From: Bacteroidales bacterium
Lineage (GTDB): Bacteria > Bacteroidota > Bacteroidia > Bacteroidales > UBA10428
DNA length: 64,000 nucleotides
Assembly (NCBI GenBank): GCA_035913795.1
Contig: JAMIIA010000061.1
Location: 231-64,230 of the forward strand
Direction: 5' to 3'
The notes under the pieces are model-generated. The model worked only from the letters and a program-made list of their open reading frames with translations. It was not told the DNA's origin and ran no database searches. A program made the position numbers and the translations under genes. How positions within the stretch are numbered: position 1 is the stretch's first letter; every line of letters starts with the position of its first letter. Shown one piece after another: positions 1 to 64,000 of this stretch.

Positions 1-203
1 TTTTGGTTTTATTTTTATAATAGTTCTATCTTTCGCCGCCTAAAGTGCAGAATGATTTTATGTGGATTCGATTTCACACCTGTTGATGCGAAGAGAGTAA
101 GAGTTATTGCCGGGTTGTATCAGGTAAAGGAAATAGTTGGGTGGGCAAGTCTTAAGTTCCAAGATTGATTCACTATTTCAGACAAAATTGGTACTAAGCT
201 TTT

Positions 204-650
204 TTGTCGCTTAATATGCTTACAGCTTTGAACAACGTAAAGTTTGATTGGACTGGTTTTACCTTTCTGGTTGCAGATGATGATGTATATAGCCATCTTC
301 TTCTGGAGAAATCATTCAGAAATACCGGAGCTCATCTTCTTCATGCCTACAACGGTTTGGAAGCCATTAAGCTTACAAACGAACATTCCATTTCCCTAGC
401 TCTTATCGACATTGTAATGCCTTTGGCAAACGGATATGAGGTAGCAATTAATTTATTAGCCTCTCAACCAGAAACGATTGTAATGGCTTATACTGCCGAC
501 GTCATGCGAATGGATCAGGAATATTGCCAGAAAATCGGTTTTCATAAATGCCTCATAAAACCCATGCTGCCGATTCGTTTGTTTAAAGAAATTGATGATG
601 CACTTAAGTTAAAATACTCTCATAAAAACTCAATTATCCGCTCCAATTGA
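204..650 (+). CDS. Stand-alone response regulator receiver protein (CheY-like)
   Basis: 148-aa ORF with receiver signatures: acidic pocket FLVADDD, phospho-acceptor Asp in LALIDIVMP, conserved T in AYTAD and K in LIKP. No output domain. Position 204 is a TTG; the ATG at 216 is an alternative start. In-frame stop at 195-197. The 3' end overlaps convergent murF by 31 nt. Confidence 0.8.
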   Translation: MSLNMLTALNNVKFDWTGFTFLVADDDVYSHLLLEKSFRNTGAHLLHAYNGLEAIKLTNEHSISLALIDIVMPLANGYEVAINLLASQPETIVMAYTADVMRMDQEYCQKIGFHKCLIKPMLPIRLFKEIDDALKLKYSHKNSIIRSN

Positions 651-1906
651 TTCGCCCTCGAACCTTTTATTAAAATCAAACTGTTTTCTAACGGGCTTTT
701 TTTGAGGTATTCGGTTAAGTCAGGTGTATCGGAAAAGTATTTTTCTTTATTCAATTTAAGCAACGAAAACTCTTCACCCACCAGAAAACATTCGTTCAGG
801 TTCATCAGCCTGGCCTGATTAAGAAGAGTCAGATGTTCCTGTTCAGAATCCTCTCCCAGTTCTTTCATGCTTCCTAAGATAAGAATCTTACGAGGTGAAG
901 GAAGGTTCTGGAAACTTTCAATAGCAACTTTCATGCTGCTCGGATTGGCGTTGTAGCAATCTGCTATAAGGCTGTTTCCTTTTGCAGTTTGAATAAACTG
1001 CGAGCGATTGTTTTCAGGCTTATAGTCTGCCAATGCTACGAGGCAATCTTCAATGGGTATCTCAAAGAACAGGCCTATTCGTAATGCTGCCAGTAGGTTG
1101 GGTACATTGTAATTGCCAAACAAATTTGTATTGAGCGTGTAATCCTTACCATTCACCGATAAATTAAGCGATAAATTCTCCCGGGTAAAGAATTCTTTCA
1201 AATAGCAGGCTGATGCAGGTGTACCGTATGTAACGATGTTTGCATAGTCTTTTAAAAGGTTTTTAAGTAGTGGATCGGTTTCGTGCAGAAAAATGGTGCC
1301 CTTTTGTTGCATAAGGAATTGGTAAAGCTCAGATTTTGCCCTTATTACTCCCTCAATGCCACCAAATCCTTCTAAATGTGCTTTCCCGATATTGGTTATT
1401 AATCCCATATCAGGCAGTGCAATTCGGCAGAGTTGTTCAATTTCACCGATATGATTGGCCCCCATCTCGGTTACGAGTATTTCAGTATCTCTTGGCGCCG
1501 ACAGAATGGTAAGAGGAACCCCGATATGATTATTCAAGTTTCCTTTGGTAACGTGGCATTTATATTTTTTTTCCAATACAGAACGAATTAACTCTTTTGT
1601 AGTTGTTTTTCCGTTTGATCCTGTAAGGGCAAGGGTTTTAAAATGTTGTTTCTGTCGATAGGTTCTAGCTAGCTCCTGCAAGGCTATCAGCGAATCGCTT
1701 ACAAGGATGCATCCATCCGCAAGGTATGCCGGATTGTCAATCACCACCGCCAAAGCTCCTTTTTGCAGGGCATCAGAAGCATATTGATTGCCATCAAACT
1801 GTTCACCCTTTAATGCAAAGAAAAGCGACCCGGGAGTAATTTTTCGTGTATCGGTAGAAACTTTAAAGTCTGCATCTTCGAGTTTCTTATAGAGAAGTTC
1901 AATCAT
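620..1906 (-). CDS. murF: UDP-N-acetylmuramoyl-tripeptide--D-alanyl-D-alanine ligase
   Basis: 428-aa ORF. Mur-ligase ATP-binding loop LTGSNGKTTTKE, central TEMGANHIGEI, C-terminal GSMKELG and IKGSR motifs. Length fits MurF. Confidence 0.9.
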   Translation of the reverse strand: MIELLYKKLEDADFKVSTDTRKITPGSLFFALKGEQFDGNQYASDALQKGALAVVIDNPAYLADGCILVSDSLIALQELARTYRQKQHFKTLALTGSNGKTTTKELIRSVLEKKYKCHVTKGNLNNHIGVPLTILSAPRDTEILVTEMGANHIGEIEQLCRIALPDMGLITNIGKAHLEGFGGIEGVIRAKSELYQFLMQQKGTIFLHETDPLLKNLLKDYANIVTYGTPASACYLKEFFTRENLSLNLSVNGKDYTLNTNLFGNYNVPNLLAALRIGLFFEIPIEDCLVALADYKPENNRSQFIQTAKGNSLIADCYNANPSSMKVAIESFQNLPSPRKILILGSMKELGEDSEQEHLTLLNQARLMNLNECFLVGEEFSLLKLNKEKYFSDTPDLTEYLKKSPLENSLILIKGSRANQLERIIEFL

Positions 1907-1988
1907 GCCTCAGAGATAAGTAGAGTCTTTTTTAAACTTTATTTTGAATGGTTATTTCGAATTTCACCTTTGGAAATAGGAAGAAGGG

Positions 1989-2023
1989 CAAAAAAAAGGG
2001 TGTTTCAAATCGATGAAACACCC
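1989..2023 (-). terminator. Rho-independent terminator downstream of gldJ
   Basis: On the minus strand about 20 nt after the gldJ stop. Perfect 10-bp stem GGGTGTTTCA/TGAAACACCC (2014-2023 pairs with 1998-2007), 6-nt loop, then a U-run (A-run 1990-1997 on the + strand). Confidence 0.65.
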
Positions 2024-2044
2024 TCAATATTTTCTAAGCAGAGA

Positions 2045-3538
2045 TTATTTTTGTCCTGCAGGACTTCCAACACGTACCATAGCACAACGGAAGCCTAAGT
2101 CATCGCGAGATGATTTCTCGTCTAGAAAACGGCGGGCTCCAGGGGCTAACCAATAGGCCCTGTCTCTCCACGAACCGCCTTTGTAAACGCGGGTATTGTC
2201 GGAAATAAGAGAACCTTCGTCGCCGGGTGCAAGTTTATACATACGGCTAGAACCTCTTTGTTGTTCTTTTGAACCGCCGTACCAGTCGCCACCTTCAATG
2301 ATACTCGACTCATGATCGCCATCGCGGTAGTTACGATAATCGGCTTTTTTATAGTTCCAGCGATTGATAGCTTCTTCTTCGGGAACTTCGACGTATTGCA
2401 AGCGGCCAAGGCTGTCTTTCTCTGCGATATTGCCCTCTTCGTCACGTTTTAGTTGAGTAAATACATTACCACGGAATGGGTTAAACTCGTCAAATTCTTC
2501 GAAAGTTTGTGGACGATATACATCCTGAACCCATTCGTTTACATTACCAGCCATGTTGTAAAGACCATAGTCGTTTGGCCAATAAGAATTAACCTCACCA
2601 GGTATAGAAGCTTTGTCATTCAAATCGCCGGCAACACCCATCATATCACCACGTCCGCGAACATAGTTGGCACGCATCTCGCCACGATTTTCTTTCATAT
2701 CCTGTCTTAGGTGATGACCATTCCAGGGATAAATACGACGCTCGTAAACCCTTTCTTCGTATGAATTACCAATAAGAGCCAGGGCAGCAAATTCCCATTC
2801 AGCTTCGGAAGGAAGGCGGTATTTTGGTAAAAGGATACCATCTTCAAGCATAACGCGTCTGGTATCTTTGTTAGGATCAAGACTTGGAAGATTCTGACGT
2901 ACAACACCTTCGTATTGTCCGGCAAGATATGCTTCTGTGTTATAGTTTTCTTCGTTTATCTGGTTTGGATCCGCTTCGAGAACTCCTTCCCGGATCAGTA
3001 TCATTTCATTCACACGGTCGGTACGCCATGCACAATAATCGGTAGCCTGCAGCCAGCTAACTCCCACAACAGGGTATTCGTTGTATGAGGGGTGACGGAA
3101 ATAGTATTGTACATATGGTTCGTTGTAAGCCATTGCTCTGCGCCAAACAAGTGTATCGGGCAAAGCGTTGCGGTATACCTGGGGATAATCGACAAAAACG
3201 CGTGAAATCCAATGCAGGTATTCACGATAATCGACGTTACGCACTTCGGTTTGATCGAGGTAGAATGAAGAAACAGTGACCCGACGGGGTGAGTTGTTCC
3301 ATTCGTACATCACATCTTGTTCCACACGTCCCATGGTAAAGTTACCACCCTGAATTAAAACAAGTCCCGGACCTGTTTCTTGCTCACTGGCGCTAATTAC
3401 TTCAAAACCACCATTATCTGGATCGTTGTATTGCCAGTTAGTGGTAGAAGAAACTCCTTTACCTTTACCGCCACCACACGAGGTTAGAATCGCAGCCAGG
3501 ATAGCAACAATTGCAAAAGCAGACAGCTTAAATTTCAT
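2045..3538 (-). CDS. gldJ: Gliding motility / T9SS-associated lipoprotein GldJ (SUMF1/FGE-like fold)
   Basis: 497-aa ORF. Lipoprotein signal with lipobox LTSC. FGE/SUMF1-like motifs (GGNFTMGR, YPVVGVSW, YKGGSWRD, LGFRCA). The N-terminal part (NWQYNDPDNGGF..QETGPGLV) resembles GldJ more than GldK. Synteny with murF and porU/porV matches what I recall for Flavobacterium johnsoniae. Confidence 0.8.
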   Translation of the reverse strand: MKFKLSAFAIVAILAAILTSCGGGKGKGVSSTTNWQYNDPDNGGFEVISASEQETGPGLVLIQGGNFTMGRVEQDVMYEWNNSPRRVTVSSFYLDQTEVRNVDYREYLHWISRVFVDYPQVYRNALPDTLVWRRAMAYNEPYVQYYFRHPSYNEYPVVGVSWLQATDYCAWRTDRVNEMILIREGVLEADPNQINEENYNTEAYLAGQYEGVVRQNLPSLDPNKDTRRVMLEDGILLPKYRLPSEAEWEFAALALIGNSYEERVYERRIYPWNGHHLRQDMKENRGEMRANYVRGRGDMMGVAGDLNDKASIPGEVNSYWPNDYGLYNMAGNVNEWVQDVYRPQTFEEFDEFNPFRGNVFTQLKRDEEGNIAEKDSLGRLQYVEVPEEEAINRWNYKKADYRNYRDGDHESSIIEGGDWYGGSKEQQRGSSRMYKLAPGDEGSLISDNTRVYKGGSWRDRAYWLAPGARRFLDEKSSRDDLGFRCAMVRVGSPAGQK

Positions 3539-3592
3539 GATAAAACGTTTTATGTTCTTTACTTACTAAATTACAATTATTTTCCTTTAAAA

Positions 3593-4525
3593 CTAAATAT
3601 CGGGACATTTTATTGCCCCCTTTCGTTTACTTCTTGCTTTATACTTAATTTTTGTTAAAAAAGTTACTTCATGTGCTGCCATTTTTGGATTCACAGAAAC
3701 CACTCCTGACAAATTTATATCATTGGTATAAACAAATTGATAGTTTTCAAAAGAAATTCCTAACAAAATTATTAACGCATTCACGCGAAACATATTTTGG
3801 CGAATGATTAATCCGCCTTTTAAGCCTGAATAAACTACCGACATGCCATATAAAGCCTCGGTTTCGATTAAATTGGAGCTAATATTTACCAGTGGTTCAT
3901 AATGCAATTCGTTGTAATATCCTCGTGGTCGGATTATTCCCCGGTAGCTTAACTGGATTTGTAAATCTTCTGATAAATTTGCTGCTGTTGGCAAAAGATT
4001 GATGACCGAAGCACCCAAAAAATGTTCTTCGTTCAATAAAATGCCAATTCCGCTAGATATTGAGGTATAGCTGCTTTGTTGGTTTGCTGGCACTGGTGCA
4101 GCAGGATTTTCAAAGGTCAGGCCTGAGTAATTCGATGCAGCCAGGTTATAAAAGGCCTGAAGGCCAAATAACAGATGGCTTCGATGCCCAGTCTGCATTT
4201 TATAAGCATAGTTGCCGCCAAATGCAGTGCGGGTAAAGGTTCCCTGGTATTCGTTGTCGTAATTGACGATAGCACCGAAACTACTATTGAGATTTTCTGC
4301 CACATAAAAGCCGGCAGCACCGTAACTGGTGTACTGCGTGCTCGAGGGCCATTGGTTGCGGTAGTTTAATTGTAGAGTAGAAAAATCGGTATATAGAGCA
4401 TAAGCCGGATTGGAAAAAACAAGGTTATGGTAAAGATTAGACACAAAATAGTTCTGCGCCAATAGCTTTCTGCTGCCTGGAACAAAAAAAATAAATGCAA
4501 GTAAAAGACACCGTATGCTAATCAT
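3593..4525 (-). CDS. PorP/SprF-family type IX secretion outer-membrane protein
   Basis: 310-aa ORF with signal peptide (..SRKLLAQ). Family hallmarks near the N-terminus (FSNPAYA, LNYRNQW, GAIVNYDNEYQG), followed by a beta-barrel-like alternating pattern. Confidence 0.75.
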   Translation of the reverse strand: MISIRCLLLAFIFFVPGSRKLLAQNYFVSNLYHNLVFSNPAYALYTDFSTLQLNYRNQWPSSTQYTSYGAAGFYVAENLNSSFGAIVNYDNEYQGTFTRTAFGGNYAYKMQTGHRSHLLFGLQAFYNLAASNYSGLTFENPAAPVPANQQSSYTSISSGIGILLNEEHFLGASVINLLPTAANLSEDLQIQLSYRGIIRPRGYYNELHYEPLVNISSNLIETEALYGMSVVYSGLKGGLIIRQNMFRVNALIILLGISFENYQFVYTNDINLSGVVSVNPKMAAHEVTFLTKIKYKARSKRKGAIKCPDI

Positions 4526-4581
4526 TTGTTAATAGCAATATATAAATGAAACTAACGTTAAAAATATTGTTTTATTAAGTA

Positions 4582-7500
4582 ATGACGTCGATAACCTATA
4601 ATAAAATGAATTTCAGACAAACGTTTTTTATTTTGTTGACCATACTGCCTCTCACTGTTTTTGGGCAGCAAAGTTTTAAAACTACCTCAGTTTTATCCTC
4701 CGGTAAGTGGTATAAAGTTAAAATCTCTGAGTCAGGAATCTATCGGATTAGTTACAACGACCTAAAAAATATTGGCTTTGAAACACCCGAAAACATAAGA
4801 GTTTATGCTGGTAATGGTCGCCAATTATCGGAAAAAGTAAACGATGCCTTTATCGACGATCTGGAGGAACTAGCCATTTATTCAAGTAACGATGCGGATT
4901 TTGGCGCTGACGATTACTACCTTTTTTATGCCGAAGGGGTTAAAGGCATGTATTACAACCCATCCGACCAAAATTTTAGACAAGATGTGCACGATTATAC
5001 ACTCGCCAATTATTATTTTCTCACTACCTCATTCGGTCCTGGTAAACGTATTCAATCAGGAAGCGATGCAGGTCTTAATCCTAACTTTGATCAATCGACT
5101 TACGATTGGACAGACTTTTACGAAGAAGAAGAAATTAACCTGATTAATTCAGGCAGATTGTGGTTTGGTGATCAGATTACCGGCGATAAGCTCACAAAAC
5201 AATTCGTGGCAAAAAATATTGTAGCAGAGCATCCGGTTTTACTTGAAACCATGGTGGCTGTTCGATCTGAAAACTCGCAAACTGTGGAGGTCTACGCAAA
5301 TGGTAATTTTCTTTCAAGCATGTTCTTTTCACCCGTAAATATAAGCGATGCCGAAGCTACCTATGCCCGTGCCAGTTCTACTTCAACAGGGTTTTCTTCC
5401 AGTTCTGAGCAATTGAGTGTTAACTTTAAGTTTAGTGCAAACGATCCGAATTCCAGGGCTTATGTCGATTATATAAGAATGCAGGCACGTTGCCAGCTCC
5501 GGATTGAAGGCGATGAATTTTATTTTCGGGATCATGAAACAGTGGGATTAGGCAATGTAACCCGATTCAACTTACAAAACGCCACAACAGCTTATCAGGT
5601 TTGGGATATTACAAGTCCAACTGAGATATTTAAACTTAATACTACTTTAAATGGTACGCAATTAAGTTTTATAGCAGAAAGTCAGGAATTGCGCGAGTAC
5701 CTTGTTATTAAATATTCCGGCAGCTTTCCTTCGCCAACCTATACCGATTCAAAGCTTCAGGATGTAGGTTGGACAATGAATCAAAATTTGCATGCCTTGT
5801 CGACTCCGGTTTTTTTAATTGTAACGCATCCGGCATTTCTTAATCAGGCTGAACAGCTTGCTGATATTCATCGAACCAAGGACCAAATGAGTGTAGAAGT
5901 GGTTACAACCCAGCAGGTTTATAACGAATTTTCTTCTGGTAAACCCGATGCAGCTGCTATTCGTAATTTTGCCAGAATGCTCTTCGAAAAATCCTCAATC
6001 GCCGATTCTCTTAAATACCTGCTTTTGTTTGGCGATGGTTCTTTTGATAACCGCACAATTAATAACATCAATCCTAATTATATTCCCACCTACCAATCGG
6101 TTAGTTCTTTAGAACCAACATCGAGTTATGTGGCAGACGATTTCTACGCTTTTCTTGGGGCAGGTGAAGGAGGCATTGTCGGAAAATTGGATATTGGTGT
6201 AGGCCGTTTTCCTGTTGTTTCCGATGGCAAGGATGAATTGGAGGCCCAAGCACTGGTAAACAAAATTGAGGAATATTATGCAGCAGAAAATATGGCCGAT
6301 TGGCGTAACCGCATGTTATTTTTAGGCGACGATGGTGAAAGCGGCTGGGATAATACTGTTTTTATGATCGATTCAGATGGTTTGGCAGAAATGGTGGAAG
6401 ATGAAGCCTCGGCTATTAATATTTATAAAATTTACCTCGATGCCTACAAGCAAATAAGTTCTTCTACCGGAGCTTCCTATCCAGAAGTTGAATTGTTGTT
6501 GCAGGATGTGTTTAACAAGGGCTTGCTCATATTTAACTATATGGGTCATGGTGGAGAAAATGGTATTACACAGGAACAGGTGCTCAAGAAGACTGATTTT
6601 GAAAACCTTAAAAATGCACCTTATTACCCCTTATTTATTACAGCAACCTGCCAATTGAGTCGTTACGACAATGTGAGTATCACCGGATCGCAGTATGCCC
6701 GAAAGATTTCGGCTGGTGAGGCCGCATTGCTTAACCCAAAAGGTGGAGCCATCGCTTTGCTTACAACAACTCGGTTGGTTTATCAAAGCAGCAACGTGGC
6801 GTTAAGCGAAGCCTTATATACCAATGTATTCCGGAAAGATTACCAGGGAAATCCTTATCGCTTGGGAGATATTCTGCGTCATTCGAAGAACAATGTAATT
6901 GCTTCGAAGGAAAATACATTAAAGTTCACTTTGCTTGGCGACCCTGCTTTACGTCTGATGCATGGCGAATATAAGGTGCTTGTCGATTCAATCAATGGAA
7001 TCTCTGTAAACAATTTCTCCGATACATTGAATGCCCTCAACGAGGTAACCGTGTCAGGATGTGTAACTTTCGACGACAGCACACTCATAAATGGATTTAA
7101 TGGGGTTGTTTATATAAATGTCTTCGATAAAGCCTATTTAGTTACTACCAATGGAAACGATGGTATTCAGAAAATAGATTTCAAGTTACAGGATAGGCTT
7201 CTTTTTAGAGGAAAAGCAACAGTTAGCAATGGAAGGTTTAGCGTAAAATTTAAAATACCCAAAGACATAGTCTATACTTTTGGCACAGGAAAAATATCGT
7301 TTTATGCCGAAAATGGGCAACTTGATGCAAAGGGCGAATATTCAGATTTTATCATTGGAGGCACTTCTTCGAATTCTGAGATTGATTTCGATGGACCCGA
7401 AATAGCCTTATTCATGAACGATTGGAGTTTTATCGATGGAGGTGTTACCGATCCAAATCCAATACTGCTTGCTAGTTTGTTCGACCAGAATGGAATTAAC

Positions 7501-8046
7501 ACAACAGGCATTGGAATAGGACACGATCTGGTAGCTTTGCTCGACGAAGACTACTCGAAAAGCTATATGTTAAACGATTATTTCGAAAGTGAACTTGATG
7601 ATTATCAGCGAGGCACTGTTCGTTACCCCCTTTCCAATCTGGAAAGTGGCCCACATACTATCAGCCTGAAAGTTTGGGATATCTATAATAATTCATCTTA
7701 CGAAAACCTGAATTTCTATGTGGAATCATCTCCCAACACTGTAATAAGCACACTGGTTAACTATCCGAATCCGGCCAACATTAATACTACTTTTCAGTAT
7801 ACCCACAACAAAGCCGGACAAGAACATAGAGTGTACATCGATATCTACGATATCAGTGGTAGGATGGTGCATCAGTTACAGCGAAATAATAATGAAACCG
7901 GGTTTGTTTCTGAACCCATTAACTGGGATATTGAGAGCATGGGGTTAAATAAAATTGAACCAGGAGTTTATCCTTACAAACTGAGGGTAAGCACTTCCGA
8001 TGGCTCGGAAGGAATAAAATCCGGAAGCCTTATAATAATTCCCTGA
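4582..8046 (+). CDS. porU: Type IX secretion system sortase PorU (C25-like peptidase)
   Basis: 1154-aa ORF with signal peptide (ILLTILPLTVFGQQ). Gingipain-like core (YLLLFGDGSFDNR, NYMGHGGENG, ITATCQLSRYD). C-terminal T9SS sorting-domain pattern (NYPNPANINTTFQY..VYIDIYDISGRMV..GVYPYKLRV). The ATG at 4606 is an alternative start. Confidence 0.85.
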   Translation: MTSITYNKMNFRQTFFILLTILPLTVFGQQSFKTTSVLSSGKWYKVKISESGIYRISYNDLKNIGFETPENIRVYAGNGRQLSEKVNDAFIDDLEELAIYSSNDADFGADDYYLFYAEGVKGMYYNPSDQNFRQDVHDYTLANYYFLTTSFGPGKRIQSGSDAGLNPNFDQSTYDWTDFYEEEEINLINSGRLWFGDQITGDKLTKQFVAKNIVAEHPVLLETMVAVRSENSQTVEVYANGNFLSSMFFSPVNISDAEATYARASSTSTGFSSSSEQLSVNFKFSANDPNSRAYVDYIRMQARCQLRIEGDEFYFRDHETVGLGNVTRFNLQNATTAYQVWDITSPTEIFKLNTTLNGTQLSFIAESQELREYLVIKYSGSFPSPTYTDSKLQDVGWTMNQNLHALSTPVFLIVTHPAFLNQAEQLADIHRTKDQMSVEVVTTQQVYNEFSSGKPDAAAIRNFARMLFEKSSIADSLKYLLLFGDGSFDNRTINNINPNYIPTYQSVSSLEPTSSYVADDFYAFLGAGEGGIVGKLDIGVGRFPVVSDGKDELEAQALVNKIEEYYAAENMADWRNRMLFLGDDGESGWDNTVFMIDSDGLAEMVEDEASAINIYKIYLDAYKQISSSTGASYPEVELLLQDVFNKGLLIFNYMGHGGENGITQEQVLKKTDFENLKNAPYYPLFITATCQLSRYDNVSITGSQYARKISAGEAALLNPKGGAIALLTTTRLVYQSSNVALSEALYTNVFRKDYQGNPYRLGDILRHSKNNVIASKENTLKFTLLGDPALRLMHGEYKVLVDSINGISVNNFSDTLNALNEVTVSGCVTFDDSTLINGFNGVVYINVFDKAYLVTTNGNDGIQKIDFKLQDRLLFRGKATVSNGRFSVKFKIPKDIVYTFGTGKISFYAENGQLDAKGEYSDFIIGGTSSNSEIDFDGPEIALFMNDWSFIDGGVTDPNPILLASLFDQNGINTTGIGIGHDLVALLDEDYSKSYMLNDYFESELDDYQRGTVRYPLSNLESGPHTISLKVWDIYNNSSYENLNFYVESSPNTVISTLVNYPNPANINTTFQYTHNKAGQEHRVYIDIYDISGRMVHQLQRNNNETGFVSEPINWDIESMGLNKIEPGVYPYKLRVSTSDGSEGIKSGSLIIIP

Positions 8047-8102
8047 CAGAGTCGTTTACTAATTAAATTTTTTACATTCGCACTTTAAAATTAAAACAGA
8101 CC

Positions 8103-9236
8103 ATGATAAAGCAGCTATTTGCATTAGGTATTTCATTATGTATAGGTTTAACATATTCGTTTGCACAGGATTCCGATGGCCGGGACGTTTCGAACACGGT
8201 GATTCGTACTTCGGTTCCTTTTTTAACCATTGCGCCTGATTCCAAATCAGGAGCCATGGGCGATGCCGGGGTTTCCACATCGGGCGATCTTAGTTCGCAA
8301 CACTGGAATTCGGCTAAATATGTCACCTTAAAAGAAGAGTTTGGTTTTGCTATTTCCTACACGCCATGGCTTCGAAGCCTGGGAGTTACAGATTTAAACC
8401 TTCTCTACCTTTCGGGATATAAGAAGTTTGGAAGGGATCAGGCCGTGAGTGCGAGTTTACGGTATTTTAATCTGGGGGAAATAATAGAGCTGGATAATGA
8501 AGGGGAAGAAACCGGCAGCACAATAAGACCTCATGAGTTTGCTCTGGATGCCGGCTATTCCCGTGCATTCTCAGAATATTTTAGTGGTGGTTTGGCATTT
8601 CGCTTTATTTACTCCGACATAGCTGCAGGAACCAGCAGTACAGGTCTTGCCGGAGGAGCACAATACGAACCAGGCACTTCATTTGCTGCCGACATTTCAA
8701 CCTATTTTCAAAAACCCGTTAATGTTGGCGGATACGATGCAACCTATGCCTGGGGTGTAAATATTTCCAACATAGGTACCAAGATGACATACTCCGAAGA
8801 CAACGAAAGTCAGTTTATTCCCACCAACCTGCGCGTAGGTGGTCGGTACGAGATGGAAATCGATGAGTATAACTCAATAGCTGGCACACTCGATTTAAAC
8901 AAATTGCTTGTGCCTTTAAACGATACAACCAACATGGGTACCATGGAAGGGATGTTCAAATCGTTTTACGATGCTCCGGGTGGTTTTGAAGAAGAAATGC
9001 AGGAGATTATGTGGTCATTTGGTGTGGAATACTGGTATATGAAACAATTTGCCATTCGGGCCGGATATTTCTACGAAAACGAAAACAAAGGAAACAGAAA
9101 GTATTTTACAACAGGTGTGGGGCTTCATTTGAATGTGTTTTCGCTCGATTTCTCCTATTTATTTCCTACACAAGGAGGTCAGAATAACCCACTTTCCAAT
9201 ACTATGCGATTTACCCTCGGCTTTAAATTCGAGTAA
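8103..9236 (+). CDS. porV: Type IX secretion outer-membrane shuttle protein PorV (LptO)
   Basis: 377-aa ORF with signal peptide ending FAQ. Characteristic N-terminal PorV motif (VIRTSVPFLTIAPDSKSGAMGDAGVSTSGD). FadL-like beta-barrel pattern with C-terminal ..RFTLGFKFE. Lies directly after porU. Confidence 0.85.
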   Translation: MIKQLFALGISLCIGLTYSFAQDSDGRDVSNTVIRTSVPFLTIAPDSKSGAMGDAGVSTSGDLSSQHWNSAKYVTLKEEFGFAISYTPWLRSLGVTDLNLLYLSGYKKFGRDQAVSASLRYFNLGEIIELDNEGEETGSTIRPHEFALDAGYSRAFSEYFSGGLAFRFIYSDIAAGTSSTGLAGGAQYEPGTSFAADISTYFQKPVNVGGYDATYAWGVNISNIGTKMTYSEDNESQFIPTNLRVGGRYEMEIDEYNSIAGTLDLNKLLVPLNDTTNMGTMEGMFKSFYDAPGGFEEEMQEIMWSFGVEYWYMKQFAIRAGYFYENENKGNRKYFTTGVGLHLNVFSLDFSYLFPTQGGQNNPLSNTMRFTLGFKFE

Positions 9237-9238
9237 GC

Positions 9239-9718
9239 ATGAAAGTGAGAGTTGGAATTGGATTCGATGTACATCAGTTAGAAAAGGGTAGGAAGTTTGT
9301 GCTGGGGGGAGTTTCTATTCCACATGAGAAAGGACCTGTAGCCCACTCCGATGGCGATGTGCTAATCCATGCCATTTGCGATGCCTTGCTAGGTGCTGCT
9401 GCCCTTGGCGACATAGGAGTTCATTTTCCGGATACTTCTGAGGATTTTAAGGGCATCGACAGCAAACTTTTGCTTAAAAAAACTTTAGGTCTGATAAATG
9501 AGGCAGGATATCAAATTGGCAACATCGACAGCACAATCTGTCTACAACGCCCTAAGGTGAAAGAATATATTCCTGCTATGCAGCAAACCCTCGCAAAGCT
9601 TATGAACCTGTCTCCTGAAGATATAGGAATCAAAGCAACTACTACCGAAAAACTAGGGTATGTTGGTCGCGAAGAAGGTATATCGGCATACGCGGTAGTA
9701 TTGCTTAATAAAAATTAA
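9239..9718 (+). CDS. ispF: 2-C-methyl-D-erythritol 2,4-cyclodiphosphate synthase
   Basis: 159-aa ORF with canonical IspF motifs: GIGFDVHQL, HSDGDVLIHAICDALLGAAALGDIG.HFPD, KATTTEKLG..GR.EGI. Confidence 0.95.
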   Translation: MKVRVGIGFDVHQLEKGRKFVLGGVSIPHEKGPVAHSDGDVLIHAICDALLGAAALGDIGVHFPDTSEDFKGIDSKLLLKKTLGLINEAGYQIGNIDSTICLQRPKVKEYIPAMQQTLAKLMNLSPEDIGIKATTTEKLGYVGREEGISAYAVVLLNKN

Positions 9719-9749
9719 TTGATGAACTTGGCATAATAAAACACTATTT

Positions 9750-10109
9750 ATGCCAACCTATCTGGTTTTTGGTGCAAGTCTTAATCCCGCAAGGCATTCG
9801 AACAAAGCTGTAAAAAGTCTTGTTAGGCATAACCACAGTGTTATAGCAATCGGGCTAAGAGAAGGAACCATTTTAGATGTGCCTGTAATAACCGGTATGC
9901 CAGTTTTAAAAGCTGTAGATACCATACTACTTTACATAGGCACAAGAAATCAACCGCCTTTTTACGATTATCTGGTTAAACTAAATCCCCGACGGGTTAT
10001 TTTTAACCCCGGAACCGAGAACCAGGAGTTTCAGGATATTCTTGAAAAAAACCGGATAGAGGTTGTATTAGGTTGCGCATTAGTAATGATTAGTTCGGGA
10101 CAGTTATAA
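9750..10109 (+). CDS. CoA-binding domain protein (YccU-like)
   Basis: 119-aa ORF. Small Rossmann-like pattern typical of the CoA_binding_2 family (LVFGASLNPARHSNKAV, ..RRVIFNPGTEN..). Confidence 0.65.
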   Translation: MPTYLVFGASLNPARHSNKAVKSLVRHNHSVIAIGLREGTILDVPVITGMPVLKAVDTILLYIGTRNQPPFYDYLVKLNPRRVIFNPGTENQEFQDILEKNRIEVVLGCALVMISSGQL

Positions 10110-10115
10110 AGTAAA

Positions 10116-10682
10116 ATGAACGATAAGAACTATATACTCCGTAATTCTCTGGCAGGCTTTCTCTGGCTGCTGGCTTTTGTGGTAGTTTATTATATTATTG
10201 CTCACTACGTGAAAGTTGATTTCTTTAGCTGGTTACAACCCCTGTTCGATCGAGAGGCAATCATGTTATTTATCTTCATGGTTTCAGAAGTTGTTGTCGG
10301 AATTATTCCTCCAGAAGTTTTTATAATCTGGGCACTTAGGTATGAAAGTACATCCAGTTTTGTTGCAATGGTTGCGTTATTATCAGCAATTTCTTATTTG
10401 GGAGGAGTTTCTGGTTACTTTATTGGCCGGTACCTGAATGGCACCTATTTTTATCGCTATCTTAGAAAACGATGGCTTCGCAATATTCAAAAACGACTGG
10501 ATGCCTTCGGCTTCTATTTAATAATTATTGCTGCCCTAACCCCTGTTCCTTTTTCTGGTGTGGCCATGTTGGTAGGCTCTGTGAAATATTCGTTTAAAAA
10601 GTATTTATTATATTCTTTAACCCGGTTTTTGCGCTTTGTGATTTTAGCCTGGGTTTTTTGGGAAGCCCATTTCATGGTATAG
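10116..10682 (+). CDS. Integral membrane protein, DedA/YqaA-like (VTT domain)
   Basis: 188-aa ORF with 4-5 hydrophobic helices. Contains GIIPPEVFIIWA, G..GYFIGRY and LTPVPFSGVAMLVG segments reminiscent of VTT/SNARE-associated proteins. Confidence 0.5.
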   Translation: MNDKNYILRNSLAGFLWLLAFVVVYYIIAHYVKVDFFSWLQPLFDREAIMLFIFMVSEVVVGIIPPEVFIIWALRYESTSSFVAMVALLSAISYLGGVSGYFIGRYLNGTYFYRYLRKRWLRNIQKRLDAFGFYLIIIAALTPVPFSGVAMLVGSVKYSFKKYLLYSLTRFLRFVILAWVFWEAHFMV

Positions 10683-10694
10683 CATCTCAAATCT

Positions 10695-11597
10695 TTATTC
10701 GTGGAATACCATAAGGGGTATATTCGTATGGTAAAAAACTTTCTTTGTTACACTGGGTTTGAATACTTTTTCAAGCAGTTTTCTTTTTCGATGCGTGAGG
10801 GCAATCAGATTGATATTGTTATTAACCACAAAGTCGTCGAGGGTTTGCAACAAACTATTTGACTCAGGGATAATCTGGCATTGCACCGACTTTTTACCAT
10901 AGACTTTTTTGAAATACTCTTTCAACCCTTCCATTTTTAAGGATTCCCATTTATCCTCTTTTATTGCCAGATGAATACAATGGATAGTCATTTGAAAAAG
11001 ATCGGCAAATTGCATCAGGTACTTTATCGAAGCAAAATCCGATTCGTCATAATCGGTTAGGTAAACCAGTTTGCGCATATTTTCTTCGCCAACGAAAGTA
11101 TATTCTTCGGGTATAGCGATCACAGGTAATTTTAGTTTCATAATAACATGTTCGGTGATGCTGCCTAGAATAGAAACATTTTTTTTGTGGGCGCCATGGG
11201 TTCCCATAATTACCATGGAGGCTTCACACTGGTTGGCAAACGAAATAATTTCATCTCTGGCCAAGCCTGGCTTAAGTGTCGAAGAAATGTCGGACGGCGA
11301 GAAATTCTGAAACTCCTTATAAGTAAGAATTTTGTCGATAAAACGATTGAGTTCTTCTTGTTCTCCCTCGATAAGTTTTTCAGTGACATCTTCTCTCAGT
11401 TGCTGCTGCGTATTAAGGCTTCCCGTAAGCTCGATCATGTCGAATGCGGGCGAGTAAAACGCATGAAAAAGAAAGATCTTGCCTTTTGATTTGCTTGCAA
11501 TTTTTGCGGCATAACGACAAGCCAACACGCTACAATCGGAGTAATCTACCGGAACCAGAATAGTTCCGTAATGTGGTTTGATTTCTTTGCTTTCCAT
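10695..11597 (-). CDS. Universal stress protein, tandem Usp domains
   Basis: 300-aa ORF with two Usp-like halves (ILVPVDYSD.. and LVYLTDYDE..). ATP-binding-type motif MGTHGAHKKNVSILGSITEHV in the first half. Confidence 0.8.
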   Translation of the reverse strand: MESKEIKPHYGTILVPVDYSDCSVLACRYAAKIASKSKGKIFLFHAFYSPAFDMIELTGSLNTQQQLREDVTEKLIEGEQEELNRFIDKILTYKEFQNFSPSDISSTLKPGLARDEIISFANQCEASMVIMGTHGAHKKNVSILGSITEHVIMKLKLPVIAIPEEYTFVGEENMRKLVYLTDYDESDFASIKYLMQFADLFQMTIHCIHLAIKEDKWESLKMEGLKEYFKKVYGKKSVQCQIIPESNSLLQTLDDFVVNNNINLIALTHRKRKLLEKVFKPSVTKKVFYHTNIPLMVFHE

Positions 11598-11649
11598 GGC
11601 AGGGGATTTATGAAACCTGCCAATAAGTTACAAAAAAATCAGGATAAAA

Positions 11650-12084
11650 TCAATCTAAAAGGGTATAAGTTGCCTCCACCTGATCTACTTCTCCACTGCC
11701 ATCGTCTATTGAGAAGTTCCATTCAATTTTCTTTAGATTCTTATCGATTGTGCCGGCGCCTTGCACTATAGTGAAACCGCCTGTGAGTGATTGATTGTCT
11801 GGAAGTTGCACCTGGTAGCCAACTACATTTCCAACTGCCACCGAACTATTTCCTAAGCCATAGAAATTTTCAATTAAAATCTGTGTGGGGTTCGATTCGG
11901 ACACAGAAATAAAAACAGTCTGACTTTGCAAAGCTGCCTTGTAGATTATGGAGGATTCATCTACCGACCATTGTCCCTCCAATTCCAGGGCAATTTGTTC
12001 ATCGGTAAGATCGTTCAGCAGATTTTCGCAACTCATGCTCATTGATACCAAGAGTGCCGCGGTGATTATTTTTAGCATTTTCAT
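11650..12084 (-). CDS. Hypothetical lipoprotein
   Basis: 144-aa ORF. Signal peptide with lipobox SMSC. No family recognised. Codon usage is consistent with its neighbours. Confidence 0.55.
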   Translation of the reverse strand: MKMLKIITAALLVSMSMSCENLLNDLTDEQIALELEGQWSVDESSIIYKAALQSQTVFISVSESNPTQILIENFYGLGNSSVAVGNVVGYQVQLPDNQSLTGGFTIVQGAGTIDKNLKKIEWNFSIDDGSGEVDQVEATYTLLD

Positions 12085-12249
12085 GTTCGATAGAGTTTAG
12101 AATTTGATTAAAGTTACACTCAAACGCAGTGTGTTTTACTAAAATTGTGCCACAAAAAATGATTCCTGAGGGCTTATTTCAAAATAAAACAGAATAAAAT
12201 AAAAAAACAGGTAAACCTTCGATGTGGTTATTTACGAAATAGCCAGATG

Positions 12250-12281
12250 TTTGTTACCTTAGCGCCAATATCTTATTTTTG
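12250..12281 (+). promoter_or_regulatory. Candidate Bacteroidetes sigma-A promoter for lemA
   Basis: TTTG (12250-12253), 20-nt spacer, then TATTTTTG (12274-12281). This fits the Bacteroides -33 TTTG / -7 TAnnTTTG consensus. It lies about 30 nt upstream of the lemA ATG. Confidence 0.35.
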
Positions 12282-12310
12282 CCTAATCAAAAAAAAATAA
12301 TAAATAAAAC

Positions 12311-12916
12311 ATGAAAAAATCGAATTTAACCTTAATTATAGTAGCCTCTATAATTGGTGTATTTTTACTCTTAGGGGTTATTATTGGTCTGGCCTATATG
12401 CGAATGTACAACAAAGTTGTAAGTATGGAAGAAACCGTAAGCTCTCAATGGGCTAACGTGGAAACCGCCTATCAGCGCAGGCTTGATCTTATTCCTAATC
12501 TTGTGAACACGGTAAAGGGCTATGCCGATTTTGAGCAGGAAACACTTACCCAGGTAATTGAAGCGCGTGCCAAAGCCACCTCAGTGACTGTAGACCCTAC
12601 GAATTTGGATGCCAATACATTGGCGCAGTTTCAGCAAACACAAGGAGCACTTTCATCAGCACTTGGCCGGCTGATGGTGGTAGTTGAGAAATATCCTGAT
12701 TTAAAGGCCAATCAGAATTTTCTTGAACTTCAGGCCCAGCTCGAAGGCACCGAGAACCGAATCAGCGTGGAACGCTTAAAATACAACGATACTGTTCGAA
12801 CCTACAATACCTACGTGAAACAATTCCCCCGAAACATATTTTTTGGCGGACGCGAACAAAAGGGATATTTCGAGTCTGAGGAAGCAGCAGCAGAAGCTCC
12901 GGTCGTAGAATTTTAG
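12311..12916 (+). CDS. LemA family protein
   Basis: 201-aa ORF. N-terminal TM anchor followed by the LemA core (WANVETAYQRRLDLIPNLV, KYPDLKANQNFLELQAQLEGTENRI, YN..V..YN). Confidence 0.9.
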   Translation: MKKSNLTLIIVASIIGVFLLLGVIIGLAYMRMYNKVVSMEETVSSQWANVETAYQRRLDLIPNLVNTVKGYADFEQETLTQVIEARAKATSVTVDPTNLDANTLAQFQQTQGALSSALGRLMVVVEKYPDLKANQNFLELQAQLEGTENRISVERLKYNDTVRTYNTYVKQFPRNIFFGGREQKGYFESEEAAAEAPVVEF

Positions 12917-13051
12917 GTCGCATGCTTAATTTTATCCTACCTTCTTGATTGGGTTTTAATTAATATAATTCCCCATTCATTACGAATAATTATTTTGTTT
13001 TCGTGCCTACCATTGTTTTCACGAAAAAGAAACTAGAAAATAAAATGCCAG

Positions 13052-13492
13052 ATGAAGCCAGAACAATTCTTTGCTCAGGAAGAAAAGGATCGCATACTCG
13101 GTGCAATACGCGAATCTGAAACTCAAACATCGGGAGAAATAAGGGTGCATATCGAAAGCAATTGCCACGGCGATGTGCTGGATAGGGCAGCTTTTCTTTT
13201 CGAAAAACTGAAGATGCATCGTACAGACCTCAGAAATGGAGTGTTGTTTTATCTTTCTGTAAACGACCGTAAATTTGCCATTCTGGGCGATGCCGGCATC
13301 AATCAGGTAACTCCCGAAAACTTTTGGAATGAGATAAAAGAAGTGGTGCTGGCTGAATTCATTCAGAACCGTTATGCTGAAGGTCTTTGCAAGGGTATAC
13401 AAATGGCTGGGCAAGCTCTTCGTGAGAAATTCCCTTGTCGGTGTGATGATGTCAACGAATTGTCGAACGATTTATCGTTTGGAAAAAACTAA
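13052..13492 (+). CDS. TPM domain-containing protein (no signal peptide)
   Basis: 146-aa ORF. TPM/DUF477-like pattern (I..AI...E..TSGEIRVHI, LFYLSVNDRKFAILGD.GI). No signal peptide or TM helix seen. Confidence 0.7.
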   Translation: MKPEQFFAQEEKDRILGAIRESETQTSGEIRVHIESNCHGDVLDRAAFLFEKLKMHRTDLRNGVLFYLSVNDRKFAILGDAGINQVTPENFWNEIKEVVLAEFIQNRYAEGLCKGIQMAGQALREKFPCRCDDVNELSNDLSFGKN

Positions 13493-13495
13493 AAG

Positions 13496-14278
13496 ATGAA
13501 ACGAACTATTACCTTATTATTCTTTGTTGCTGGATTCCTGCTCCAATTGCTGGCTGTACCCCAAAAACCCGTACCGGCAAGGTTGGTGAACGATTTTACC
13601 AGCACCTTAAGTCCAGAGCAGCAGCAAGCCATGGAAAGCAAACTGGTCGACTTTGGAAACCGTACTACCACTCAGATTGTGGTGGTAATTACTAACTCAT
13701 TCGAAGGCAACGATAAATCAATGTATGCCTATAGCATTGGCGAACAATGGGGTGTTGGCAATGCTCAATTCGACAATGGCATTGTGGTGCTGCTCAAGCC
13801 CAAAACAGGGGCAGAATCCGGCGAGGTATTCATTGCTACTGGTTATGGCTTAGAGGCTGTAGTTCCCGATGCCATAGCCAAGCGCATTGTGGAACTGGAA
13901 ATGATACCCTCGTTCAGACAAGGTAGTTATTACGAAGGAATTGATAAGGCTCTGAATGTATTGATGGAATTAAGCCTCAAAGAATATACAGCCCAGGAAT
14001 ACCAACAAAAAAGCAACAAGAAAGAGTCCATTGGCGGTTTTGTCTTCCTGATTGTAGTGGCATTGTTTTTTCTTTTATCAATTTTCTCAAAAGCAGGAAG
14101 AGTGCGAAAATCTTCTCTGGGTGGAGGCAATCTCCCATTCTGGCTCTTACTTTCGATGATGGCTTCTGGAGGCCGCAGTGGTGGAGGTAGTTTTGGTAAC
14201 TTTTCCTCCGGTGGTGGATCCTTTGGAGGCTTTGGCGGAGGCAGTTTTGGTGGTGGTGGCGCAGGAGGTAGCTGGTAA
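13496..14278 (+). CDS. TPM domain-containing protein, YgcG-like (exported, membrane-anchored, Gly-rich tail)
   Basis: 260-aa ORF with signal peptide. TPM core (LVNDFTSTLSPEQ..TTTQIVVVIT, NGIVVLL, IATGYGLE). C-terminal TM helix (FVFLIVVALFFLLSIF) and a GGGSFG-type glycine-rich tail. Confidence 0.8.
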   Translation: MKRTITLLFFVAGFLLQLLAVPQKPVPARLVNDFTSTLSPEQQQAMESKLVDFGNRTTTQIVVVITNSFEGNDKSMYAYSIGEQWGVGNAQFDNGIVVLLKPKTGAESGEVFIATGYGLEAVVPDAIAKRIVELEMIPSFRQGSYYEGIDKALNVLMELSLKEYTAQEYQQKSNKKESIGGFVFLIVVALFFLLSIFSKAGRVRKSSLGGGNLPFWLLLSMMASGGRSGGGSFGNFSSGGGSFGGFGGGSFGGGGAGGSW

Positions 14279-14298
14279 ACGTTTTTAGGTAATCGAGT

Positions 14299-15492
14299 AT
14301 GGTAAAAAAGTTTCTTCTGCTGGTCGGTTTTCTATTTGTTTGGCATCAGATCCATGCCTCTGACGGTCTTTTTATTCAGGCAGATTCACTTTCTGATCAA
14401 TCAAGCTCTTTTATAAAGAATGATTCCGGTACCCAAACCCTATCGCTTGTTTTTGCAGGCGATATCATGGGGCACGATCCACAAATTGCCGGGGCTTTTA
14501 ACGAATCCGATTCTTCGTACAATTACGAACCTACTTTTAGGTATATAGCCGACTATATTTCTACAGCCGACATCGCCATTGCCAACCTGGAAGTTACTCT
14601 GGCTGGTGCCCCCTATACAGGCTATCCGCAATTTTCTAGTCCCGATGCCCTGGCTGCAGCAGCGCATGATGCTGGATTTGATGTGATGGTTACGGCCAAC
14701 AACCATGCCCTCGACCGTGGAGCAAAAGGATTGGTGCGTACCTTGAAAGTGCTTGACAGTATAGGGTTTCAGCATACAGGAACATTTCTTAACCCTGCTG
14801 ACCGTGAGGAAAGGTATCCGCTTATGCTCAACAAAAATGAGTTTCGCATTTCGTTGCTGAATTATACCTATGGAACCAATGGCATAGTGGTAAAACCGCC
14901 CTATAGTGTGAACCGGATTGACACTGCGCAAATTCGGAAAGATATTGAAAAATCGATCTCCGACAGCGCAGAATACATTATCTGCCTCATGCATTGGGGG
15001 CTTGAATATGAACGCATAGAAAATGCCGAGCAGAAAAAGCTGGCCCAGTTTATTTTTAATTGTGGTGCCAATGCCATAATTGGTTCGCATCCACATGTGG
15101 TGCAGCCGATTCGCATGGAAAAATTTGCGGAAATCGACAGCCTGACAGATTATCCTGTTGTGTATTCGATGGGAAATTTTGTTTCGAATCAGCGTGCCCA
15201 ATACAAAGATGGGGGCATCATGGCAGAAATGCACTTGAGTAGAAAGAATGGAAGAGTGACACTCGATTCGCTTTTATATCTTCCTTACTGGGTTTACAGA
15301 GAAGAGATACGCCCGGAGAAATTTACCTTTTATGTGTTGCCTGTTTCGTTTTACGAAAGAAATCCAGAAACCATACATTTAACCGAGAACGATTTGTACA
15401 GGTTTAACCGGTTTAAGATCGATACCCGGGAGCATCTTATCGAAGCCAGAGAATCTCAATTTTACCAGCAGAAGCAGGCGGAAAACAAATAA
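14299..15492 (+). CDS. CapA-family (PGA_cap) metallophosphoesterase-like protein
   Basis: 397-aa ORF with signal peptide. CapA motifs LVFAGDIMGHD, ANLE, VTANNHALDRG, MHWGLEYE, GSHPHVVQP. Confidence 0.8.
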   Translation: MVKKFLLLVGFLFVWHQIHASDGLFIQADSLSDQSSSFIKNDSGTQTLSLVFAGDIMGHDPQIAGAFNESDSSYNYEPTFRYIADYISTADIAIANLEVTLAGAPYTGYPQFSSPDALAAAAHDAGFDVMVTANNHALDRGAKGLVRTLKVLDSIGFQHTGTFLNPADREERYPLMLNKNEFRISLLNYTYGTNGIVVKPPYSVNRIDTAQIRKDIEKSISDSAEYIICLMHWGLEYERIENAEQKKLAQFIFNCGANAIIGSHPHVVQPIRMEKFAEIDSLTDYPVVYSMGNFVSNQRAQYKDGGIMAEMHLSRKNGRVTLDSLLYLPYWVYREEIRPEKFTFYVLPVSFYERNPETIHLTENDLYRFNRFKIDTREHLIEARESQFYQQKQAENK

Positions 15493-15494
15493 AA

Positions 15495-15523
15495 AAGCTG
15501 CACCATTTTGTATGATGCAGCTT
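15495..15523. terminator. Hairpin terminator between convergent capA-like and Zn-ribbon genes
   Basis: 8-bp stem AAGCTGCA/TGCAGCTT (15495-15502 pairs with 15516-15523). An A-run on the + strand just upstream gives a U-run for the minus-strand transcript. It lies in the 50-nt convergent gap. Confidence 0.5.
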
Positions 15524-15542
15524 CTGTTCGATTAAGAAGGGC

Positions 15543-16322
15543 TTACATGTTTTCTTCTTTTTCTTTCATAATGTTGTTGTCGACAAGGATACGGCCGCAA
15601 TACTCGCATACAATAATTTTCTTACGCGATTTAATGTCAAGCTGACGTTGTGGTGGAATGTTATTAAAGCATCCGCCACAGGCATCGCGCTCTACGCTAA
15701 CTACAGCCAGTCCGTTACGGGCGTTTTTTCTGATCTTTTTAAAAGCAGTTAAGAGGCGTTCTTCGATAAGCTTTTCCAAGTCAACAGCCTGCTGCCCAAA
15801 TTCTTCTTCTTCTTTTTTGGTGTCGTTCACAATCTCATCCAGCTCTTTGCGTTTCGAGTCGAGATCGGCCAATCTTTCTTCTAGTTTCGATTTCGATTCG
15901 GTGATGATAGTGCTTTTGTCGGCTATCTGAGCTGTAAATTCACGGATGCGTTTTTCGCACAATTCAATTTCCAGAGTCTGGTATTCAGTTTCTTTCGATA
16001 AAGATTCGAATTCGCGGTTGTTACGCACATTGTTCTGTTGATCCTGGTACTTTTTAATAAGTGCCTTGGCTTCGTTGATTTCGTTCTTTTTGGCTGCAAT
16101 GTTTGTATCAAAGCTTTTTACCTCCTGCTCGTATTTTTCAATACGTGTTTGCAAACCAGCTATCTCATCTTCCAGATCCTGTACTTCAAGAGGTAACTCT
16201 CCCCGAAGGGTTTTGATTTTATCTATTTCCGATTTAATCGTTTGCAATCTGTGAAGAGCACGAAGTTTTTCTTCAACGGTTATTTCGGTAGTTTCAGCCG
16301 ATTTGTTTTTTACGTCAGCCAT
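15543..16322 (-). CDS. Coiled-coil protein with C-terminal C4 zinc ribbon (COG1579/DUF164-like)
   Basis: 259-aa ORF. Long heptad-rich coiled coil followed by CGGC..(x24)..CEYC zinc ribbon. Starts 2 nt after the Nif3 gene stop. Confidence 0.75.
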   Translation of the reverse strand: MADVKNKSAETTEITVEEKLRALHRLQTIKSEIDKIKTLRGELPLEVQDLEDEIAGLQTRIEKYEQEVKSFDTNIAAKKNEINEAKALIKKYQDQQNNVRNNREFESLSKETEYQTLEIELCEKRIREFTAQIADKSTIITESKSKLEERLADLDSKRKELDEIVNDTKKEEEEFGQQAVDLEKLIEERLLTAFKKIRKNARNGLAVVSVERDACGGCFNNIPPQRQLDIKSRKKIIVCEYCGRILVDNNIMKEKEENM

Positions 16323-16323
16323 A

Positions 16324-17421
16324 TTAGTTGTAATAATTTATGGGATTTGTTTTTACTTCTGATAAATGAACGGCAAATTTAGGCAATTTTTTTATAACTG
16401 ATTCATAAAAAATCTCTTTCGTAAATTGTTCGCTTTCGTAATGTCCTATATCGATGAGTGACATATTCTCTGAGCCCTCAAAAAACTGATGATATTTTAA
16501 ATCTGATGTAACATAAGCGTCGGCTTGCTGTTTAGCGGCCTGTCCAATCAGAAAGGCTCCACTGCCACCGCAGACTGCGATTTTTTTAATTTTTTTGTTG
16601 GTTTGGCCAGTATAGCGTATGCACCCGGTATTAAATTGGCTTTTAAGCAGACGGATGAAATCTTCTAAACTGATTTCTTTATCCAGGTATCCGATTATTC
16701 CGGCACCAATATATTGATTTTCATTGGCCAGCGGATACAAGTCGAAAGCTACTTCTTCGTATGGATGACTGCTGTGAAGAGCATGAATCAGTTTCGATCT
16801 TAAAATCCCAGGCAAGATCAACTCGAGCCTCATTTCCGGTTCGGTATGCAATATCCCTTTTTTACCAACAAAAGGATTAGCCTGGTCGAGCGCACGAAAA
16901 GTACCATGGCCATTCAAACTAAAACTGCAGCTGTCGTAATTACCAATATGTCCGGCGCCTGCTTCAAAGAGGGCTGAGCGTACTTTTTCGAAGTGGCTTG
17001 AGGGAACAAAGCAAACAAGTTTATACAATGCATCGGGTTGGGGAAGCAAGATGCTGTTTTTTTTTAGTCCTATTTTTTCGCATATCCGGGCATTTACTCC
17101 ATGGGGCACATTGTCGAGATTGGTATGCTGGGCATAGATTGCGATTTGATTCTGTATGGCTTTTATTATTAACGACCCGGTTGCTGTTTCGGTTGTTATG
17201 GCTTTTAGGGGGTTAAAAAGCAAAGGGTGATGGCAGATAATCAGGTTTGCTTTTTTTTGCAATGCTTCGTCCAGTACTTCGTGCGTTACATCAAGGGTGC
17301 AAAGAATTCCTGAAACCTTCTGGTCGAATGAGCCCAGGTTTAGTCCCGAGTTGTCATAATTTTCCTGTAACCCAAGCGGGGCAACTGTTTCAAGTATGTT
17401 AGCGATGTCTTTTACGGTCAT
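16324..17421 (-). CDS. Nif3-like dinuclear metal centre protein (GTP cyclohydrolase 1 type 2 homologue)
   Basis: 365-aa ORF. NIF3 motifs (ENYDNSGL, ANLIICHHPLLF, HTNLD, VTSDLKYH, IDIGHYESE) with the PII-like insert typical of the long form. Confidence 0.88.
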   Translation of the reverse strand: MTVKDIANILETVAPLGLQENYDNSGLNLGSFDQKVSGILCTLDVTHEVLDEALQKKANLIICHHPLLFNPLKAITTETATGSLIIKAIQNQIAIYAQHTNLDNVPHGVNARICEKIGLKKNSILLPQPDALYKLVCFVPSSHFEKVRSALFEAGAGHIGNYDSCSFSLNGHGTFRALDQANPFVGKKGILHTEPEMRLELILPGILRSKLIHALHSSHPYEEVAFDLYPLANENQYIGAGIIGYLDKEISLEDFIRLLKSQFNTGCIRYTGQTNKKIKKIAVCGGSGAFLIGQAAKQQADAYVTSDLKYHQFFEGSENMSLIDIGHYESEQFTKEIFYESVIKKLPKFAVHLSEVKTNPINYYN

Positions 17422-17546
17422 TCTTTTCTATTTAGCGCAATGGAACGATTTTTTTCTTAGAGTCTGAACGGAATGTTGGGGTGGAATCGGAAAGCCATCA
17501 ATTAAGCTTGAAAGCTGTGTGAATAGGTCGAGAAGAATGCCAGAAC

Positions 17547-17891
17547 TTAGAGCTTTTCTTTAATTTCCAGCAAAAGTTGTTTGATGGTGTTGAGTGTTTG
17601 AATGGCTTCGAAATTATCGACAGTATCTTCTTTGTTTTCTTTTATTTTTTTCTTAGCACCACTTAGGGTCATGCCCTTTTCTTTTACCAGGTGAAAGATC
17701 AGGTGAAAGTTGTCGATGTCCTTTTTTGTGAAAAACCGATTTCCTTTTTTGTTCTTCTTGGGTTTTATCACATCGAACTCTTTTTCCCAAAAGCGTATAA
17801 GCGAGGTGTTGACTCCAAACATTTCGGCTACCTCGCCGATTGAATAATAGAGTTTTTCAACTTTTTTCTCGATATATGGCATTGCTATCAA
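17547..17891 (-). CDS. MerR family transcriptional regulator
   Basis: 114-aa ORF. MerR-type winged HTH (YSIGEVAEMFGVNTSLIRFWEKEF). The ATG at 17882 (MPYIEKK) is an alternative start. Confidence 0.85.
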   Translation of the reverse strand: MIAMPYIEKKVEKLYYSIGEVAEMFGVNTSLIRFWEKEFDVIKPKKNKKGNRFFTKKDIDNFHLIFHLVKEKGMTLSGAKKKIKENKEDTVDNFEAIQTLNTIKQLLLEIKEKL

Positions 17892-18017
17892 TTTAGGTGT
17901 TTAAAAATAAAAAATAAATGCTAATAAACCAATTACTTATACAGATTTACCTAAACCTAATAAACAAGTGCTCTTTTTTAAAATGGGCAATAGCCTGTTT
18001 TTCTGAAATTTTTATTT

Positions 18018-18055
18018 GAAAAAAAAACGATAAAGAGTTGGTATTCTTTATCGTT
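18018..18055 (-). terminator. Rho-independent terminator downstream of the M23 peptidase pair
   Basis: On the minus strand about 27 nt after the stop at 18082. 11-bp stem AACGATAAAGA/TCTTTATCGTT (18026-18036 pairs with 18045-18055), then a U-run (A-run 18019-18027 on the + strand). Confidence 0.65.
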
Positions 18056-18081
18056 TGATGATTTCTGATAAACCAGAATGA

Positions 18082-19053
18082 TTAGTCGAATGTCTGACCT
18101 GATTTTTGAGAGATATCGATCATTCTTTCATATTCTTCGGCAGTAAGGTCGTTAAAGTAATAATTTACCGGATTTACTTTTTCACCATTCAAAAATATCT
18201 CGTAATGCAGGTGAGGCGCCGTTGAAAGCCCTGTATTTCCTACTGTTCCAATCACATCGCCCCGTTTTACTTTCTGGCCATTGTTTACTTTAATGCTATG
18301 CAAGTGGGCATATAGAGTTTGGTATCCAAAACCGTGGTTAATAATTATTTTATTGCCGTAACCACGCTTAGAGGTTTCAATTTCAGCAATTACGCCATCG
18401 CCAGTAGCATAAACATCTGTACCGGTTGGTGCAGTAAAATCCATTCCATAGTGGAATTTTCTTATCTTGTATATCGGATGAATCCTATACCCCCAGCCAC
18501 TGGCAGTTCGTTCGAGGGTTTTGTTGCTTACAGGCTGAATAGCCGGAATGGAGGCCAGCATTTCACCTTTGTTTTTAGCCAGGTCAATTAGCTCGTCGTA
18601 AGAAATAGACTGGATGTAGATTTTTTTCATCACCTTATCCAGGTTCCTTTTTATATCAATTACGATGTCTGCATCAATCATTTTCTCGAGTTCGCTATAG
18701 CTGTTGCTACCACCAACACCGGCTTCTCTAATCGACGAATGAATGGGTTCAGCCTCAAATATGGTCCTGTAAATATTGTCATCTCTCTCCTGAAGGTCTT
18801 TCAGCACCGCATTGATGTTTTCAAGGTCTTTTTGTACAATTTCATAGTTAAGTTTGAGTTCGCCAATTTGTCTTTTCAATCCTTTTTCTTTCGGAGAATC
18901 GAAAATTTGGTTCACTGCTAACCAATAAACAATTGCAAGGAAAACACTTGACAAAAAGTAGGTTAGGAATCGAACAAGCTTGTTTTTAAAAGTTTTTTTA
19001 ACTTTTACATAGCTTAAAGATTCCTGATTAAATTTATAATTGTGTCTTGCCAT
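18082..19053 (-). CDS. M23 (LytM) family metallopeptidase, membrane-anchored with coiled coil
   Basis: 323-aa ORF. N-terminal TM (FLTYFLSSVFLAIVYWLAV), coiled-coil segment, and LytM domain with intact metal ligands (HYGMD, GNTGLSTAPHLHYEI). Confidence 0.85.
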   Translation of the reverse strand: MARHNYKFNQESLSYVKVKKTFKNKLVRFLTYFLSSVFLAIVYWLAVNQIFDSPKEKGLKRQIGELKLNYEIVQKDLENINAVLKDLQERDDNIYRTIFEAEPIHSSIREAGVGGSNSYSELEKMIDADIVIDIKRNLDKVMKKIYIQSISYDELIDLAKNKGEMLASIPAIQPVSNKTLERTASGWGYRIHPIYKIRKFHYGMDFTAPTGTDVYATGDGVIAEIETSKRGYGNKIIINHGFGYQTLYAHLHSIKVNNGQKVKRGDVIGTVGNTGLSTAPHLHYEIFLNGEKVNPVNYYFNDLTAEEYERMIDISQKSGQTFD

Positions 19054-19064
19054 GAGTAGTAGGT

Positions 19065-20030
19065 TTATCGATCAGAACTTGCCAGTTCTATAATTTGGTT
19101 ATAGTCCGAGGGAGTCAGATCGTCGGCAAAAAAGTTAATGGGATTGATGGCAACTCCGTTCAAATGCACTTCGTAATGCAAGTGTGTTCCTGTTGAACGG
19201 CCTGTATTCCCCATTTTGCCAATAAGTTGTCCCCGCTTTATGACCTGACCCTGCTCTACAATAATATCACTCAAATGGGCATAAAGCGTCTTATAACCAT
19301 ATTTATGCGAAATTACGATTACTTTTCCAAATCCAGCAAGGGAAAATTCAGTTTTTTCTACTTCCCCGTCGGCAGTAGCAAATATTTCGGTGCCGTGCGT
19401 TCCAACAAAATCAACACCCTGATGGGCATGATTAAATCCGGTAAAAGGATCGTTTCGGTAGCCAAATGAGGAGCTAATCCAGACAAATTCAGCAGGTTTA
19501 ACAGGCTGAATTGCTGGTACATATTTAAGTTTATTGTTTAATGTGCTTGCTTCTTCCAGAATGGTTTCGTATGATTTTTTCTGAATGGTTACCTTGTTTT
19601 TCAGAGTCTTTGCGTTGGTGGTTATCTGAATAATTTGGCTTTTATGAGGGTCGAAGGTTAAACCATCGGGGTCAACGGAACCTCCAGTACCTGCAATTCG
19701 AATTTCAACCGGAATGGCATTAAGTTCGAGCAGCTGACGGTAAAAAGCATCGTTCTTGTAATGTTGAGTATGAAGCACATTTTGAAGACTGTCTATCTCT
19801 TTGTTTAAAACAATAAAGTCTTGCGAGTTGAGATGGAGCTTATACCGAAAGAAAGCTTCGATTGGTGAACCATGCAAAGAGATTATTAGAATAGAAAGAA
19901 TTGAGGCTATAATGCTGCTGAAGAATCCGAAGCGAAGAAGGGAGATAATTCTTTCCCTAAAGGATGATTTGTGATACTCAAAGCAGAGTGTCTCAGGGTT
20001 AAACTTGTATTTTCTTCGATTTAGAATCAA
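19065..20030 (-). CDS. M23 (LytM) family metallopeptidase, paralogue
   Basis: 321-aa ORF with the same architecture as its neighbour: TM, coiled coil, LytM domain with HQGVD and GNTGRSTGTHLHYEV. Separated from it by an 11-nt gap. Confidence 0.85.
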   Translation of the reverse strand: MILNRRKYKFNPETLCFEYHKSSFRERIISLLRFGFFSSIIASILSILIISLHGSPIEAFFRYKLHLNSQDFIVLNKEIDSLQNVLHTQHYKNDAFYRQLLELNAIPVEIRIAGTGGSVDPDGLTFDPHKSQIIQITTNAKTLKNKVTIQKKSYETILEEASTLNNKLKYVPAIQPVKPAEFVWISSSFGYRNDPFTGFNHAHQGVDFVGTHGTEIFATADGEVEKTEFSLAGFGKVIVISHKYGYKTLYAHLSDIIVEQGQVIKRGQLIGKMGNTGRSTGTHLHYEVHLNGVAINPINFFADDLTPSDYNQIIELASSDR

Positions 20031-20166
20031 TTGGTAATCAATTAATTTGAGCTTATTTTTTCAGCACGCGACAAATCTATGAGAAATAAATTATTTTTAC
20101 AACCTTTTTGCAAGGGGTAATTGTTAACAAGCCTTAAAATTTTATCAAATAAAATCTAAAACTTAA

Positions 20167-22785
20167 ATGAATTCGATAGAGATTCGTCAAAAATTCCTCG
20201 ATTTTTTCGCTTCGAAACAGCATAAAATTGTGCCTTCTGCCCCAATGGTAGTAAAAGACGATCCGACTTTGATGTTTACCAATGCCGGAATGAATCAGTT
20301 CAAGGATATTTTTCTCGAAAATACGATGGCAACCGATAAACGGGTAGCCAATACACAAAAATGTCTAAGGGTATCAGGCAAGCATAACGATCTGGAAGAA
20401 GTGGGACATGACACTTATCATCATACCATGTTCGAGATGCTGGGAAACTGGTCGTTTGGCGATTATTTTAAACAGGAAGCTATCACCTGGGCATGGGAAT
20501 TTCTGGTAGATATGATGGGAGTAGAAAAAGACAGACTATATGCCACGGTATTTGAGGGAGATAAAACGGATAACCTGGATTGGGATGAAGAAGCCAATAA
20601 TTTATGGCGTAAGTATCTGCCCGAAGAGCGTATTTTGAAAGGAAACAAGAAAGATAACTTTTGGGAAATGGGAGAAACAGGCCCCTGTGGCCCCTGCTCT
20701 GAAGTTCATGTCGATATACGTTCTGACCTGGAACGGAAGAAAACTCCTGGTCGCGATTTGGTCAATCAGGGTCATCCACAGGTAATTGAGATATGGAACC
20801 TTGTATTTATTCAGTTTAACAGAAAAGCCGATGGCAAACTTTACCCGTTGCCTAAGAAGCATGTCGACACAGGAATGGGTTTTGAACGTTTGTGCATGGT
20901 GCTTCAAGGGAAACAATCGAATTACGACACCGATATTTTTCTGACCATCATACGCCGAATAGCCGAACTAAGCGGCACAAGCTATGGGGCAAATGAAAAG
21001 TCAGATATTGCCATGCGTGTAGTAGCCGATCACCTTCGTGCGGTTGCCTTTTCCATTGCCGATGGTCAATTGCCTTCGAATGCCAAGGCTGGGTATGTGA
21101 TAAGACGTATTTTACGCAGAGCCATACGCTATAATTACACCTTTTTGAATCAAAAAGAACCGCTTATTTATCTTTTAGTAAAGGAGTTGGTAAAGGTGAT
21201 GGGCGACAATTTCACTGAGCTGACGAAACAGCAGGAGCTGATCGAGAAAGTAATACTCGACGAAGAAAAGGCTTTCCTGCGTACACTCGATGCTGGAATA
21301 AAACTACTCGATGCACTTATACTCGATGCCCAGAGGCAAGGCAAGCAAAACATCAGCGGGGCGAAGGCTTTTGAGCTTTACGACACCTATGGCTTTCCGC
21401 TTGACCTCACCCAGTTAATTTTGCGCGAGAAAGACCTGTTGGTTGATTTGGATACCTTCCACAGCGAAATGGCAGCTCAGAAAGATCGTAGTCGCAAAGC
21501 CTCTGAAAGCGATGCCACCGACTGGACAGTTTTAATTGACGACCAGGTGCAGGAGTTTATTGGCTACGACCATCTCGAAGCAGATGTATTTATTAGCCGG
21601 TATCGAAAAGTGAGTTCGAAAAGGGGAGAATTTTATCACCTTGTGTTTAATAAAACCCCTTTTTATGGCGAAAGCGGAGGGCAGGTTGGAGATAAGGGCT
21701 ATCTTGAAACAGGAGGCATTAAGATCCCTGTGATTGACACCATCAAGGAAAACAACCTGAGCATTCATCTTGTAAGCAGTCTGCCTGCCAAAATCAATGC
21801 CTCGCTACATGCGGTGGTCGATAAGGTGGCAAGACAGTCGACAGTGAACAATCATACCGCTACTCACCTCTTGCATTTGGCGCTTCGCACAGTGCTGGGT
21901 AAACACGTAGAACAAAAAGGTTCGATGGTGCATCCCGATTACTTGCGGTTTGATTTTTCGCATTTCGAAAAAATTTCGGAAGATCAGCTATTGCGCATCG
22001 AAGAAATTGTGAATGAAAAAATTAGGGAAAACGCTTTGGCCCAGATCCGGCAAGCCAGCTTCGATCAAGCGAAAAAGCTAGGAGCAATGGCTCTTTTTGG
22101 CGAAAAGTATGGCGATACCGTTCGTGTTGTTCAGTTTGGCGAATCAATAGAGCTTTGCGGGGGTACACATGCCGAATCAACCGGCAACATTGGATTTTTT
22201 AAAATTACCTCTGAAACCTCTATCGCTGCGGGCATTCGCCGTATCGAAGCGGTAAGTGCAAGTAAGGCAATGGAATATATACACAATCGTCTTCATTTAC
22301 TCGATCAGGCAGTGCAAACTTCAGGTGGTGCGTTAAACAGTCTTGTACAGACAATTCAATCGCTTCAGCAACAGAATACCGAAATGCGCAAGAAGATTGA
22401 TGAAATTAACCGACAAGAGGCCAAAAGATTAAAATCGACGCTTATTGCATCTGCACGAACTTCAGGTGATTTAAAATTGATTACTGCCAAAGTGGAAGTG
22501 GACGATGCTTCTGTGTTGAAGGATCTATCGTTTCAGATAAAATCGGAACTCGAAAATGTAGTGTTGGTATTGGGTGCTGTAATTGACTCTAAAGCATTTT
22601 TAGCAGTAGCCATTTCGGATGCCGTGATAAAGAATAAAAACTTCAACGCCGGAAACCTCGTGCGTGATTTAGCCAGAGACATTGATGGTGGCGGAGGTGG
22701 GCAGGCCTTTTATGCTACAGCTGGCGGAAAGAGGCCGGAAGGCCTCGAAAAGGCTCTTGCCCGCGCAGAAGCTCTTTTGGTTTAG
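20167..22785 (+). CDS. alaS: Alanine--tRNA ligase
   Basis: 872-aa ORF. Class II AlaRS motifs ([33 protein letters not shown]). Editing-domain HTATHLLH and CGGTH. C-terminal DHHA1-like GGGGQ. Confidence 0.97.
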
Positions 22786-22807
22786 ATTTTTCTTGAATGC
22801 CATGAAA

Positions 22808-22843
22808 ACTGCCCAGAATATTTGTTTTCTGGGCAGTTTTTTT
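22808..22843 (+). terminator. Rho-independent terminator of alaS
   Basis: 11-bp stem ACTGCCCAGAA/TTCTGGGCAGT (22808-22818 pairs with 22827-22837), followed by a T-run to 22843. It begins 23 nt after the alaS stop. Confidence 0.75.
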
Positions 22844-22952
22844 ATGCCTATGAGACTAAAAAGGCTGAAGATTCTCATTATCTGCTGGCTTATTTTTATA
22901 TTTATTTGTTATTATTATGCTTACTCATTTAATTGCCACAAATACTACAACA

Positions 22953-25094
22953 ATGAAAACGAACTTCTTTTATTCATTTATGCTGTTTCTTATGCTAGTT
23001 TCCTGTAAAAGTGAAAAATTCCCAGCTATTTCAGTAGAGTATCCATCCACCGAAAAAATTCCGGTAGCCGACACATTTTTTGGCACCGAAGTAGTGGATA
23101 ATTATCGCTGGCTCGAAGACGACCTTGCGCCAGAAACCATGCAGTGGGTTATTAAACAAAATGAGCTTACTTTTTCGTACCTCGAGAAGATACCTTTTCG
23201 GGAAGACTTAAGGACACAGCTCGATGCGCTCATTAATTTTGAGCGTTATTCTACCCCTGTTGAGAAGAACCAGACAATTTACTATTTTAAAAACAGCGGT
23301 TTGCAGAATCATTCGGTGCTTTATGCCATCGACAAGCAGACAGGCGAAGAGAAGATGCTATTAGATCCCAATACTTTTTCGGCCGATGGTACTACCTCTC
23401 TTAGTGAGACCTCTTTTTCGAAAAGCGGAAAATACCTGGCCTACTCGATTTCGGAGGGTGGTTCGGATTGGCGAAAAATTGTGGTTATCGATGCAGCAAG
23501 TCTCGAACAAGTAGGAGATACCATTGTCGATGCCAAGTTTACTTCTATTGTATGGAATCAGGACGAAGGCTTTTTCTATTCGAGTTACGATAAACCGAAA
23601 GGTTCTGAATTATCGGCTATGACCGACATGCACAAAGTGTATTACCATCAGTTGGGCAGTTCTCAAAAAACAGATAAACTCATCTTTGGAAGCCAGGAGC
23701 AGAAGAGAAGGTACACTGGTGTAGCTGCCTTTAAAAACAGCGATTACTTATTTCTGTCTGCAGCCGAGAGTACTTCTGGCAATGAACTGTATCTTAAAAA
23801 AGGGTTGACTTCGGGAAATAAATTTCAACCCATCGTGAGCAATTTTGAGAATGATTTTTCGGTCATCTATGCCAGTGGCAACGAGGTTTATTTATATACC
23901 AACTACAAAGCCAACAACAAGCGGGTAGTAAAACTCGATGCTGAAAAATCGATACTCGATAGCATCATAGACATTATCCCGGAAAGAGAAGAACCCATTG
24001 AATCGGTAAGCTTTGCTGGCGGATACTTTTTTGTGCAGTACCTGAAAGATGCCTCGAGTTTTGTTCAGCAATACGATCTCAAAGGCACCTTAATCCGTGC
24101 CATCGAACTTCCTGGTATAGGTTCAGTTTCAGGTTTTGAAGGGGAAGAAGATCAGGCCGAAGTGTTTTATTCTTTCGAATCTTTTACTACACCAGTTACC
24201 ATCTATAAGTTGGATGTGAATACCGGAAAATCAGAACTTTACCGACAACCTTCGCTTAGCAGCGATGTGACACAATATGAAACAAGGCAGATTTTCTTTA
24301 CCAGTAAAGATGGAAGCCGTATTCCGATGTTTATTGTAGCCCGTAAAGGAATTAAACTTGATGGAAGCAACCCCACTTTGCTTTATGGATATGGGGGATT
24401 TAATATCAGCCTGTCGCCCTATTTTTCAGTGCGTTCCCTTGCCTGGCTTGAAATGGGAGGTGTTTTTGCTCTGGCGAATATCCGTGGTGGTGGAGAGTAT
24501 GGCGAAGAGTGGCATAAGGCAGGAATGCAATTGAATAAGCAAAATGTATTCGACGATTTTATTGCAGCAGCCGAATATTTGCAGCAGGAAAAATATACTT
24601 CTCCGGAGAAGCTCGCCATCATGGGAGGGTCTAATGGAGGTTTATTGGTAGGAGCTGTGATGACTCAGCGTCCCGAGCTCTTTAGGGTTGCCCTGCCCGC
24701 AGTTGGTGTGCTGGACATGCTTCGCTACCATAAATTTACTGCAGGGGCAGGGTGGATCAGCGATTATGGATGCGCCGACAGCAGCAAAGCTATTTTCGAA
24801 TACCTTTATGCCTATTCACCCGTTCACAACATAAAGGAAAATAGAGCCTACCCGGCTACGCTTGTAACTACCGGCGACCATGACGACCGCGTTGTACCAG
24901 CACATTCCTATAAATTCATTGTGGGTTTACAGGAAAAGCAGGCCGGTGATTTGCCGGTTTTAATCCGCATTGACACAAAAGGTGGGCACGGAGCAGGAAA
25001 ATCGACTGCGATGGCACTCGACGAGTTGGCTGATCAGTTTGTTTTTGCCTTTTACAATATGAACGAAACACCTGCAAACTACCACGATAAATAA
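22953..25094 (+). CDS. Prolyl oligopeptidase (S9A family), lipoprotein
   Basis: ORF open from 22917. The likely start is MKTNFF at 22953, which gives a signal peptide with lipobox LVSC. POP N-terminal motif DNYRWLED. Catalytic triad context GGSNGGLLVG, TGDHDDRV, GGHGAG. Confidence 0.9.
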   Translation: MKTNFFYSFMLFLMLVSCKSEKFPAISVEYPSTEKIPVADTFFGTEVVDNYRWLEDDLAPETMQWVIKQNELTFSYLEKIPFREDLRTQLDALINFERYSTPVEKNQTIYYFKNSGLQNHSVLYAIDKQTGEEKMLLDPNTFSADGTTSLSETSFSKSGKYLAYSISEGGSDWRKIVVIDAASLEQVGDTIVDAKFTSIVWNQDEGFFYSSYDKPKGSELSAMTDMHKVYYHQLGSSQKTDKLIFGSQEQKRRYTGVAAFKNSDYLFLSAAESTSGNELYLKKGLTSGNKFQPIVSNFENDFSVIYASGNEVYLYTNYKANNKRVVKLDAEKSILDSIIDIIPEREEPIESVSFAGGYFFVQYLKDASSFVQQYDLKGTLIRAIELPGIGSVSGFEGEEDQAEVFYSFESFTTPVTIYKLDVNTGKSELYRQPSLSSDVTQYETRQIFFTSKDGSRIPMFIVARKGIKLDGSNPTLLYGYGGFNISLSPYFSVRSLAWLEMGGVFALANIRGGGEYGEEWHKAGMQLNKQNVFDDFIAAAEYLQQEKYTSPEKLAIMGGSNGGLLVGAVMTQRPELFRVALPAVGVLDMLRYHKFTAGAGWISDYGCADSSKAIFEYLYAYSPVHNIKENRAYPATLVTTGDHDDRVVPAHSYKFIVGLQEKQAGDLPVLIRIDTKGGHGAGKSTAMALDELADQFVFAFYNMNETPANYHDK

Positions 25095-25151
25095 TTGTTA
25101 GAAGCTAACCGGGTGCTAATTACCGGACCATGGTTCAGATGAAGAAAAAAA

Positions 25152-26948
25152 ATGGTTATCGAAAGCAATACTGACATACGGTTTACCTTCGACATACCAC
25201 GGTATTGTGCACAACATTACGGTGAGAGCCCCATTTTTTATTTAAAGACAGGTAAAAAGTGGCAAGCAATTAGCTGCAAAGATTTTGAAGCTACAGTCAA
25301 TATGCTTGCTCTTGGACTCCTTTCAATGGGAATTGAGAAGCAAGAGAATGTAGCCACTATTTTTAGTTACAATTGTCCTCAGTGGAATTTTCTCGACATG
25401 GCGCTCTCTCGTATTGGAGCAGTGCACATACCGGTGTATCCGAACAACAGCGACAGCGACTACTTGTATATTCTCAAACAGGCTGGAGTAAGGTACGTAT
25501 TTGCATCGGACCAGGTTATTTATAATAAAATGGCCCGACTTCAAAAAGAGATAAAAAACCTTGAAAAGGTAATAACCATTGAGCCGCTTCCCTTTACCGA
25601 TAACCTCGACGAGATTATTCAATGGGGTTTGAGCTCCAGCAGAAATACCAGGGCTGTGCTTGCTGAAAGGATGAGCAGCATCTCTCCAGAGGACGTGGTA
25701 AGCATTATTTATACTTCAGGTAGCACCGGAATGCCCAAAGGGGTGATGCTCACACATTCGAATATTGTCAGCAGCATGTTTGCAGCAGCGGCTATTCAGC
25801 CACTAGGGAAAGGACACAAAGTGATTAGTTTTTTGCCCTTGTGCCATATTTATGAGCGCACCGCCAATTATCAGTTTCAGATTAAAGGTGCTCAACTTTA
25901 TTATGTTGAAACCTTAAAGTCATTGACCAGTAATTTGCGTGAAATAAAACCCCATGGCATTACTGTGGTGCCGCGTGTGCTGGAGAAGGTAATTAAAATG
26001 GCCCTGGTAAATGCCCGCCAGAGTAACCTACTCGTGCGCATGCTGGTTCGTTGGGCTATTCGTTTTGGTTTTAGGTACAGGCCCTTCCGCACCCGAATCA
26101 GGCTTGGAGAAAGAGCCAGACATAAACTAGCAGACCTGCTACTATTTGGAAAAGTGCGAAGTAGTTTTGGGGGACGAATTCAATATATAGGCTGCGGGGG
26201 TGCCCCAATGAATCCAAAGGTGGAACGATTCTTTTGGGCAGCTCATATTCCTGTTTTTCAGGGATATGGACTCACTGAATGCGCCCCCCTTGTGGCGCTT
26301 AATTTTCCGGGAAAAGAAAATACGTGCATCGGAACAGTTGGCAAGGTGGTGGAAAGTGTTGAAGTTAAGCTTGCCCCTGACGGAGAAATACTTTGCAAGG
26401 GACCAAATGTCATGAAGGGTTATTACAAGCAACCTGATTTAACAGAACAATCCTTGGTTGATGGGTGGTTATACACCGGCGATATCGGAACATTTGTGCA
26501 GGGTGAATTTCTGAAAATTACAGGCCGCAAAAAGCAGATGTTTAAAACCTCTTATGGGAAATATGTTGTGCCCCAGGCGATTGAAAATCGTTTTATGGGT
26601 TCAGAGCTAATCGATTACCTGATTGTGGTAGGAGAGGGCCACCATTGTGCCGCTGCAGTAATATCGCCCAACTTTACCTATATCAGAAAAATTTTCAATA
26701 AAACAGAGAAGCTTTCGAATGCAAGACTGATTGAACAAGCCTTGGTTAAAGATGCTATTGAGAAACAAATAGAAGAAGTAAACAAGGAATTAGGTAAAGG
26801 CGAGCGGATTCAAAAATACCTGATTGTACCCGACGAATGGTCAGTTGAAACAGGCGAACTTTCACCAACGCTTAAAATAAAACGCAACATCATTCAAAAG
26901 AAGTATGCCAGAAAAATACAGGAACTATATAGTAAAGAATCGGTTTGA
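25152..26948 (+). CDS. Long-chain fatty acid--CoA ligase (ANL superfamily)
   Basis: 598-aa ORF. AMP-binding motifs YTSGSTGMPKGV, QGYGLTE, YTGDIG, GRKKQMFK. Size and C-terminal region are typical of bacterial LACS/FadD-like enzymes. Confidence 0.85.
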   Translation: MVIESNTDIRFTFDIPRYCAQHYGESPIFYLKTGKKWQAISCKDFEATVNMLALGLLSMGIEKQENVATIFSYNCPQWNFLDMALSRIGAVHIPVYPNNSDSDYLYILKQAGVRYVFASDQVIYNKMARLQKEIKNLEKVITIEPLPFTDNLDEIIQWGLSSSRNTRAVLAERMSSISPEDVVSIIYTSGSTGMPKGVMLTHSNIVSSMFAAAAIQPLGKGHKVISFLPLCHIYERTANYQFQIKGAQLYYVETLKSLTSNLREIKPHGITVVPRVLEKVIKMALVNARQSNLLVRMLVRWAIRFGFRYRPFRTRIRLGERARHKLADLLLFGKVRSSFGGRIQYIGCGGAPMNPKVERFFWAAHIPVFQGYGLTECAPLVALNFPGKENTCIGTVGKVVESVEVKLAPDGEILCKGPNVMKGYYKQPDLTEQSLVDGWLYTGDIGTFVQGEFLKITGRKKQMFKTSYGKYVVPQAIENRFMGSELIDYLIVVGEGHHCAAAVISPNFTYIRKIFNKTEKLSNARLIEQALVKDAIEKQIEEVNKELGKGERIQKYLIVPDEWSVETGELSPTLKIKRNIIQKKYARKIQELYSKESV

Positions 26949-26991
26949 TGCCTATTAAGGATCAATTTCACGAAAAATAAATATTGATATT

Positions 26992-28782
26992 ATGAATGCT
27001 ATCCGATTATTCGATTTGCTCGACCAATATGCAGGGGATTATTCCTATAAGGACGATGCCTTTGTAGCGAAAGAAAACGGTGAATGGGTAAAATACAGTT
27101 CAGCCGATTATGTGAAATATGCCTATAAGCTTAGTTATGGCTTATTGGCTTTAGGCATTAAGCCAGGAGAAAGCATAGCCACGGTGTCGAATAACCGCCC
27201 CGAATGGAACTTTCTGGACATGGCTATGCTCATGGCAGGCATTATTCATGTTCCCATATACCCCACCATTAGTCAGGACGATTTTGAATACATACTCAAC
27301 CATTGCCAACCTAGCCTGTTTTTCATTTCCGACCAGCAATTGTTTAAAAAGCTTCAACCTCTTGCTAACCAGGTGCAAACCATTCAGGATATCTATTCTT
27401 TCAATTTAATAGAGGGGGTTAAAAACTGGAAGGAAATTTTTCAGACTGGCACTGAACGGGAATCTGAATTTAAGCAACAGTTAGAAACGATTAAGAAATC
27501 CATAAAACCCGATGACCTGGCTACGATAATCTATACATCAGGTACAACCGGAAACCCTAAGGGGGTTATGTTAAGTCACAGAAATATTCTCTCAAATCTT
27601 AGTGGAATCGAACAGGTTTTCCCATTTAATCATGGCCAGCGCACCCTTAGCTTTTTGCCTATAAGCCATATTTTTGAGCGCACGATTAATTACCATTTTC
27701 AGAATTGCGGGTTGTCAGTATATTATGCCGAGAGCCTTGCAACCATTGCCAATAACTTGAAAGAGGTGAAGCCTCATGCTTTTATTGCTGTTCCCCGAGT
27801 GCTGGAAAGGGTTTACGACCGGATTATAGGAAAGGGGAAAGATTTGAAAGGTATTAAACGACAAATATTCTTTTGGGCTGTGAACCTCGGTTTACGTTTC
27901 GAGTTTGATCGAAAAAACAGCTGGTTTTATTATTTTAAATTGAAAATTGCCGACAGGTTAATTTTTAGTAAATGGCGCGAAGCCGTTGGTGGTAATTGCG
28001 AATTAATTGTGGTAGGGGGTGCCGCTATGCAACCCCGTCTGATTCGTGTATTCAATGCCGCTGGAATTCCTCTGGTGGAGGGCTATGGAATGACCGAAAC
28101 CTCGCCTGTTATTGCTGCAAATAATTTCCTTGCAGGCAAAGTAAACCCAGGCACAGTGGGACCGATTCTTCCGGGTGTGGAGGTGAAACTTCTTGACGAT
28201 GGCGAAATTATGACCCGGAGTGAATCTGTGATGCTTGGCTACTACAAAGATGAGGAACACACCCGCCAGGTGATAGAGCCAGATGGGTGGTTGCATACCG
28301 GCGACATTGGAACCTGGGTCGATACTATTTACCTCAAAATTACCGACCGTAAGAAAGAATTATTCAAGCTATCCAGTGGTAAATACATCTCTCCGCAAGC
28401 AATTGAAAACCGCTTCAAGGAATCGTTTTTTATTGAGCAGGTATTTGTTTTTGGCGAAAACCAAAAATTTGCCAGCGCACTCATTTCTCCGAATTTTCAG
28501 TTTCTGCACGACTGGAGTGCCCGTCATGGCGTGAAATTTCGCGATAACATGGAGTTAATCAATAATTCCGAAGTAGTAAAACGGTTTCAGCGCGAAGTGA
28601 CCCAAATAAACAAATCGCTTGGACAAACAGAGCAGATTAAGCGGTTTAGACTTGTGCACGAAGAATGGGCAACTGCTACTGGCGAACTCTCCCCTACACT
28701 CAAATTGCGACGAAGGTTTCTGGTAGAAAAGTATAAAACAATAATAGAAGAAATTTTTTCGGTCGATAACACTGGTAAATAA
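26992..28782 (+). CDS. Long-chain fatty acid--CoA ligase, tandem paralogue
   Basis: 596-aa ORF. YTSGTTGNPKGV, EGYGMTE, HTGDIG, DRKKELFK. Colinear with the upstream paralogue, roughly half of residues identical by eye. Confidence 0.85.
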   Translation: MNAIRLFDLLDQYAGDYSYKDDAFVAKENGEWVKYSSADYVKYAYKLSYGLLALGIKPGESIATVSNNRPEWNFLDMAMLMAGIIHVPIYPTISQDDFEYILNHCQPSLFFISDQQLFKKLQPLANQVQTIQDIYSFNLIEGVKNWKEIFQTGTERESEFKQQLETIKKSIKPDDLATIIYTSGTTGNPKGVMLSHRNILSNLSGIEQVFPFNHGQRTLSFLPISHIFERTINYHFQNCGLSVYYAESLATIANNLKEVKPHAFIAVPRVLERVYDRIIGKGKDLKGIKRQIFFWAVNLGLRFEFDRKNSWFYYFKLKIADRLIFSKWREAVGGNCELIVVGGAAMQPRLIRVFNAAGIPLVEGYGMTETSPVIAANNFLAGKVNPGTVGPILPGVEVKLLDDGEIMTRSESVMLGYYKDEEHTRQVIEPDGWLHTGDIGTWVDTIYLKITDRKKELFKLSSGKYISPQAIENRFKESFFIEQVFVFGENQKFASALISPNFQFLHDWSARHGVKFRDNMELINNSEVVKRFQREVTQINKSLGQTEQIKRFRLVHEEWATATGELSPTLKLRRRFLVEKYKTIIEEIFSVDNTGK

Positions 28783-28945
28783 ACTAACCTTGCCTTAGAC
28801 ATAATAAAATACCCTCTTTTTAGCTGTAGCGAAAGGTCTTTTTTGTTATTAACTTATTTCGGTTGCCAGATGAAAAGTGGTTAATTTTGGCTCCTGATAG
28901 TTGAATGCCCAGTTTAAACAACATCTGAACCAAATCACCTGCATT

Positions 28946-30853
28946 ATGCAAAGCAAGAGAGCTGTTGGCTTTATCTTGAATTTTGCTTTGCTGTATACAC
29001 ACAGCATTTTTAGCCAGTCGATAGACTTTAAGGTTACTACTCTGCCCTTTTGTTCAGGTATAAACGACGAGTTTGCCGCTGTACTTTATGGCGATACCCT
29101 GGTTTATTGCTCCAATTCTCTTAGTAATTCCAGTATCAAAACCGACGAAGGGAAATTGTTTAATATTCTGGCAGTTTCACCGCGCGATTCAGGTTCTTGG
29201 AAAAGTCCGGCGTTATTTTCCAAAGAGATTACGAGTTTGCTTAACGAGGGGCCGGTAAGCTTTATGCCCGATGGCCAAATGCTCTATTTTTCGCGAAACA
29301 TTCAGATAGAGGGAAATTTTAAGACTATCAACAAGCCCTCAAATACATTGGGAATCTTTTCGGCCAGATTAATTGATGGTGTCTGGAGCGAAATCACCCC
29401 TTTCCCATTCAATAGCAAAGAGTACTCACTCGGAACACCTTCTCTTTCGCCCGATGGAACACGCTTGTATTTTGCCTGCGATAAGCCCGGAGGACTCGGT
29501 GGCACCGATATTTATTATTCAGATTTTCAACACGGACAATGGCAGGAACCAATACACGCAGGCAACCAGATTAATACCACTGGTAACGAGTCCTATCCGT
29601 TTGCAAACGATAAAGGTTTTTTGTTTTTTACCAGCGATGGGATCCCTGGAAACGGCGGCAAGGATATTTTTTATACCAAAGAAACATTCAATGGTTGGCT
29701 GACACCAGTCAATCTGGGAGCAGAAATCAATTCTTCTTTTGATGATTATGCCCTGGTAACAGATCAAAATTTCGAGAAAGGATATTTTTCGAGCAACCGT
29801 AAACGTTCGGCCGACATCTATTCTTTTATTTCAGTCATTCCGCAATTTGGCTATTGCGACACTGTCCGATTTGTTCCGCAGTGCTTTAGCTTTTTCGACG
29901 AACGGTTTACTGACTCATTACACCTCGAGTATTCCTGGAGTTTTGGAATGGGCATTAAAAAATCAGGGTACCGTGTTTCTCATTGTTTCGATAATCCCGG
30001 CAATTATTCGCTCATGCTTACCATCACACACAGGCTCGCCGATAGCATATATAAGACTTATACCTGCTATTCCTTTGCAGTGCCTGCTTCCGAAGAGTTT
30101 TCTATAATCTCACCCGAAAGCACCCTTATGGGTTATGCCACAGAACTTCAAGCTTTGAAAGCGAAAAGGTCGCAAGATAGTTTATCTACTTATTACTGGA
30201 ATTCCGGCAATGGGTATATAAAAGGCGACACAGTTTTTACTGGTAGTTTCAGTTCGGTTGGCACAAAAATGCTTGCCTTGGGCATTGAAGGGCAAAAAGA
30301 TGAATGGGGAAGAATAGCCCGACGATGTATCGTTAAGCCCTTAGAAGTAGAACCTGACTTTTTACAATACGCACAATCTCTGATCGACAAGACTCCCTCA
30401 AAAAATACCATGCCTCTATCTGAACCGAAACAGGGCATTAGTCTCAACTTTCGGATCCTGTCCGAAAGTCTGCCGCTTTATGAAACAACCCTGTTGGAAG
30501 AAAAACTAGAGGGGTATAAATTCATAGAGCCGATTGATTTAATAGAAAGTATAAGCGATAGCGCGCAGCAGATTATTTTGGAACTGGCAGACATTTTTGG
30601 GGCCTATTCTTCCGATAAGTTGTTTATTATTGTGAACAGCAGAAGTAGGACCAATGCAAAACAACAGCAGGACATAGCCGCAACGTTTATTAAAAACCTC
30701 AGTCGGGCTCTTGAGAACAAAGGTTATAATTCGCAAAGACTGGAAATAATATATACTGATCCGAAACGCATTAAGGCGAATGAGAAAGACGGGAAGCAAG
30801 TAGCTGAAGGAGCAGATTTAGAATTTTTTCTTTTACCGGAAAAAATAAAATAG
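28946..30853 (+). CDS. Secreted PD40 (TolB-like) repeat / PKD-like domain protein with weak OmpA-like C-terminus
   Basis: ORF open from 28901 (TTG). The ATG at 28946 gives signal peptide MQSKRAVGFILNFALLYTHSIFSQ. PD40 blades (LSPDGTRLYFACDKPGGLGGTDIYYS and others). PKD-like segment EYSWSFGMG..HCFDNPGNYSLMLTI. The assignment of the C-terminal part is weak. Confidence 0.6.
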   Translation: MQSKRAVGFILNFALLYTHSIFSQSIDFKVTTLPFCSGINDEFAAVLYGDTLVYCSNSLSNSSIKTDEGKLFNILAVSPRDSGSWKSPALFSKEITSLLNEGPVSFMPDGQMLYFSRNIQIEGNFKTINKPSNTLGIFSARLIDGVWSEITPFPFNSKEYSLGTPSLSPDGTRLYFACDKPGGLGGTDIYYSDFQHGQWQEPIHAGNQINTTGNESYPFANDKGFLFFTSDGIPGNGGKDIFYTKETFNGWLTPVNLGAEINSSFDDYALVTDQNFEKGYFSSNRKRSADIYSFISVIPQFGYCDTVRFVPQCFSFFDERFTDSLHLEYSWSFGMGIKKSGYRVSHCFDNPGNYSLMLTITHRLADSIYKTYTCYSFAVPASEEFSIISPESTLMGYATELQALKAKRSQDSLSTYYWNSGNGYIKGDTVFTGSFSSVGTKMLALGIEGQKDEWGRIARRCIVKPLEVEPDFLQYAQSLIDKTPSKNTMPLSEPKQGISLNFRILSESLPLYETTLLEEKLEGYKFIEPIDLIESISDSAQQIILELADIFGAYSSDKLFIIVNSRSRTNAKQQQDIAATFIKNLSRALENKGYNSQRLEIIYTDPKRIKANEKDGKQVAEGADLEFFLLPEKIK

Positions 30854-30867
30854 AAAAGAGTTGTAAA

Positions 30868-31866
30868 ATGATGTTTAACAGAATAAATAGAGTACTTATT
30901 TCCTTTTGCCTGATTTGTGGTTTTCTATTTGCAGGCCTATTGGAGACCTTTGCACAACCGGCACCTGCCCTGGATGAGAATATTCCCTTTTTGGTAACTT
31001 TTGGCGGAAATTCATCAACATCATGGGGCGATGATGATTTCTGCCAGGTGTTTTTTTGCCTCATCCCCGAAAAGGAGACCCGTCCGGTGTATATCAGGGT
31101 GTTTGATCCCGATACTGGCAACGAGCACGATGAAGCAAAAGGACCCTTTGATACAGAGGTAAGATTCTCGGTGTATGGAGGGAAAGGATGCTGGTCGAAT
31201 GATGACGCGAAAGCCATAGACCCCATCGGCAATTATAAATCAGGACGAATGTTGGCGAGTAAAACCTTCGGAAACGAACCTGCTTATAACAACACCTGGT
31301 ATACCTTTGGCCCCTTTAACCCGATGGATGGTGAGTATGTGCCCCAGTTCAAAGGACGTGTGTTGAAAATTATTGCCGAGGGTGTTTCTGGCGACGATGG
31401 TAATTTGTACAACTATTTCCTTAGCACCGATGCGCACCGCAACTTACAGGTAGAGGGAGGCAATCTTTTTACCTACGAATACACTTTCAGGCTGCATAAC
31501 AACAACAAGCAGATATCGCAGATATATCCCTTTATCGATGATAAAACCATTTCTGTTGAAATATCAAACTTCGATTGGGACGAGGATGGTCTTATCAGAC
31601 TGGTGTCGGTAGCCAAGAATGGCGTAATAAGTCAAGTTTCGGGCGAGAACAATTGGAGTAAAAGTGAGTTTCCGATAGTAACACAAGAAAGAAACACTAC
31701 ACTCGAATTACAGTTTATTAAAAAGCAGACTTCGCTAGTGCGCAACAACAATGTAGCCGTTGTGGTAAAAAACCAATATGGCGAGACTTTGCCTTTTTAT
31801 GTCATACCAATTGGGGGTATTCCTGTTTACTCCCCTAAGATACGCATGCAAAATATTGCCCAATAA
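30868..31866 (+). CDS. Secreted hypothetical protein (no family recognised)
   Basis: 332-aa ORF starting 14 nt after the previous gene. Clear signal peptide (LISFCLICGFLFAGLLETFAQ). Acidic, Gly/Asp-rich segments (WGDDDF, FDPDTGNEHDE, SGDDGNLYNYF). Confidence 0.6.
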   Translation: MMFNRINRVLISFCLICGFLFAGLLETFAQPAPALDENIPFLVTFGGNSSTSWGDDDFCQVFFCLIPEKETRPVYIRVFDPDTGNEHDEAKGPFDTEVRFSVYGGKGCWSNDDAKAIDPIGNYKSGRMLASKTFGNEPAYNNTWYTFGPFNPMDGEYVPQFKGRVLKIIAEGVSGDDGNLYNYFLSTDAHRNLQVEGGNLFTYEYTFRLHNNNKQISQIYPFIDDKTISVEISNFDWDEDGLIRLVSVAKNGVISQVSGENNWSKSEFPIVTQERNTTLELQFIKKQTSLVRNNNVAVVVKNQYGETLPFYVIPIGGIPVYSPKIRMQNIAQ

Positions 31867-31896
31867 AAACTAATTTCACCCAACAATCGAAGATTT

Positions 31897-34800
31897 ATGT
31901 TGCGACCTCTATCCTGCATTTTTTTTATGGCATTTCTTCATGCAGGGCTGGTCCTTGGTCAACATTATCAGTACAAACATTTCGATCAGCAGACAGGCCT
32001 GGGCCAGGCATATGTGTACGCACTTACCCAGGACCAGCAGGGGTATTTGTGGATCGGTACGGGTAATGGACTATTTAAATTCAATGGATTTTATTTCGAG
32101 CAATTTACCACAGACGATTCTCTTGCCGATAATTACGTAACCACGCTTCTGCATCAGGACGAAACTCTGTGGTTGGGGCATCAGACAGGTCAAATTACCT
32201 CTATCAGTGGCAACCATATTCGAAAACATAATCTCCCTGGGGCAGAAGAAGCCTTGGTGGTGGGTTTTCAGGCTGCACCGAATGGATCGGTCTGGATTGC
32301 TACGTATGAAAATGGATTATTTTTTCTCGATAAAAAGCAGCAAATCAGATCACTGACAACAGTGGGTGAGGTGCCCAATATCAATTGCTTTGCTATCGAT
32401 TCGGCGGGCTGGGTAATGTTGGGTACCGACCGGGGTTTGTTTCTTGCCCTTCTTCAGACAGACAATAAACTTCTTATTGGCCAATCGGTAAAAGGTATTG
32501 AAGAAGGGAGGGTTGTCGCCATTCAAACCCTTTCTCCAGGAGATTATATGGTTGCTACAGAGGATAAAGGTGTTTTTCGTTTGCTGATTGATGAAGGCAA
32601 ATTAAAGCTACATCGGATTGTTTCCGTCAAATTATTGAACGAATACCTGGTTTCTTATGCCCAGGTTGATAAGCAGAAGAACCTTTGGATTTCTGCCATG
32701 GGAGGAGGGTTGGCACAAGTTCCTGGAGCTTTTTCAAACCACGAATATCAACCTGAATTAAACTGGATTACCGGAAACAAAACGGAGTACATTAAAACAA
32801 TTTTTATCGACCGTGACGAGAGTCTCTGGCTGGGATTATATGGGCAGGGTCTTACGCAATTTCGCATGAACCCTTTTGATCAGAAAAAAATTGAATTTCA
32901 AGGGAACGTACTGAATATAAGAGCAATGGTAACCGAGTTCGATTTTCAATGGCTGGCATCTGACTCACTCTTGTTTCAATACAACAGGAATAATTTTTTT
33001 GTGAAGAAGCAAGCCTCATTCTCTTCACGAATTTCAGCTCTTTGCATGGTGTCGGCAACAGATCTATACATTGGCACCGAGGCCAGTGGCTTATATACGC
33101 TAAACAAGAAAACCAATCAAATTAGGAAAGTAGAACTTGGTCCAGGTCTGTTGGAAAATTCCATCACCGATCTGGCTGTTTTGGACAATACCCTCTATAT
33201 TGGTACACGAAAGGGGCTTGCAAGTAAGCAGATTTCTACTGAGGAGGTTGCCTGGTATACCATTCAGAATGGTAACCTGCCCCACAATGTTGTCAATAGC
33301 ATTTATACCGACAAAAATGGGATATGGGGAGCCACTCAGAGTAATATCCTTGCATATTTTCAATCAGGAGCCCTCCGCCGAAAAATTGAGATACCTTCGG
33401 ACAATGGACGTATTCTTTTAAGTGGAATAGCCATCGATTCTTTGGGGAATATTTGGGTAGGTAGTAATGGACAGGGCATTTTCAGGCTCATGTCCGATTC
33501 GGTATTGAATATTCGTCAAAAGGACGGACTTTTTTCAGATTACTGCTATTCCTTACTTACAGCGGATGACGGCAATATCTGGGTAACCCACCGTGGAGGC
33601 TTAAGTCGTGTCAATCCTTCTAGCTTATTTGTGAGCAAAGTGCAATCGGCGGCTGGACTTTCTGGCCAGGAAGAAATTTTTCCCGGAGCCATACTGAAAG
33701 AAACGAATGGTGAAATATGGATAGGGACCTCCTCCGGATTGATCCATTATAACCCGCTATTGGAACAGCCATCCTCTCAAGCACCCCTATTAAGTTTAGT
33801 TTCGATTAGGGCAAATGGAATTGAGCTGCCTCAGAAGGAGGAGATGAAAATACACTATGGAAATTATAAACTCCGATTCGAGTTTATTGGCATTAGTCTC
33901 AAAGAACCAACAGGAGTAAAGTACCAGTATCGGTTACTGGGTTACGACAGCGAATGGTCGGAAGTAAATTCCGAGGGTTTGGCAGTATTTTCGAATGTGT
34001 CTGCCGGAGAGTATACTTTTCAATTGCTTGCCTCTACTAGCGAAGGCATAGTTACTCCTAAACCTCTTGAAATACAACTTACCATCAGAAAGGCACTCTG
34101 GACCCTTTGGTGGTTCTATCTGCTTGGTTTTTCAATCCTTGCTTTTGGTGCCTTTGTTTATATCGAAAGACGCGAGTTTTATCTAAAGCAGCGTAATAAA
34201 TTGCTTGAAGCCAAAGTGCAGGAACGTACCCTCGAAATTGAACGGCAGGGAGAAATTATCATGAAAAAAAATCTGGATATCACCGATAGCATAAAGTATG
34301 CTCGAACTATCCAATCGGCCATTTTTCCTCCTGAAGATATTCTTGTGGAAGCACTGCATGAGTATTTTCTGATCAATAAACCCAAAGACATTGTCAGCGG
34401 CGATTTTTGCTGGTATACACGAAACAAGGGCAAATATGTAATAGCCCTCACAGACTGCACTGGACATGGTGTACCTGGTTCAATTATGAGCATGCTTGGA
34501 ATTACCCTGCTTAACGAAGTGGTCAATAACCTCGGAAATACCAAGTCGGCTGAAATACTGGAATTGCTTCGCGAAAAGGTGATCTCGGCACTTAACCAGC
34601 ACCGGAGAGACAATCCTTCTTACGATGGCATGAATGTGGGGTTAATTGTAATTGATAAATTGAATCAAACCTTGCAATATTCCGGTGCCTTTCATAACCT
34701 TTATTGTTTTAGGTCTGGTGCCCTTCAGACCTTTAAGGCAGAGCGCACGCCAGTTGGTTTTACGCCTCTTGAAAAGCCACCTTTTTCTGCTAGTACCATT

Positions 34801-35031
34801 CAATACCTAAAAGGGGATATGTTTTACATGTTTTCCGATGGATTTCAGGATCAGTTTGGAGGAACGGAAGATAAAAAATTCTCTAACCGCCGATTATTAA
34901 GGAACTTGAGCGATTTACAGGATAAACCCATTCAATACCAGAAACAATTTCTGGAGCAGACACTTAAAAACTGGATGCAAGACCGGGAACAAACCGACGA
35001 TATTATTCTGCTTGGATTTCGGATGCTATAG
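31897..35031 (+). CDS. Periplasmic double beta-propeller/Y_Y_Y sensor fused to a PP2C (SpoIIE-type) protein phosphatase
   Basis: 1044-aa ORF with signal peptide. About 12 W-[IVL]-G-T-x-x-G-L propeller repeats (YLWIGTGNGLFKF .. EIWIGTSSGLIHY). Y_Y_Y-like KYQYRLLGYDSEWSEV. One TM helix (nt ~34093-34170). PP2C motifs SGDFCWY, DCTGHGVPGS, FSDGFQDQ, DDIILLGF. Confidence 0.8.
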   Translation: MLRPLSCIFFMAFLHAGLVLGQHYQYKHFDQQTGLGQAYVYALTQDQQGYLWIGTGNGLFKFNGFYFEQFTTDDSLADNYVTTLLHQDETLWLGHQTGQITSISGNHIRKHNLPGAEEALVVGFQAAPNGSVWIATYENGLFFLDKKQQIRSLTTVGEVPNINCFAIDSAGWVMLGTDRGLFLALLQTDNKLLIGQSVKGIEEGRVVAIQTLSPGDYMVATEDKGVFRLLIDEGKLKLHRIVSVKLLNEYLVSYAQVDKQKNLWISAMGGGLAQVPGAFSNHEYQPELNWITGNKTEYIKTIFIDRDESLWLGLYGQGLTQFRMNPFDQKKIEFQGNVLNIRAMVTEFDFQWLASDSLLFQYNRNNFFVKKQASFSSRISALCMVSATDLYIGTEASGLYTLNKKTNQIRKVELGPGLLENSITDLAVLDNTLYIGTRKGLASKQISTEEVAWYTIQNGNLPHNVVNSIYTDKNGIWGATQSNILAYFQSGALRRKIEIPSDNGRILLSGIAIDSLGNIWVGSNGQGIFRLMSDSVLNIRQKDGLFSDYCYSLLTADDGNIWVTHRGGLSRVNPSSLFVSKVQSAAGLSGQEEIFPGAILKETNGEIWIGTSSGLIHYNPLLEQPSSQAPLLSLVSIRANGIELPQKEEMKIHYGNYKLRFEFIGISLKEPTGVKYQYRLLGYDSEWSEVNSEGLAVFSNVSAGEYTFQLLASTSEGIVTPKPLEIQLTIRKALWTLWWFYLLGFSILAFGAFVYIERREFYLKQRNKLLEAKVQERTLEIERQGEIIMKKNLDITDSIKYARTIQSAIFPPEDILVEALHEYFLINKPKDIVSGDFCWYTRNKGKYVIALTDCTGHGVPGSIMSMLGITLLNEVVNNLGNTKSAEILELLREKVISALNQHRRDNPSYDGMNVGLIVIDKLNQTLQYSGAFHNLYCFRSGALQTFKAERTPVGFTPLEKPPFSASTIQYLKGDMFYMFSDGFQDQFGGTEDKKFSNRRLLRNLSDLQDKPIQYQKQFLEQTLKNWMQDREQTDDIILLGFRML

Positions 35032-35090
35032 TTCAGCAGCTATTGCTTTTCTGCGAGCTCAATGCTAATTTGTGTTTATTAGTTTTAGTA

Positions 35091-35116
35091 AAACCAGTAT
35101 CTTAGGCTGGTTTTTA
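35091..35116 (+). terminator. Candidate terminator after the sensor-phosphatase gene
   Basis: 7-bp stem AAACCAG/CTGGTTT (35091-35097 pairs with 35107-35113), 9-nt loop, running into TTTTT. It starts 60 nt after the stop codon. Confidence 0.45.
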
Positions 35117-35344
35117 GGCTTATACTTCATTTTCAGAGCAAATACCAAGCAGAAACAGAAGCATTCTGCTACAAAGGTAATCAGGTGATCTTGAAAAAGT
35201 TTTATTGGCTTAAATGGGTAAAGGGGGAGTTTTTCAGCAAATAGTAAAAAGCATACTATTCGATGAATAGAGCATTTTACTTATCTTTTCCAACGACAGT
35301 TTTTAATAAGAACGGATCAATATCAGGATCCAACACGTGTATAG

Positions 35345-36451
35345 ATGAGAATCGCAATTTATTTTCTTTTTTTGGTTTCTTTTTTAATGGCTTGCATGCC
35401 CAAGTCAGATCCTCAATCCAAACCCATTTCCGAATTAAAATATGCGCGGGGATTCTCCATTTCTCATGAAGGAGATGTTACCGTGGTGGAAGTCTATAAT
35501 CCATGGGACAACTACAAGCTCCTATCGCGTTATAAATTAATCAGAAGCGAAGATGCATTAAGCCAAACAAATGATCTTATTCAAGTGCCTGTTGGTCGTA
35601 TAGCCAGTCTTTCTTCGACCTACACCGGCATGCTTTCTATTTTGGATGCACGTGATAAGCTGATAGCCTGTGCCAATGCAAATTGGCTGGTCGATTCAGC
35701 TCTTTATGCACGTTATATAAATGGTGAATTGTTCGATCTTGGAAACGAATTAAATACCGATGCCGAAAATGTTCTGTCTAAAAACCCGGGTGTAGTATTA
35801 AAATACATTTATCAGTCACCCGATCCGATCGACCCAATTCTTTTAAAAGCAGGAGTACCTGTAGTATATATCATTGAATTTATGGAAGACCATCCGCTGG
35901 GCAGGGCCGAGTGGTTAAAGTTGGTTGGTGCATTGCTCGGAAAAGAGGCACTTGCTGATTCGATTTTTCAAGTAATAGAATTGAACTATTTAACTTATAA
36001 GAACCTGGCAGCCAAAGACACCAATATGCCTTTTGTGTTGGATGGCACCATTTATAAAGGAAACTGGTTTGCCGCAGGTGGGAAGAGTTTCGTGGCACAA
36101 CTCATCAGCGATGCCAATGCCGGGTATGCCTGGAGCAATGATTCATCCAGAGGTAGCCTCAATCTGAGTTTCGAGGCAGTGATCCACCGGCAACAAGATG
36201 CAGAATTCTGGATCAATGCCAGTGCAGCTAGTCTGCAAGAAATTGAAACGATAGAACCACGTTGTAAAATCCTCCAATCATTTCAGCAAGGGCAGGTGTA
36301 TCATTACAATAAACGTGTCAATCCGAATGGAGGGCTTGATTATTACGAAACAGGTGTTGTGCGTCCGGATTTGCTTCTGAGGGATTTGTTGATAATTTTG
36401 CACCCCGGTACCATCGACGAAGAAACAGTATATTACAAAAAACTTGAATAG
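35345..36451 (+). CDS. ABC transporter substrate-binding lipoprotein, BtuF/FecB (iron-chelate/corrinoid) type
   Basis: 368-aa ORF. Lipobox LMAC. Class III periplasmic-binding-protein pattern (YARGFSI, PVGRIASLSSTYTGMLSILDA, PDLLL). Confidence 0.8.
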   Translation: MRIAIYFLFLVSFLMACMPKSDPQSKPISELKYARGFSISHEGDVTVVEVYNPWDNYKLLSRYKLIRSEDALSQTNDLIQVPVGRIASLSSTYTGMLSILDARDKLIACANANWLVDSALYARYINGELFDLGNELNTDAENVLSKNPGVVLKYIYQSPDPIDPILLKAGVPVVYIIEFMEDHPLGRAEWLKLVGALLGKEALADSIFQVIELNYLTYKNLAAKDTNMPFVLDGTIYKGNWFAAGGKSFVAQLISDANAGYAWSNDSSRGSLNLSFEAVIHRQQDAEFWINASAASLQEIETIEPRCKILQSFQQGQVYHYNKRVNPNGGLDYYETGVVRPDLLLRDLLIILHPGTIDEETVYYKKLE

Positions 36452-37481
36452 CGCAAAGAGTTTTTCATCACCATCCTGGTTGCTATGGATTTTACCTGTA
36501 GCACTAATAATGGTTTTTTTTGCCGATCTGGCAGTGGCCAGCGCCGAAATATCATTTCGCGATTTTTACCAGACTTTTTTCGGTATTACACACCATCCAA
36601 CCATCGAGTATATTATTTACGAGGTTCGTTTACCAAGAGCCCTTACAGCCATACTGGCAGGTGCTAGTCTGGCACTTTCAGGTCTTTTGTTGCAAACACT
36701 GTTTCACAATCCGCTTGCCGGACCTTACGTTTTGGGTATTAGTTCCGGTGCAGGCTTAGGTGTAGCTGTTTATACACTTACCGCTGCCACTTTTTTTAGT
36801 ATGCAACCCATACTGGCAGCAGGAGGGCAGGTATTAGCAGCCATGATAGGTGCTGCCCTTGTATTTTTAGTGGTATTGAGCTTTTCATGGCGGCTTGCCG
36901 ATACAGTATCGCTACTTATTATTGGTATTATGATTGGAGCTCTTGCCTCCTCCATAGTAGGTATTCTCGAATATTTCGCACCTCCGGAACTGGTGCATCG
37001 TTTTGTAATTTGGTCATTAGGCAGTTTGAGTGCGACCAGTTGGATGCATTTGAAAATAATTATACCTGTATTTTTTATGGCCGTGCTTGCTTCGGTCATA
37101 CTCATTAAGCCACTCGATGCCCTGCTTATGGGCGAAGTGCATGCACGAATAACTGGGGTTAATGTAAGACGAACCCGTTTTATTATGATTGTTATTTCGA
37201 GCGTGTTGGTAGGGGTGCTCACAGCATTTATCGGCCCAATAGCTTTTGTAGGCATGACTGTTCCGCATATGGTGCGTTTGGTTTCCAGAAGAGTCTCTTT
37301 TCGTTATGTACTTCCAGGGGTGTTGCTTGCAGGTCCACTGGTAATGCTTGTTTGTGATATTATTGCGCAGATGCCCGGACGCGCAGCCACCCTGCCCATA
37401 AATGGTGTTACTGCACTTTTTGGTGCTCCTGTAGTAATTTTGCTTATTGTTCGTTCACGTAAACTGAATTCGAGTCTGTAA
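36444..37481 (+). CDS. FecCD/BtuC-family ABC transporter permease
   Basis: 345-aa ORF, strongly hydrophobic with about 9-10 TM helices. FecCD motifs (RLPRALTAILAGASLALSGLLLQTLFHNPLA.PYVLGISSGA, IAFVGMTVPH, GAPVVILL). 8-nt overlap with the binding-protein gene. Confidence 0.9.
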   Translation: MNSAKSFSSPSWLLWILPVALIMVFFADLAVASAEISFRDFYQTFFGITHHPTIEYIIYEVRLPRALTAILAGASLALSGLLLQTLFHNPLAGPYVLGISSGAGLGVAVYTLTAATFFSMQPILAAGGQVLAAMIGAALVFLVVLSFSWRLADTVSLLIIGIMIGALASSIVGILEYFAPPELVHRFVIWSLGSLSATSWMHLKIIIPVFFMAVLASVILIKPLDALLMGEVHARITGVNVRRTRFIMIVISSVLVGVLTAFIGPIAFVGMTVPHMVRLVSRRVSFRYVLPGVLLAGPLVMLVCDIIAQMPGRAATLPINGVTALFGAPVVILLIVRSRKLNSSL

Positions 37482-37487
37482 ATAGCC

Positions 37488-38510
37488 ATGCAACAAACCA
37501 CGGTAACACCACTTTTATCGACCCATATGCTAAATGTGGGTTATAAGGCACGTAAAATCAGGCTCGAAGTTCTTAGTAATTTAAATCTGGTGATCAACCC
37601 GGGAGAGCTTATCAGCTTTATTGGCCCTAATGGATGCGGCAAATCGACACTTATTAAAAGCTTAATAGGCCTGATACCTTCTTTGCAAGGGGCTATTTTT
37701 TTCAAGGACGAAAACCTCGATAATATATCTTTTCTTCAAAGGGCTGAACGCATTGGTGTTGTTCTTACCGATCCGGTATACGAGCGTAACATGTCTGTGA
37801 ATGAGCTGGTTTCCATGGGTCGTTATCCGCATACCAACTGGTTGGGTCAACTTACTCCAGCAGACATGATTGTTGTGCACGATTCAATTCAAAAAGTAGG
37901 TTTATTGCATAAAGCTGGGTCGAGGTTAGGTGAGCTGAGCGATGGGGAACGCCAACGAGCCATGATTTCGAGGGTGCTGGCGCAGGATGTGGACATGATA
38001 ATTCTTGATGAACCAACTGCCCACCTCGATCTGTCGAACCGCATGGAGGTGCTGCTTCTGCTCAAAAAGCTGGCTCACGAAATGGGGAAAGGAGTCTTAC
38101 TATCTACTCACGAACTTGGACTTGCCTTGCAGGTGTCCGATAAGATATGGATGGTTGGCCCTGACCAGCAGCTGATGAGCGATATACCCGAAGCGTTTAT
38201 AATTAATGGCACCCTCGACAAGGTCTTTGGCAACGAGAAGATTAGCTTTCAGCCTTGGTCAGCCTCTTTTGAAATTACCACAGACAAGGAAAAAAGAATA
38301 GTTGTTATCGGAATGGGATTACTTCAGGCCTGTGTGGTGAGGCTCCTCAAGCGTCATGGTTATACAGTACTTTACGACAAAACAGGGATAGATCCGGTGG
38401 TAGAGGTAAACGAGACCAGTCAGGAAATAATTGCAATTATGCCCCAGCCACGAACTTTTAATACCCTTCATGCGTTTCAGGAGTATCTTATTCATCAAAG
38501 TCCTGCTTAG
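37488..38510 (+). CDS. ABC transporter ATP-binding protein (FepC/BtuD-like) with extra C-terminal domain
   Basis: 340-aa ORF. Walker A GPNGCGKST, signature LSDGERQR, Walker B IILDEPTAHLD, H-loop STHEL. About 90 residues follow the ABC core. Confidence 0.9.
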   Translation: MQQTTVTPLLSTHMLNVGYKARKIRLEVLSNLNLVINPGELISFIGPNGCGKSTLIKSLIGLIPSLQGAIFFKDENLDNISFLQRAERIGVVLTDPVYERNMSVNELVSMGRYPHTNWLGQLTPADMIVVHDSIQKVGLLHKAGSRLGELSDGERQRAMISRVLAQDVDMIILDEPTAHLDLSNRMEVLLLLKKLAHEMGKGVLLSTHELGLALQVSDKIWMVGPDQQLMSDIPEAFIINGTLDKVFGNEKISFQPWSASFEITTDKEKRIVVIGMGLLQACVVRLLKRHGYTVLYDKTGIDPVVEVNETSQEIIAIMPQPRTFNTLHAFQEYLIHQSPA

Positions 38511-38533
38511 GACAATTCACTATTTAATTTTAC

Positions 38534-39247
38534 ATGACCACAAACAAGGGATTCAATTTAAATAATTTTTATTCCTCTATCTTCAGGCAATACGACCTGA
38601 TGAACAAGCTTTTCACTTTTGGTCTCGATCGGAAATGGCGGAACAGAGCTGTCAGTAAATGCCTTGATGCCAATCCGGAAAGTATTCTCGATTTGTGCAC
38701 CGGCACTGGTGACCTTGCCATCTCTCTTGCCCATAAATCGAAAAGGGCTCTGACCATTAAGGCTTACGACATGAATCAGGACATGTTGGGTCGGGCAAAA
38801 CAAAAAGCCTCTGACATAAAAGAGTCAAAGCTTGTATTTATTCAGGGTAAAGCTTCTGAATTACCCTTTCAAACCGATTTTTTCGATTGCATTGTCATTG
38901 GTTTTGGTTTTCGTAATCTCACTTTTAATAACCCCGAAGAGCAAAAGCATGTGGCAGAGATAAAACGAGTACTTAAACCCGGTGGGCAATTGCTCATACT
39001 CGAAAGCTCCGTTCCGCAAAATACTATTGTTCGGTTTTTTTATCTGCTGCATTTATACTTGGTGGTAATTCCCCTGGGCGGAATTTTAACCGGTAATTTT
39101 AAAGCCTATTGGTACCTGGCTCATTCAGCCTCGAAATATTATACCATTCCACAATTGGAACAACTTTTTGCCCGAAACGGTTTCAGCGATTTTTGGGTAC
39201 AACGCTTTCTTTTTGGCTCTGCTTGTTTAATTCGGGTGAGAAAATAG
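38534..39247 (+). CDS. ubiE: Demethylmenaquinone methyltransferase (UbiE/MenG)
   Basis: 237-aa ORF. UbiE-specific N-terminus (YDLMNKLFTFGLDRKWR), SAM-binding LDLCTGTGD, and LKPGGQLLILE. Confidence 0.9.
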   Translation: MTTNKGFNLNNFYSSIFRQYDLMNKLFTFGLDRKWRNRAVSKCLDANPESILDLCTGTGDLAISLAHKSKRALTIKAYDMNQDMLGRAKQKASDIKESKLVFIQGKASELPFQTDFFDCIVIGFGFRNLTFNNPEEQKHVAEIKRVLKPGGQLLILESSVPQNTIVRFFYLLHLYLVVIPLGGILTGNFKAYWYLAHSASKYYTIPQLEQLFARNGFSDFWVQRFLFGSACLIRVRK

Positions 39248-39313
39248 CCTCGCTGACAGATGTTAGCTGGCTCCGGAAAACAATTTTATATATTTGAAGA
39301 AATTTCTACGAAA

Positions 39314-39718
39314 ATGACCATCGCACAGATTAATGATTTCTGCAAAGACACCTTTATTGGTCACCTTGAAATCGAGTTTATTGAGTATGAAGATGATTAT
39401 GTGAAAGCTCTTATGCCAGTAAATCAGAAGAAACATCAACCAACTGGTATTTTGCATGGTGGTGCTTCTTTGGCTCTTGCCGAAACAGTGGCAGGTGCAG
39501 GTTCAGTTCTGATGGTCGACGAGAGTCGTTACGATGTGCTGGGTCTTCAGGTAAGTGGCAACCATGTAGGTACTGTTAGCAGTGGCAATATCTATGCTAC
39601 AGCTACTATTATTCACAAAGGGCAATCGACCCATGTCTGGGATGTAAAAATAACCGATGAGAGCGATAAACTTATTTCCACTATTCGGGTTACTAACATC
39701 ATACGCGAAAAAACATAG
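39314..39718 (+). CDS. Hotdog-fold PaaI/YdiI-type thioesterase (likely 1,4-dihydroxy-2-naphthoyl-CoA hydrolase)
   Basis: ORF open from 39260; MTIAQIN at 39314 is the likelier start. PaaI/YdiI motif GILHGGASLALAETVAGAGS. Position inside the men operon supports the DHNA-CoA hydrolase role. Confidence 0.75.
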   Translation: MTIAQINDFCKDTFIGHLEIEFIEYEDDYVKALMPVNQKKHQPTGILHGGASLALAETVAGAGSVLMVDESRYDVLGLQVSGNHVGTVSSGNIYATATIIHKGQSTHVWDVKITDESDKLISTIRVTNIIREKT

Positions 39719-39727
39719 GGAGGAATT

Positions 39728-40861
39728 GTGTCAATCACTCAAACCGATACAATAAATGTTTATCAGGCTGCAACAATATGTCTTGAAAAAAACCTGGTGT
39801 TTGCGGCTTACAGGCTGCCCAATGCAAAACACACTGAAATTGTTGTTCAACGATCAGAAAAGATTAAGTTGGTGTCTGAAAGCGAGTCTTATTTAGACCT
39901 GAAAGGCTTTCTGGTAACTCCCTATTCAACCGCTTCAAATTGCCCTTCTTTTCTTATCGAATCGGATATTTACGGTCAGGAAACACTATCGGCTGCAGAT
40001 TATAAACTGTTAAACGGCTTTAAACCACAACCCATACAATCAGACAACAGTCATATTCCCGATTCGGTGAGCCACAGCGACTACCTCTTTCAAATCGATC
40101 AGATTCTAAAAAATATCGAAACAGGAAACTTCGAAAAAGTTGTGTTAAGCCGCGTTAAAAATGTGGATGGAAATTATGTTCCCTTGCTCGGAAACATTTT
40201 TGCCCGACTTATTGAATCCTATCCGAATGCTTTCGTTTATATCTTCAATGCCGGACCTCATTTATGGATAGGAGCTACACCAGAACCGCTTCTGAAAGCG
40301 AAAAACGGCACTATGTATACTGTTTCTCTGGCAGGTACTCGCCCGTTTAACGAACAAAACTTAAACATAGGAGCCTGGAACAGCAAAGAAAGGTTGGAAC
40401 AGGAATATGTAACCCGCTACATTTCCAAAGTGCTTTCGAAGTTTAACCTGGTAAATGTCGATCTTGAGGGGCCATATACCAAACAAGCAGGAAATCTGGT
40501 ACACTTGCGTACTGATTTTTCTTTTCGAAGCACCGAGGTAAAAGATTGCCTGGGTGAGTTTCTTAGAAATCTGCATCCAACTCCTGCCGTGTGTGGCATG
40601 CCTCGGAAAGAAAGTCTCGACCTAATCAGCAGCCTCGAAAAACACCAGCGCGAATACTATGCCGGGTTTTTAGGACCTTTAGGTTTAAACGACAGACTCT
40701 CTTTGTTTGTAAATTTGCGTTGCATGAAAGTGCTTGAGAACAATCTATCACTGTTTATTGGAGGAGGTATTACTGCCGATTCGGTGCCTGAAGACGAATG
40801 GATTGAAACAGAAATGAAAGCCGAAACCCTCTTGTCAGTCATACGCCAGATAAAAGAATGA
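39728..40861 (+). CDS. menF: Isochorismate synthase
   Basis: 377-aa ORF with a GTG start. Chorismate-binding motifs FEKVVLSR, GATPEPLL, LAGTRP, LHPTPAVCGMP, YYAGFLGP. Confidence 0.85.
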   Translation: MSITQTDTINVYQAATICLEKNLVFAAYRLPNAKHTEIVVQRSEKIKLVSESESYLDLKGFLVTPYSTASNCPSFLIESDIYGQETLSAADYKLLNGFKPQPIQSDNSHIPDSVSHSDYLFQIDQILKNIETGNFEKVVLSRVKNVDGNYVPLLGNIFARLIESYPNAFVYIFNAGPHLWIGATPEPLLKAKNGTMYTVSLAGTRPFNEQNLNIGAWNSKERLEQEYVTRYISKVLSKFNLVNVDLEGPYTKQAGNLVHLRTDFSFRSTEVKDCLGEFLRNLHPTPAVCGMPRKESLDLISSLEKHQREYYAGFLGPLGLNDRLSLFVNLRCMKVLENNLSLFIGGGITADSVPEDEWIETEMKAETLLSVIRQIKE

Positions 40862-42525
40862 ATTCCAAACACCATATAGCTGCCCTTCCTCTTATTCTCA
40901 AGAAACTAGGTGTAAAACAGGTGGTTATTTCTCCTGGTTCGCGCAATGCCCCGCTCATACAAGTATTTGTTAAACTCTTTGGAAACCAGTGTTACAGTAT
41001 AGTGGATGAGCGAAGCGCAGGGTATTTTGCTTTGGGTTTGGCAGTGTCGAACCAAACTCCTGTTGCAGTAATCACTACTTCGGGTACAGCTGTTCTTAAT
41101 CTGGCACCAGCAGTAGCAGAGGCCTTCCATCAGGGAGTGCCTTTAATTATTCTTTCTGCCGACCGCCCTCCTGAGTGGATCGACCAACAAGATAATCAGA
41201 CCATCAGGCAAAAGGATGTGTTTAGAAGTAACAGCAAAGCGTTTTTCGAATTGCCTGTAGAGTGTGTTAGCGAGCACGATGTCTGGCATTCAGAACGCAT
41301 CATACATGAGTGTTATTTTAGTTCGGTTAGAGGCAAAGCAGGACCAGTGCATGTGAATATACCCCTTCGGGAACCCCTCTATCAAACACTTCACGATATT
41401 CAGGAAACACGGCGCATTCAGTTTGAAAACGAACGGGATGTTAAACTTAGCAGCTTACTTCTCGAGGAGTGGAAAGGTTTCCGTCGTATTCTTATTGTTT
41501 GCGGTCAAATGCCTTCTGATGATACCCTGAAAAACTCACTTCGCAAACTTGAAGCTGACAAGCGTGTGGTTATTTTGGCCGAATCCATTGCCAATATTCG
41601 CGGCGATGAGGAGGTAATTCTTAACCCCGATTTACTTTTTCAGTGTTTTACCGCACAGCTTTTACTAATCAAGCCCGACCTTGTGGTATACTTTGGCGGA
41701 CAGGTTGTTTCGAAACGCACAAAGCACTTTTTACGATCATTGCAAACAGCTAAATTCTGGTGGGTTTCTCCTGATGGTATGTTGGTAGACACATTTAAAA
41801 ATCTGACACGACACATAGAATGTCCACCAGCGAGTTTTTTTAAATTTCTTAGTGAGCTGCCTGTTGAGTCACAATTAGAATATAGCCGTGAATGGAAAAA
41901 ACTGCATGATAAGCAAATCGCTTTGGTCCGCACACTCAGTTCAGAATCAGAGTATTCCGATCTGGGAGTTTTTAATGCCCTAACGAATAAATTCCAGGCG
42001 CAAGATGTTATTTTTGCCGGAAACAGTAGCGTGATAAGGTACCTACAATTTTTTCAGTTTAAATCCAGCGCGGTATTTGCCAACAGAGGTACTTCGGGTA
42101 TCGATGGATGCCTCTCCACAGCTGCAGGAGTGGCCATCAATACTAAGAATAAAGTGATAACCATTTTGGGCGATCTGAGTTTTGTTTACGATTCAAATGC
42201 ATTATGGAACAGGCGATTACCTTCTAATCTTAAAATAGTTGTAATCAACAACAAAGGTGGTGGCATATTTAGCCTGCTCGATGGTCCTGCGGATCAAGAT
42301 GGTTTTTTAGAATATATTCAAACTAATCACCCAGTATCCATCGAAAAACTTGCAGCAGCTTATCACATTACCTATTTTCGCAGTATCGATTTTGCTGGCT
42401 TGCATGAGCAATATAGTGCGTTGGTTGCGGCTAAAGGTCCGGCAATATTAGAAGTATTTACCGATCCGGATCGTAACAATGAAGAATACCGTGTATTTAT
42501 GAAAAAACTGATCGATTATGAGTAA
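40858..42525 (+). CDS. menD: 2-succinyl-5-enolpyruvyl-6-hydroxy-3-cyclohexene-1-carboxylate synthase
   Basis: 555-aa ORF. ThDP-enzyme pattern ([30 protein letters not shown]). PP-binding [28 protein letters not shown] overlap with menF. Confidence 0.9.
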
Positions 42526-43342
42526 CAAAAGGGTTTGGAAAACGCTTAAAGAGTACGAAGAAATTAAGTTTGAATACTTTGAAGGTATAGGCAAAATTAC
42601 CATTAATCGTCCACATCGTCATAATGCCTTTACACCCGATACTACCCGCGAAATGTGCGATGCAATGGTCTTTTGTCGCGAAAACCCTGATATAAACGTA
42701 GTGGTGCTAACCGGCGAGGGCGATAAAGCATTTTGCAGCGGTGGCGATCAGAATGTAAAGAGCCATGCAGGCTACATTGGCAAAGATGGAGTGCCGCGCC
42801 TGAACATTCTGGATATGCAAAAACTCATTCGTTCCATACCCAAACCCGTGGTTGCAATGGTTAATGGATATGCCATTGGCGGGGGTCATGTATTGCATGT
42901 GGTATGTGATCTGAGCATTGCCTCCGACAAAGCCATTTTTGGTCAAACAGGTCCTAAGGTCGGAAGTTTCGATGCCGGCTTTGGTTCATCTTATCTGGCC
43001 CGTATTGTTGGACAGAAAAAGGCACGCGAAATATGGTTTCTTTGCGAACAGTACACAGCCTCCGAGGCGCTTGAGATGGGTTTAGTGAACAAGGTTGTTC
43101 CCCATCACGAGCTTGAAAATGTTACTGTGCAATGGTGTCAGAAAATGATGGAGCACAGTCCGCTGGCATTGCGTATGATTAAGGCAGGACTTAATGCCGA
43201 ACTCGATGGGCAGGCTGGTATACAGGAACTGGCAGGCAATGCCACCATGCTTTATTATATGACAGAAGAAGCCCAGGAAGGAAAAAGAGCTTTTCTCGAA
43301 AAAAGGAGACCTGATTATAAAAAATTCCCCAAATTACCCTGA
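42518..43342 (+). CDS. menB: 1,4-dihydroxy-2-naphthoyl-CoA synthase
   Basis: 274-aa ORF. Crotonase-fold MenB motifs ([54 protein letters not shown]). Confidence 0.95.
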
Positions 43343-43348
43343 TATATT

Positions 43349-44254
43349 TTGAAAGAATCCTTATCAATATGGCTTAAAGCCTTCAGGTTACGCACTTTGC
43401 CCCTGGCTTTCTCCAGTACCTTTTTGGGAAGTTTTTTGGCCTATGCAAACGGTCGGTTTTATTGGACCGTATTTGCATTTGCCACATTAACAACACTTAG
43501 TTTGCAAATTTTATCGAACCTGGCCAATGACTATGGCGATGCAAAAAAAGGTACCGACAATTCAAAACGACTTGGCCCACTTAGGGTTACTCAGGCAGGT
43601 TTGGTAACACCCGGAGCGATGCTTCGGATGATAATAGTTTTTATTTTACTTTCCCTGGTGTCAGGTTCGCTTTTAATTTTTTTCGGTTTAAGAGATTTGC
43701 CCGCTTATTTAAGTGTGCTCTTCTTTTTATTAGGAATTACAGCGATTTTTGCCGCTGTGAAATACACGGTAGGCCGAAACCCATATGGATACATCGGACT
43801 TGGCGATGTGTTTGTATATGTGTATTTTGGGTTAATAGGTGTATGCGGAACGTTTTATCTTCATACAGGTTCTCTCGATCCATGGGTGTTATTGCCCGCA
43901 TCAACCATTGGGTTGTTTAGTGCAGGCGTATTAAATCTGAACAATATACGCGATGCAGAAAATGATGCTAGTTGTGGTAAAAATACACTTGTTGTGCGCA
44001 TTGGTGTGAAAGCTGCCAAAAAGTACCACATGGTGTTGGTGGTTTTTGCAGTATTACTCAGCATGGTGTATACGCTAATATTCTTCAAGTCGCCCATTCA
44101 GCTTATTTTTCTGGTTACCCTTCCTTTTCTGGTTCGCGATGTGTTAATTGTACTGCGCACCACCATTCCGGGCGAACTGAATAAGGAATTGAAAAAATTG
44201 GCCATCACTACTTTTGTATTTTCAACTACATTTGGATTGGGTCTGGTATTATAA
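43349..44254 (+). CDS. menA: 1,4-dihydroxy-2-naphthoate polyprenyltransferase
   Basis: 301-aa ORF with a TTG start, about 8-9 TM helices. UbiA-family Asp-rich motifs (NLANDYGDAKKGTD, NNIRDAENDASCGKNT). Confidence 0.9.
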   Translation: MKESLSIWLKAFRLRTLPLAFSSTFLGSFLAYANGRFYWTVFAFATLTTLSLQILSNLANDYGDAKKGTDNSKRLGPLRVTQAGLVTPGAMLRMIIVFILLSLVSGSLLIFFGLRDLPAYLSVLFFLLGITAIFAAVKYTVGRNPYGYIGLGDVFVYVYFGLIGVCGTFYLHTGSLDPWVLLPASTIGLFSAGVLNLNNIRDAENDASCGKNTLVVRIGVKAAKKYHMVLVVFAVLLSMVYTLIFFKSPIQLIFLVTLPFLVRDVLIVLRTTIPGELNKELKKLAITTFVFSTTFGLGLVL

Positions 44255-45301
44255 ATGAAAGCATCTTTCTGTAAACGCATTCTTCAATTTAATCAGGCTG
44301 TTGGAACCTCTCGAGGGTATCTGCTAGATAAGCCATCGTGGTACATCCTGCTCGACAACCCGGAGCAAAACTTTAGGGCAATTGGCGAAGTATCGGTAAT
44401 TCCCGGATTAAGTATCGATAACTTGCAAACCATCGAAGATCAGTTGCATCAAATTTGTAATGCCATCAATCGGAGTGTTTTCGAGTGGAGCCTGGTGTCG
44501 GATTCTTTTCCTTCGATACGCTTTGGTCTTGAAACCGCTCTTCTCGATTTTCAGAACCGCGGATCCAAAATATTGTTTCCTACCTCCTTCACAAAAGGAG
44601 AAGAAGGTATTCACACCAACGGGCTCATCTGGATAGGGCCAAATAATTTTATTTTAAAGCAGGTCGAAGAAAAGCTATCCATGGGGTTTCGATGCTTAAA
44701 ATTTAAAATTGGTGCAGACAATACCGACAATGAACTCTCTTTGATTCAGGATTTACGAAAGCGATATTCTGCTCAGGACCTCGAAATCAGGGTAGATGCC
44801 AATGGCGCATTTACTTACGAGAAAGCGCTTCTGGTGCTCGATAGGCTTGCCAAACTAGAGGTTCATTCCATTGAGCAACCTATTCAAGTAGGTCAACATG
44901 CACAAATGGCAGCACTTTGCAGCAGGACTGCCATAGCTGTAGCTTTAGATGAAGAACTAATCGGCCATCACAATTACTCAGAGAAACAACAATTACTGAA
45001 CCTGATAAAACCTCATTATCTGATTTTAAAACCCTCTCTGCTAGGTGGCTTTGAGCATTGCGAGCAATGGGTTCAGTTGGCTTCTCTGCATCAGATTGGA
45101 TGGTGGGCCACTTCGGCACTCGAATCAAACATTGGTTTAAACGCCATTGCTCAATGGCTTGCCCAGCATTCGCCTAAATTGCACCAGGGGCTTGGGCTAG
45201 GTAATTTGTACAAGCATAATATAGCTTGTCCTTTAACTCTTCGTGGTGAAAAACTTTTTTACGATCCCTCACTCAAATGGAGCTACGAATTTGTATATTA
45301 G
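44255..45301 (+). CDS. menC: o-Succinylbenzoate synthase (enolase superfamily)
   Basis: 348-aa ORF. Enolase-superfamily barrel residues (KFKIG, IRVDANGAF, SIEQP, ALDEEL, ILKPSLLGG). Starts immediately after the menA stop. Confidence 0.85.
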   Translation: MKASFCKRILQFNQAVGTSRGYLLDKPSWYILLDNPEQNFRAIGEVSVIPGLSIDNLQTIEDQLHQICNAINRSVFEWSLVSDSFPSIRFGLETALLDFQNRGSKILFPTSFTKGEEGIHTNGLIWIGPNNFILKQVEEKLSMGFRCLKFKIGADNTDNELSLIQDLRKRYSAQDLEIRVDANGAFTYEKALLVLDRLAKLEVHSIEQPIQVGQHAQMAALCSRTAIAVALDEELIGHHNYSEKQQLLNLIKPHYLILKPSLLGGFEHCEQWVQLASLHQIGWWATSALESNIGLNAIAQWLAQHSPKLHQGLGLGNLYKHNIACPLTLRGEKLFYDPSLKWSYEFVY

Positions 45302-45307
45302 CAGTCT

Positions 45308-46381
45308 ATGGATATGCAATTTCCGGGAATAATACTCAACGATAAACTTTTCTCCACGGAGGATTTGGTGCCTCATTGTAAGAAAATGCTCCGCAGGGTG
45401 AAATTACCCGCGTGGGAAGAAAAGATATACAGCTTTCTACTTGAGTTTCTCGATGAGAAAGATTACATCGAGCAATTGAGTTCCGGTACCACTGGACCGC
45501 CAAAAATCATTCGCCTTTCCAAGAAATCAATGATTGAGTCGGCCAGAAATACGGTGACTCAATTAAAACTTAAATGGACAGACAAGGCGCTACTTTGTCT
45601 TCCGGTCGAATACATTGCCGGCAAAATGATGATTGTGCGGGCTTTCGTAGCTGGACTTAATCTATTTTGGGAAGAACCCTCCTCAATGCCATCGCTGTCG
45701 AAATATGGCACCATCGATTTTTGTGCAATGGTGCCCCTTCAGGTTTACAATTCATTTAGTAATTATGAGTTCCTTAAAAACGTGCGAAACCTCATAATCG
45801 GTGGAGCAGAGCTACGTTCCGAAGTAATGGCCATGTTCAGCGATGTGCCTAACAAAACCTACGAAACATACGGCATGGCCGAAACCTGCTCGAGCATTGC
45901 AATGCGCCGTATCAACGGAGAAAAACCCGACAAGTATTTCAAATCTATGCCGGGAGTTAAATTACGTGTCGATGAACGGGGTTGTTTGGTGATCAGCGCG
46001 AATTACCTCGATGCTGAAGTGGTTACAAACGATGTGGTAGAACTTATTGACGCGCATCAGTTTATTTGGAAAGGACGCATCGATAACCTCATTAATACCG
46101 GGGGAATTAAAGTAAAACCCGAAGAGCTCGAAGCATCTATATCAAAAATACTTGATCTGGAATGCGCAGTAGTAGGTGTTTCTGACGAAAAACTGGGCCA
46201 ACGTATTGTGTTGATCGCTGAAACTGAAAAACAACTTGATCTTTCCGAAGTAATGAAAGCCTTAAAGCACAACCTCCAATCGCATCTTGTTCCTCGCGAA
46301 GTTATTTTTGTACAAGAGCTTCCACGCACCAGTTCCTTTAAAATCGACCGCAGTCAATTGTCGAATCTTATTACACAATAA
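45308..46381 (+). CDS. menE: o-Succinylbenzoate--CoA ligase (short ANL form)
   Basis: 357-aa ORF. AMP-binding loop SSGTTGPPK at residues 58-66, YGMAET, GRIDNLINTGGIKV. Operon context with menC and menB. Confidence 0.8.
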   Translation: MDMQFPGIILNDKLFSTEDLVPHCKKMLRRVKLPAWEEKIYSFLLEFLDEKDYIEQLSSGTTGPPKIIRLSKKSMIESARNTVTQLKLKWTDKALLCLPVEYIAGKMMIVRAFVAGLNLFWEEPSSMPSLSKYGTIDFCAMVPLQVYNSFSNYEFLKNVRNLIIGGAELRSEVMAMFSDVPNKTYETYGMAETCSSIAMRRINGEKPDKYFKSMPGVKLRVDERGCLVISANYLDAEVVTNDVVELIDAHQFIWKGRIDNLINTGGIKVKPEELEASISKILDLECAVVGVSDEKLGQRIVLIAETEKQLDLSEVMKALKHNLQSHLVPREVIFVQELPRTSSFKIDRSQLSNLITQ

Positions 46382-46431
46382 GCACTAACCACACAATTAT
46401 TTTCAATTTAGACGAAAGTTTATCCTGGCAC

Positions 46432-46683
46432 CTATCGGTCAGGCTCGTTTTCTTTGGTCGAAATAGTTTCAGCTTGTACATCTTTTATTTTAATACTATC
46501 GCTTAACAGGTATCCAAATATACCGCCTATAAGCATGCTTGAATGCCAGTTAGAGGTAAGCGGGCAAGTGCCCGAAGTGCAACCAATAAAATGCCAATAA
46601 GCATAGCCTGCAGCCATGCCAAGGATAATACCGCCAGCAATAATATAAAGCTTCTTTTTGTTGATTTTTTTATACATAAACAT
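46432..46683 (-). CDS. Small two-TM membrane protein with C-x4-C motif
   Basis: 83-aa ORF. Its ATG directly abuts the thioredoxin TAA. Two hydrophobic helices flank GCTSGTCP. Confidence 0.6.
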   Translation of the reverse strand: MFMYKKINKKKLYIIAGGIILGMAAGYAYWHFIGCTSGTCPLTSNWHSSMLIGGIFGYLLSDSIKIKDVQAETISTKENEPDR

Positions 46684-47043
46684 TTAGCTTATTTTTAAAA
46701 CATCGCTTATGGCCTTTTTAAAAGTGTCTTTCGGAAGTGCACCCATGGCCATTTGTGGCTGACCTTCTGCAGGAACGAACAAAAGACTAGGGATACTTTG
46801 TATGCCAAACATGCCTGCCAGCTCTTGCTCATTTTCAGTATTTATTTTATAGATGTCCAGCTTGTCGCCATATTCAGCTTTAAGCTCTTCGAGTATAGGC
46901 GCTACCATGCGACATGGCGCACACCAGTCGGCATAAAAATCGATAATTGCCGGTTTTTTTCCTTCGAATTTCCAATCGGAGTTTTGTTCGTAATTAAACA
47001 CCTTTTCTTTAAACGATTGCTGATTTAAATTTTCGATAGCCAT
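46684..47043 (-). CDS. Thioredoxin
   Basis: 119-aa ORF. Active site DFYADWCAPCRM (WCxPC) and cis-Pro context IQSIPSLLF. Confidence 0.9.
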   Translation of the reverse strand: MAIENLNQQSFKEKVFNYEQNSDWKFEGKKPAIIDFYADWCAPCRMVAPILEELKAEYGDKLDIYKINTENEQELAGMFGIQSIPSLLFVPAEGQPQMAMGALPKDTFKKAISDVLKIS

Positions 47044-47187
47044 TGTATTAAATTTATAAGTTTAGCGAATATTATCAAATACAATGCCAAACATGCAAAA
47101 ATCTAAATATGTAAATATAAAAGTTTAAATAAGCGTATTCGAAAATTTAAGTTTCTAAATGCCTGATAAAAGTTTTACTTTTGATGC

Positions 47188-47397
47188 ATGGAGCATACAT
47201 TTAAACTTACTGGCGAATATATCGAGTTATACAAGCTGCTAAAAATAGTAAACCTTACCTCCACCGGTGGGCATGGCAAATTATTAATAGAAGATGGCCT
47301 TGTTAAGCGAAACGGCGAAGTGGAAATACGTAAGCGGGCTAAGATAAGGGCTGGCGATGTAATTGAATTAGAAAATACTTTGATTCGGGTGAGCTAG
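47188..47397 (+). CDS. S4 domain RNA-binding protein (YbcJ-like)
   Basis: 69-aa ORF. Small S4-fold pattern (IELYKLLK.., GG.GK.LI..G.V..NGEVE.RKR.KI..GD.IE). Confidence 0.75.
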   Translation: MEHTFKLTGEYIELYKLLKIVNLTSTGGHGKLLIEDGLVKRNGEVEIRKRAKIRAGDVIELENTLIRVS

Positions 47398-47400
47398 CTG

Positions 47401-48753
47401 TCAGAATGTCAGCGTAAATACTGTTTCTTTTTCTGGTATCGAATGGGCTGAAATCGAACCATTGTGCAAGCGCATAATCTGCCTCGACAAAGAAAGTCCA
47501 ATCCCCGAACCGCTTGGTTTTGTTGTGAAAAAGGGAATAAATACTTTATCAAGTACATCGGGTAATATTCCAGGCCCATTGTCTGTAACCTGCAGGCTTA
47601 CCTTTCCCCTTTTGTTGTAAAACCCAACGAGGCTGAGTTTGGCTTTTGCTCTACCTTGTAAAGCTTGGGCAGCATTTTTTATCAGATTAATAAGCACCTG
47701 TTCAATTAATTGTCCGTCAGCTGTAAGGGAGATATTATCCGGGTCGAGTTTAATTTCAAGTCCGATATTTTTGCTTTTAAGTTCTTCGTTCATCAAATTA
47801 CTTACATTGGCAAATACTTCGGAAAGTCGGCAAACACCAAAATTAGGTTGGGGTATTTTAGTAAGATTACGGTAGGTATTGACAAAGTGAAGCAAGCCAT
47901 TGCTTCGTTTGTTAATTGTTTGCAAAGCGTGGTTAATTTCATCGAGACTTTCCTGATCAAATAAGTAGTTACCCAATTCATTCTTTTTAAGATGCTGGGT
48001 TAAACCAGTGAGGGTGGTGGCAATACTTGAAATAGGAGCAATGGAATTCATAATTTCATGTGTCAGTACCCTGATTAGCTTTTGCCAGGCATCAGTTTCC
48101 TGCTCTTCGAGTACGTTTTGAATATCTTTGATCGTTACCAGGGTAATAAGCTTATCTTTTACTTTAAAGGTCGAGGAGGAGATGGTTAATTGCAGAAAGC
48201 CTTCTATATCCTGAACCTTTACTAACTCATTTTGGCCAGGTTGAATGCTAAAAAGTTTTTTAACAAGTTCTTTGCTAAAGACTTCCAGTGCCTGAATATT
48301 GCGCAATCCACTTACCTGAAAGAGTTTTTTAGCAGCCTTGTTTATTAATTCAATGGTACCATCAACCCGATAGGCAATTACACTTACATCGATGTTTTGC
48401 AATATATTTTGCAAATAATAGAAGTGTTCTTCCTTTTCGGTCCTCACTCGCTGAAAGTCATTAATAACTTCGTTAAAAGCATGGTTTAATTCGCTAAACG
48501 ATGCTCCCATGTTTTGAAAATTGAACGATTGCGAAAATTCGGAATACCTTATAGATTCGAGAAGATTAGCCAATTCGCGGTTAGTTTTGTCGGCATAACG
48601 GATAAGTGAAACCACTAAAAAGATAATGATACCACTTACAATAAAAGGAGTAAAAAAGAAATTGATGGAAAAGGAATAATAGAAAAGAAAGACTGCCATT
48701 ACAATTAGCAGAATTCTAATAATAATATTAAAACGGTAGTTTTTAAAGCTCAT
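47401..48753 (-). CDS. Sensor histidine kinase (NtrB/NtrY-like)
   Basis: 450-aa ORF. Two N-terminal TM helices, PAS-like middle region, H-box LTHEIMNSIAPI, N-box LIKNAAQAL, G-boxes DNGPGI and TTKPSGSGIGLSLS. 11-nt overlap with the regulator gene. Confidence 0.85.
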   Translation of the reverse strand: MSFKNYRFNIIIRILLIVMAVFLFYYSFSINFFFTPFIVSGIIIFLVVSLIRYADKTNRELANLLESIRYSEFSQSFNFQNMGASFSELNHAFNEVINDFQRVRTEKEEHFYYLQNILQNIDVSVIAYRVDGTIELINKAAKKLFQVSGLRNIQALEVFSKELVKKLFSIQPGQNELVKVQDIEGFLQLTISSSTFKVKDKLITLVTIKDIQNVLEEQETDAWQKLIRVLTHEIMNSIAPISSIATTLTGLTQHLKKNELGNYLFDQESLDEINHALQTINKRSNGLLHFVNTYRNLTKIPQPNFGVCRLSEVFANVSNLMNEELKSKNIGLEIKLDPDNISLTADGQLIEQVLINLIKNAAQALQGRAKAKLSLVGFYNKRGKVSLQVTDNGPGILPDVLDKVFIPFFTTKPSGSGIGLSLSRQIMRLHNGSISAHSIPEKETVFTLTF

Positions 48754-50119
48754 GTTTTTCCATTCTGCGATAAAGCGAGGTTCTGGTCAATCCAAGTTCT
48801 TTGGCGGCTTTTGTAATGTTACCCTCGTTTTGCTTGAGTACTTTGGTAATAATTTTGCGTTCTATTTCATCGAGGTTATAAGAATCTATTTCCATTTCTG
48901 CTTGTTTCTTCCGGGTTTGATTTAAAAAGAAATCGTCTGCATCGAGCGATCCGGATTCGCACATAATAACACCTCTTTCAATGGCATGTTGGAGCTCTCT
49001 TACATTCCCCGGCCAGGAATAAGCAGCTAGCTTTTTTAAAGCCTGGGTCGTGACTTTTCCTGAGTTTTTCTTATACTTTTTGGCGTAAATTTTAACAAAA
49101 TGGTCAGTTAAAACCGGAATATCGCCAGTGCGTTCGCGCAGGGGTGGGAGGTGAATCTCCACGGTGTTAATTCTATAGAGTAAATCCTGACGAAAAGTGC
49201 CATAATCCAGCATCTCGTAAACATTGTTATTGGTAGCGCAAATTAAACGAACATCAATGTTTGTGGGGTGATTGTCTCCTACTCTTGTAACCTCTTTTCT
49301 TTCAATTACAGTAAGCAGTTTAGCCTGCAAAGGCAAAGAAAGGTTGCCAATTTCGTCGAGGAATAGTGTGCCGCCAGACGCTATTTCAAAACGGCCGGGC
49401 TTGTCTTTCTTTGCATCGGTAAAGGAACCTTTCACATGACCAAATAATTCACTTTCGAATAAGGTTTCTGTAATCGAACCAAGGTCTACATTCACAAATA
49501 CATTGTTATTGCGGTTGCTATTGCGGTAGATCGCTCTGGCTACCAATTCTTTTCCAGTACCGTTTTCGCCCAATATCAGCACGTTTGCATCAGTCTTTGC
49601 TACTTTTTGTATGGTGCTGAATACTTCTTCCATTTCTGGCGATTTGCCAATAAAATCCTGAAAAGGCTGATCGGTGATCGCGGTTATTGCTTCCTGTTTG
49701 TTGCGCAGAAGGGTAATTTCTTTTCTCGATCTGCGAATTTCGAGGGCTGCAGACAAGGTTGCCAGCAACTTCTCGTTTTGCCAGGGTTTAAGTACAAAAT
49801 CTGTAGCCCCTGCCTTTATTGATTGAACAGCCTTTTCCGAATCGCCATAGGCAGTTATAAATACGACTACAGCCTTCGGGTCGAACTCCAGAATTTTGGC
49901 TAACCAATCGAATCCCTCTTTTCCACTGCTGGCATCTCGTGTAAAATTCATATCGAGTAGAATTACATCGTATTCTTCCACTTTAAGCAAGTCCAACACC
50001 CTCATTGGCGACGATAGGGTTGTAATTTTCTCTACCTGAGGCTTAAGCAATAATTTTAATGCAAATAAAATATCTTCGTTATCGTCTATGGCCAAAAATT
50101 TTCCTTTAAGTTGTTCCAT
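48743..50119 (-). CDS. Sigma-54-dependent response regulator (NtrC family bEBP)
   Basis: ORF open to 50248; MEQLKGKFLAIDDNEDIL at 50119 is the likely start. Receiver domain (DVILLDMNF, LKPW). AAA+ domain with GENGTGKE and ESELFGHVKGSFTDA (the GAFTGA loop reads GSFTDA). C-terminal Fis-type HTH (ITKAAKELGLTRTSLYRRM). Confidence 0.9.
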   Translation of the reverse strand: MEQLKGKFLAIDDNEDILFALKLLLKPQVEKITTLSSPMRVLDLLKVEEYDVILLDMNFTRDASSGKEGFDWLAKILEFDPKAVVVFITAYGDSEKAVQSIKAGATDFVLKPWQNEKLLATLSAALEIRRSRKEITLLRNKQEAITAITDQPFQDFIGKSPEMEEVFSTIQKVAKTDANVLILGENGTGKELVARAIYRNSNRNNNVFVNVDLGSITETLFESELFGHVKGSFTDAKKDKPGRFEIASGGTLFLDEIGNLSLPLQAKLLTVIERKEVTRVGDNHPTNIDVRLICATNNNVYEMLDYGTFRQDLLYRINTVEIHLPPLRERTGDIPVLTDHFVKIYAKKYKKNSGKVTTQALKKLAAYSWPGNVRELQHAIERGVIMCESGSLDADDFFLNQTRKKQAEMEIDSYNLDEIERKIITKVLKQNEGNITKAAKELGLTRTSLYRRMEKHEL

Positions 50120-50250
50120 TTGCAGTGCTTGTTTAAGAGAAATGAAATGTACGAAATCGTACTTATTTTGTAGCAATTGCGAACAGAAAAATTTTATATG
50201 AGCTTTATACTGCCTATTTAAATATATGAAATACAATACAATATCCATGT

Positions 50251-50266
50251 TGGCATAAAAGATGCT
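50251..50266 (+). promoter_or_regulatory. Candidate sigma-54 (-24/-12) promoter upstream of the ABC ATPase gene
   Basis: TGGCAT-aaaag-ATGCT, with GG (50252-53) and GC (50264-65) separated by exactly 10 nt as in TGGCAC-N5-TTGCW. It ends 34 nt before the ATG at 50300 and sits next to a divergent sigma-54 activator gene. Confidence 0.55.
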
Positions 50267-50299
50267 TTCAGCTGGCTTCAGATTTAACAGTTTTACAGA

Positions 50300-50983
50300 A
50301 TGATTCGAACTGAAAATTTATCGAAAACAATACTCAAGCAAGGCATCGGGGTTTCTATTCTTAAAAATATCAACCTTGCTGTGGAACAGTCTGAGTTCGT
50401 TGCTATTTATGGTCCTTCTGGCAGTGGTAAAAGCAGCCTTGTTAACATACTTGGTATGCTGGATTCATGTACCAGCGGTTTTTATTGGTTAAACGAAACA
50501 GAAGTAAGCTGTTTTAATGATCCGCAGCGCACCCGTTTCCGAAAAGGGATTATCGGCTATGTATTTCAGAGTTTCAATTTACTCGATGAGCTAAATGTTT
50601 TTAAGAATGTGGAATTGCCTCTAATGTACCTCGATATACCAACCAGAGTAAGACATCGTATGGTGAACGAAGTGCTGGAGCGGGTCAATCTCTCTCACCT
50701 GCATCACAAGTTGCCTGAACAATTATCATACAGCCAACAGCAAAAAGTAGCCATTGCCAGAGCAATAGTGAGTTCACCTAAGCTTCTGATTGCAGATGAG
50801 CCCGTTGGAAACCTTGATTCAAAAGCAGGAAGTGAAATTATGGAACTACTCACTGAAATAAATAACACTGGAATTACTCTTATATTAGCAACCCATTCCA
50901 TGGCTGAGGCCCAAAAAGCCAATCGTATCATTCAGTTGTTCGATGGGGAGATTTTATCGGAGAATTTGCGCAAAGCCATTTAA
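50300..50983 (+). CDS. ABC transporter ATP-binding protein (MacB/LolD-like) with atypical signature motif
   Basis: 227-aa ORF. Walker A GPSGSGKSS, Q-loop, Walker B LLIADEPVGNLD, H-loop ATHS. The signature motif reads LSYSQQQ instead of LSGGQ. Confidence 0.9.
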   Translation: MIRTENLSKTILKQGIGVSILKNINLAVEQSEFVAIYGPSGSGKSSLVNILGMLDSCTSGFYWLNETEVSCFNDPQRTRFRKGIIGYVFQSFNLLDELNVFKNVELPLMYLDIPTRVRHRMVNEVLERVNLSHLHHKLPEQLSYSQQQKVAIARAIVSSPKLLIADEPVGNLDSKAGSEIMELLTEINNTGITLILATHSMAEAQKANRIIQLFDGEILSENLRKAI

Positions 50984-51004
50984 AAAACGTTTAAACTACC
51001 AAGC

Positions 51005-52342
51005 ATGAAGTATCTATTTTCAACTTTTGTATCCGTTCTGCTTTTATCAAGTCAAACTTTATTCTCTCAAAAGCAATGGTCGTTAACAGAGTGTATCGAT
51101 TATGCACATGCCAATAATTTACAGGTTAAACAGGCCCAATATCAGGCAAGTATGGCAAGCAACGATTTATTTCAATCGAAACTAAACCTTTTGCCCGATT
51201 TAAATGCCGAAGCTGGACGTAATTATAGTTACGGATATGGTCTTAATCCGACTACGAACGATTTTAGCAATACAAGTAATATCTCCGACAATTATGCTTT
51301 GAATTCAAGTGTAAGCTTGTTTTCGGGTTTAACAAATTACAATACCATTAAGCTAAATGAGTACAATACGCTCAGTAAAATGCAAGAGGTTGAAAAGGAA
51401 AAAATTGAATTAACCCTGGATATTGCCTCGGCTTATTTGCAGATTCTCTTTAGCCGCGAGTTGCTTGACGTAGCAATAAGCCAGCGCGATATCGCCAAAC
51501 TGCAAGTTGAACGTACCAGCAAGCTGGTGGAGGCAGGAAGTGTTGCCAGAGGCGATTTGTTGGAAATAAAGGCTCAGCTGGCCGCAGAAGAATACAATGT
51601 AACCTCGAAGCAAAATGAAAAGGAGATTGCATACCTGAATCTTACACAATTACTAGATCTTAAATCGGCCGAAGGTTTTGATGTGGTAATTCCGGCAACC
51701 ATCGACTCGAATCTTTCGAGCCCTGTAACCGATGTGTCTATTGTTTATTCCGAAGCTCTCTTATTTTTACCCCATATTAAAAGTGCCGAATACATAGTTC
51801 AGGCCAACGAAAAATATTATCTGGTTCAAAAAGGAAGGTTAAGTCCATCACTTTTTGCCAGAGGTTCATGGACAACAGCATATTCGAACCAGAATACCGA
51901 TCCTGCTGGTATCCGATACCCATACTTCGAGCAATTGGATAATTTTTCCAATAAAAATTTATCGCTTGGTATACAAGTTCCGATTTTCAACAAATGGATG
52001 GTTAAAAATGACATCAGCAATGCGCGTATTGGGGTAATGTCTGCCGAAAACACACTCAATCTCACAAAACAACAACTGTACAAAGAAATTCAACAATCTT
52101 ATATCGATGCAGTTTCTTCGTCCGACAAGTATAAATCAGCTTACGAGGCGGTAGAATCTTACCGGGAGGCATTTTCTTATACCGAACAAAAGTTCAATGT
52201 AGGTATAGTGAATTCGGTGGATTATAATATTGCGAAAAACAATTACATAAAAGCACAATCGGAATTGCTCAAAGCAAAATACGAGTACGTGTTTGCAGTT
52301 AAAATTCTTGATTTCTACAGAGGCATAGCCATTACATTGTAA
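51005..52342 (+). CDS. TolC-family outer membrane efflux protein
   Basis: 445-aa ORF with signal peptide. Two OEP repeats with typical starts (WSLTECIDYAHANNLQVK..) and coiled-coil/beta pattern. C-terminal ..ILDFYRG. Confidence 0.9.
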   Translation: MKYLFSTFVSVLLLSSQTLFSQKQWSLTECIDYAHANNLQVKQAQYQASMASNDLFQSKLNLLPDLNAEAGRNYSYGYGLNPTTNDFSNTSNISDNYALNSSVSLFSGLTNYNTIKLNEYNTLSKMQEVEKEKIELTLDIASAYLQILFSRELLDVAISQRDIAKLQVERTSKLVEAGSVARGDLLEIKAQLAAEEYNVTSKQNEKEIAYLNLTQLLDLKSAEGFDVVIPATIDSNLSSPVTDVSIVYSEALLFLPHIKSAEYIVQANEKYYLVQKGRLSPSLFARGSWTTAYSNQNTDPAGIRYPYFEQLDNFSNKNLSLGIQVPIFNKWMVKNDISNARIGVMSAENTLNLTKQQLYKEIQQSYIDAVSSSDKYKSAYEAVESYREAFSYTEQKFNVGIVNSVDYNIAKNNYIKAQSELLKAKYEYVFAVKILDFYRGIAITL

Positions 52343-52385
52343 ATGCAAGGCTTACAAATTTCCGTTAAGTGGGAGAGAATTTCTG

Positions 52386-52886
52386 CTAAAGGCTTTTCTC
52401 AAATGCCAGATAGGGATTCTGTTGAAATTTTGAGTGAAACTGGCCGGTTTGGTTAAACCCCATGTTGGAGCAGAAGTTGAAGGCTCCTTCAATACCACTG
52501 TAAATATCCATTCTGATGGCGCTGAATGCGTTTTTCTTAGAATATTCTTCTGCAAAGGCCACTAGTTTTTTAGCAATACCTTTACCTTGCCAGAGAGGGT
52601 GAACGGCCAGAAATCGTATGAACAATACTTTATTGCTTTTTCCTTGCCAATCGATAGGCTTGTATTCTTCGGGTTCGTCCTGGCTGAGAATAATCATTCC
52701 CTTAGCTACTTCATTTTCCCGACATAAATAGAGTGTGTTATTTTCGATGCAGCTTAAAAGGTAGTTGGCTCCAGGATAGGCATTATTCCAATGCTTTTGT
52801 CCCTTTTCGTTCATATCGCTAACGCACACCTTTACCAGGTATAGTATTTCAACTAGATCCTGCAAAACAGCCTGCTGAATTTTCAT
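52386..52886 (-). CDS. GNAT family N-acetyltransferase
   Basis: 166-aa ORF. Acetyl-CoA binding motif A (FLAVHPLWQGKGIAKKLV) and C-terminal NMGF. Confidence 0.85.
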   Translation of the reverse strand: MKIQQAVLQDLVEILYLVKVCVSDMNEKGQKHWNNAYPGANYLLSCIENNTLYLCRENEVAKGMIILSQDEPEEYKPIDWQGKSNKVLFIRFLAVHPLWQGKGIAKKLVAFAEEYSKKNAFSAIRMDIYSGIEGAFNFCSNMGFNQTGQFHSKFQQNPYLAFEKSL

Positions 52887-53148
52887 CTAAAACGGGATTA
52901 GTATTGAATTACAAAACTATAAAATAAATATAGTAAAACCTTTTATTTTTTTTCTTCGTTGCCAGGTCTGGTCATAAACTTTTTGATAGCATTTATTCTC
53001 CATCCCGTTCTGTTTCATCAACAAGTTAGAAAAAATTTGGATGTAGATAGAATAAAAATGCAGATAATCTGTTAATAAAAATGAAATGTGGGTGGATATT
53101 ACCACCCTAAGAACGAACGAATCATTATTTTAGCAGCAAATTATTCTC

Positions 53149-54639
53149 ATGGGGGTTCGATTTTTACCTGTTTTATTGATTTCTATTTATCTGTTTACCG
53201 CTTCTGGTTGCGACAAGGAAGAGTTTACAGCAAATCCGGAAGACCGGATTCGAATTTCATTGGATACCCTAAGCTTCGATACCGTTTTTACTGAACAGGC
53301 CACTGTTACCCGTTTGTTCAAAATTTATAATCCGCACGATCTATCCATTCAACTTTCGCGTGTATATGTTAAAGGTGGCGCATCAGCAGGTTTTAGGCTA
53401 AATGTCGACGGGTTGCCGGGAACTGATTTGAAGAACATTATTTTGCCACCCAAAGACAGCCTTTACATTTTTGTGGTCCTTACCCTCGATCCGGTTGGTG
53501 GCAATTTGCCTTTAGTGGTTTACGATGCCATTGTGTTCGAATACAATGGTACAGAAAGTCAAATAACCTTAGAAGCTTTTGGTCAGGATGTTTTTCTTAT
53601 ACGGGGCACTTTGGCGGAATCAACCACCTGGACAGCCGCAAAACCCTATCTTATTTATCGGAATATAGTAATTGATGAAGATCAAACCCTTACCATCGAA
53701 GCAGGAGCCCGCATATATCTTCATTACAATGCAAGCATAGTAGTGTATGGGAAGCTAAAAGTTAATGGCACACTTGAGGCGCCGATTGTGTTCGAGGGCG
53801 ACCGCTTTGACCGTGGTTACGATGAGTCGGCCGGACGCTGGGGCACCATTGTATTCCAACCTGGAAGTACCGACAACCTTTTGCGCTATGCTATTATAAA
53901 AAATGCCCAGGCTGGATTACAGGTTGGTATTCCCGGTGAATTTGAGGTGCAACCCTCTGTTGTGTTGCATAATACATTGATACAAAACTCATCCTTTTCG
54001 AGCATTCTGGCTTTTGGTGCCCAGATCGAAGCGTATAATTGCATTTTTGCTGATGCCCGGTATTACAGTTTGATTTTGTTGATGGGTGGGGAGTATAACT
54101 TTTTTCACAGCACAATATCAATATATGGTGCGCTCGAAAAGAATGTAGCCGTTACAAGATATCTGCGTGGAAACCCTTCCAATGCCTTGTACCTATCCAA
54201 TTGGTACCCATATTATATTTTAAACGATTACTATCTGGTGGAAGAAAAAACAGCCAATGTTGAACTGGTATCTGCCAATTTCATAAATTCAATTGTTTAT
54301 GGCAACAACAAACTAGAGCTGGATAAGGATGATAATGGGCAAACAGCCTTTAACTTTCAGTTCGAAAATTGTATTCTTAAACAACTGGAAGATTCGGTGG
54401 AAGCATATGGCAGCGAGCATTTTAAAATGGTTATTCTAAACCAGGATCCACGGTTTGTAAACGATAGTATTTTATTAGGGCCATTGGATTTCAGACTCGA
54501 TACCCTATCACCAGCTATGGATGCCGGGTCGATGGACCAAGTGAATGCACGTTTACCCTATCTGCAATTCGATTACGATGGAAATGACCGCACCCTCGAT
54601 GGAAGGCCTGACCTGGGCGCATTTGAACGACAAGAATAA
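53149..54639 (+). CDS. Hypothetical lipoprotein, Ig-like N-domain plus probable right-handed beta-helix
   Basis: 496-aa ORF. Signal peptide with lipobox TASGC. N-terminal Ig-like segment (LSFDTVF..TRLFKIYNP..LSIQLSRVYV). Then beta-helix-like turns (LTIEAGARIYLHYNASIVVYGKLKVNGTLEAPIVFEG). The fold assignment is inference. Confidence 0.55.
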   Translation: MGVRFLPVLLISIYLFTASGCDKEEFTANPEDRIRISLDTLSFDTVFTEQATVTRLFKIYNPHDLSIQLSRVYVKGGASAGFRLNVDGLPGTDLKNIILPPKDSLYIFVVLTLDPVGGNLPLVVYDAIVFEYNGTESQITLEAFGQDVFLIRGTLAESTTWTAAKPYLIYRNIVIDEDQTLTIEAGARIYLHYNASIVVYGKLKVNGTLEAPIVFEGDRFDRGYDESAGRWGTIVFQPGSTDNLLRYAIIKNAQAGLQVGIPGEFEVQPSVVLHNTLIQNSSFSSILAFGAQIEAYNCIFADARYYSLILLMGGEYNFFHSTISIYGALEKNVAVTRYLRGNPSNALYLSNWYPYYILNDYYLVEEKTANVELVSANFINSIVYGNNKLELDKDDNGQTAFNFQFENCILKQLEDSVEAYGSEHFKMVILNQDPRFVNDSILLGPLDFRLDTLSPAMDAGSMDQVNARLPYLQFDYDGNDRTLDGRPDLGAFERQE

Positions 54640-55653
54640 ATGATAAGCCGGACATTTTTTTTGTTTTTAGTGCTTGTATTCCCCATACTTCCATCTAATT
54701 CGCAGGATGAGGAGATTAGGTTCTTTCAAATGATGTTTTACAATGTCGAAAACTTATTCGATACCATTGATAACCCGGCTACCAGCGACGAGGAGTTTCT
54801 TCCTGATGGCACCAATCAATGGAATTCCGCGCGGTATTGGCGAAAAGTAAAAAATCTTTATCAGGTGATAGCTGCTGCTGGCGATAGCCAGCCACCAGAG
54901 ATAATAGCCTTGTGCGAAGTAGAAGAAATTGCACCTTTGTTTCACTTGACGAGAAGCACTCCACTTTCGAAGTTTCAATATAGTATCGTGTATCACCCTT
55001 CGCCTGACGAGCGTGGTATCGAAGTGGCACTGCTGGTTCGAAACGATAAAGTAAAAATCATCTATCAGAAAGCAATCCACATCAGTTTTCCTTCAGATAC
55101 ACTGAATTTCACGCGCGATATTCTGCAGGTTGGATTGTTGATAGGTACCGATACTCTGAATGTCTTTGTCAACCACTGGCCTTCTCGCCGGGGAGGGCAG
55201 GCTCAGAGTGAACATCTGCGTTTGCATACAGCGCAAATGCTGCTCGGGGCAATAGACAGCCTGAAAAGAAATAATCCAGGGAGTAAGTGCGTGATCACGG
55301 GCGATTTTAACGATGAACCTGACAATGCAAGCATGCAATTGCTCACCAAAGGAACAAATATTATTAACCTATCGCAGGAGTTAAAGAAGTTTTGCAGGTG
55401 CGGCAGCATAAAGTATCAATCGTACTGGAGCATGTTTGATCAGTTTTTAGTGTCTGAGTCTTTGCTGGTTGGTAAGGGAATATATACAAAGAATTCAGCG
55501 ATTCGAATTCTGGAAAATCCATTTCTCTTGACCGCCGATTCTGTTTATGGGGGCAAGAAACCCTTGCGCACCTACCAGGGGCCGAGATACGTGGGAGGCT
55601 ATAGCGACCACTTGCCTGTGGTGTTAGAGTTCTTCTGGGCTACTTATCCTTAA
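54640..55653 (+). CDS. Secreted endonuclease/exonuclease/phosphatase (EEP) family protein
   Basis: 337-aa ORF whose ATG directly follows the upstream TAA. Signal peptide present. EEP motifs FYNVENLFD, ALCEVE, NHWPSRRGG, ITGDFNDEP, YSDHLPV. Confidence 0.85.
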   Translation: MISRTFFLFLVLVFPILPSNSQDEEIRFFQMMFYNVENLFDTIDNPATSDEEFLPDGTNQWNSARYWRKVKNLYQVIAAAGDSQPPEIIALCEVEEIAPLFHLTRSTPLSKFQYSIVYHPSPDERGIEVALLVRNDKVKIIYQKAIHISFPSDTLNFTRDILQVGLLIGTDTLNVFVNHWPSRRGGQAQSEHLRLHTAQMLLGAIDSLKRNNPGSKCVITGDFNDEPDNASMQLLTKGTNIINLSQELKKFCRCGSIKYQSYWSMFDQFLVSESLLVGKGIYTKNSAIRILENPFLLTADSVYGGKKPLRTYQGPRYVGGYSDHLPVVLEFFWATYP

Positions 55654-55758
55654 TAAGTGGGCTCCGCATTTTTAAAACCATCCAAAAAAAAACAAAAAAA
55701 TACCGCCATTTACATTGGAATAGGTTCTATCTTTAAAGTTTTTGACACTTATTAAAGA

Positions 55759-58698
55759 ATGCAGTTTGTAATCGCTATCACCGAGCATCGCTTGCTGGGA
55801 TTTGTATTAGCCCCTTACATAGTAAAACGCGAAAAGGAGAAGGAGTACCTCGAAATTCACGACAGGGTTACTCTTCAGAGCCTGAAAACATACGAGCACA
55901 TGCTAAGTCCCGAGCAAGTGCAGGTTGTTCGATACATAGAAAATTACAACAATCAGAGTTTATTCAAACTCTTTTCGAAGAAGAAAAAACATACTCCCCG
56001 CGATTTTGTAGAAAACATTCCGCCTGAATTATTGGTTCAGCATGTAAAGCCATACATCGAAAAGCAGATTACAAAATGCCTCGATTTATTGGAGTTCAAC
56101 CCTATGGATGTCTACCATAAGGTGTTGCAGAATAAAATCTACGAAAAAGATAAAATTGACTTAGTGCTCAATAAATGTGAAACAGTGTTTCATTTCGATC
56201 GGAATGCTGAGGGAATAAGGTATAATTTAACCATCTACTATAACGAACAAGAAATTGCTCTAACCGGCAAGGCGGTAATTATTCTTGCCAACAATCCTTG
56301 TTGCTTAATTATTGATAACCAGTTATTCCTTATCCGCGAAATTGATGCAAAGAAGCTTTCGCCTTTTATTGATAAACCTTTTGTGAGTATAGCAAAAATC
56401 TCGGAAAAAAAATACCTCGAAAGCTTTGTAAAAACTGTAATTTCCAAACATAAGGTTGTCGTTAGTGGCATTCATATTCACTATAAGTCGGCCAATCCAA
56501 GGGTTGTTTTGTCGCTTGAACAGAATCTGCAAGGGAAATTTGCCCTAGTATTGAAGTTTATTTATGAAGAGAACACTATTTTCCTAGCAAACAGGCTGTC
56601 AGAAACCAAGGTTACTTTTAATATGCAACACGATGAGGCATCATTCGTATGCATTCTGCGGAATTACGACTTCGAAAACGAGCACATCGGAAAACTGCTC
56701 ACATTTGGCCTGGTGAATCGCGAGGGTCCATTTTTTGAACCAATCGAAAAAAAGCTAAACGTCCAAAACGATTTTGGCGTAGTGACCTGGTTAAATTACA
56801 ACCGGGAGATACTCTCTAAAAGTGGTTATGATGTAGCCCAAAGTAAGCTCGAGAAAAACTATTACCTCGATCAGATTCAGCTGAAAATAGAAGTTTCTGA
56901 ACAGGTTAACGACTGGTTTGATATTAACGCCGTGGTGCAGTTTGATAGTTTTGCAATACCCTTTGTAGATTTTAAAGAGCACATTGTTCAGGGTATTCGC
57001 GAGTACACTTTGCCCAATGGTAAGGTAATGATTTTGCCCGAAGAATGGTTTGAATCGTACAGCGATTTATTAAAGTTTTCGAATACTGATGGCGGTAAAT
57101 TAAAGCTTAAAAAGCAATATTTTTCCATCTTAAATAGCAGGGTAAGTCAGCTAAATACCAACTTCCGCGAGAACCTTAAAAAACTTCTGGGCACCTCGGA
57201 TCGAGAGGCTGAAAAGGTACCCGACGATGTGTTGGCTTCGTTGCGGCAATACCAGGTCGAAGGTTACTCGTGGATGTACCAGCTTTACCTGAATGGTTTT
57301 GGTGGATGCCTTGCTGACGATATGGGCCTAGGAAAAACCCTGCAAACCCTTACCCTTTTACAACGTGTTGCCTCAGAAAATTTGCTGCCTGATGCAAGTC
57401 CGGTTTCAAACCAGCTTGTGCAGCTTGACCTTTTTGCTTCACCGCAGGATTCATCGCAGAAGAGAACAACCAAAATATCCCTAATTGTTGTACCTACTTC
57501 GTTGATACATAATTGGGTTAATGAGAAGAATAAATTTTCACCTTCTCTTCGCATGCAGGTTTATGCCGGTCAAAACCGTGGTTTACTCGATGACTATTTG
57601 CAGCAATCGGATTTAATTATCACTTCGTATGGAATTTTGCGTAACGATGCTGAGCAATTCGAAAAAGTTGCCTTTCATACTGTAATTCTTGACGAAAGCC
57701 AGGTGATAAAAAATCCGGGATCGAAAACTTACCAGGCAGTAATGCTTTTAAAATGTGCCCATCGGCTTACACTTACCGGCACACCTGTAGAAAATTCATT
57801 GAGCGATTTGTGGGCGCAGTTTAATTTTTTAAATCCGGGTTTGTTGGGCAATCTGAATTTCTTCCAGAGGGAGTTTCAGTTTCCGATCGAAAAAAAGTCA
57901 GACCAGGCTAAGCGAGAAAGGCTGCAGCAACTTATTGCCCCTTTTATGCTTCGGCGCACAAAAGCTCAGGTGGCTACCGAACTGCCACCACTTTCTGAGC
58001 AGATTGTATATTGCGAGTTAAATGAGATTCAACAAAGCATTTACGAACGCGAAAAATCGAAAGCCCGAAAACTGGTATTGGAAAATATTGGAAGCATGGG
58101 AATAGGCAAGGCAAGTCTTCAGATCTTGCAGTCGCTTATGCGTTTACGTCAGATATCGAATCATCCGGCCCTGGTCGATGAGAATTACCTGGCGGGCTCC
58201 GGAAAATTCGACGAGATTACCCGTAATCTCGAGATTCTTCATAGCGAAGGTCATAAGGCTTTGGTGTTTAGTTCGTTCGTAAAACATCTCGACCTGGTGG
58301 CTCAATGGTTAGATGAGCGCAATATCCCTTACCAAACACTCACCGGCGAAACCCTTCACCGTGAGGAAGTGGTCAATGAATTTCAGAATAATGAAACCTG
58401 TTCTTTCTTTTTGGTTTCGCTTAAAGCCGGAGGTGTTGGACTTAATCTTACTGCTGCCGGTTATGTGCTTATGCTCGACCCCTGGTGGAACCCGGCGTCT
58501 GAAAAACAAGCCATCAACAGGGCGCATCGGATTGGACAAGACAAGCATGTGATGGTTTACCGGTTTATTAGCCGCGATACTCTCGAAGAAAAGATACTTC
58601 GTTTGCAAGAGCGGAAATCGCAATTGGCAGATATTTTTGTGAATGAGAATGCATTTAAGAACATTACAAAAGACGAAATTCTTGAACTTTTTGAATAG
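55759..58698 (+). CDS. SNF2-family helicase/ATPase with long uncharacterised N-terminal region
   Basis: 979-aa ORF. SNF2 motifs LRQYQVEGYSWM, ADDMGLGKTLQT (about residue 520), ILDESQVIKN, LTGTPVENSL. Helicase C-domain motifs (LVSLKAGGVGLNLT, WWNPA.E.QA.NRAHRIGQ). Confidence 0.9.
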   Translation: MQFVIAITEHRLLGFVLAPYIVKREKEKEYLEIHDRVTLQSLKTYEHMLSPEQVQVVRYIENYNNQSLFKLFSKKKKHTPRDFVENIPPELLVQHVKPYIEKQITKCLDLLEFNPMDVYHKVLQNKIYEKDKIDLVLNKCETVFHFDRNAEGIRYNLTIYYNEQEIALTGKAVIILANNPCCLIIDNQLFLIREIDAKKLSPFIDKPFVSIAKISEKKYLESFVKTVISKHKVVVSGIHIHYKSANPRVVLSLEQNLQGKFALVLKFIYEENTIFLANRLSETKVTFNMQHDEASFVCILRNYDFENEHIGKLLTFGLVNREGPFFEPIEKKLNVQNDFGVVTWLNYNREILSKSGYDVAQSKLEKNYYLDQIQLKIEVSEQVNDWFDINAVVQFDSFAIPFVDFKEHIVQGIREYTLPNGKVMILPEEWFESYSDLLKFSNTDGGKLKLKKQYFSILNSRVSQLNTNFRENLKKLLGTSDREAEKVPDDVLASLRQYQVEGYSWMYQLYLNGFGGCLADDMGLGKTLQTLTLLQRVASENLLPDASPVSNQLVQLDLFASPQDSSQKRTTKISLIVVPTSLIHNWVNEKNKFSPSLRMQVYAGQNRGLLDDYLQQSDLIITSYGILRNDAEQFEKVAFHTVILDESQVIKNPGSKTYQAVMLLKCAHRLTLTGTPVENSLSDLWAQFNFLNPGLLGNLNFFQREFQFPIEKKSDQAKRERLQQLIAPFMLRRTKAQVATELPPLSEQIVYCELNEIQQSIYEREKSKARKLVLENIGSMGIGKASLQILQSLMRLRQISNHPALVDENYLAGSGKFDEITRNLEILHSEGHKALVFSSFVKHLDLVAQWLDERNIPYQTLTGETLHREEVVNEFQNNETCSFFLVSLKAGGVGLNLTAAGYVLMLDPWWNPASEKQAINRAHRIGQDKHVMVYRFISRDTLEEKILRLQERKSQLADIFVNENAFKNITKDEILELFE

Positions 58699-59050
58699 CT
58701 ACTTTTCCCAAACTAGTTTTAATTGTTGCCTTATCTCAAAATATTTTCTGAATAAGTCTATGCATTCCATCTCTTATAGTTGTAAGAGTATTAGTCTATA
58801 GTTTAGTTTTGTGCGTAAAATTAGTCTCTCTTTGAGTCTTGGTGTCTTTGTGACTTTCTTTTTATTTGCCGCCAGGACTCAAAGGCTCTTAGAGTCACAG
58901 AAACCTATGCCACAGTTAAATCAGTGAGACCATAATTTTAAAAGTCGAAGACGCATTAAATTTTTAAGTCGAACTGATCCCGAAAGAGAAACGTATCGTA
59001 ATCTTTGGGTTTTATTCGTGAGACTTAAATTTTGAAAGCAGAAACAGTTT

Positions 59051-60460
59051 TTAGGCTTCGAGCGCTGTTAATCCAAGCTCTTCTCCTTTAATAAGCATAA
59101 GATTAAAAGCTTCGTGGTAATTGTTTCGAATTATTCCATCGAGTATGGCATCTTTGATGGTAGCCTTAATGATACCCACTTCTCTGCCAGGATTAATGCC
59201 AAAGGTTTTCATAATCAGCTCGCCCGAAACAGGAGGCTGAAAGTTACGGATGGCATCTTTTTCTTCCAATTCCCTTAGTTTTTGCCGTACAAGTTGAAAA
59301 TTTTTAAGATAGCGTTTTACCTTTTCATCGTTTTTAGAAGTTATGTCGGCTTCGCAAAGTTGCATCAGGTCGTCAATATCTTCGCCGGCATCGAAAAGAA
59401 GTCGCCGCACGGCGCTATCGGTAACTATTTCTTGCGAGAGTACAATTGGCCTTAGGTGCAGGAGCACCATTTTTTGAACGTATTTCATTGAAGCACCCAT
59501 CGGCAGTTTCAAAGTGCGGAATATTTCGGGCACCATTTTAGCTCCAAGATATTCGTGGCCATGAAAGGTCCATCCTGCTTTGTCTTCCCATTTTTTAGTG
59601 GGTGGTTTGGCTATATCGTGCAACAAGGCCGCCCATCGGAGCCAAAGATTATTCGAATTGGCAGCCAGGTTGTCGAGTACTTTTAAAGTATGAAAGAAAT
59701 TATCTTTATGTGCCTTGTTATTTTTCTTTTCTACACCTTTTAGTGCTTGAAGTTCAGGCAAAATATAAGGTAAAAGTCCGCATTGTTCAGCCAGTAGAAT
59801 ACCCACTGAAGGTTTTTCGCTGGCCATTATTTTGTTAAGTTCTTCTACGATACGCTCTTTCGAAACAATTTCTATACGCGAAGCATTCCGAGCGATAGCC
59901 TCGAGGGTTTCTTTCTCTATTGTAAAATTTATCTGGCATGCAAAACGAATAGCACGCATCATACGCAAGGGGTCGTCGCTAAAAGTAATATCCGGGTCGA
60001 GCGGGGTTCGAAGAATTTTATTTCGAAGGTCATCCAATCCACCGAAAGGGTCTACCAATTCGCCCCAGCTGGAATGATTAAGCGAGATGGCGAGTGCGTT
60101 GATTGTAAAATCGCGCCGCAATTGGTCGTCCTGGAGTGTGCCGTTTTCTACCAAAGGCTTCCGGCTGTTGCTCCTGTAAGATTCTTTGCGCGCGCCGACA
60201 AACTCCACATCGTATTCGGGCAGGTGCACCATGGCAGTGCCAAAATTCTTAAATACGTTCACAGGTCTGTTGCCCATTTTTTTTGCTACCCGGGTGGCCA
60301 GCTCAATGCCACTGCCCAGCACAACTACATCGATATCCTTTGTGTTTCGGTTTAAAAAAATATCGCGAACAAAGCCGCCGATAACATAGCATGGCTGCCC
60401 TGTTTCGTTAGTCAATTCACCAATTAGTTTCAGAACAGGTATGTCGATGTGCTTATTCAT
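59051..60460 (-). CDS. cca: tRNA nucleotidyltransferase (CCA-adding)/poly(A) polymerase family protein with HD domain
   Basis: 469-aa ORF. Head-domain motifs YVIGGFVRD..KDIDVV, RRDFTINA. Middle-region motifs DPLRMMRAIRF. HD-domain residues (HDIAKP). Confidence 0.8.
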   Translation of the reverse strand: MNKHIDIPVLKLIGELTNETGQPCYVIGGFVRDIFLNRNTKDIDVVVLGSGIELATRVAKKMGNRPVNVFKNFGTAMVHLPEYDVEFVGARKESYRSNSRKPLVENGTLQDDQLRRDFTINALAISLNHSSWGELVDPFGGLDDLRNKILRTPLDPDITFSDDPLRMMRAIRFACQINFTIEKETLEAIARNASRIEIVSKERIVEELNKIMASEKPSVGILLAEQCGLLPYILPELQALKGVEKKNNKAHKDNFFHTLKVLDNLAANSNNLWLRWAALLHDIAKPPTKKWEDKAGWTFHGHEYLGAKMVPEIFRTLKLPMGASMKYVQKMVLLHLRPIVLSQEIVTDSAVRRLLFDAGEDIDDLMQLCEADITSKNDEKVKRYLKNFQLVRQKLRELEEKDAIRNFQPPVSGELIMKTFGINPGREVGIIKATIKDAILDGIIRNNYHEAFNLMLIKGEELGLTALEA

Positions 60461-60565
60461 TCAGCCTTTTGTGTGGCAAAAATAATACAATTTAACATGC
60501 GCTAGTTTTTAATTGCAGCGAACAATCCTATCACACCGCTGTTAAACAATAAAATTTCAAACAGT

Positions 60566-60922
60566 ATGATAGAGCATCTTACCAAGGAAAGTTTCAGACA
60601 AAAGGTTTTTAACTTCGAAGTCAACAAAGACTGGAAATTTGAAGGCGATAAACCCTGCATGATTGACTTTTATGCCGACTGGTGTGGGCCGTGCCGTGCA
60701 GTAGCTCCCGTGCTCGAAGAGCTTTCGGACGAATACACTGGGAAGCTAAATATATACAAGGTTGATACTGAAGGTGAGCAGGAATTGGCAGCCATGTTTG
60801 GTATACGTAGTATTCCCAGCCTGCTTTTTGTACCCCTCGAGGGACAACCCCAGATGGCGATGGGGGCTTTGCCAAAAGAAAGTTTTAAGAAAGCATTCAA
60901 AGAAGTATTGGGAGTGGAATAA
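60566..60922 (+). CDS. Thioredoxin (paralogue of 46684-47043)
   Basis: 118-aa ORF. DFYADWCGPCRA active site. About 70% identical to the other thioredoxin by hand alignment. Confidence 0.9.
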   Translation: MIEHLTKESFRQKVFNFEVNKDWKFEGDKPCMIDFYADWCGPCRAVAPVLEELSDEYTGKLNIYKVDTEGEQELAAMFGIRSIPSLLFVPLEGQPQMAMGALPKESFKKAFKEVLGVE

Positions 60923-61154
60923 TATCCTCTCTTATTTTTTTCTGAAGAAGAATTCATTCTAAATACAACTTGCTGGAACCATGAATAATAGCAAACCCAC
61001 TGAGAATGAATGACTCTTGACAAGAATATTAAAATGCTTTGATTTCGCTGTGTTTTAAGTCTTGATTTTTCCTATATTATTTTTGTGGATTGGTCAAATA
61101 TCAGTTAGAAGTATGAAATTATTCCTTTAAATTATCGCATCAAAATTTGATGTT

Positions 61155-61955
61155 ATGATAATCATTGGCCAAATAGGAAAAGCTGTCGGCTTTGAGCAAT
61201 ATTTCGAAGCCACACTTCAGGATACCTTTACCCCGCATTGGAATATTCAACCAGGGCAAAGTTGTCAGATTCTTACAAGCGAATTGCCTCACGCCTTTAC
61301 CGAAGCCAGTTATGGTATGGTGCCTTTCTGGCTGGCCCAGCGCAAGGATTATACCGAAGCCCCAGTCGATGGAGGCCTAAGCTCTGATTCTGAGGCTCCC
61401 CTGAAAATTCGCATTATACAGGATCCGGCATTTCGCAGGCCCATACGCGAAACACGATGTATTATTCCGGCCGATTATTTTATTTGCCAGCAAAATGGCA
61501 TGAATTTTCTCTTTTTTCATCAAGATCGTTCACCCATTGCCCTTGCAGGGGTTTACGACCGCTGGAAACCCACTATAATGGATAGGGATGTGTACACCGG
61601 TTTTTCGCTTCTTACCCTTCCTGCACATGGCATATTTGCGCAACTCGGTATAGATCGTGCTCCTTTTATTCTTGATTCGGGCAAGCATTCGAAGTGGATA
61701 CGTGGCAATGCTCACCTGGTGGAAGTAACGCGGTTGATAGAACCTTGTAAGGATTCATTGTTAAACGCCTACGAAGTTGGCACCGAAAAAATATCAGCCC
61801 AGGTGAATGACAGAACGGTGATAATGCCTATCGGAGAGTTTATAAGACCTTACAAGGAGCATAATGGACTAATTGGTTCCTTCTTGCGTTCGCAGCGATA
61901 CCGTTTTAACCAAAAATCGGATTCAGAAAAGGCGGAACCAAAAATATGGCAATAG
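61155..61955 (+). CDS. SRAP (SOS response-associated peptidase, DUF159)-like protein lacking the catalytic Cys2
   Basis: 266-aa ORF. Colinear SRAP-like blocks: WNIQPG, YGMVPFWLA, RETRCIIPADYF, IALAGVYDRW, GFSLLTLPA..IDRAPFIL. The N-terminus is MIIIGQ rather than MCGR. An in-frame stop at 61128-61130 blocks any upstream extension. Confidence 0.6.
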   Translation: MIIIGQIGKAVGFEQYFEATLQDTFTPHWNIQPGQSCQILTSELPHAFTEASYGMVPFWLAQRKDYTEAPVDGGLSSDSEAPLKIRIIQDPAFRRPIRETRCIIPADYFICQQNGMNFLFFHQDRSPIALAGVYDRWKPTIMDRDVYTGFSLLTLPAHGIFAQLGIDRAPFILDSGKHSKWIRGNAHLVEVTRLIEPCKDSLLNAYEVGTEKISAQVNDRTVIMPIGEFIRPYKEHNGLIGSFLRSQRYRFNQKSDSEKAEPKIWQ

Positions 61956-62015
61956 TCGACTCGAAAGCGATTTGAGTGATTATACCAATGTTGTTTCGAA
62001 TTGAAATTTTATAGC

Positions 62016-62861
62016 TTATTCCGAAAGAATTTTTTGCAGAATTGAGCCGCTTTGTTGGTTGTTGCTTGCATTTACCACTCCCATAAGCATTTTGCTGGTT
62101 ACTATCATCGATATCTGCCCATTGAACCTATCATCAAAGGAATAGACTGTATCAGAATAAATTATTGTATCTGCTTTCATTTGGGCAGCATATCTTTTTA
62201 AAAGATCAGTACCCTCTGAATCAGATTGGTGCAAGATGCAAAATAGTTCATATTCACATTTTTCATCCCGGTAGGTGGCAGTTACAACATTTTTAAAGAG
62301 TTTATAGCCAAGAAAATTTTCCGGGATGTATTTTTCGCTATGTGCTACTTTGTATTTTTCAGGCAGAAGCCTTAATTCTGCTACTCCTTCGCTTTGGTTT
62401 GCCAGCTTTTCGGATATTGCGGTAGCAATGTCTTCAATGGTTTTAAGGGTAAGACTATCGGTTTGGTTCGAGTGTATTTTTACATAACAATAGCCGCTAT
62501 AGAAATTCAAAGCCGATACAGCCTTGTAGCCTTCTTTCCCTATATTCAGGAAATTGCCATCGCTGGGCCGCTCGAAAGCATAAATTCCAAAGGTATTCAA
62601 GGGCGAGGAATGCCAATACAGCTCAGCCTTAATGTAATTGTTTTCGTTGAGGGCATATTCCACCACTTCCAGTTTCTGAAAGCCAAACCTTAGATAATAT
62701 TCGGCAGCACCATTGATATACTCCCATAAGGTCTCGGTATCGAAAGTTCTTATTTCGGTTTCTCTTGTCCATGGCGTCATTTCAGGGAACAAATCATCCT
62801 GTGCCTTGCTAATTGGCAAATTGAAAGTGATAATTGACAGAAAAAAAAGAAATCGTTTCAT
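62016..62861 (-). CDS. Secreted hypothetical protein
   Basis: 281-aa ORF with signal peptide (FLFFLSIITFNLPISKAQ). No family confidently recognised. Starts 9 nt after the AKR gene stop on the same strand. Confidence 0.6.
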   Translation of the reverse strand: MKRFLFFLSIITFNLPISKAQDDLFPEMTPWTRETEIRTFDTETLWEYINGAAEYYLRFGFQKLEVVEYALNENNYIKAELYWHSSPLNTFGIYAFERPSDGNFLNIGKEGYKAVSALNFYSGYCYVKIHSNQTDSLTLKTIEDIATAISEKLANQSEGVAELRLLPEKYKVAHSEKYIPENFLGYKLFKNVVTATYRDEKCEYELFCILHQSDSEGTDLLKRYAAQMKADTIIYSDTVYSFDDRFNGQISMIVTSKMLMGVVNASNNQQSGSILQKILSE

Positions 62862-62870
62862 AACTAATAC

Positions 62871-64000
62871 TTAGGAAAGAAATTCATCTGGTATCGAGAG
62901 CAGCTTGCAAACCTCATTAATTTTGTTTGGCAGATTGAAGCCCTTCACGCAGGTGGCAGTGCATATTGTACAATCGGAACATCGATTCTGGCTGGCATCG
63001 ACCGACAGCAGAAGATCTTTTGCTTTTCTGGTTTCCTTGTAGCCAAAGGCATACATGTAGGCGCGCATCAGCTCAGGAACCGGAAGAGTATTCTTACACT
63101 CTGGGATACATTTTCCGCAGGCATTGCAATACAGTCCGGTTTGATTGGAAGCCAGCTGAAGATGCTCTTTCTCCATTTCATTTAACTCAATATTTTCCAG
63201 TACGGCAGCATTTTGTAAAAGCTGTTCGAGGTTAACCATACTCGGTATTGTGGTATGTATATTCTCATTCTGCAGCACCCATTTAAGGGCTGCCTGACAA
63301 TCTACTGGCTTGGTTTTTTCTTTGTTAAGAAATCCGCCTGCCATTACTTTCATGCCAATAATTCCTAATCCAGCGCTGGCAGCCTGGTTAATCGAATCCA
63401 TTAGTTCAAGACGATGTTGTTGCTGAAAATTGATGGCTGTAAGCACAATCTCATAGAAATTGCTTTCCAAGGCAGCCTGAATGACTTCTATCTCGTTTTT
63501 GTGGGTTGAAATACCTGTATGCCTAGCTTTACCTGTCGACTTTGCTTCGGCCATTGCTTCGAGCATTGCGGGATTAAGGACATCCTCGCGGCTGGAGACA
63601 GCATGCAGGTAAAGAATATCGACATAAGGCATCTGAAGGCGTGCCAGACTTTCGTCGAGGGTTTTAAGAAAATCATCCTTCGATTCGCTAATCTTTACTT
63701 TTGTTGCGATCACATAACTATCGCGATTATACTCTTTAAGCACTTCGCCTAACATTTTTTCGCTGTTGCCTTGTTGGTAGGAATGGGCTGTATCGAAATG
63801 CACAATGCCCAGTTTTAGGGCACCTTTTATAACAGCCGGACTGTTGCAGGCACCTACGCCAAGACTCAATACCGGAAGTTCAATTCCGGTTTTGCCGAGT
63901 TTGCGTTTTATAATTGTGTTTTGACTTTTTCCTTCTGCGGGTTGAGCATTTAAGGTTGTTGCCATGCCTAAGCCAGCCAGCCCGGCAATGCCTGTTTGCA
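62871..64000 (-). CDS. Aldo/keto reductase with C-terminal Fe-S cluster-binding Cys motifs (5' end outside window)
   Basis: AKR catalytic context (FDTAHSY, ATKV, LYLHAV). C-terminal CNACGKCIPEC and CSDCTICTATC motifs. The frame stays open upstream of the ATG at 63965 to the window edge (..QTGIAGLAGLGMATT..), which looks like the hydrophobic part of an export (possibly Tat) signal. Confidence 0.8.
   Translation of the reverse strand, partial: QTGIAGLAGLGMATTLNAQPAEGKSQNTIIKRKLGKTGIELPVLSLGVGACNSPAVIKGALKLGIVHFDTAHSYQQGNSEKMLGEVLKEYNRDSYVIATKVKISESKDDFLKTLDESLARLQMPYVDILYLHAVSSREDVLNPAMLEAMAEAKSTGKARHTGISTHKNEIEVIQAALESNFYEIVLTAINFQQQHRLELMDSINQAASAGLGIIGMKVMAGGFLNKEKTKPVDCQAALKWVLQNENIHTTIPSMVNLEQLLQNAAVLENIELNEMEKEHLQLASNQTGLYCNACGKCIPECKNTLPVPELMRAYMYAFGYKETRKAKDLLLSVDASQNRCSDCTICTATCVKGFNLPNKINEVCKLLSIPDEFLS

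Follow-up and report, generated by a model that had tools for sequence, protein, structure and literature searches.

The locus at positions 28946-35116 of the 64,000-nt stretch of Bacteroidales DNA analyzed here (the window) raises the question of what a sensor phosphatase encoded directly behind two other exported proteins could perceive, and through which partners it could act. The three genes, termed A, B and C below, lie on the forward strand at 28946-30853 (635 aa), 30868-31866 (332 aa) and 31897-35031 (1044 aa). The layout given in a preliminary description of this DNA matched exactly: the genes are co-directional, A is separated by 163 nt from the nearest of the acyl-CoA ligase genes upstream of it (end at 28782), and the A-B and B-C gaps measure 14 and 30 nt. 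Signal peptides had also been proposed for all three proteins, and by inspection each carries an N-terminal hydrophobic segment; a 19-residue hydropathy scan flagged those of B and C and missed that of A, whose hydrophobic stretch is shorter.

We then examined the borders of the unit. In the gap before A, the final ~105 nt were ~93% identical to the closest relative (L081), compared with ~50% for the first 58 nt. From this pattern, the conserved part (28840-28945, forward strand) looks like a non-coding leader carrying a candidate promoter of A-B-C, and a Bacteroidetes-type -7 box, TAATTTTG, lies within it at 28882-28889. The open frame of A begins at TTG 28901, and the 15 codons from there to ATG 28946 contain two changes relative to L081, both nonsynonymous; ATG 28946 is the likely translation start. 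At the 3′ end, the hairpin and T-run previously pointed out after C are present at 35090-35116 on the same strand. However, the fold is modest (-8 to -10 kcal/mol, z = -1.4), the hairpin was not among the results of a terminator scan, and its stem is not conserved in L081, so that this element is a possible, weakly indicated intrinsic terminator.

Across relatives, A, B and C were held together as a tightly spaced, co-directional unit at more than 150 loci with differing flanks, an association far beyond chance that bears out the earlier view of the three genes as one unit. Taken together, spacing and conservation suggest that A-B-C may form a single operon. Comparison with a relative sharing the same flanks indicated purifying selection on all three genes, with dN/dS values of 0.11-0.14 (0.14 for A and 0.11 for B). 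The unit is widely conserved in Bacteroidales and has not previously been studied.

The near-invariant core of this unit is the pair formed by B and the sensor C. A Reg_prop/Y_Y_Y sensor gene was located directly 3′ of B at 56 of 60 independent metagenome loci and at all but about four of 80 genome loci, where L056, L057 and L071 were the clear exceptions; B without a downstream sensor was found at L057 and at four metagenome loci. The median B-C gap was 5 nt. The pair also occurred without A or any T9SS gene nearby, at L088 and L089 and at nine of 45 metagenome loci, which indicates that A is dispensable to the core and makes doubtful the earlier proposal that A feeds the sensor of C. Literature searches returned no description of the B-C pair, in line with the earlier remark that the combination could not be assigned to any described pathway. 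A and the phosphatase of C are of known kinds: A is PorE-like and the phosphatase is SiaA-like.

B is an exported protein of an undescribed, unnamed family. As had been noted from the sequence, it falls in no recognized family: searches of Pfam, NCBIfam and PDB sequences gave no match, despite 4271 homologues in 641 clusters at 50% identity. An AlphaFold model (pLDDT 90.4, pTM 0.86) predicts a signal helix followed by two beta-sandwich domains in tandem, and the C-terminal tail is conserved but disordered, with the motif PIGGxPxYxPK. A Foldseek search with this model recovered no specific structural relative, only generic tandem sandwiches (TM ≤ 0.26) that were mostly non-catalytic binding modules. 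B was the most conserved member of the module, with 56-70% identity compared with 27-37% for the C sensor and 38-53% for the A propeller, and it contains many invariant Asp, Glu, Asn and aromatic residues. Elsewhere, the B domain was found at the head of long PKD-repeat proteins and after BlaR1/M56 or IPT/TIG domains, a distribution suggestive of a portable extracytoplasmic module. No B-sensor fusion was present among 150 representatives.

For C, the domain order read from the letters alone, a propeller sensor joined through one membrane helix to a PP2C output, was recovered by database searches. A periplasmic double Reg_prop propeller with a Y_Y_Y domain (31963-34101; Pfam, PDB) is followed by the single internal transmembrane helix (34102-34167; residues 736-757), a signalling helix, and a SiaA-like PP2C domain (34426-35022; Pfam, PDB). 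The last scored 70.9 bits with SpoIIE (PF07228), above the gathering threshold of 25, and retains the metal-binding motifs SGDF, DCTGHG, SDGF and TDDI. The sensor matched BT4663-type HTCS sensors in the PDB (4A2L, 3V9F and 3OTT), and C shares with this group (BT4663; PDB 4A2L, 4A2M, 3V9F, 3OTT) the double Reg_prop and Y_Y_Y architecture and the single transmembrane helix. It differs from HTCS proteins in its PP2C output in place of HisKA/HATPase/REC/AraC modules (Pfam detected no HisKA, HATPase, receiver or AraC HTH domain in the cytoplasmic part), in always being preceded immediately upstream by a B-family gene, and in lying outside any polysaccharide utilization locus here. The same sensor and linker were joined to a histidine kinase or hybrid kinase output at 12 of 80 genome loci and at none of 37 metagenome loci. 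The conserved side of C is the sensor, and the output is swapped in some relatives.

The PP2C domain and the helix preceding it aligned end to end with SiaA of the Pseudomonas aeruginosa SiaABCD system (SiaA PP2C 6K4E, E = 1e-38; SiaC 6K4F and 6KKO; PMC7647112, PMC8457831), and no other solved PP2C structure in the PDB matched C. Differences from SiaA stand beside this likeness: the periplasmic sensor of C is unlike that of SiaA, and C lies far below the cut-off of the SiaA family (NF038263; 187 bits against 700), with only the linker and PP2C aligning. The preliminary description had reported no phosphatase partner in the window, and we obtained the same result. Among 53 scanned ORFs, which are most but not all of the window ORFs of at least 100 aa, there was no STAS, RsbW, SiaC or Hanks kinase gene; a SiaC profile gave no match to the six-frame translation of the window; and siaB, siaC and siaD, in contrast to SiaABCD, were not assigned among the window ORFs.

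In relatives, SiaC-family genes occurred in or beside the module at eight of 174 loci (<5%), in six or more positions. They followed C convergently at L046 and L077 and co-directionally at L090, lay directly before B at L092 and L093 (where no sensor is present), preceded A at L096, separated PorP from A at L110, and stood upstream of the cargo gene at L116. At the position of the SiaC phospho-site T68, the homologues from five of these loci (L046, L077, L090, L092 and L093) carry Ser or Thr. Because this adjacency recurs at varied positions, the SiaC family (DUF1987) is the likely substrate class of the C phosphatase, as judged from gene neighborhood, and the phosphatase is not the orphan in kind that it had seemed.

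Gene A encodes an exported PorE-like protein, PorE being a known component of T9SS anchoring. The reading of A as PD40 blades, a PKD domain and a faint OmpA-like tail proved accurate: Pfam placed a PD40 beta-propeller at 29027-29833 and a PKD domain at 29912-30031, and alignment to orthologues defined a degenerate OmpA_C-like tail at about 30443-30850. "Faint" is a fair word for this tail, since it gave no Pfam OmpA match in the window protein yet aligns to the tails of orthologues that do score as OmpA; NSR replaces HTD and GADLEF replaces NRRVEF, and the R motif is also replaced. Two NCBIfam profiles, PorE (NF052230) and CHU_0125 OmpA-like (NF053607), matched A below threshold (141.5 bits against 600 and 151.8 bits against 620), with both matches confined to the propeller (residues 28-296). 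PorE has four domains, including an N-terminal TPR and a CRD (PMC12773672). The WD40/PD40-type propeller of PorE is present in A, as seen from Pfam PD40 and the PorE profile alignment, and many A orthologues share the peptidoglycan-binding OmpA_C domain as well. In contrast to PorE, A gave no TPR or CarboxypepD_reg match, its alignment begins at profile position 159, PKD takes the place of the CRD, and the OmpA tail in the window is degenerate.

The neighbors of A in other genomes also argue against its earlier description as an anonymous accessory. A is preceded in 59 of 63 related genomes by genes for a CHU_C (type-B CTD) cargo protein and for PorP/SprF, the latter directly 5′ of it, and the usual order is type-B cargo, PorP/SprF, PorE-like A, B and C. 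The cargo/PorP/PorE-like trio is a published T9SS operon type. Its nearest known counterparts are the complex formed by PorE, PorP and PG1035 in Porphyromonas gingivalis and the type-B cargo/SprF-like/PorE-like operons of Flavobacterium johnsoniae, such as Fjoh_3952-3951-3950 (PMC9143113, PMC12618676); neither B nor a sensor phosphatase has been reported in the published operons. In most relatives, A-B-C is thus the tail of a five-gene operon whose first two genes are missing here. Unlike in the published operons, no cargo or PorP gene adjoins A in the window, tblastn found no cognate cargo/PorP pair there, and the sole PorP/SprF-family gene lies at 3593-4525, beside porU and porV. The degenerate tail and the lack of an adjacent PorP or cargo gene make the role of A in this genome uncertain.

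Considering these observations together, we favor, with moderate confidence, a reading in which B and C form the core of an envelope signalling module, with B acting together with the C sensor, a SiaC-type protein as target, and A providing a tie to the T9SS. C would reside in the inner membrane, with a periplasmic sensor of the ligand-binding kind used by Bacteroides HTCS proteins and a SiaA-type PP2C domain in the cytoplasm, and B, serving as co-sensor or adaptor, would work with the periplasmic part of C. Upon a periplasmic change, the target dephosphorylated by C would be a STAS-like switch protein of the SiaC family whose gene lies elsewhere in the genome, and this protein in turn would alter the activity of an effector. 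Through a physical or a regulatory link, A may connect the module with T9SS type-B cargo/PorP-like anchor complexes; its cognate cargo and PorP genes would no longer be its neighbors in this lineage. The contact between B and C, the action of C on SiaC and the link of A to PorP are all steps that we infer. The nearest functional analogies for B and C are TorT-TorS and LuxP-LuxQ, in which the gene of a small exported protein likewise adjoins, and is co-inherited with, that of a membrane sensor; B differs in having a tandem beta-sandwich rather than a periplasmic-binding-protein fold, and its interaction with C is putative. As had been suggested, the module may represent a new way of sensing the envelope or glycans.

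The same gene order could also reflect shared regulation rather than any role of A or B in sensing. A, and perhaps B, would then be structural in type-B cargo anchoring, and C would be a stand-alone ligand sensor controlling the operon. The usual context of cargo, PorP, A, B and C fits this explanation, as does the known presence of PorE-like genes in such operons, and HTCS-type sensors bind ligand unaided in solved structures (cf. 4A2L and 3V9F). On the other hand, B-C is retained without a nearby T9SS gene at the loci listed above, the unit remains under purifying selection in the window lineage, from which the cargo and PorP genes are absent, and B, the most conserved member, is tied more closely to the sensor than to PorP or A. 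We thus regard co-regulation alone as somewhat unlikely.

A more ambitious possibility is an undescribed trans-envelope pathway, in which A and B monitor type-B adhesin/PorP-like anchors (contact, cargo load or envelope integrity) and C reports to a SiaC-type switch; to this we assign a low probability. It would take the form of a surface-sensing relay, in which the PorP-like barrel hands on the state of the adhesin (whether loaded, in contact or lost) to A, B and finally C. Gene order indeed runs from outside to inside, from cargo through outer-membrane barrel, periplasmic propeller and periplasmic sandwich to inner-membrane sensor; PorE-PorP-cargo contacts are published, and the conserved disordered tail of B could dock into a partner. 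Such a relay is nevertheless doubtful, as the B-C core is present without cargo, PorP or A at many loci and neither a cargo nor a PorP gene adjoins the module in the window.

Rather than a binding adaptor, B could be a secreted factor or an enzyme, such as a glycan-modifying protein, whose product or substrate is sensed by C. Its very high conservation and invariant Asp, Glu, Asn and aromatic residues would suit an enzyme, the weak Foldseek matches included PNGase F-like double jelly rolls, and L088 adjoins pectate-lyase-like genes. However, the structural matches are generic and chiefly to non-catalytic binding modules, Pfam, NCBIfam and PDB contain no catalytic family match, and the placement of the domain at the head of PKD stalks, or appended C-terminally to a BlaR1-type membrane protein, is what binding domains typically show, which leaves an enzymatic B very unlikely. 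Chance adjacency of three unrelated exported-protein genes was rejected as next to impossible, because more than 150 loci whose flanks are unrelated keep the order, with gaps of 5-12 nt.

Under the preferred reading of B and C as a signalling core, a large, strongly conserved and unnamed family is now placed in a concrete functional context, and operons of PorE-like proteins and T9SS type-B cargo are connected to a signalling output. The analysis also points to a likely substrate class (SiaC/DUF1987) for widespread Bacteroidota sensor phosphatases, whose partners, not being encoded nearby, have otherwise escaped identification. The module offers a way to study the regulation or sensing of surface-anchored T9SS proteins in Bacteroidota and the role of SiaC-like switches beyond Pseudomonas; if the trans-envelope reading were true, it would constitute a surface-sensing circuit dedicated to type IX secretion. 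In Saccharicrinis (L057), the cargo, PorP, A and B genes were present and the sensor was absent. Cultured carriers were Natronoflexus pectinivorans, Marinifilum and Labilibaculum.

Genes A, B and C are best explained by a periplasmic sensing unit formed by B and C with a SiaA-type output, which would commonly be wired to type IX secretion (T9SS) type-B cargo and PorP-like complexes through the PorE-like A. The three co-directional ORFs of the preliminary description were recovered on the + strand, with A at 28946–30853, B at 30868–31866 and C at 31897–35031, and with gaps of 163, 14 and 30 nt (upstream gene to A, A to B and B to C, respectively). B has a clear signal helix, A has a shorter one as judged by inspection, and in C a hydrophobic N-terminus is followed by a single internal TM helix (C residues 736–757). 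The terminator proposed downstream of C stood only in part: a hairpin with a T-run exists at 35090–35116, but it is weak (−8 to −10 kcal/mol on folding, z = −1.4), it was absent from the terminator scan output, and the closest relative does not preserve its stem. On the 5′ side, the ~105 nt preceding ATG 28946 share ~93% identity with a relative whose synonymous divergence is 0.7–0.9, and a Bacteroidetes-type −7 box (TAATTTTG) lies at 28882–28889 inside this conserved stretch. TTG 28901 was ruled out as the start of A, since the substitution pattern there is non-coding. Only two changes separate the window from the relative between this TTG and the ATG, both nonsynonymous, which makes this stretch a conserved leader and ATG 28946 the start of A. 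An Rfam search of 28600–35400 gave no match. The unit is flanked by housekeeping genes, namely AlaRS, prolyl oligopeptidase and two acyl-CoA ligases upstream, and an iron-type ABC importer and menaquinone genes downstream. The two acyl-CoA ligase-like (AMP-binding) genes, tandem paralogues at 25152–28782, directly adjoin the unit, an arrangement kept in the close relative L081.

A search for B homologues returned 4,271 proteins at E ≤ 1e-3, all unnamed, and scanning 185,579 species genomes with the B alignment yielded 468 relatives, of which 80 loci were retained. The trio proved syntenic, the point that the preliminary description had put up for checking: A–B–C is conserved across the retained loci, whereas the flanks found in the window are not. 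In ORF clustering, only five gene families recurred around B, in the order cargo (CHU_C/type-B CTD protein), PorP/SprF outer-membrane barrel, A, B and C, and no gene was conserved downstream of C in the related loci. PorP was immediately 5′ of A in 59 of 63 loci with a visible upstream region, and the median gaps were 12 nt (PorP–A), 12 nt (A–B) and 5 nt (B–C). Natronoflexus pectinivorans, a cultured organism, has the full five-gene form (L085), and Marinifilum and Labilibaculum are further cultured carriers of it. One close relative, with B 88% identical, shares the cargo-less layout of the window exactly; against it, dN/dS values are 0.14, 0.11 and 0.13 for A, B and C, so the trio is maintained even where no cargo or PorP gene is adjacent. 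Pure co-regulation of the genes is an unlikely explanation, though the best surviving of three alternatives.

In six loci (L006, L012, L015–L017 and L049) a second cargo–PorP pair is inserted between A and B, and in four others (L013, L020, L055 and L076) A is missing altogether; B is still immediately 5′ of the sensor gene in both groups. B and C stand alone in L088, beside pectate-lyase-like genes, and in L089, while L086 has a PKD-only remnant followed by B–C and a kinase paralogue. An independent metagenome sample comprised 80 loci, with each count taken over its own subset. The sensor gene was directly 3′ of B in 56/60, and that sensor carried a PP2C output in 36/37; upstream of B, A was found in 33/45, PorP in 29/45 and neither in 9/45, and in five loci, as in the window, A was present and PorP absent. 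A trans-envelope relay of adhesin state, a second alternative, is considered improbable. Returning to the B plus C sensing unit, in 12/80 loci of the genome set PP2C gives way to a histidine kinase or hybrid kinase joined to the same sensor and juxtamembrane helix. The output is thus swapped, and what is conserved is the perception side. A response-regulator PP2C was expected after the kinase in these loci; this proved wrong, and the downstream genes encode M16 peptidases. Many loci (L044, L048, L086, L121, L127, L135, L145, L158 and L164) have an additional Reg_prop/Y_Y_Y sensor whose output is a histidine kinase and whose gene follows C, separates B from C, or precedes the cargo gene; periplasmic sensors of one kind thus feed both a phosphatase and a kinase within a locus.

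The propeller of A partially matched the PorE and CHU_0125 models, far under their cut-offs. Pfam assigned PD40 and PKD domains to A of the window, and PD40, two PKD domains and a significant OmpA domain to its orthologues. The C-terminal tail of the window protein is homologous to the orthologue tails, but the canonical HTD, R and NRRVE motifs are lost, and some orthologues miss the tail entirely. PorE binds PorP, which in turn binds type-B cargo, and five cargo/SprF-like/PorE-like operons occur in Flavobacterium johnsoniae (PMC9143113, PMC12618676). A is therefore PorE-like, though short of several features of PorE members. A T9SS core cluster at 3593–9236 contains a PorP/SprF-family barrel, possibly PorQ-like (3593–4525, − strand), which is divergent from PorU (Peptidase_C25 + CTD; 4582–8046) and PorV (8103–9236), and the organism therefore has a T9SS. 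The barrel gene, beside porU and porV, is the only PorP/SprF-family gene in the window.

B belongs to no Pfam or NCBIfam family, and its sequence profile had no match in the PDB. An AlphaFold model from a 66-sequence alignment (pLDDT 90.4, pTM 0.86) consists of the signal helix and two beta-sandwiches, with a C-terminal tail that is disordered yet conserved in sequence. Foldseek searches of the PDB with both B models returned only generic tandem beta-sandwich matches, all with TM ≤ 0.26 (SIDT ectodomain, ColG collagen-binding domains, CUB domains and tandem CBM22), and that B is an enzyme is very improbable. As for B as a sensing component, its domain is also found at the N-terminus of giant 1,400–1,700-aa proteins, as the head of 6–15 PKD repeats, and following either a BlaR1/M56 membrane domain or IPT/TIG domains (homologues P0141, P0144, P0190, P0200, P0174, P0124 and P0150). 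Such varied settings are the behavior of what, judged from domain architecture, would be a portable extracytoplasmic binding module. Its acidic loops (GDDD, DPDxGG, GDDGN and NFDWDxDG) suggest calcium binding, a prediction made from the loops only. Homology of B to the cargo N-terminal domain was ruled out, as the B HMM matched B genes only, and Rosetta-stone fusions of the B domain to Reg_prop or PP2C were found in 0 of 150 representatives, the long forms being B heads with PKD arrays. A distant B homologue (34% identity) at L084:8001–8966 stands alone without A or a sensor, in the vicinity of genes for a YkuD L,D-transpeptidase, GHL10 and a type-A CTD protein with PKD; the B family therefore has members outside the module.

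C contains Reg_prop, Y_Y_Y and SpoIIE domains (Pfam), and its sensor is homologous to solved sensor domains of hybrid two-component systems (4A2L, 4A2M, 3V9F and 3OTT). Among solved PP2Cs, the sole match to its phosphatase was SiaA (6K4E, E = 1e-38), aligned end to end with the helix LEAKVQERT included and the metal-binding motifs preserved. In Pseudomonas, SiaA dephosphorylates SiaC (PMC7647112; PMC8457831), and this, together with the gene adjacency described below, makes SiaC the best candidate substrate class for the PP2C of C. Consistent with the lack of a phosphatase partner reported at the outset, no STAS, RsbW, SiaB/SiaC or Hanks kinase was detected among the window ORFs scanned, and a SiaC profile had no match in the six-frame translation of the window, so the candidate SiaC gene of this genome must lie outside it. 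Across related loci, SiaC-family (DUF1987) genes, with true members recognized by inspection and a local HMM, were in or beside the module in 8/174 loci. They occupied at least six distinct positions: convergent after C (L046 and L077), co-directional 67 nt after C (L090), 0–4 nt before B (L092 and L093), before A (L096), between PorP and A (L110) and upstream of the cargo gene (L116). The L090 and L046 proteins matched Pseudomonas aeruginosa SiaC at E = 7.6e-16 and 4.5e-5, respectively, and the equivalent of phospho-site T68 is Ser/Thr in five homologues (L046, L077, L090, L092 and L093). By a rough check that assumes, rather than measures, at most five SiaC genes per ~4,000-gene genome, chance adjacency would amount to well under one case per 174 loci. 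In L092 (2172–3524) and L093 (7622–8972), where SiaC directly precedes B, no sensor follows B and a PIF1-type helicase comes next; an exported protein is thereby paired with a switch protein of the cytoplasm. Conserved small genes 3′ of C were considered as SiaB/SiaC and rejected, the clusters being NUDIX, GNAT, glyoxalase and SnoaL proteins. Homologous small proteins at L063:12374–12847 (directly 3′ of C) and L010:14785–15186 (~2.6 kb 3′ of C) were suspected of a STAS/SpoIIAA-like fold, and their best PDB match was weak (E = 0.16).

Literature searches returned no description of the B family, the B–sensor pair or a sensor phosphatase in type-B cargo operons. The component classes, namely PorE-like proteins, HTCS-type sensors and SiaA/SiaC partner switches, are all established, and the novelty is a variant of these known kinds that includes one new protein family, B. 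Elsewhere in the window, a receiver-domain protein stands on its own at 204–650, and a sigma-54-dependent two-component pair occupies 47401–50248 on the − strand (histidine kinase, 47401–48753; NtrC-type response regulator, 48743–50248). A 496-aa ORF without a Pfam family (53149–54639) lies directly 5′ of an Exo_endo_phos_3 gene at 54640–55653, and at 12311–14278 LemA precedes two TPM-domain genes, a recurrent membrane-associated trio.
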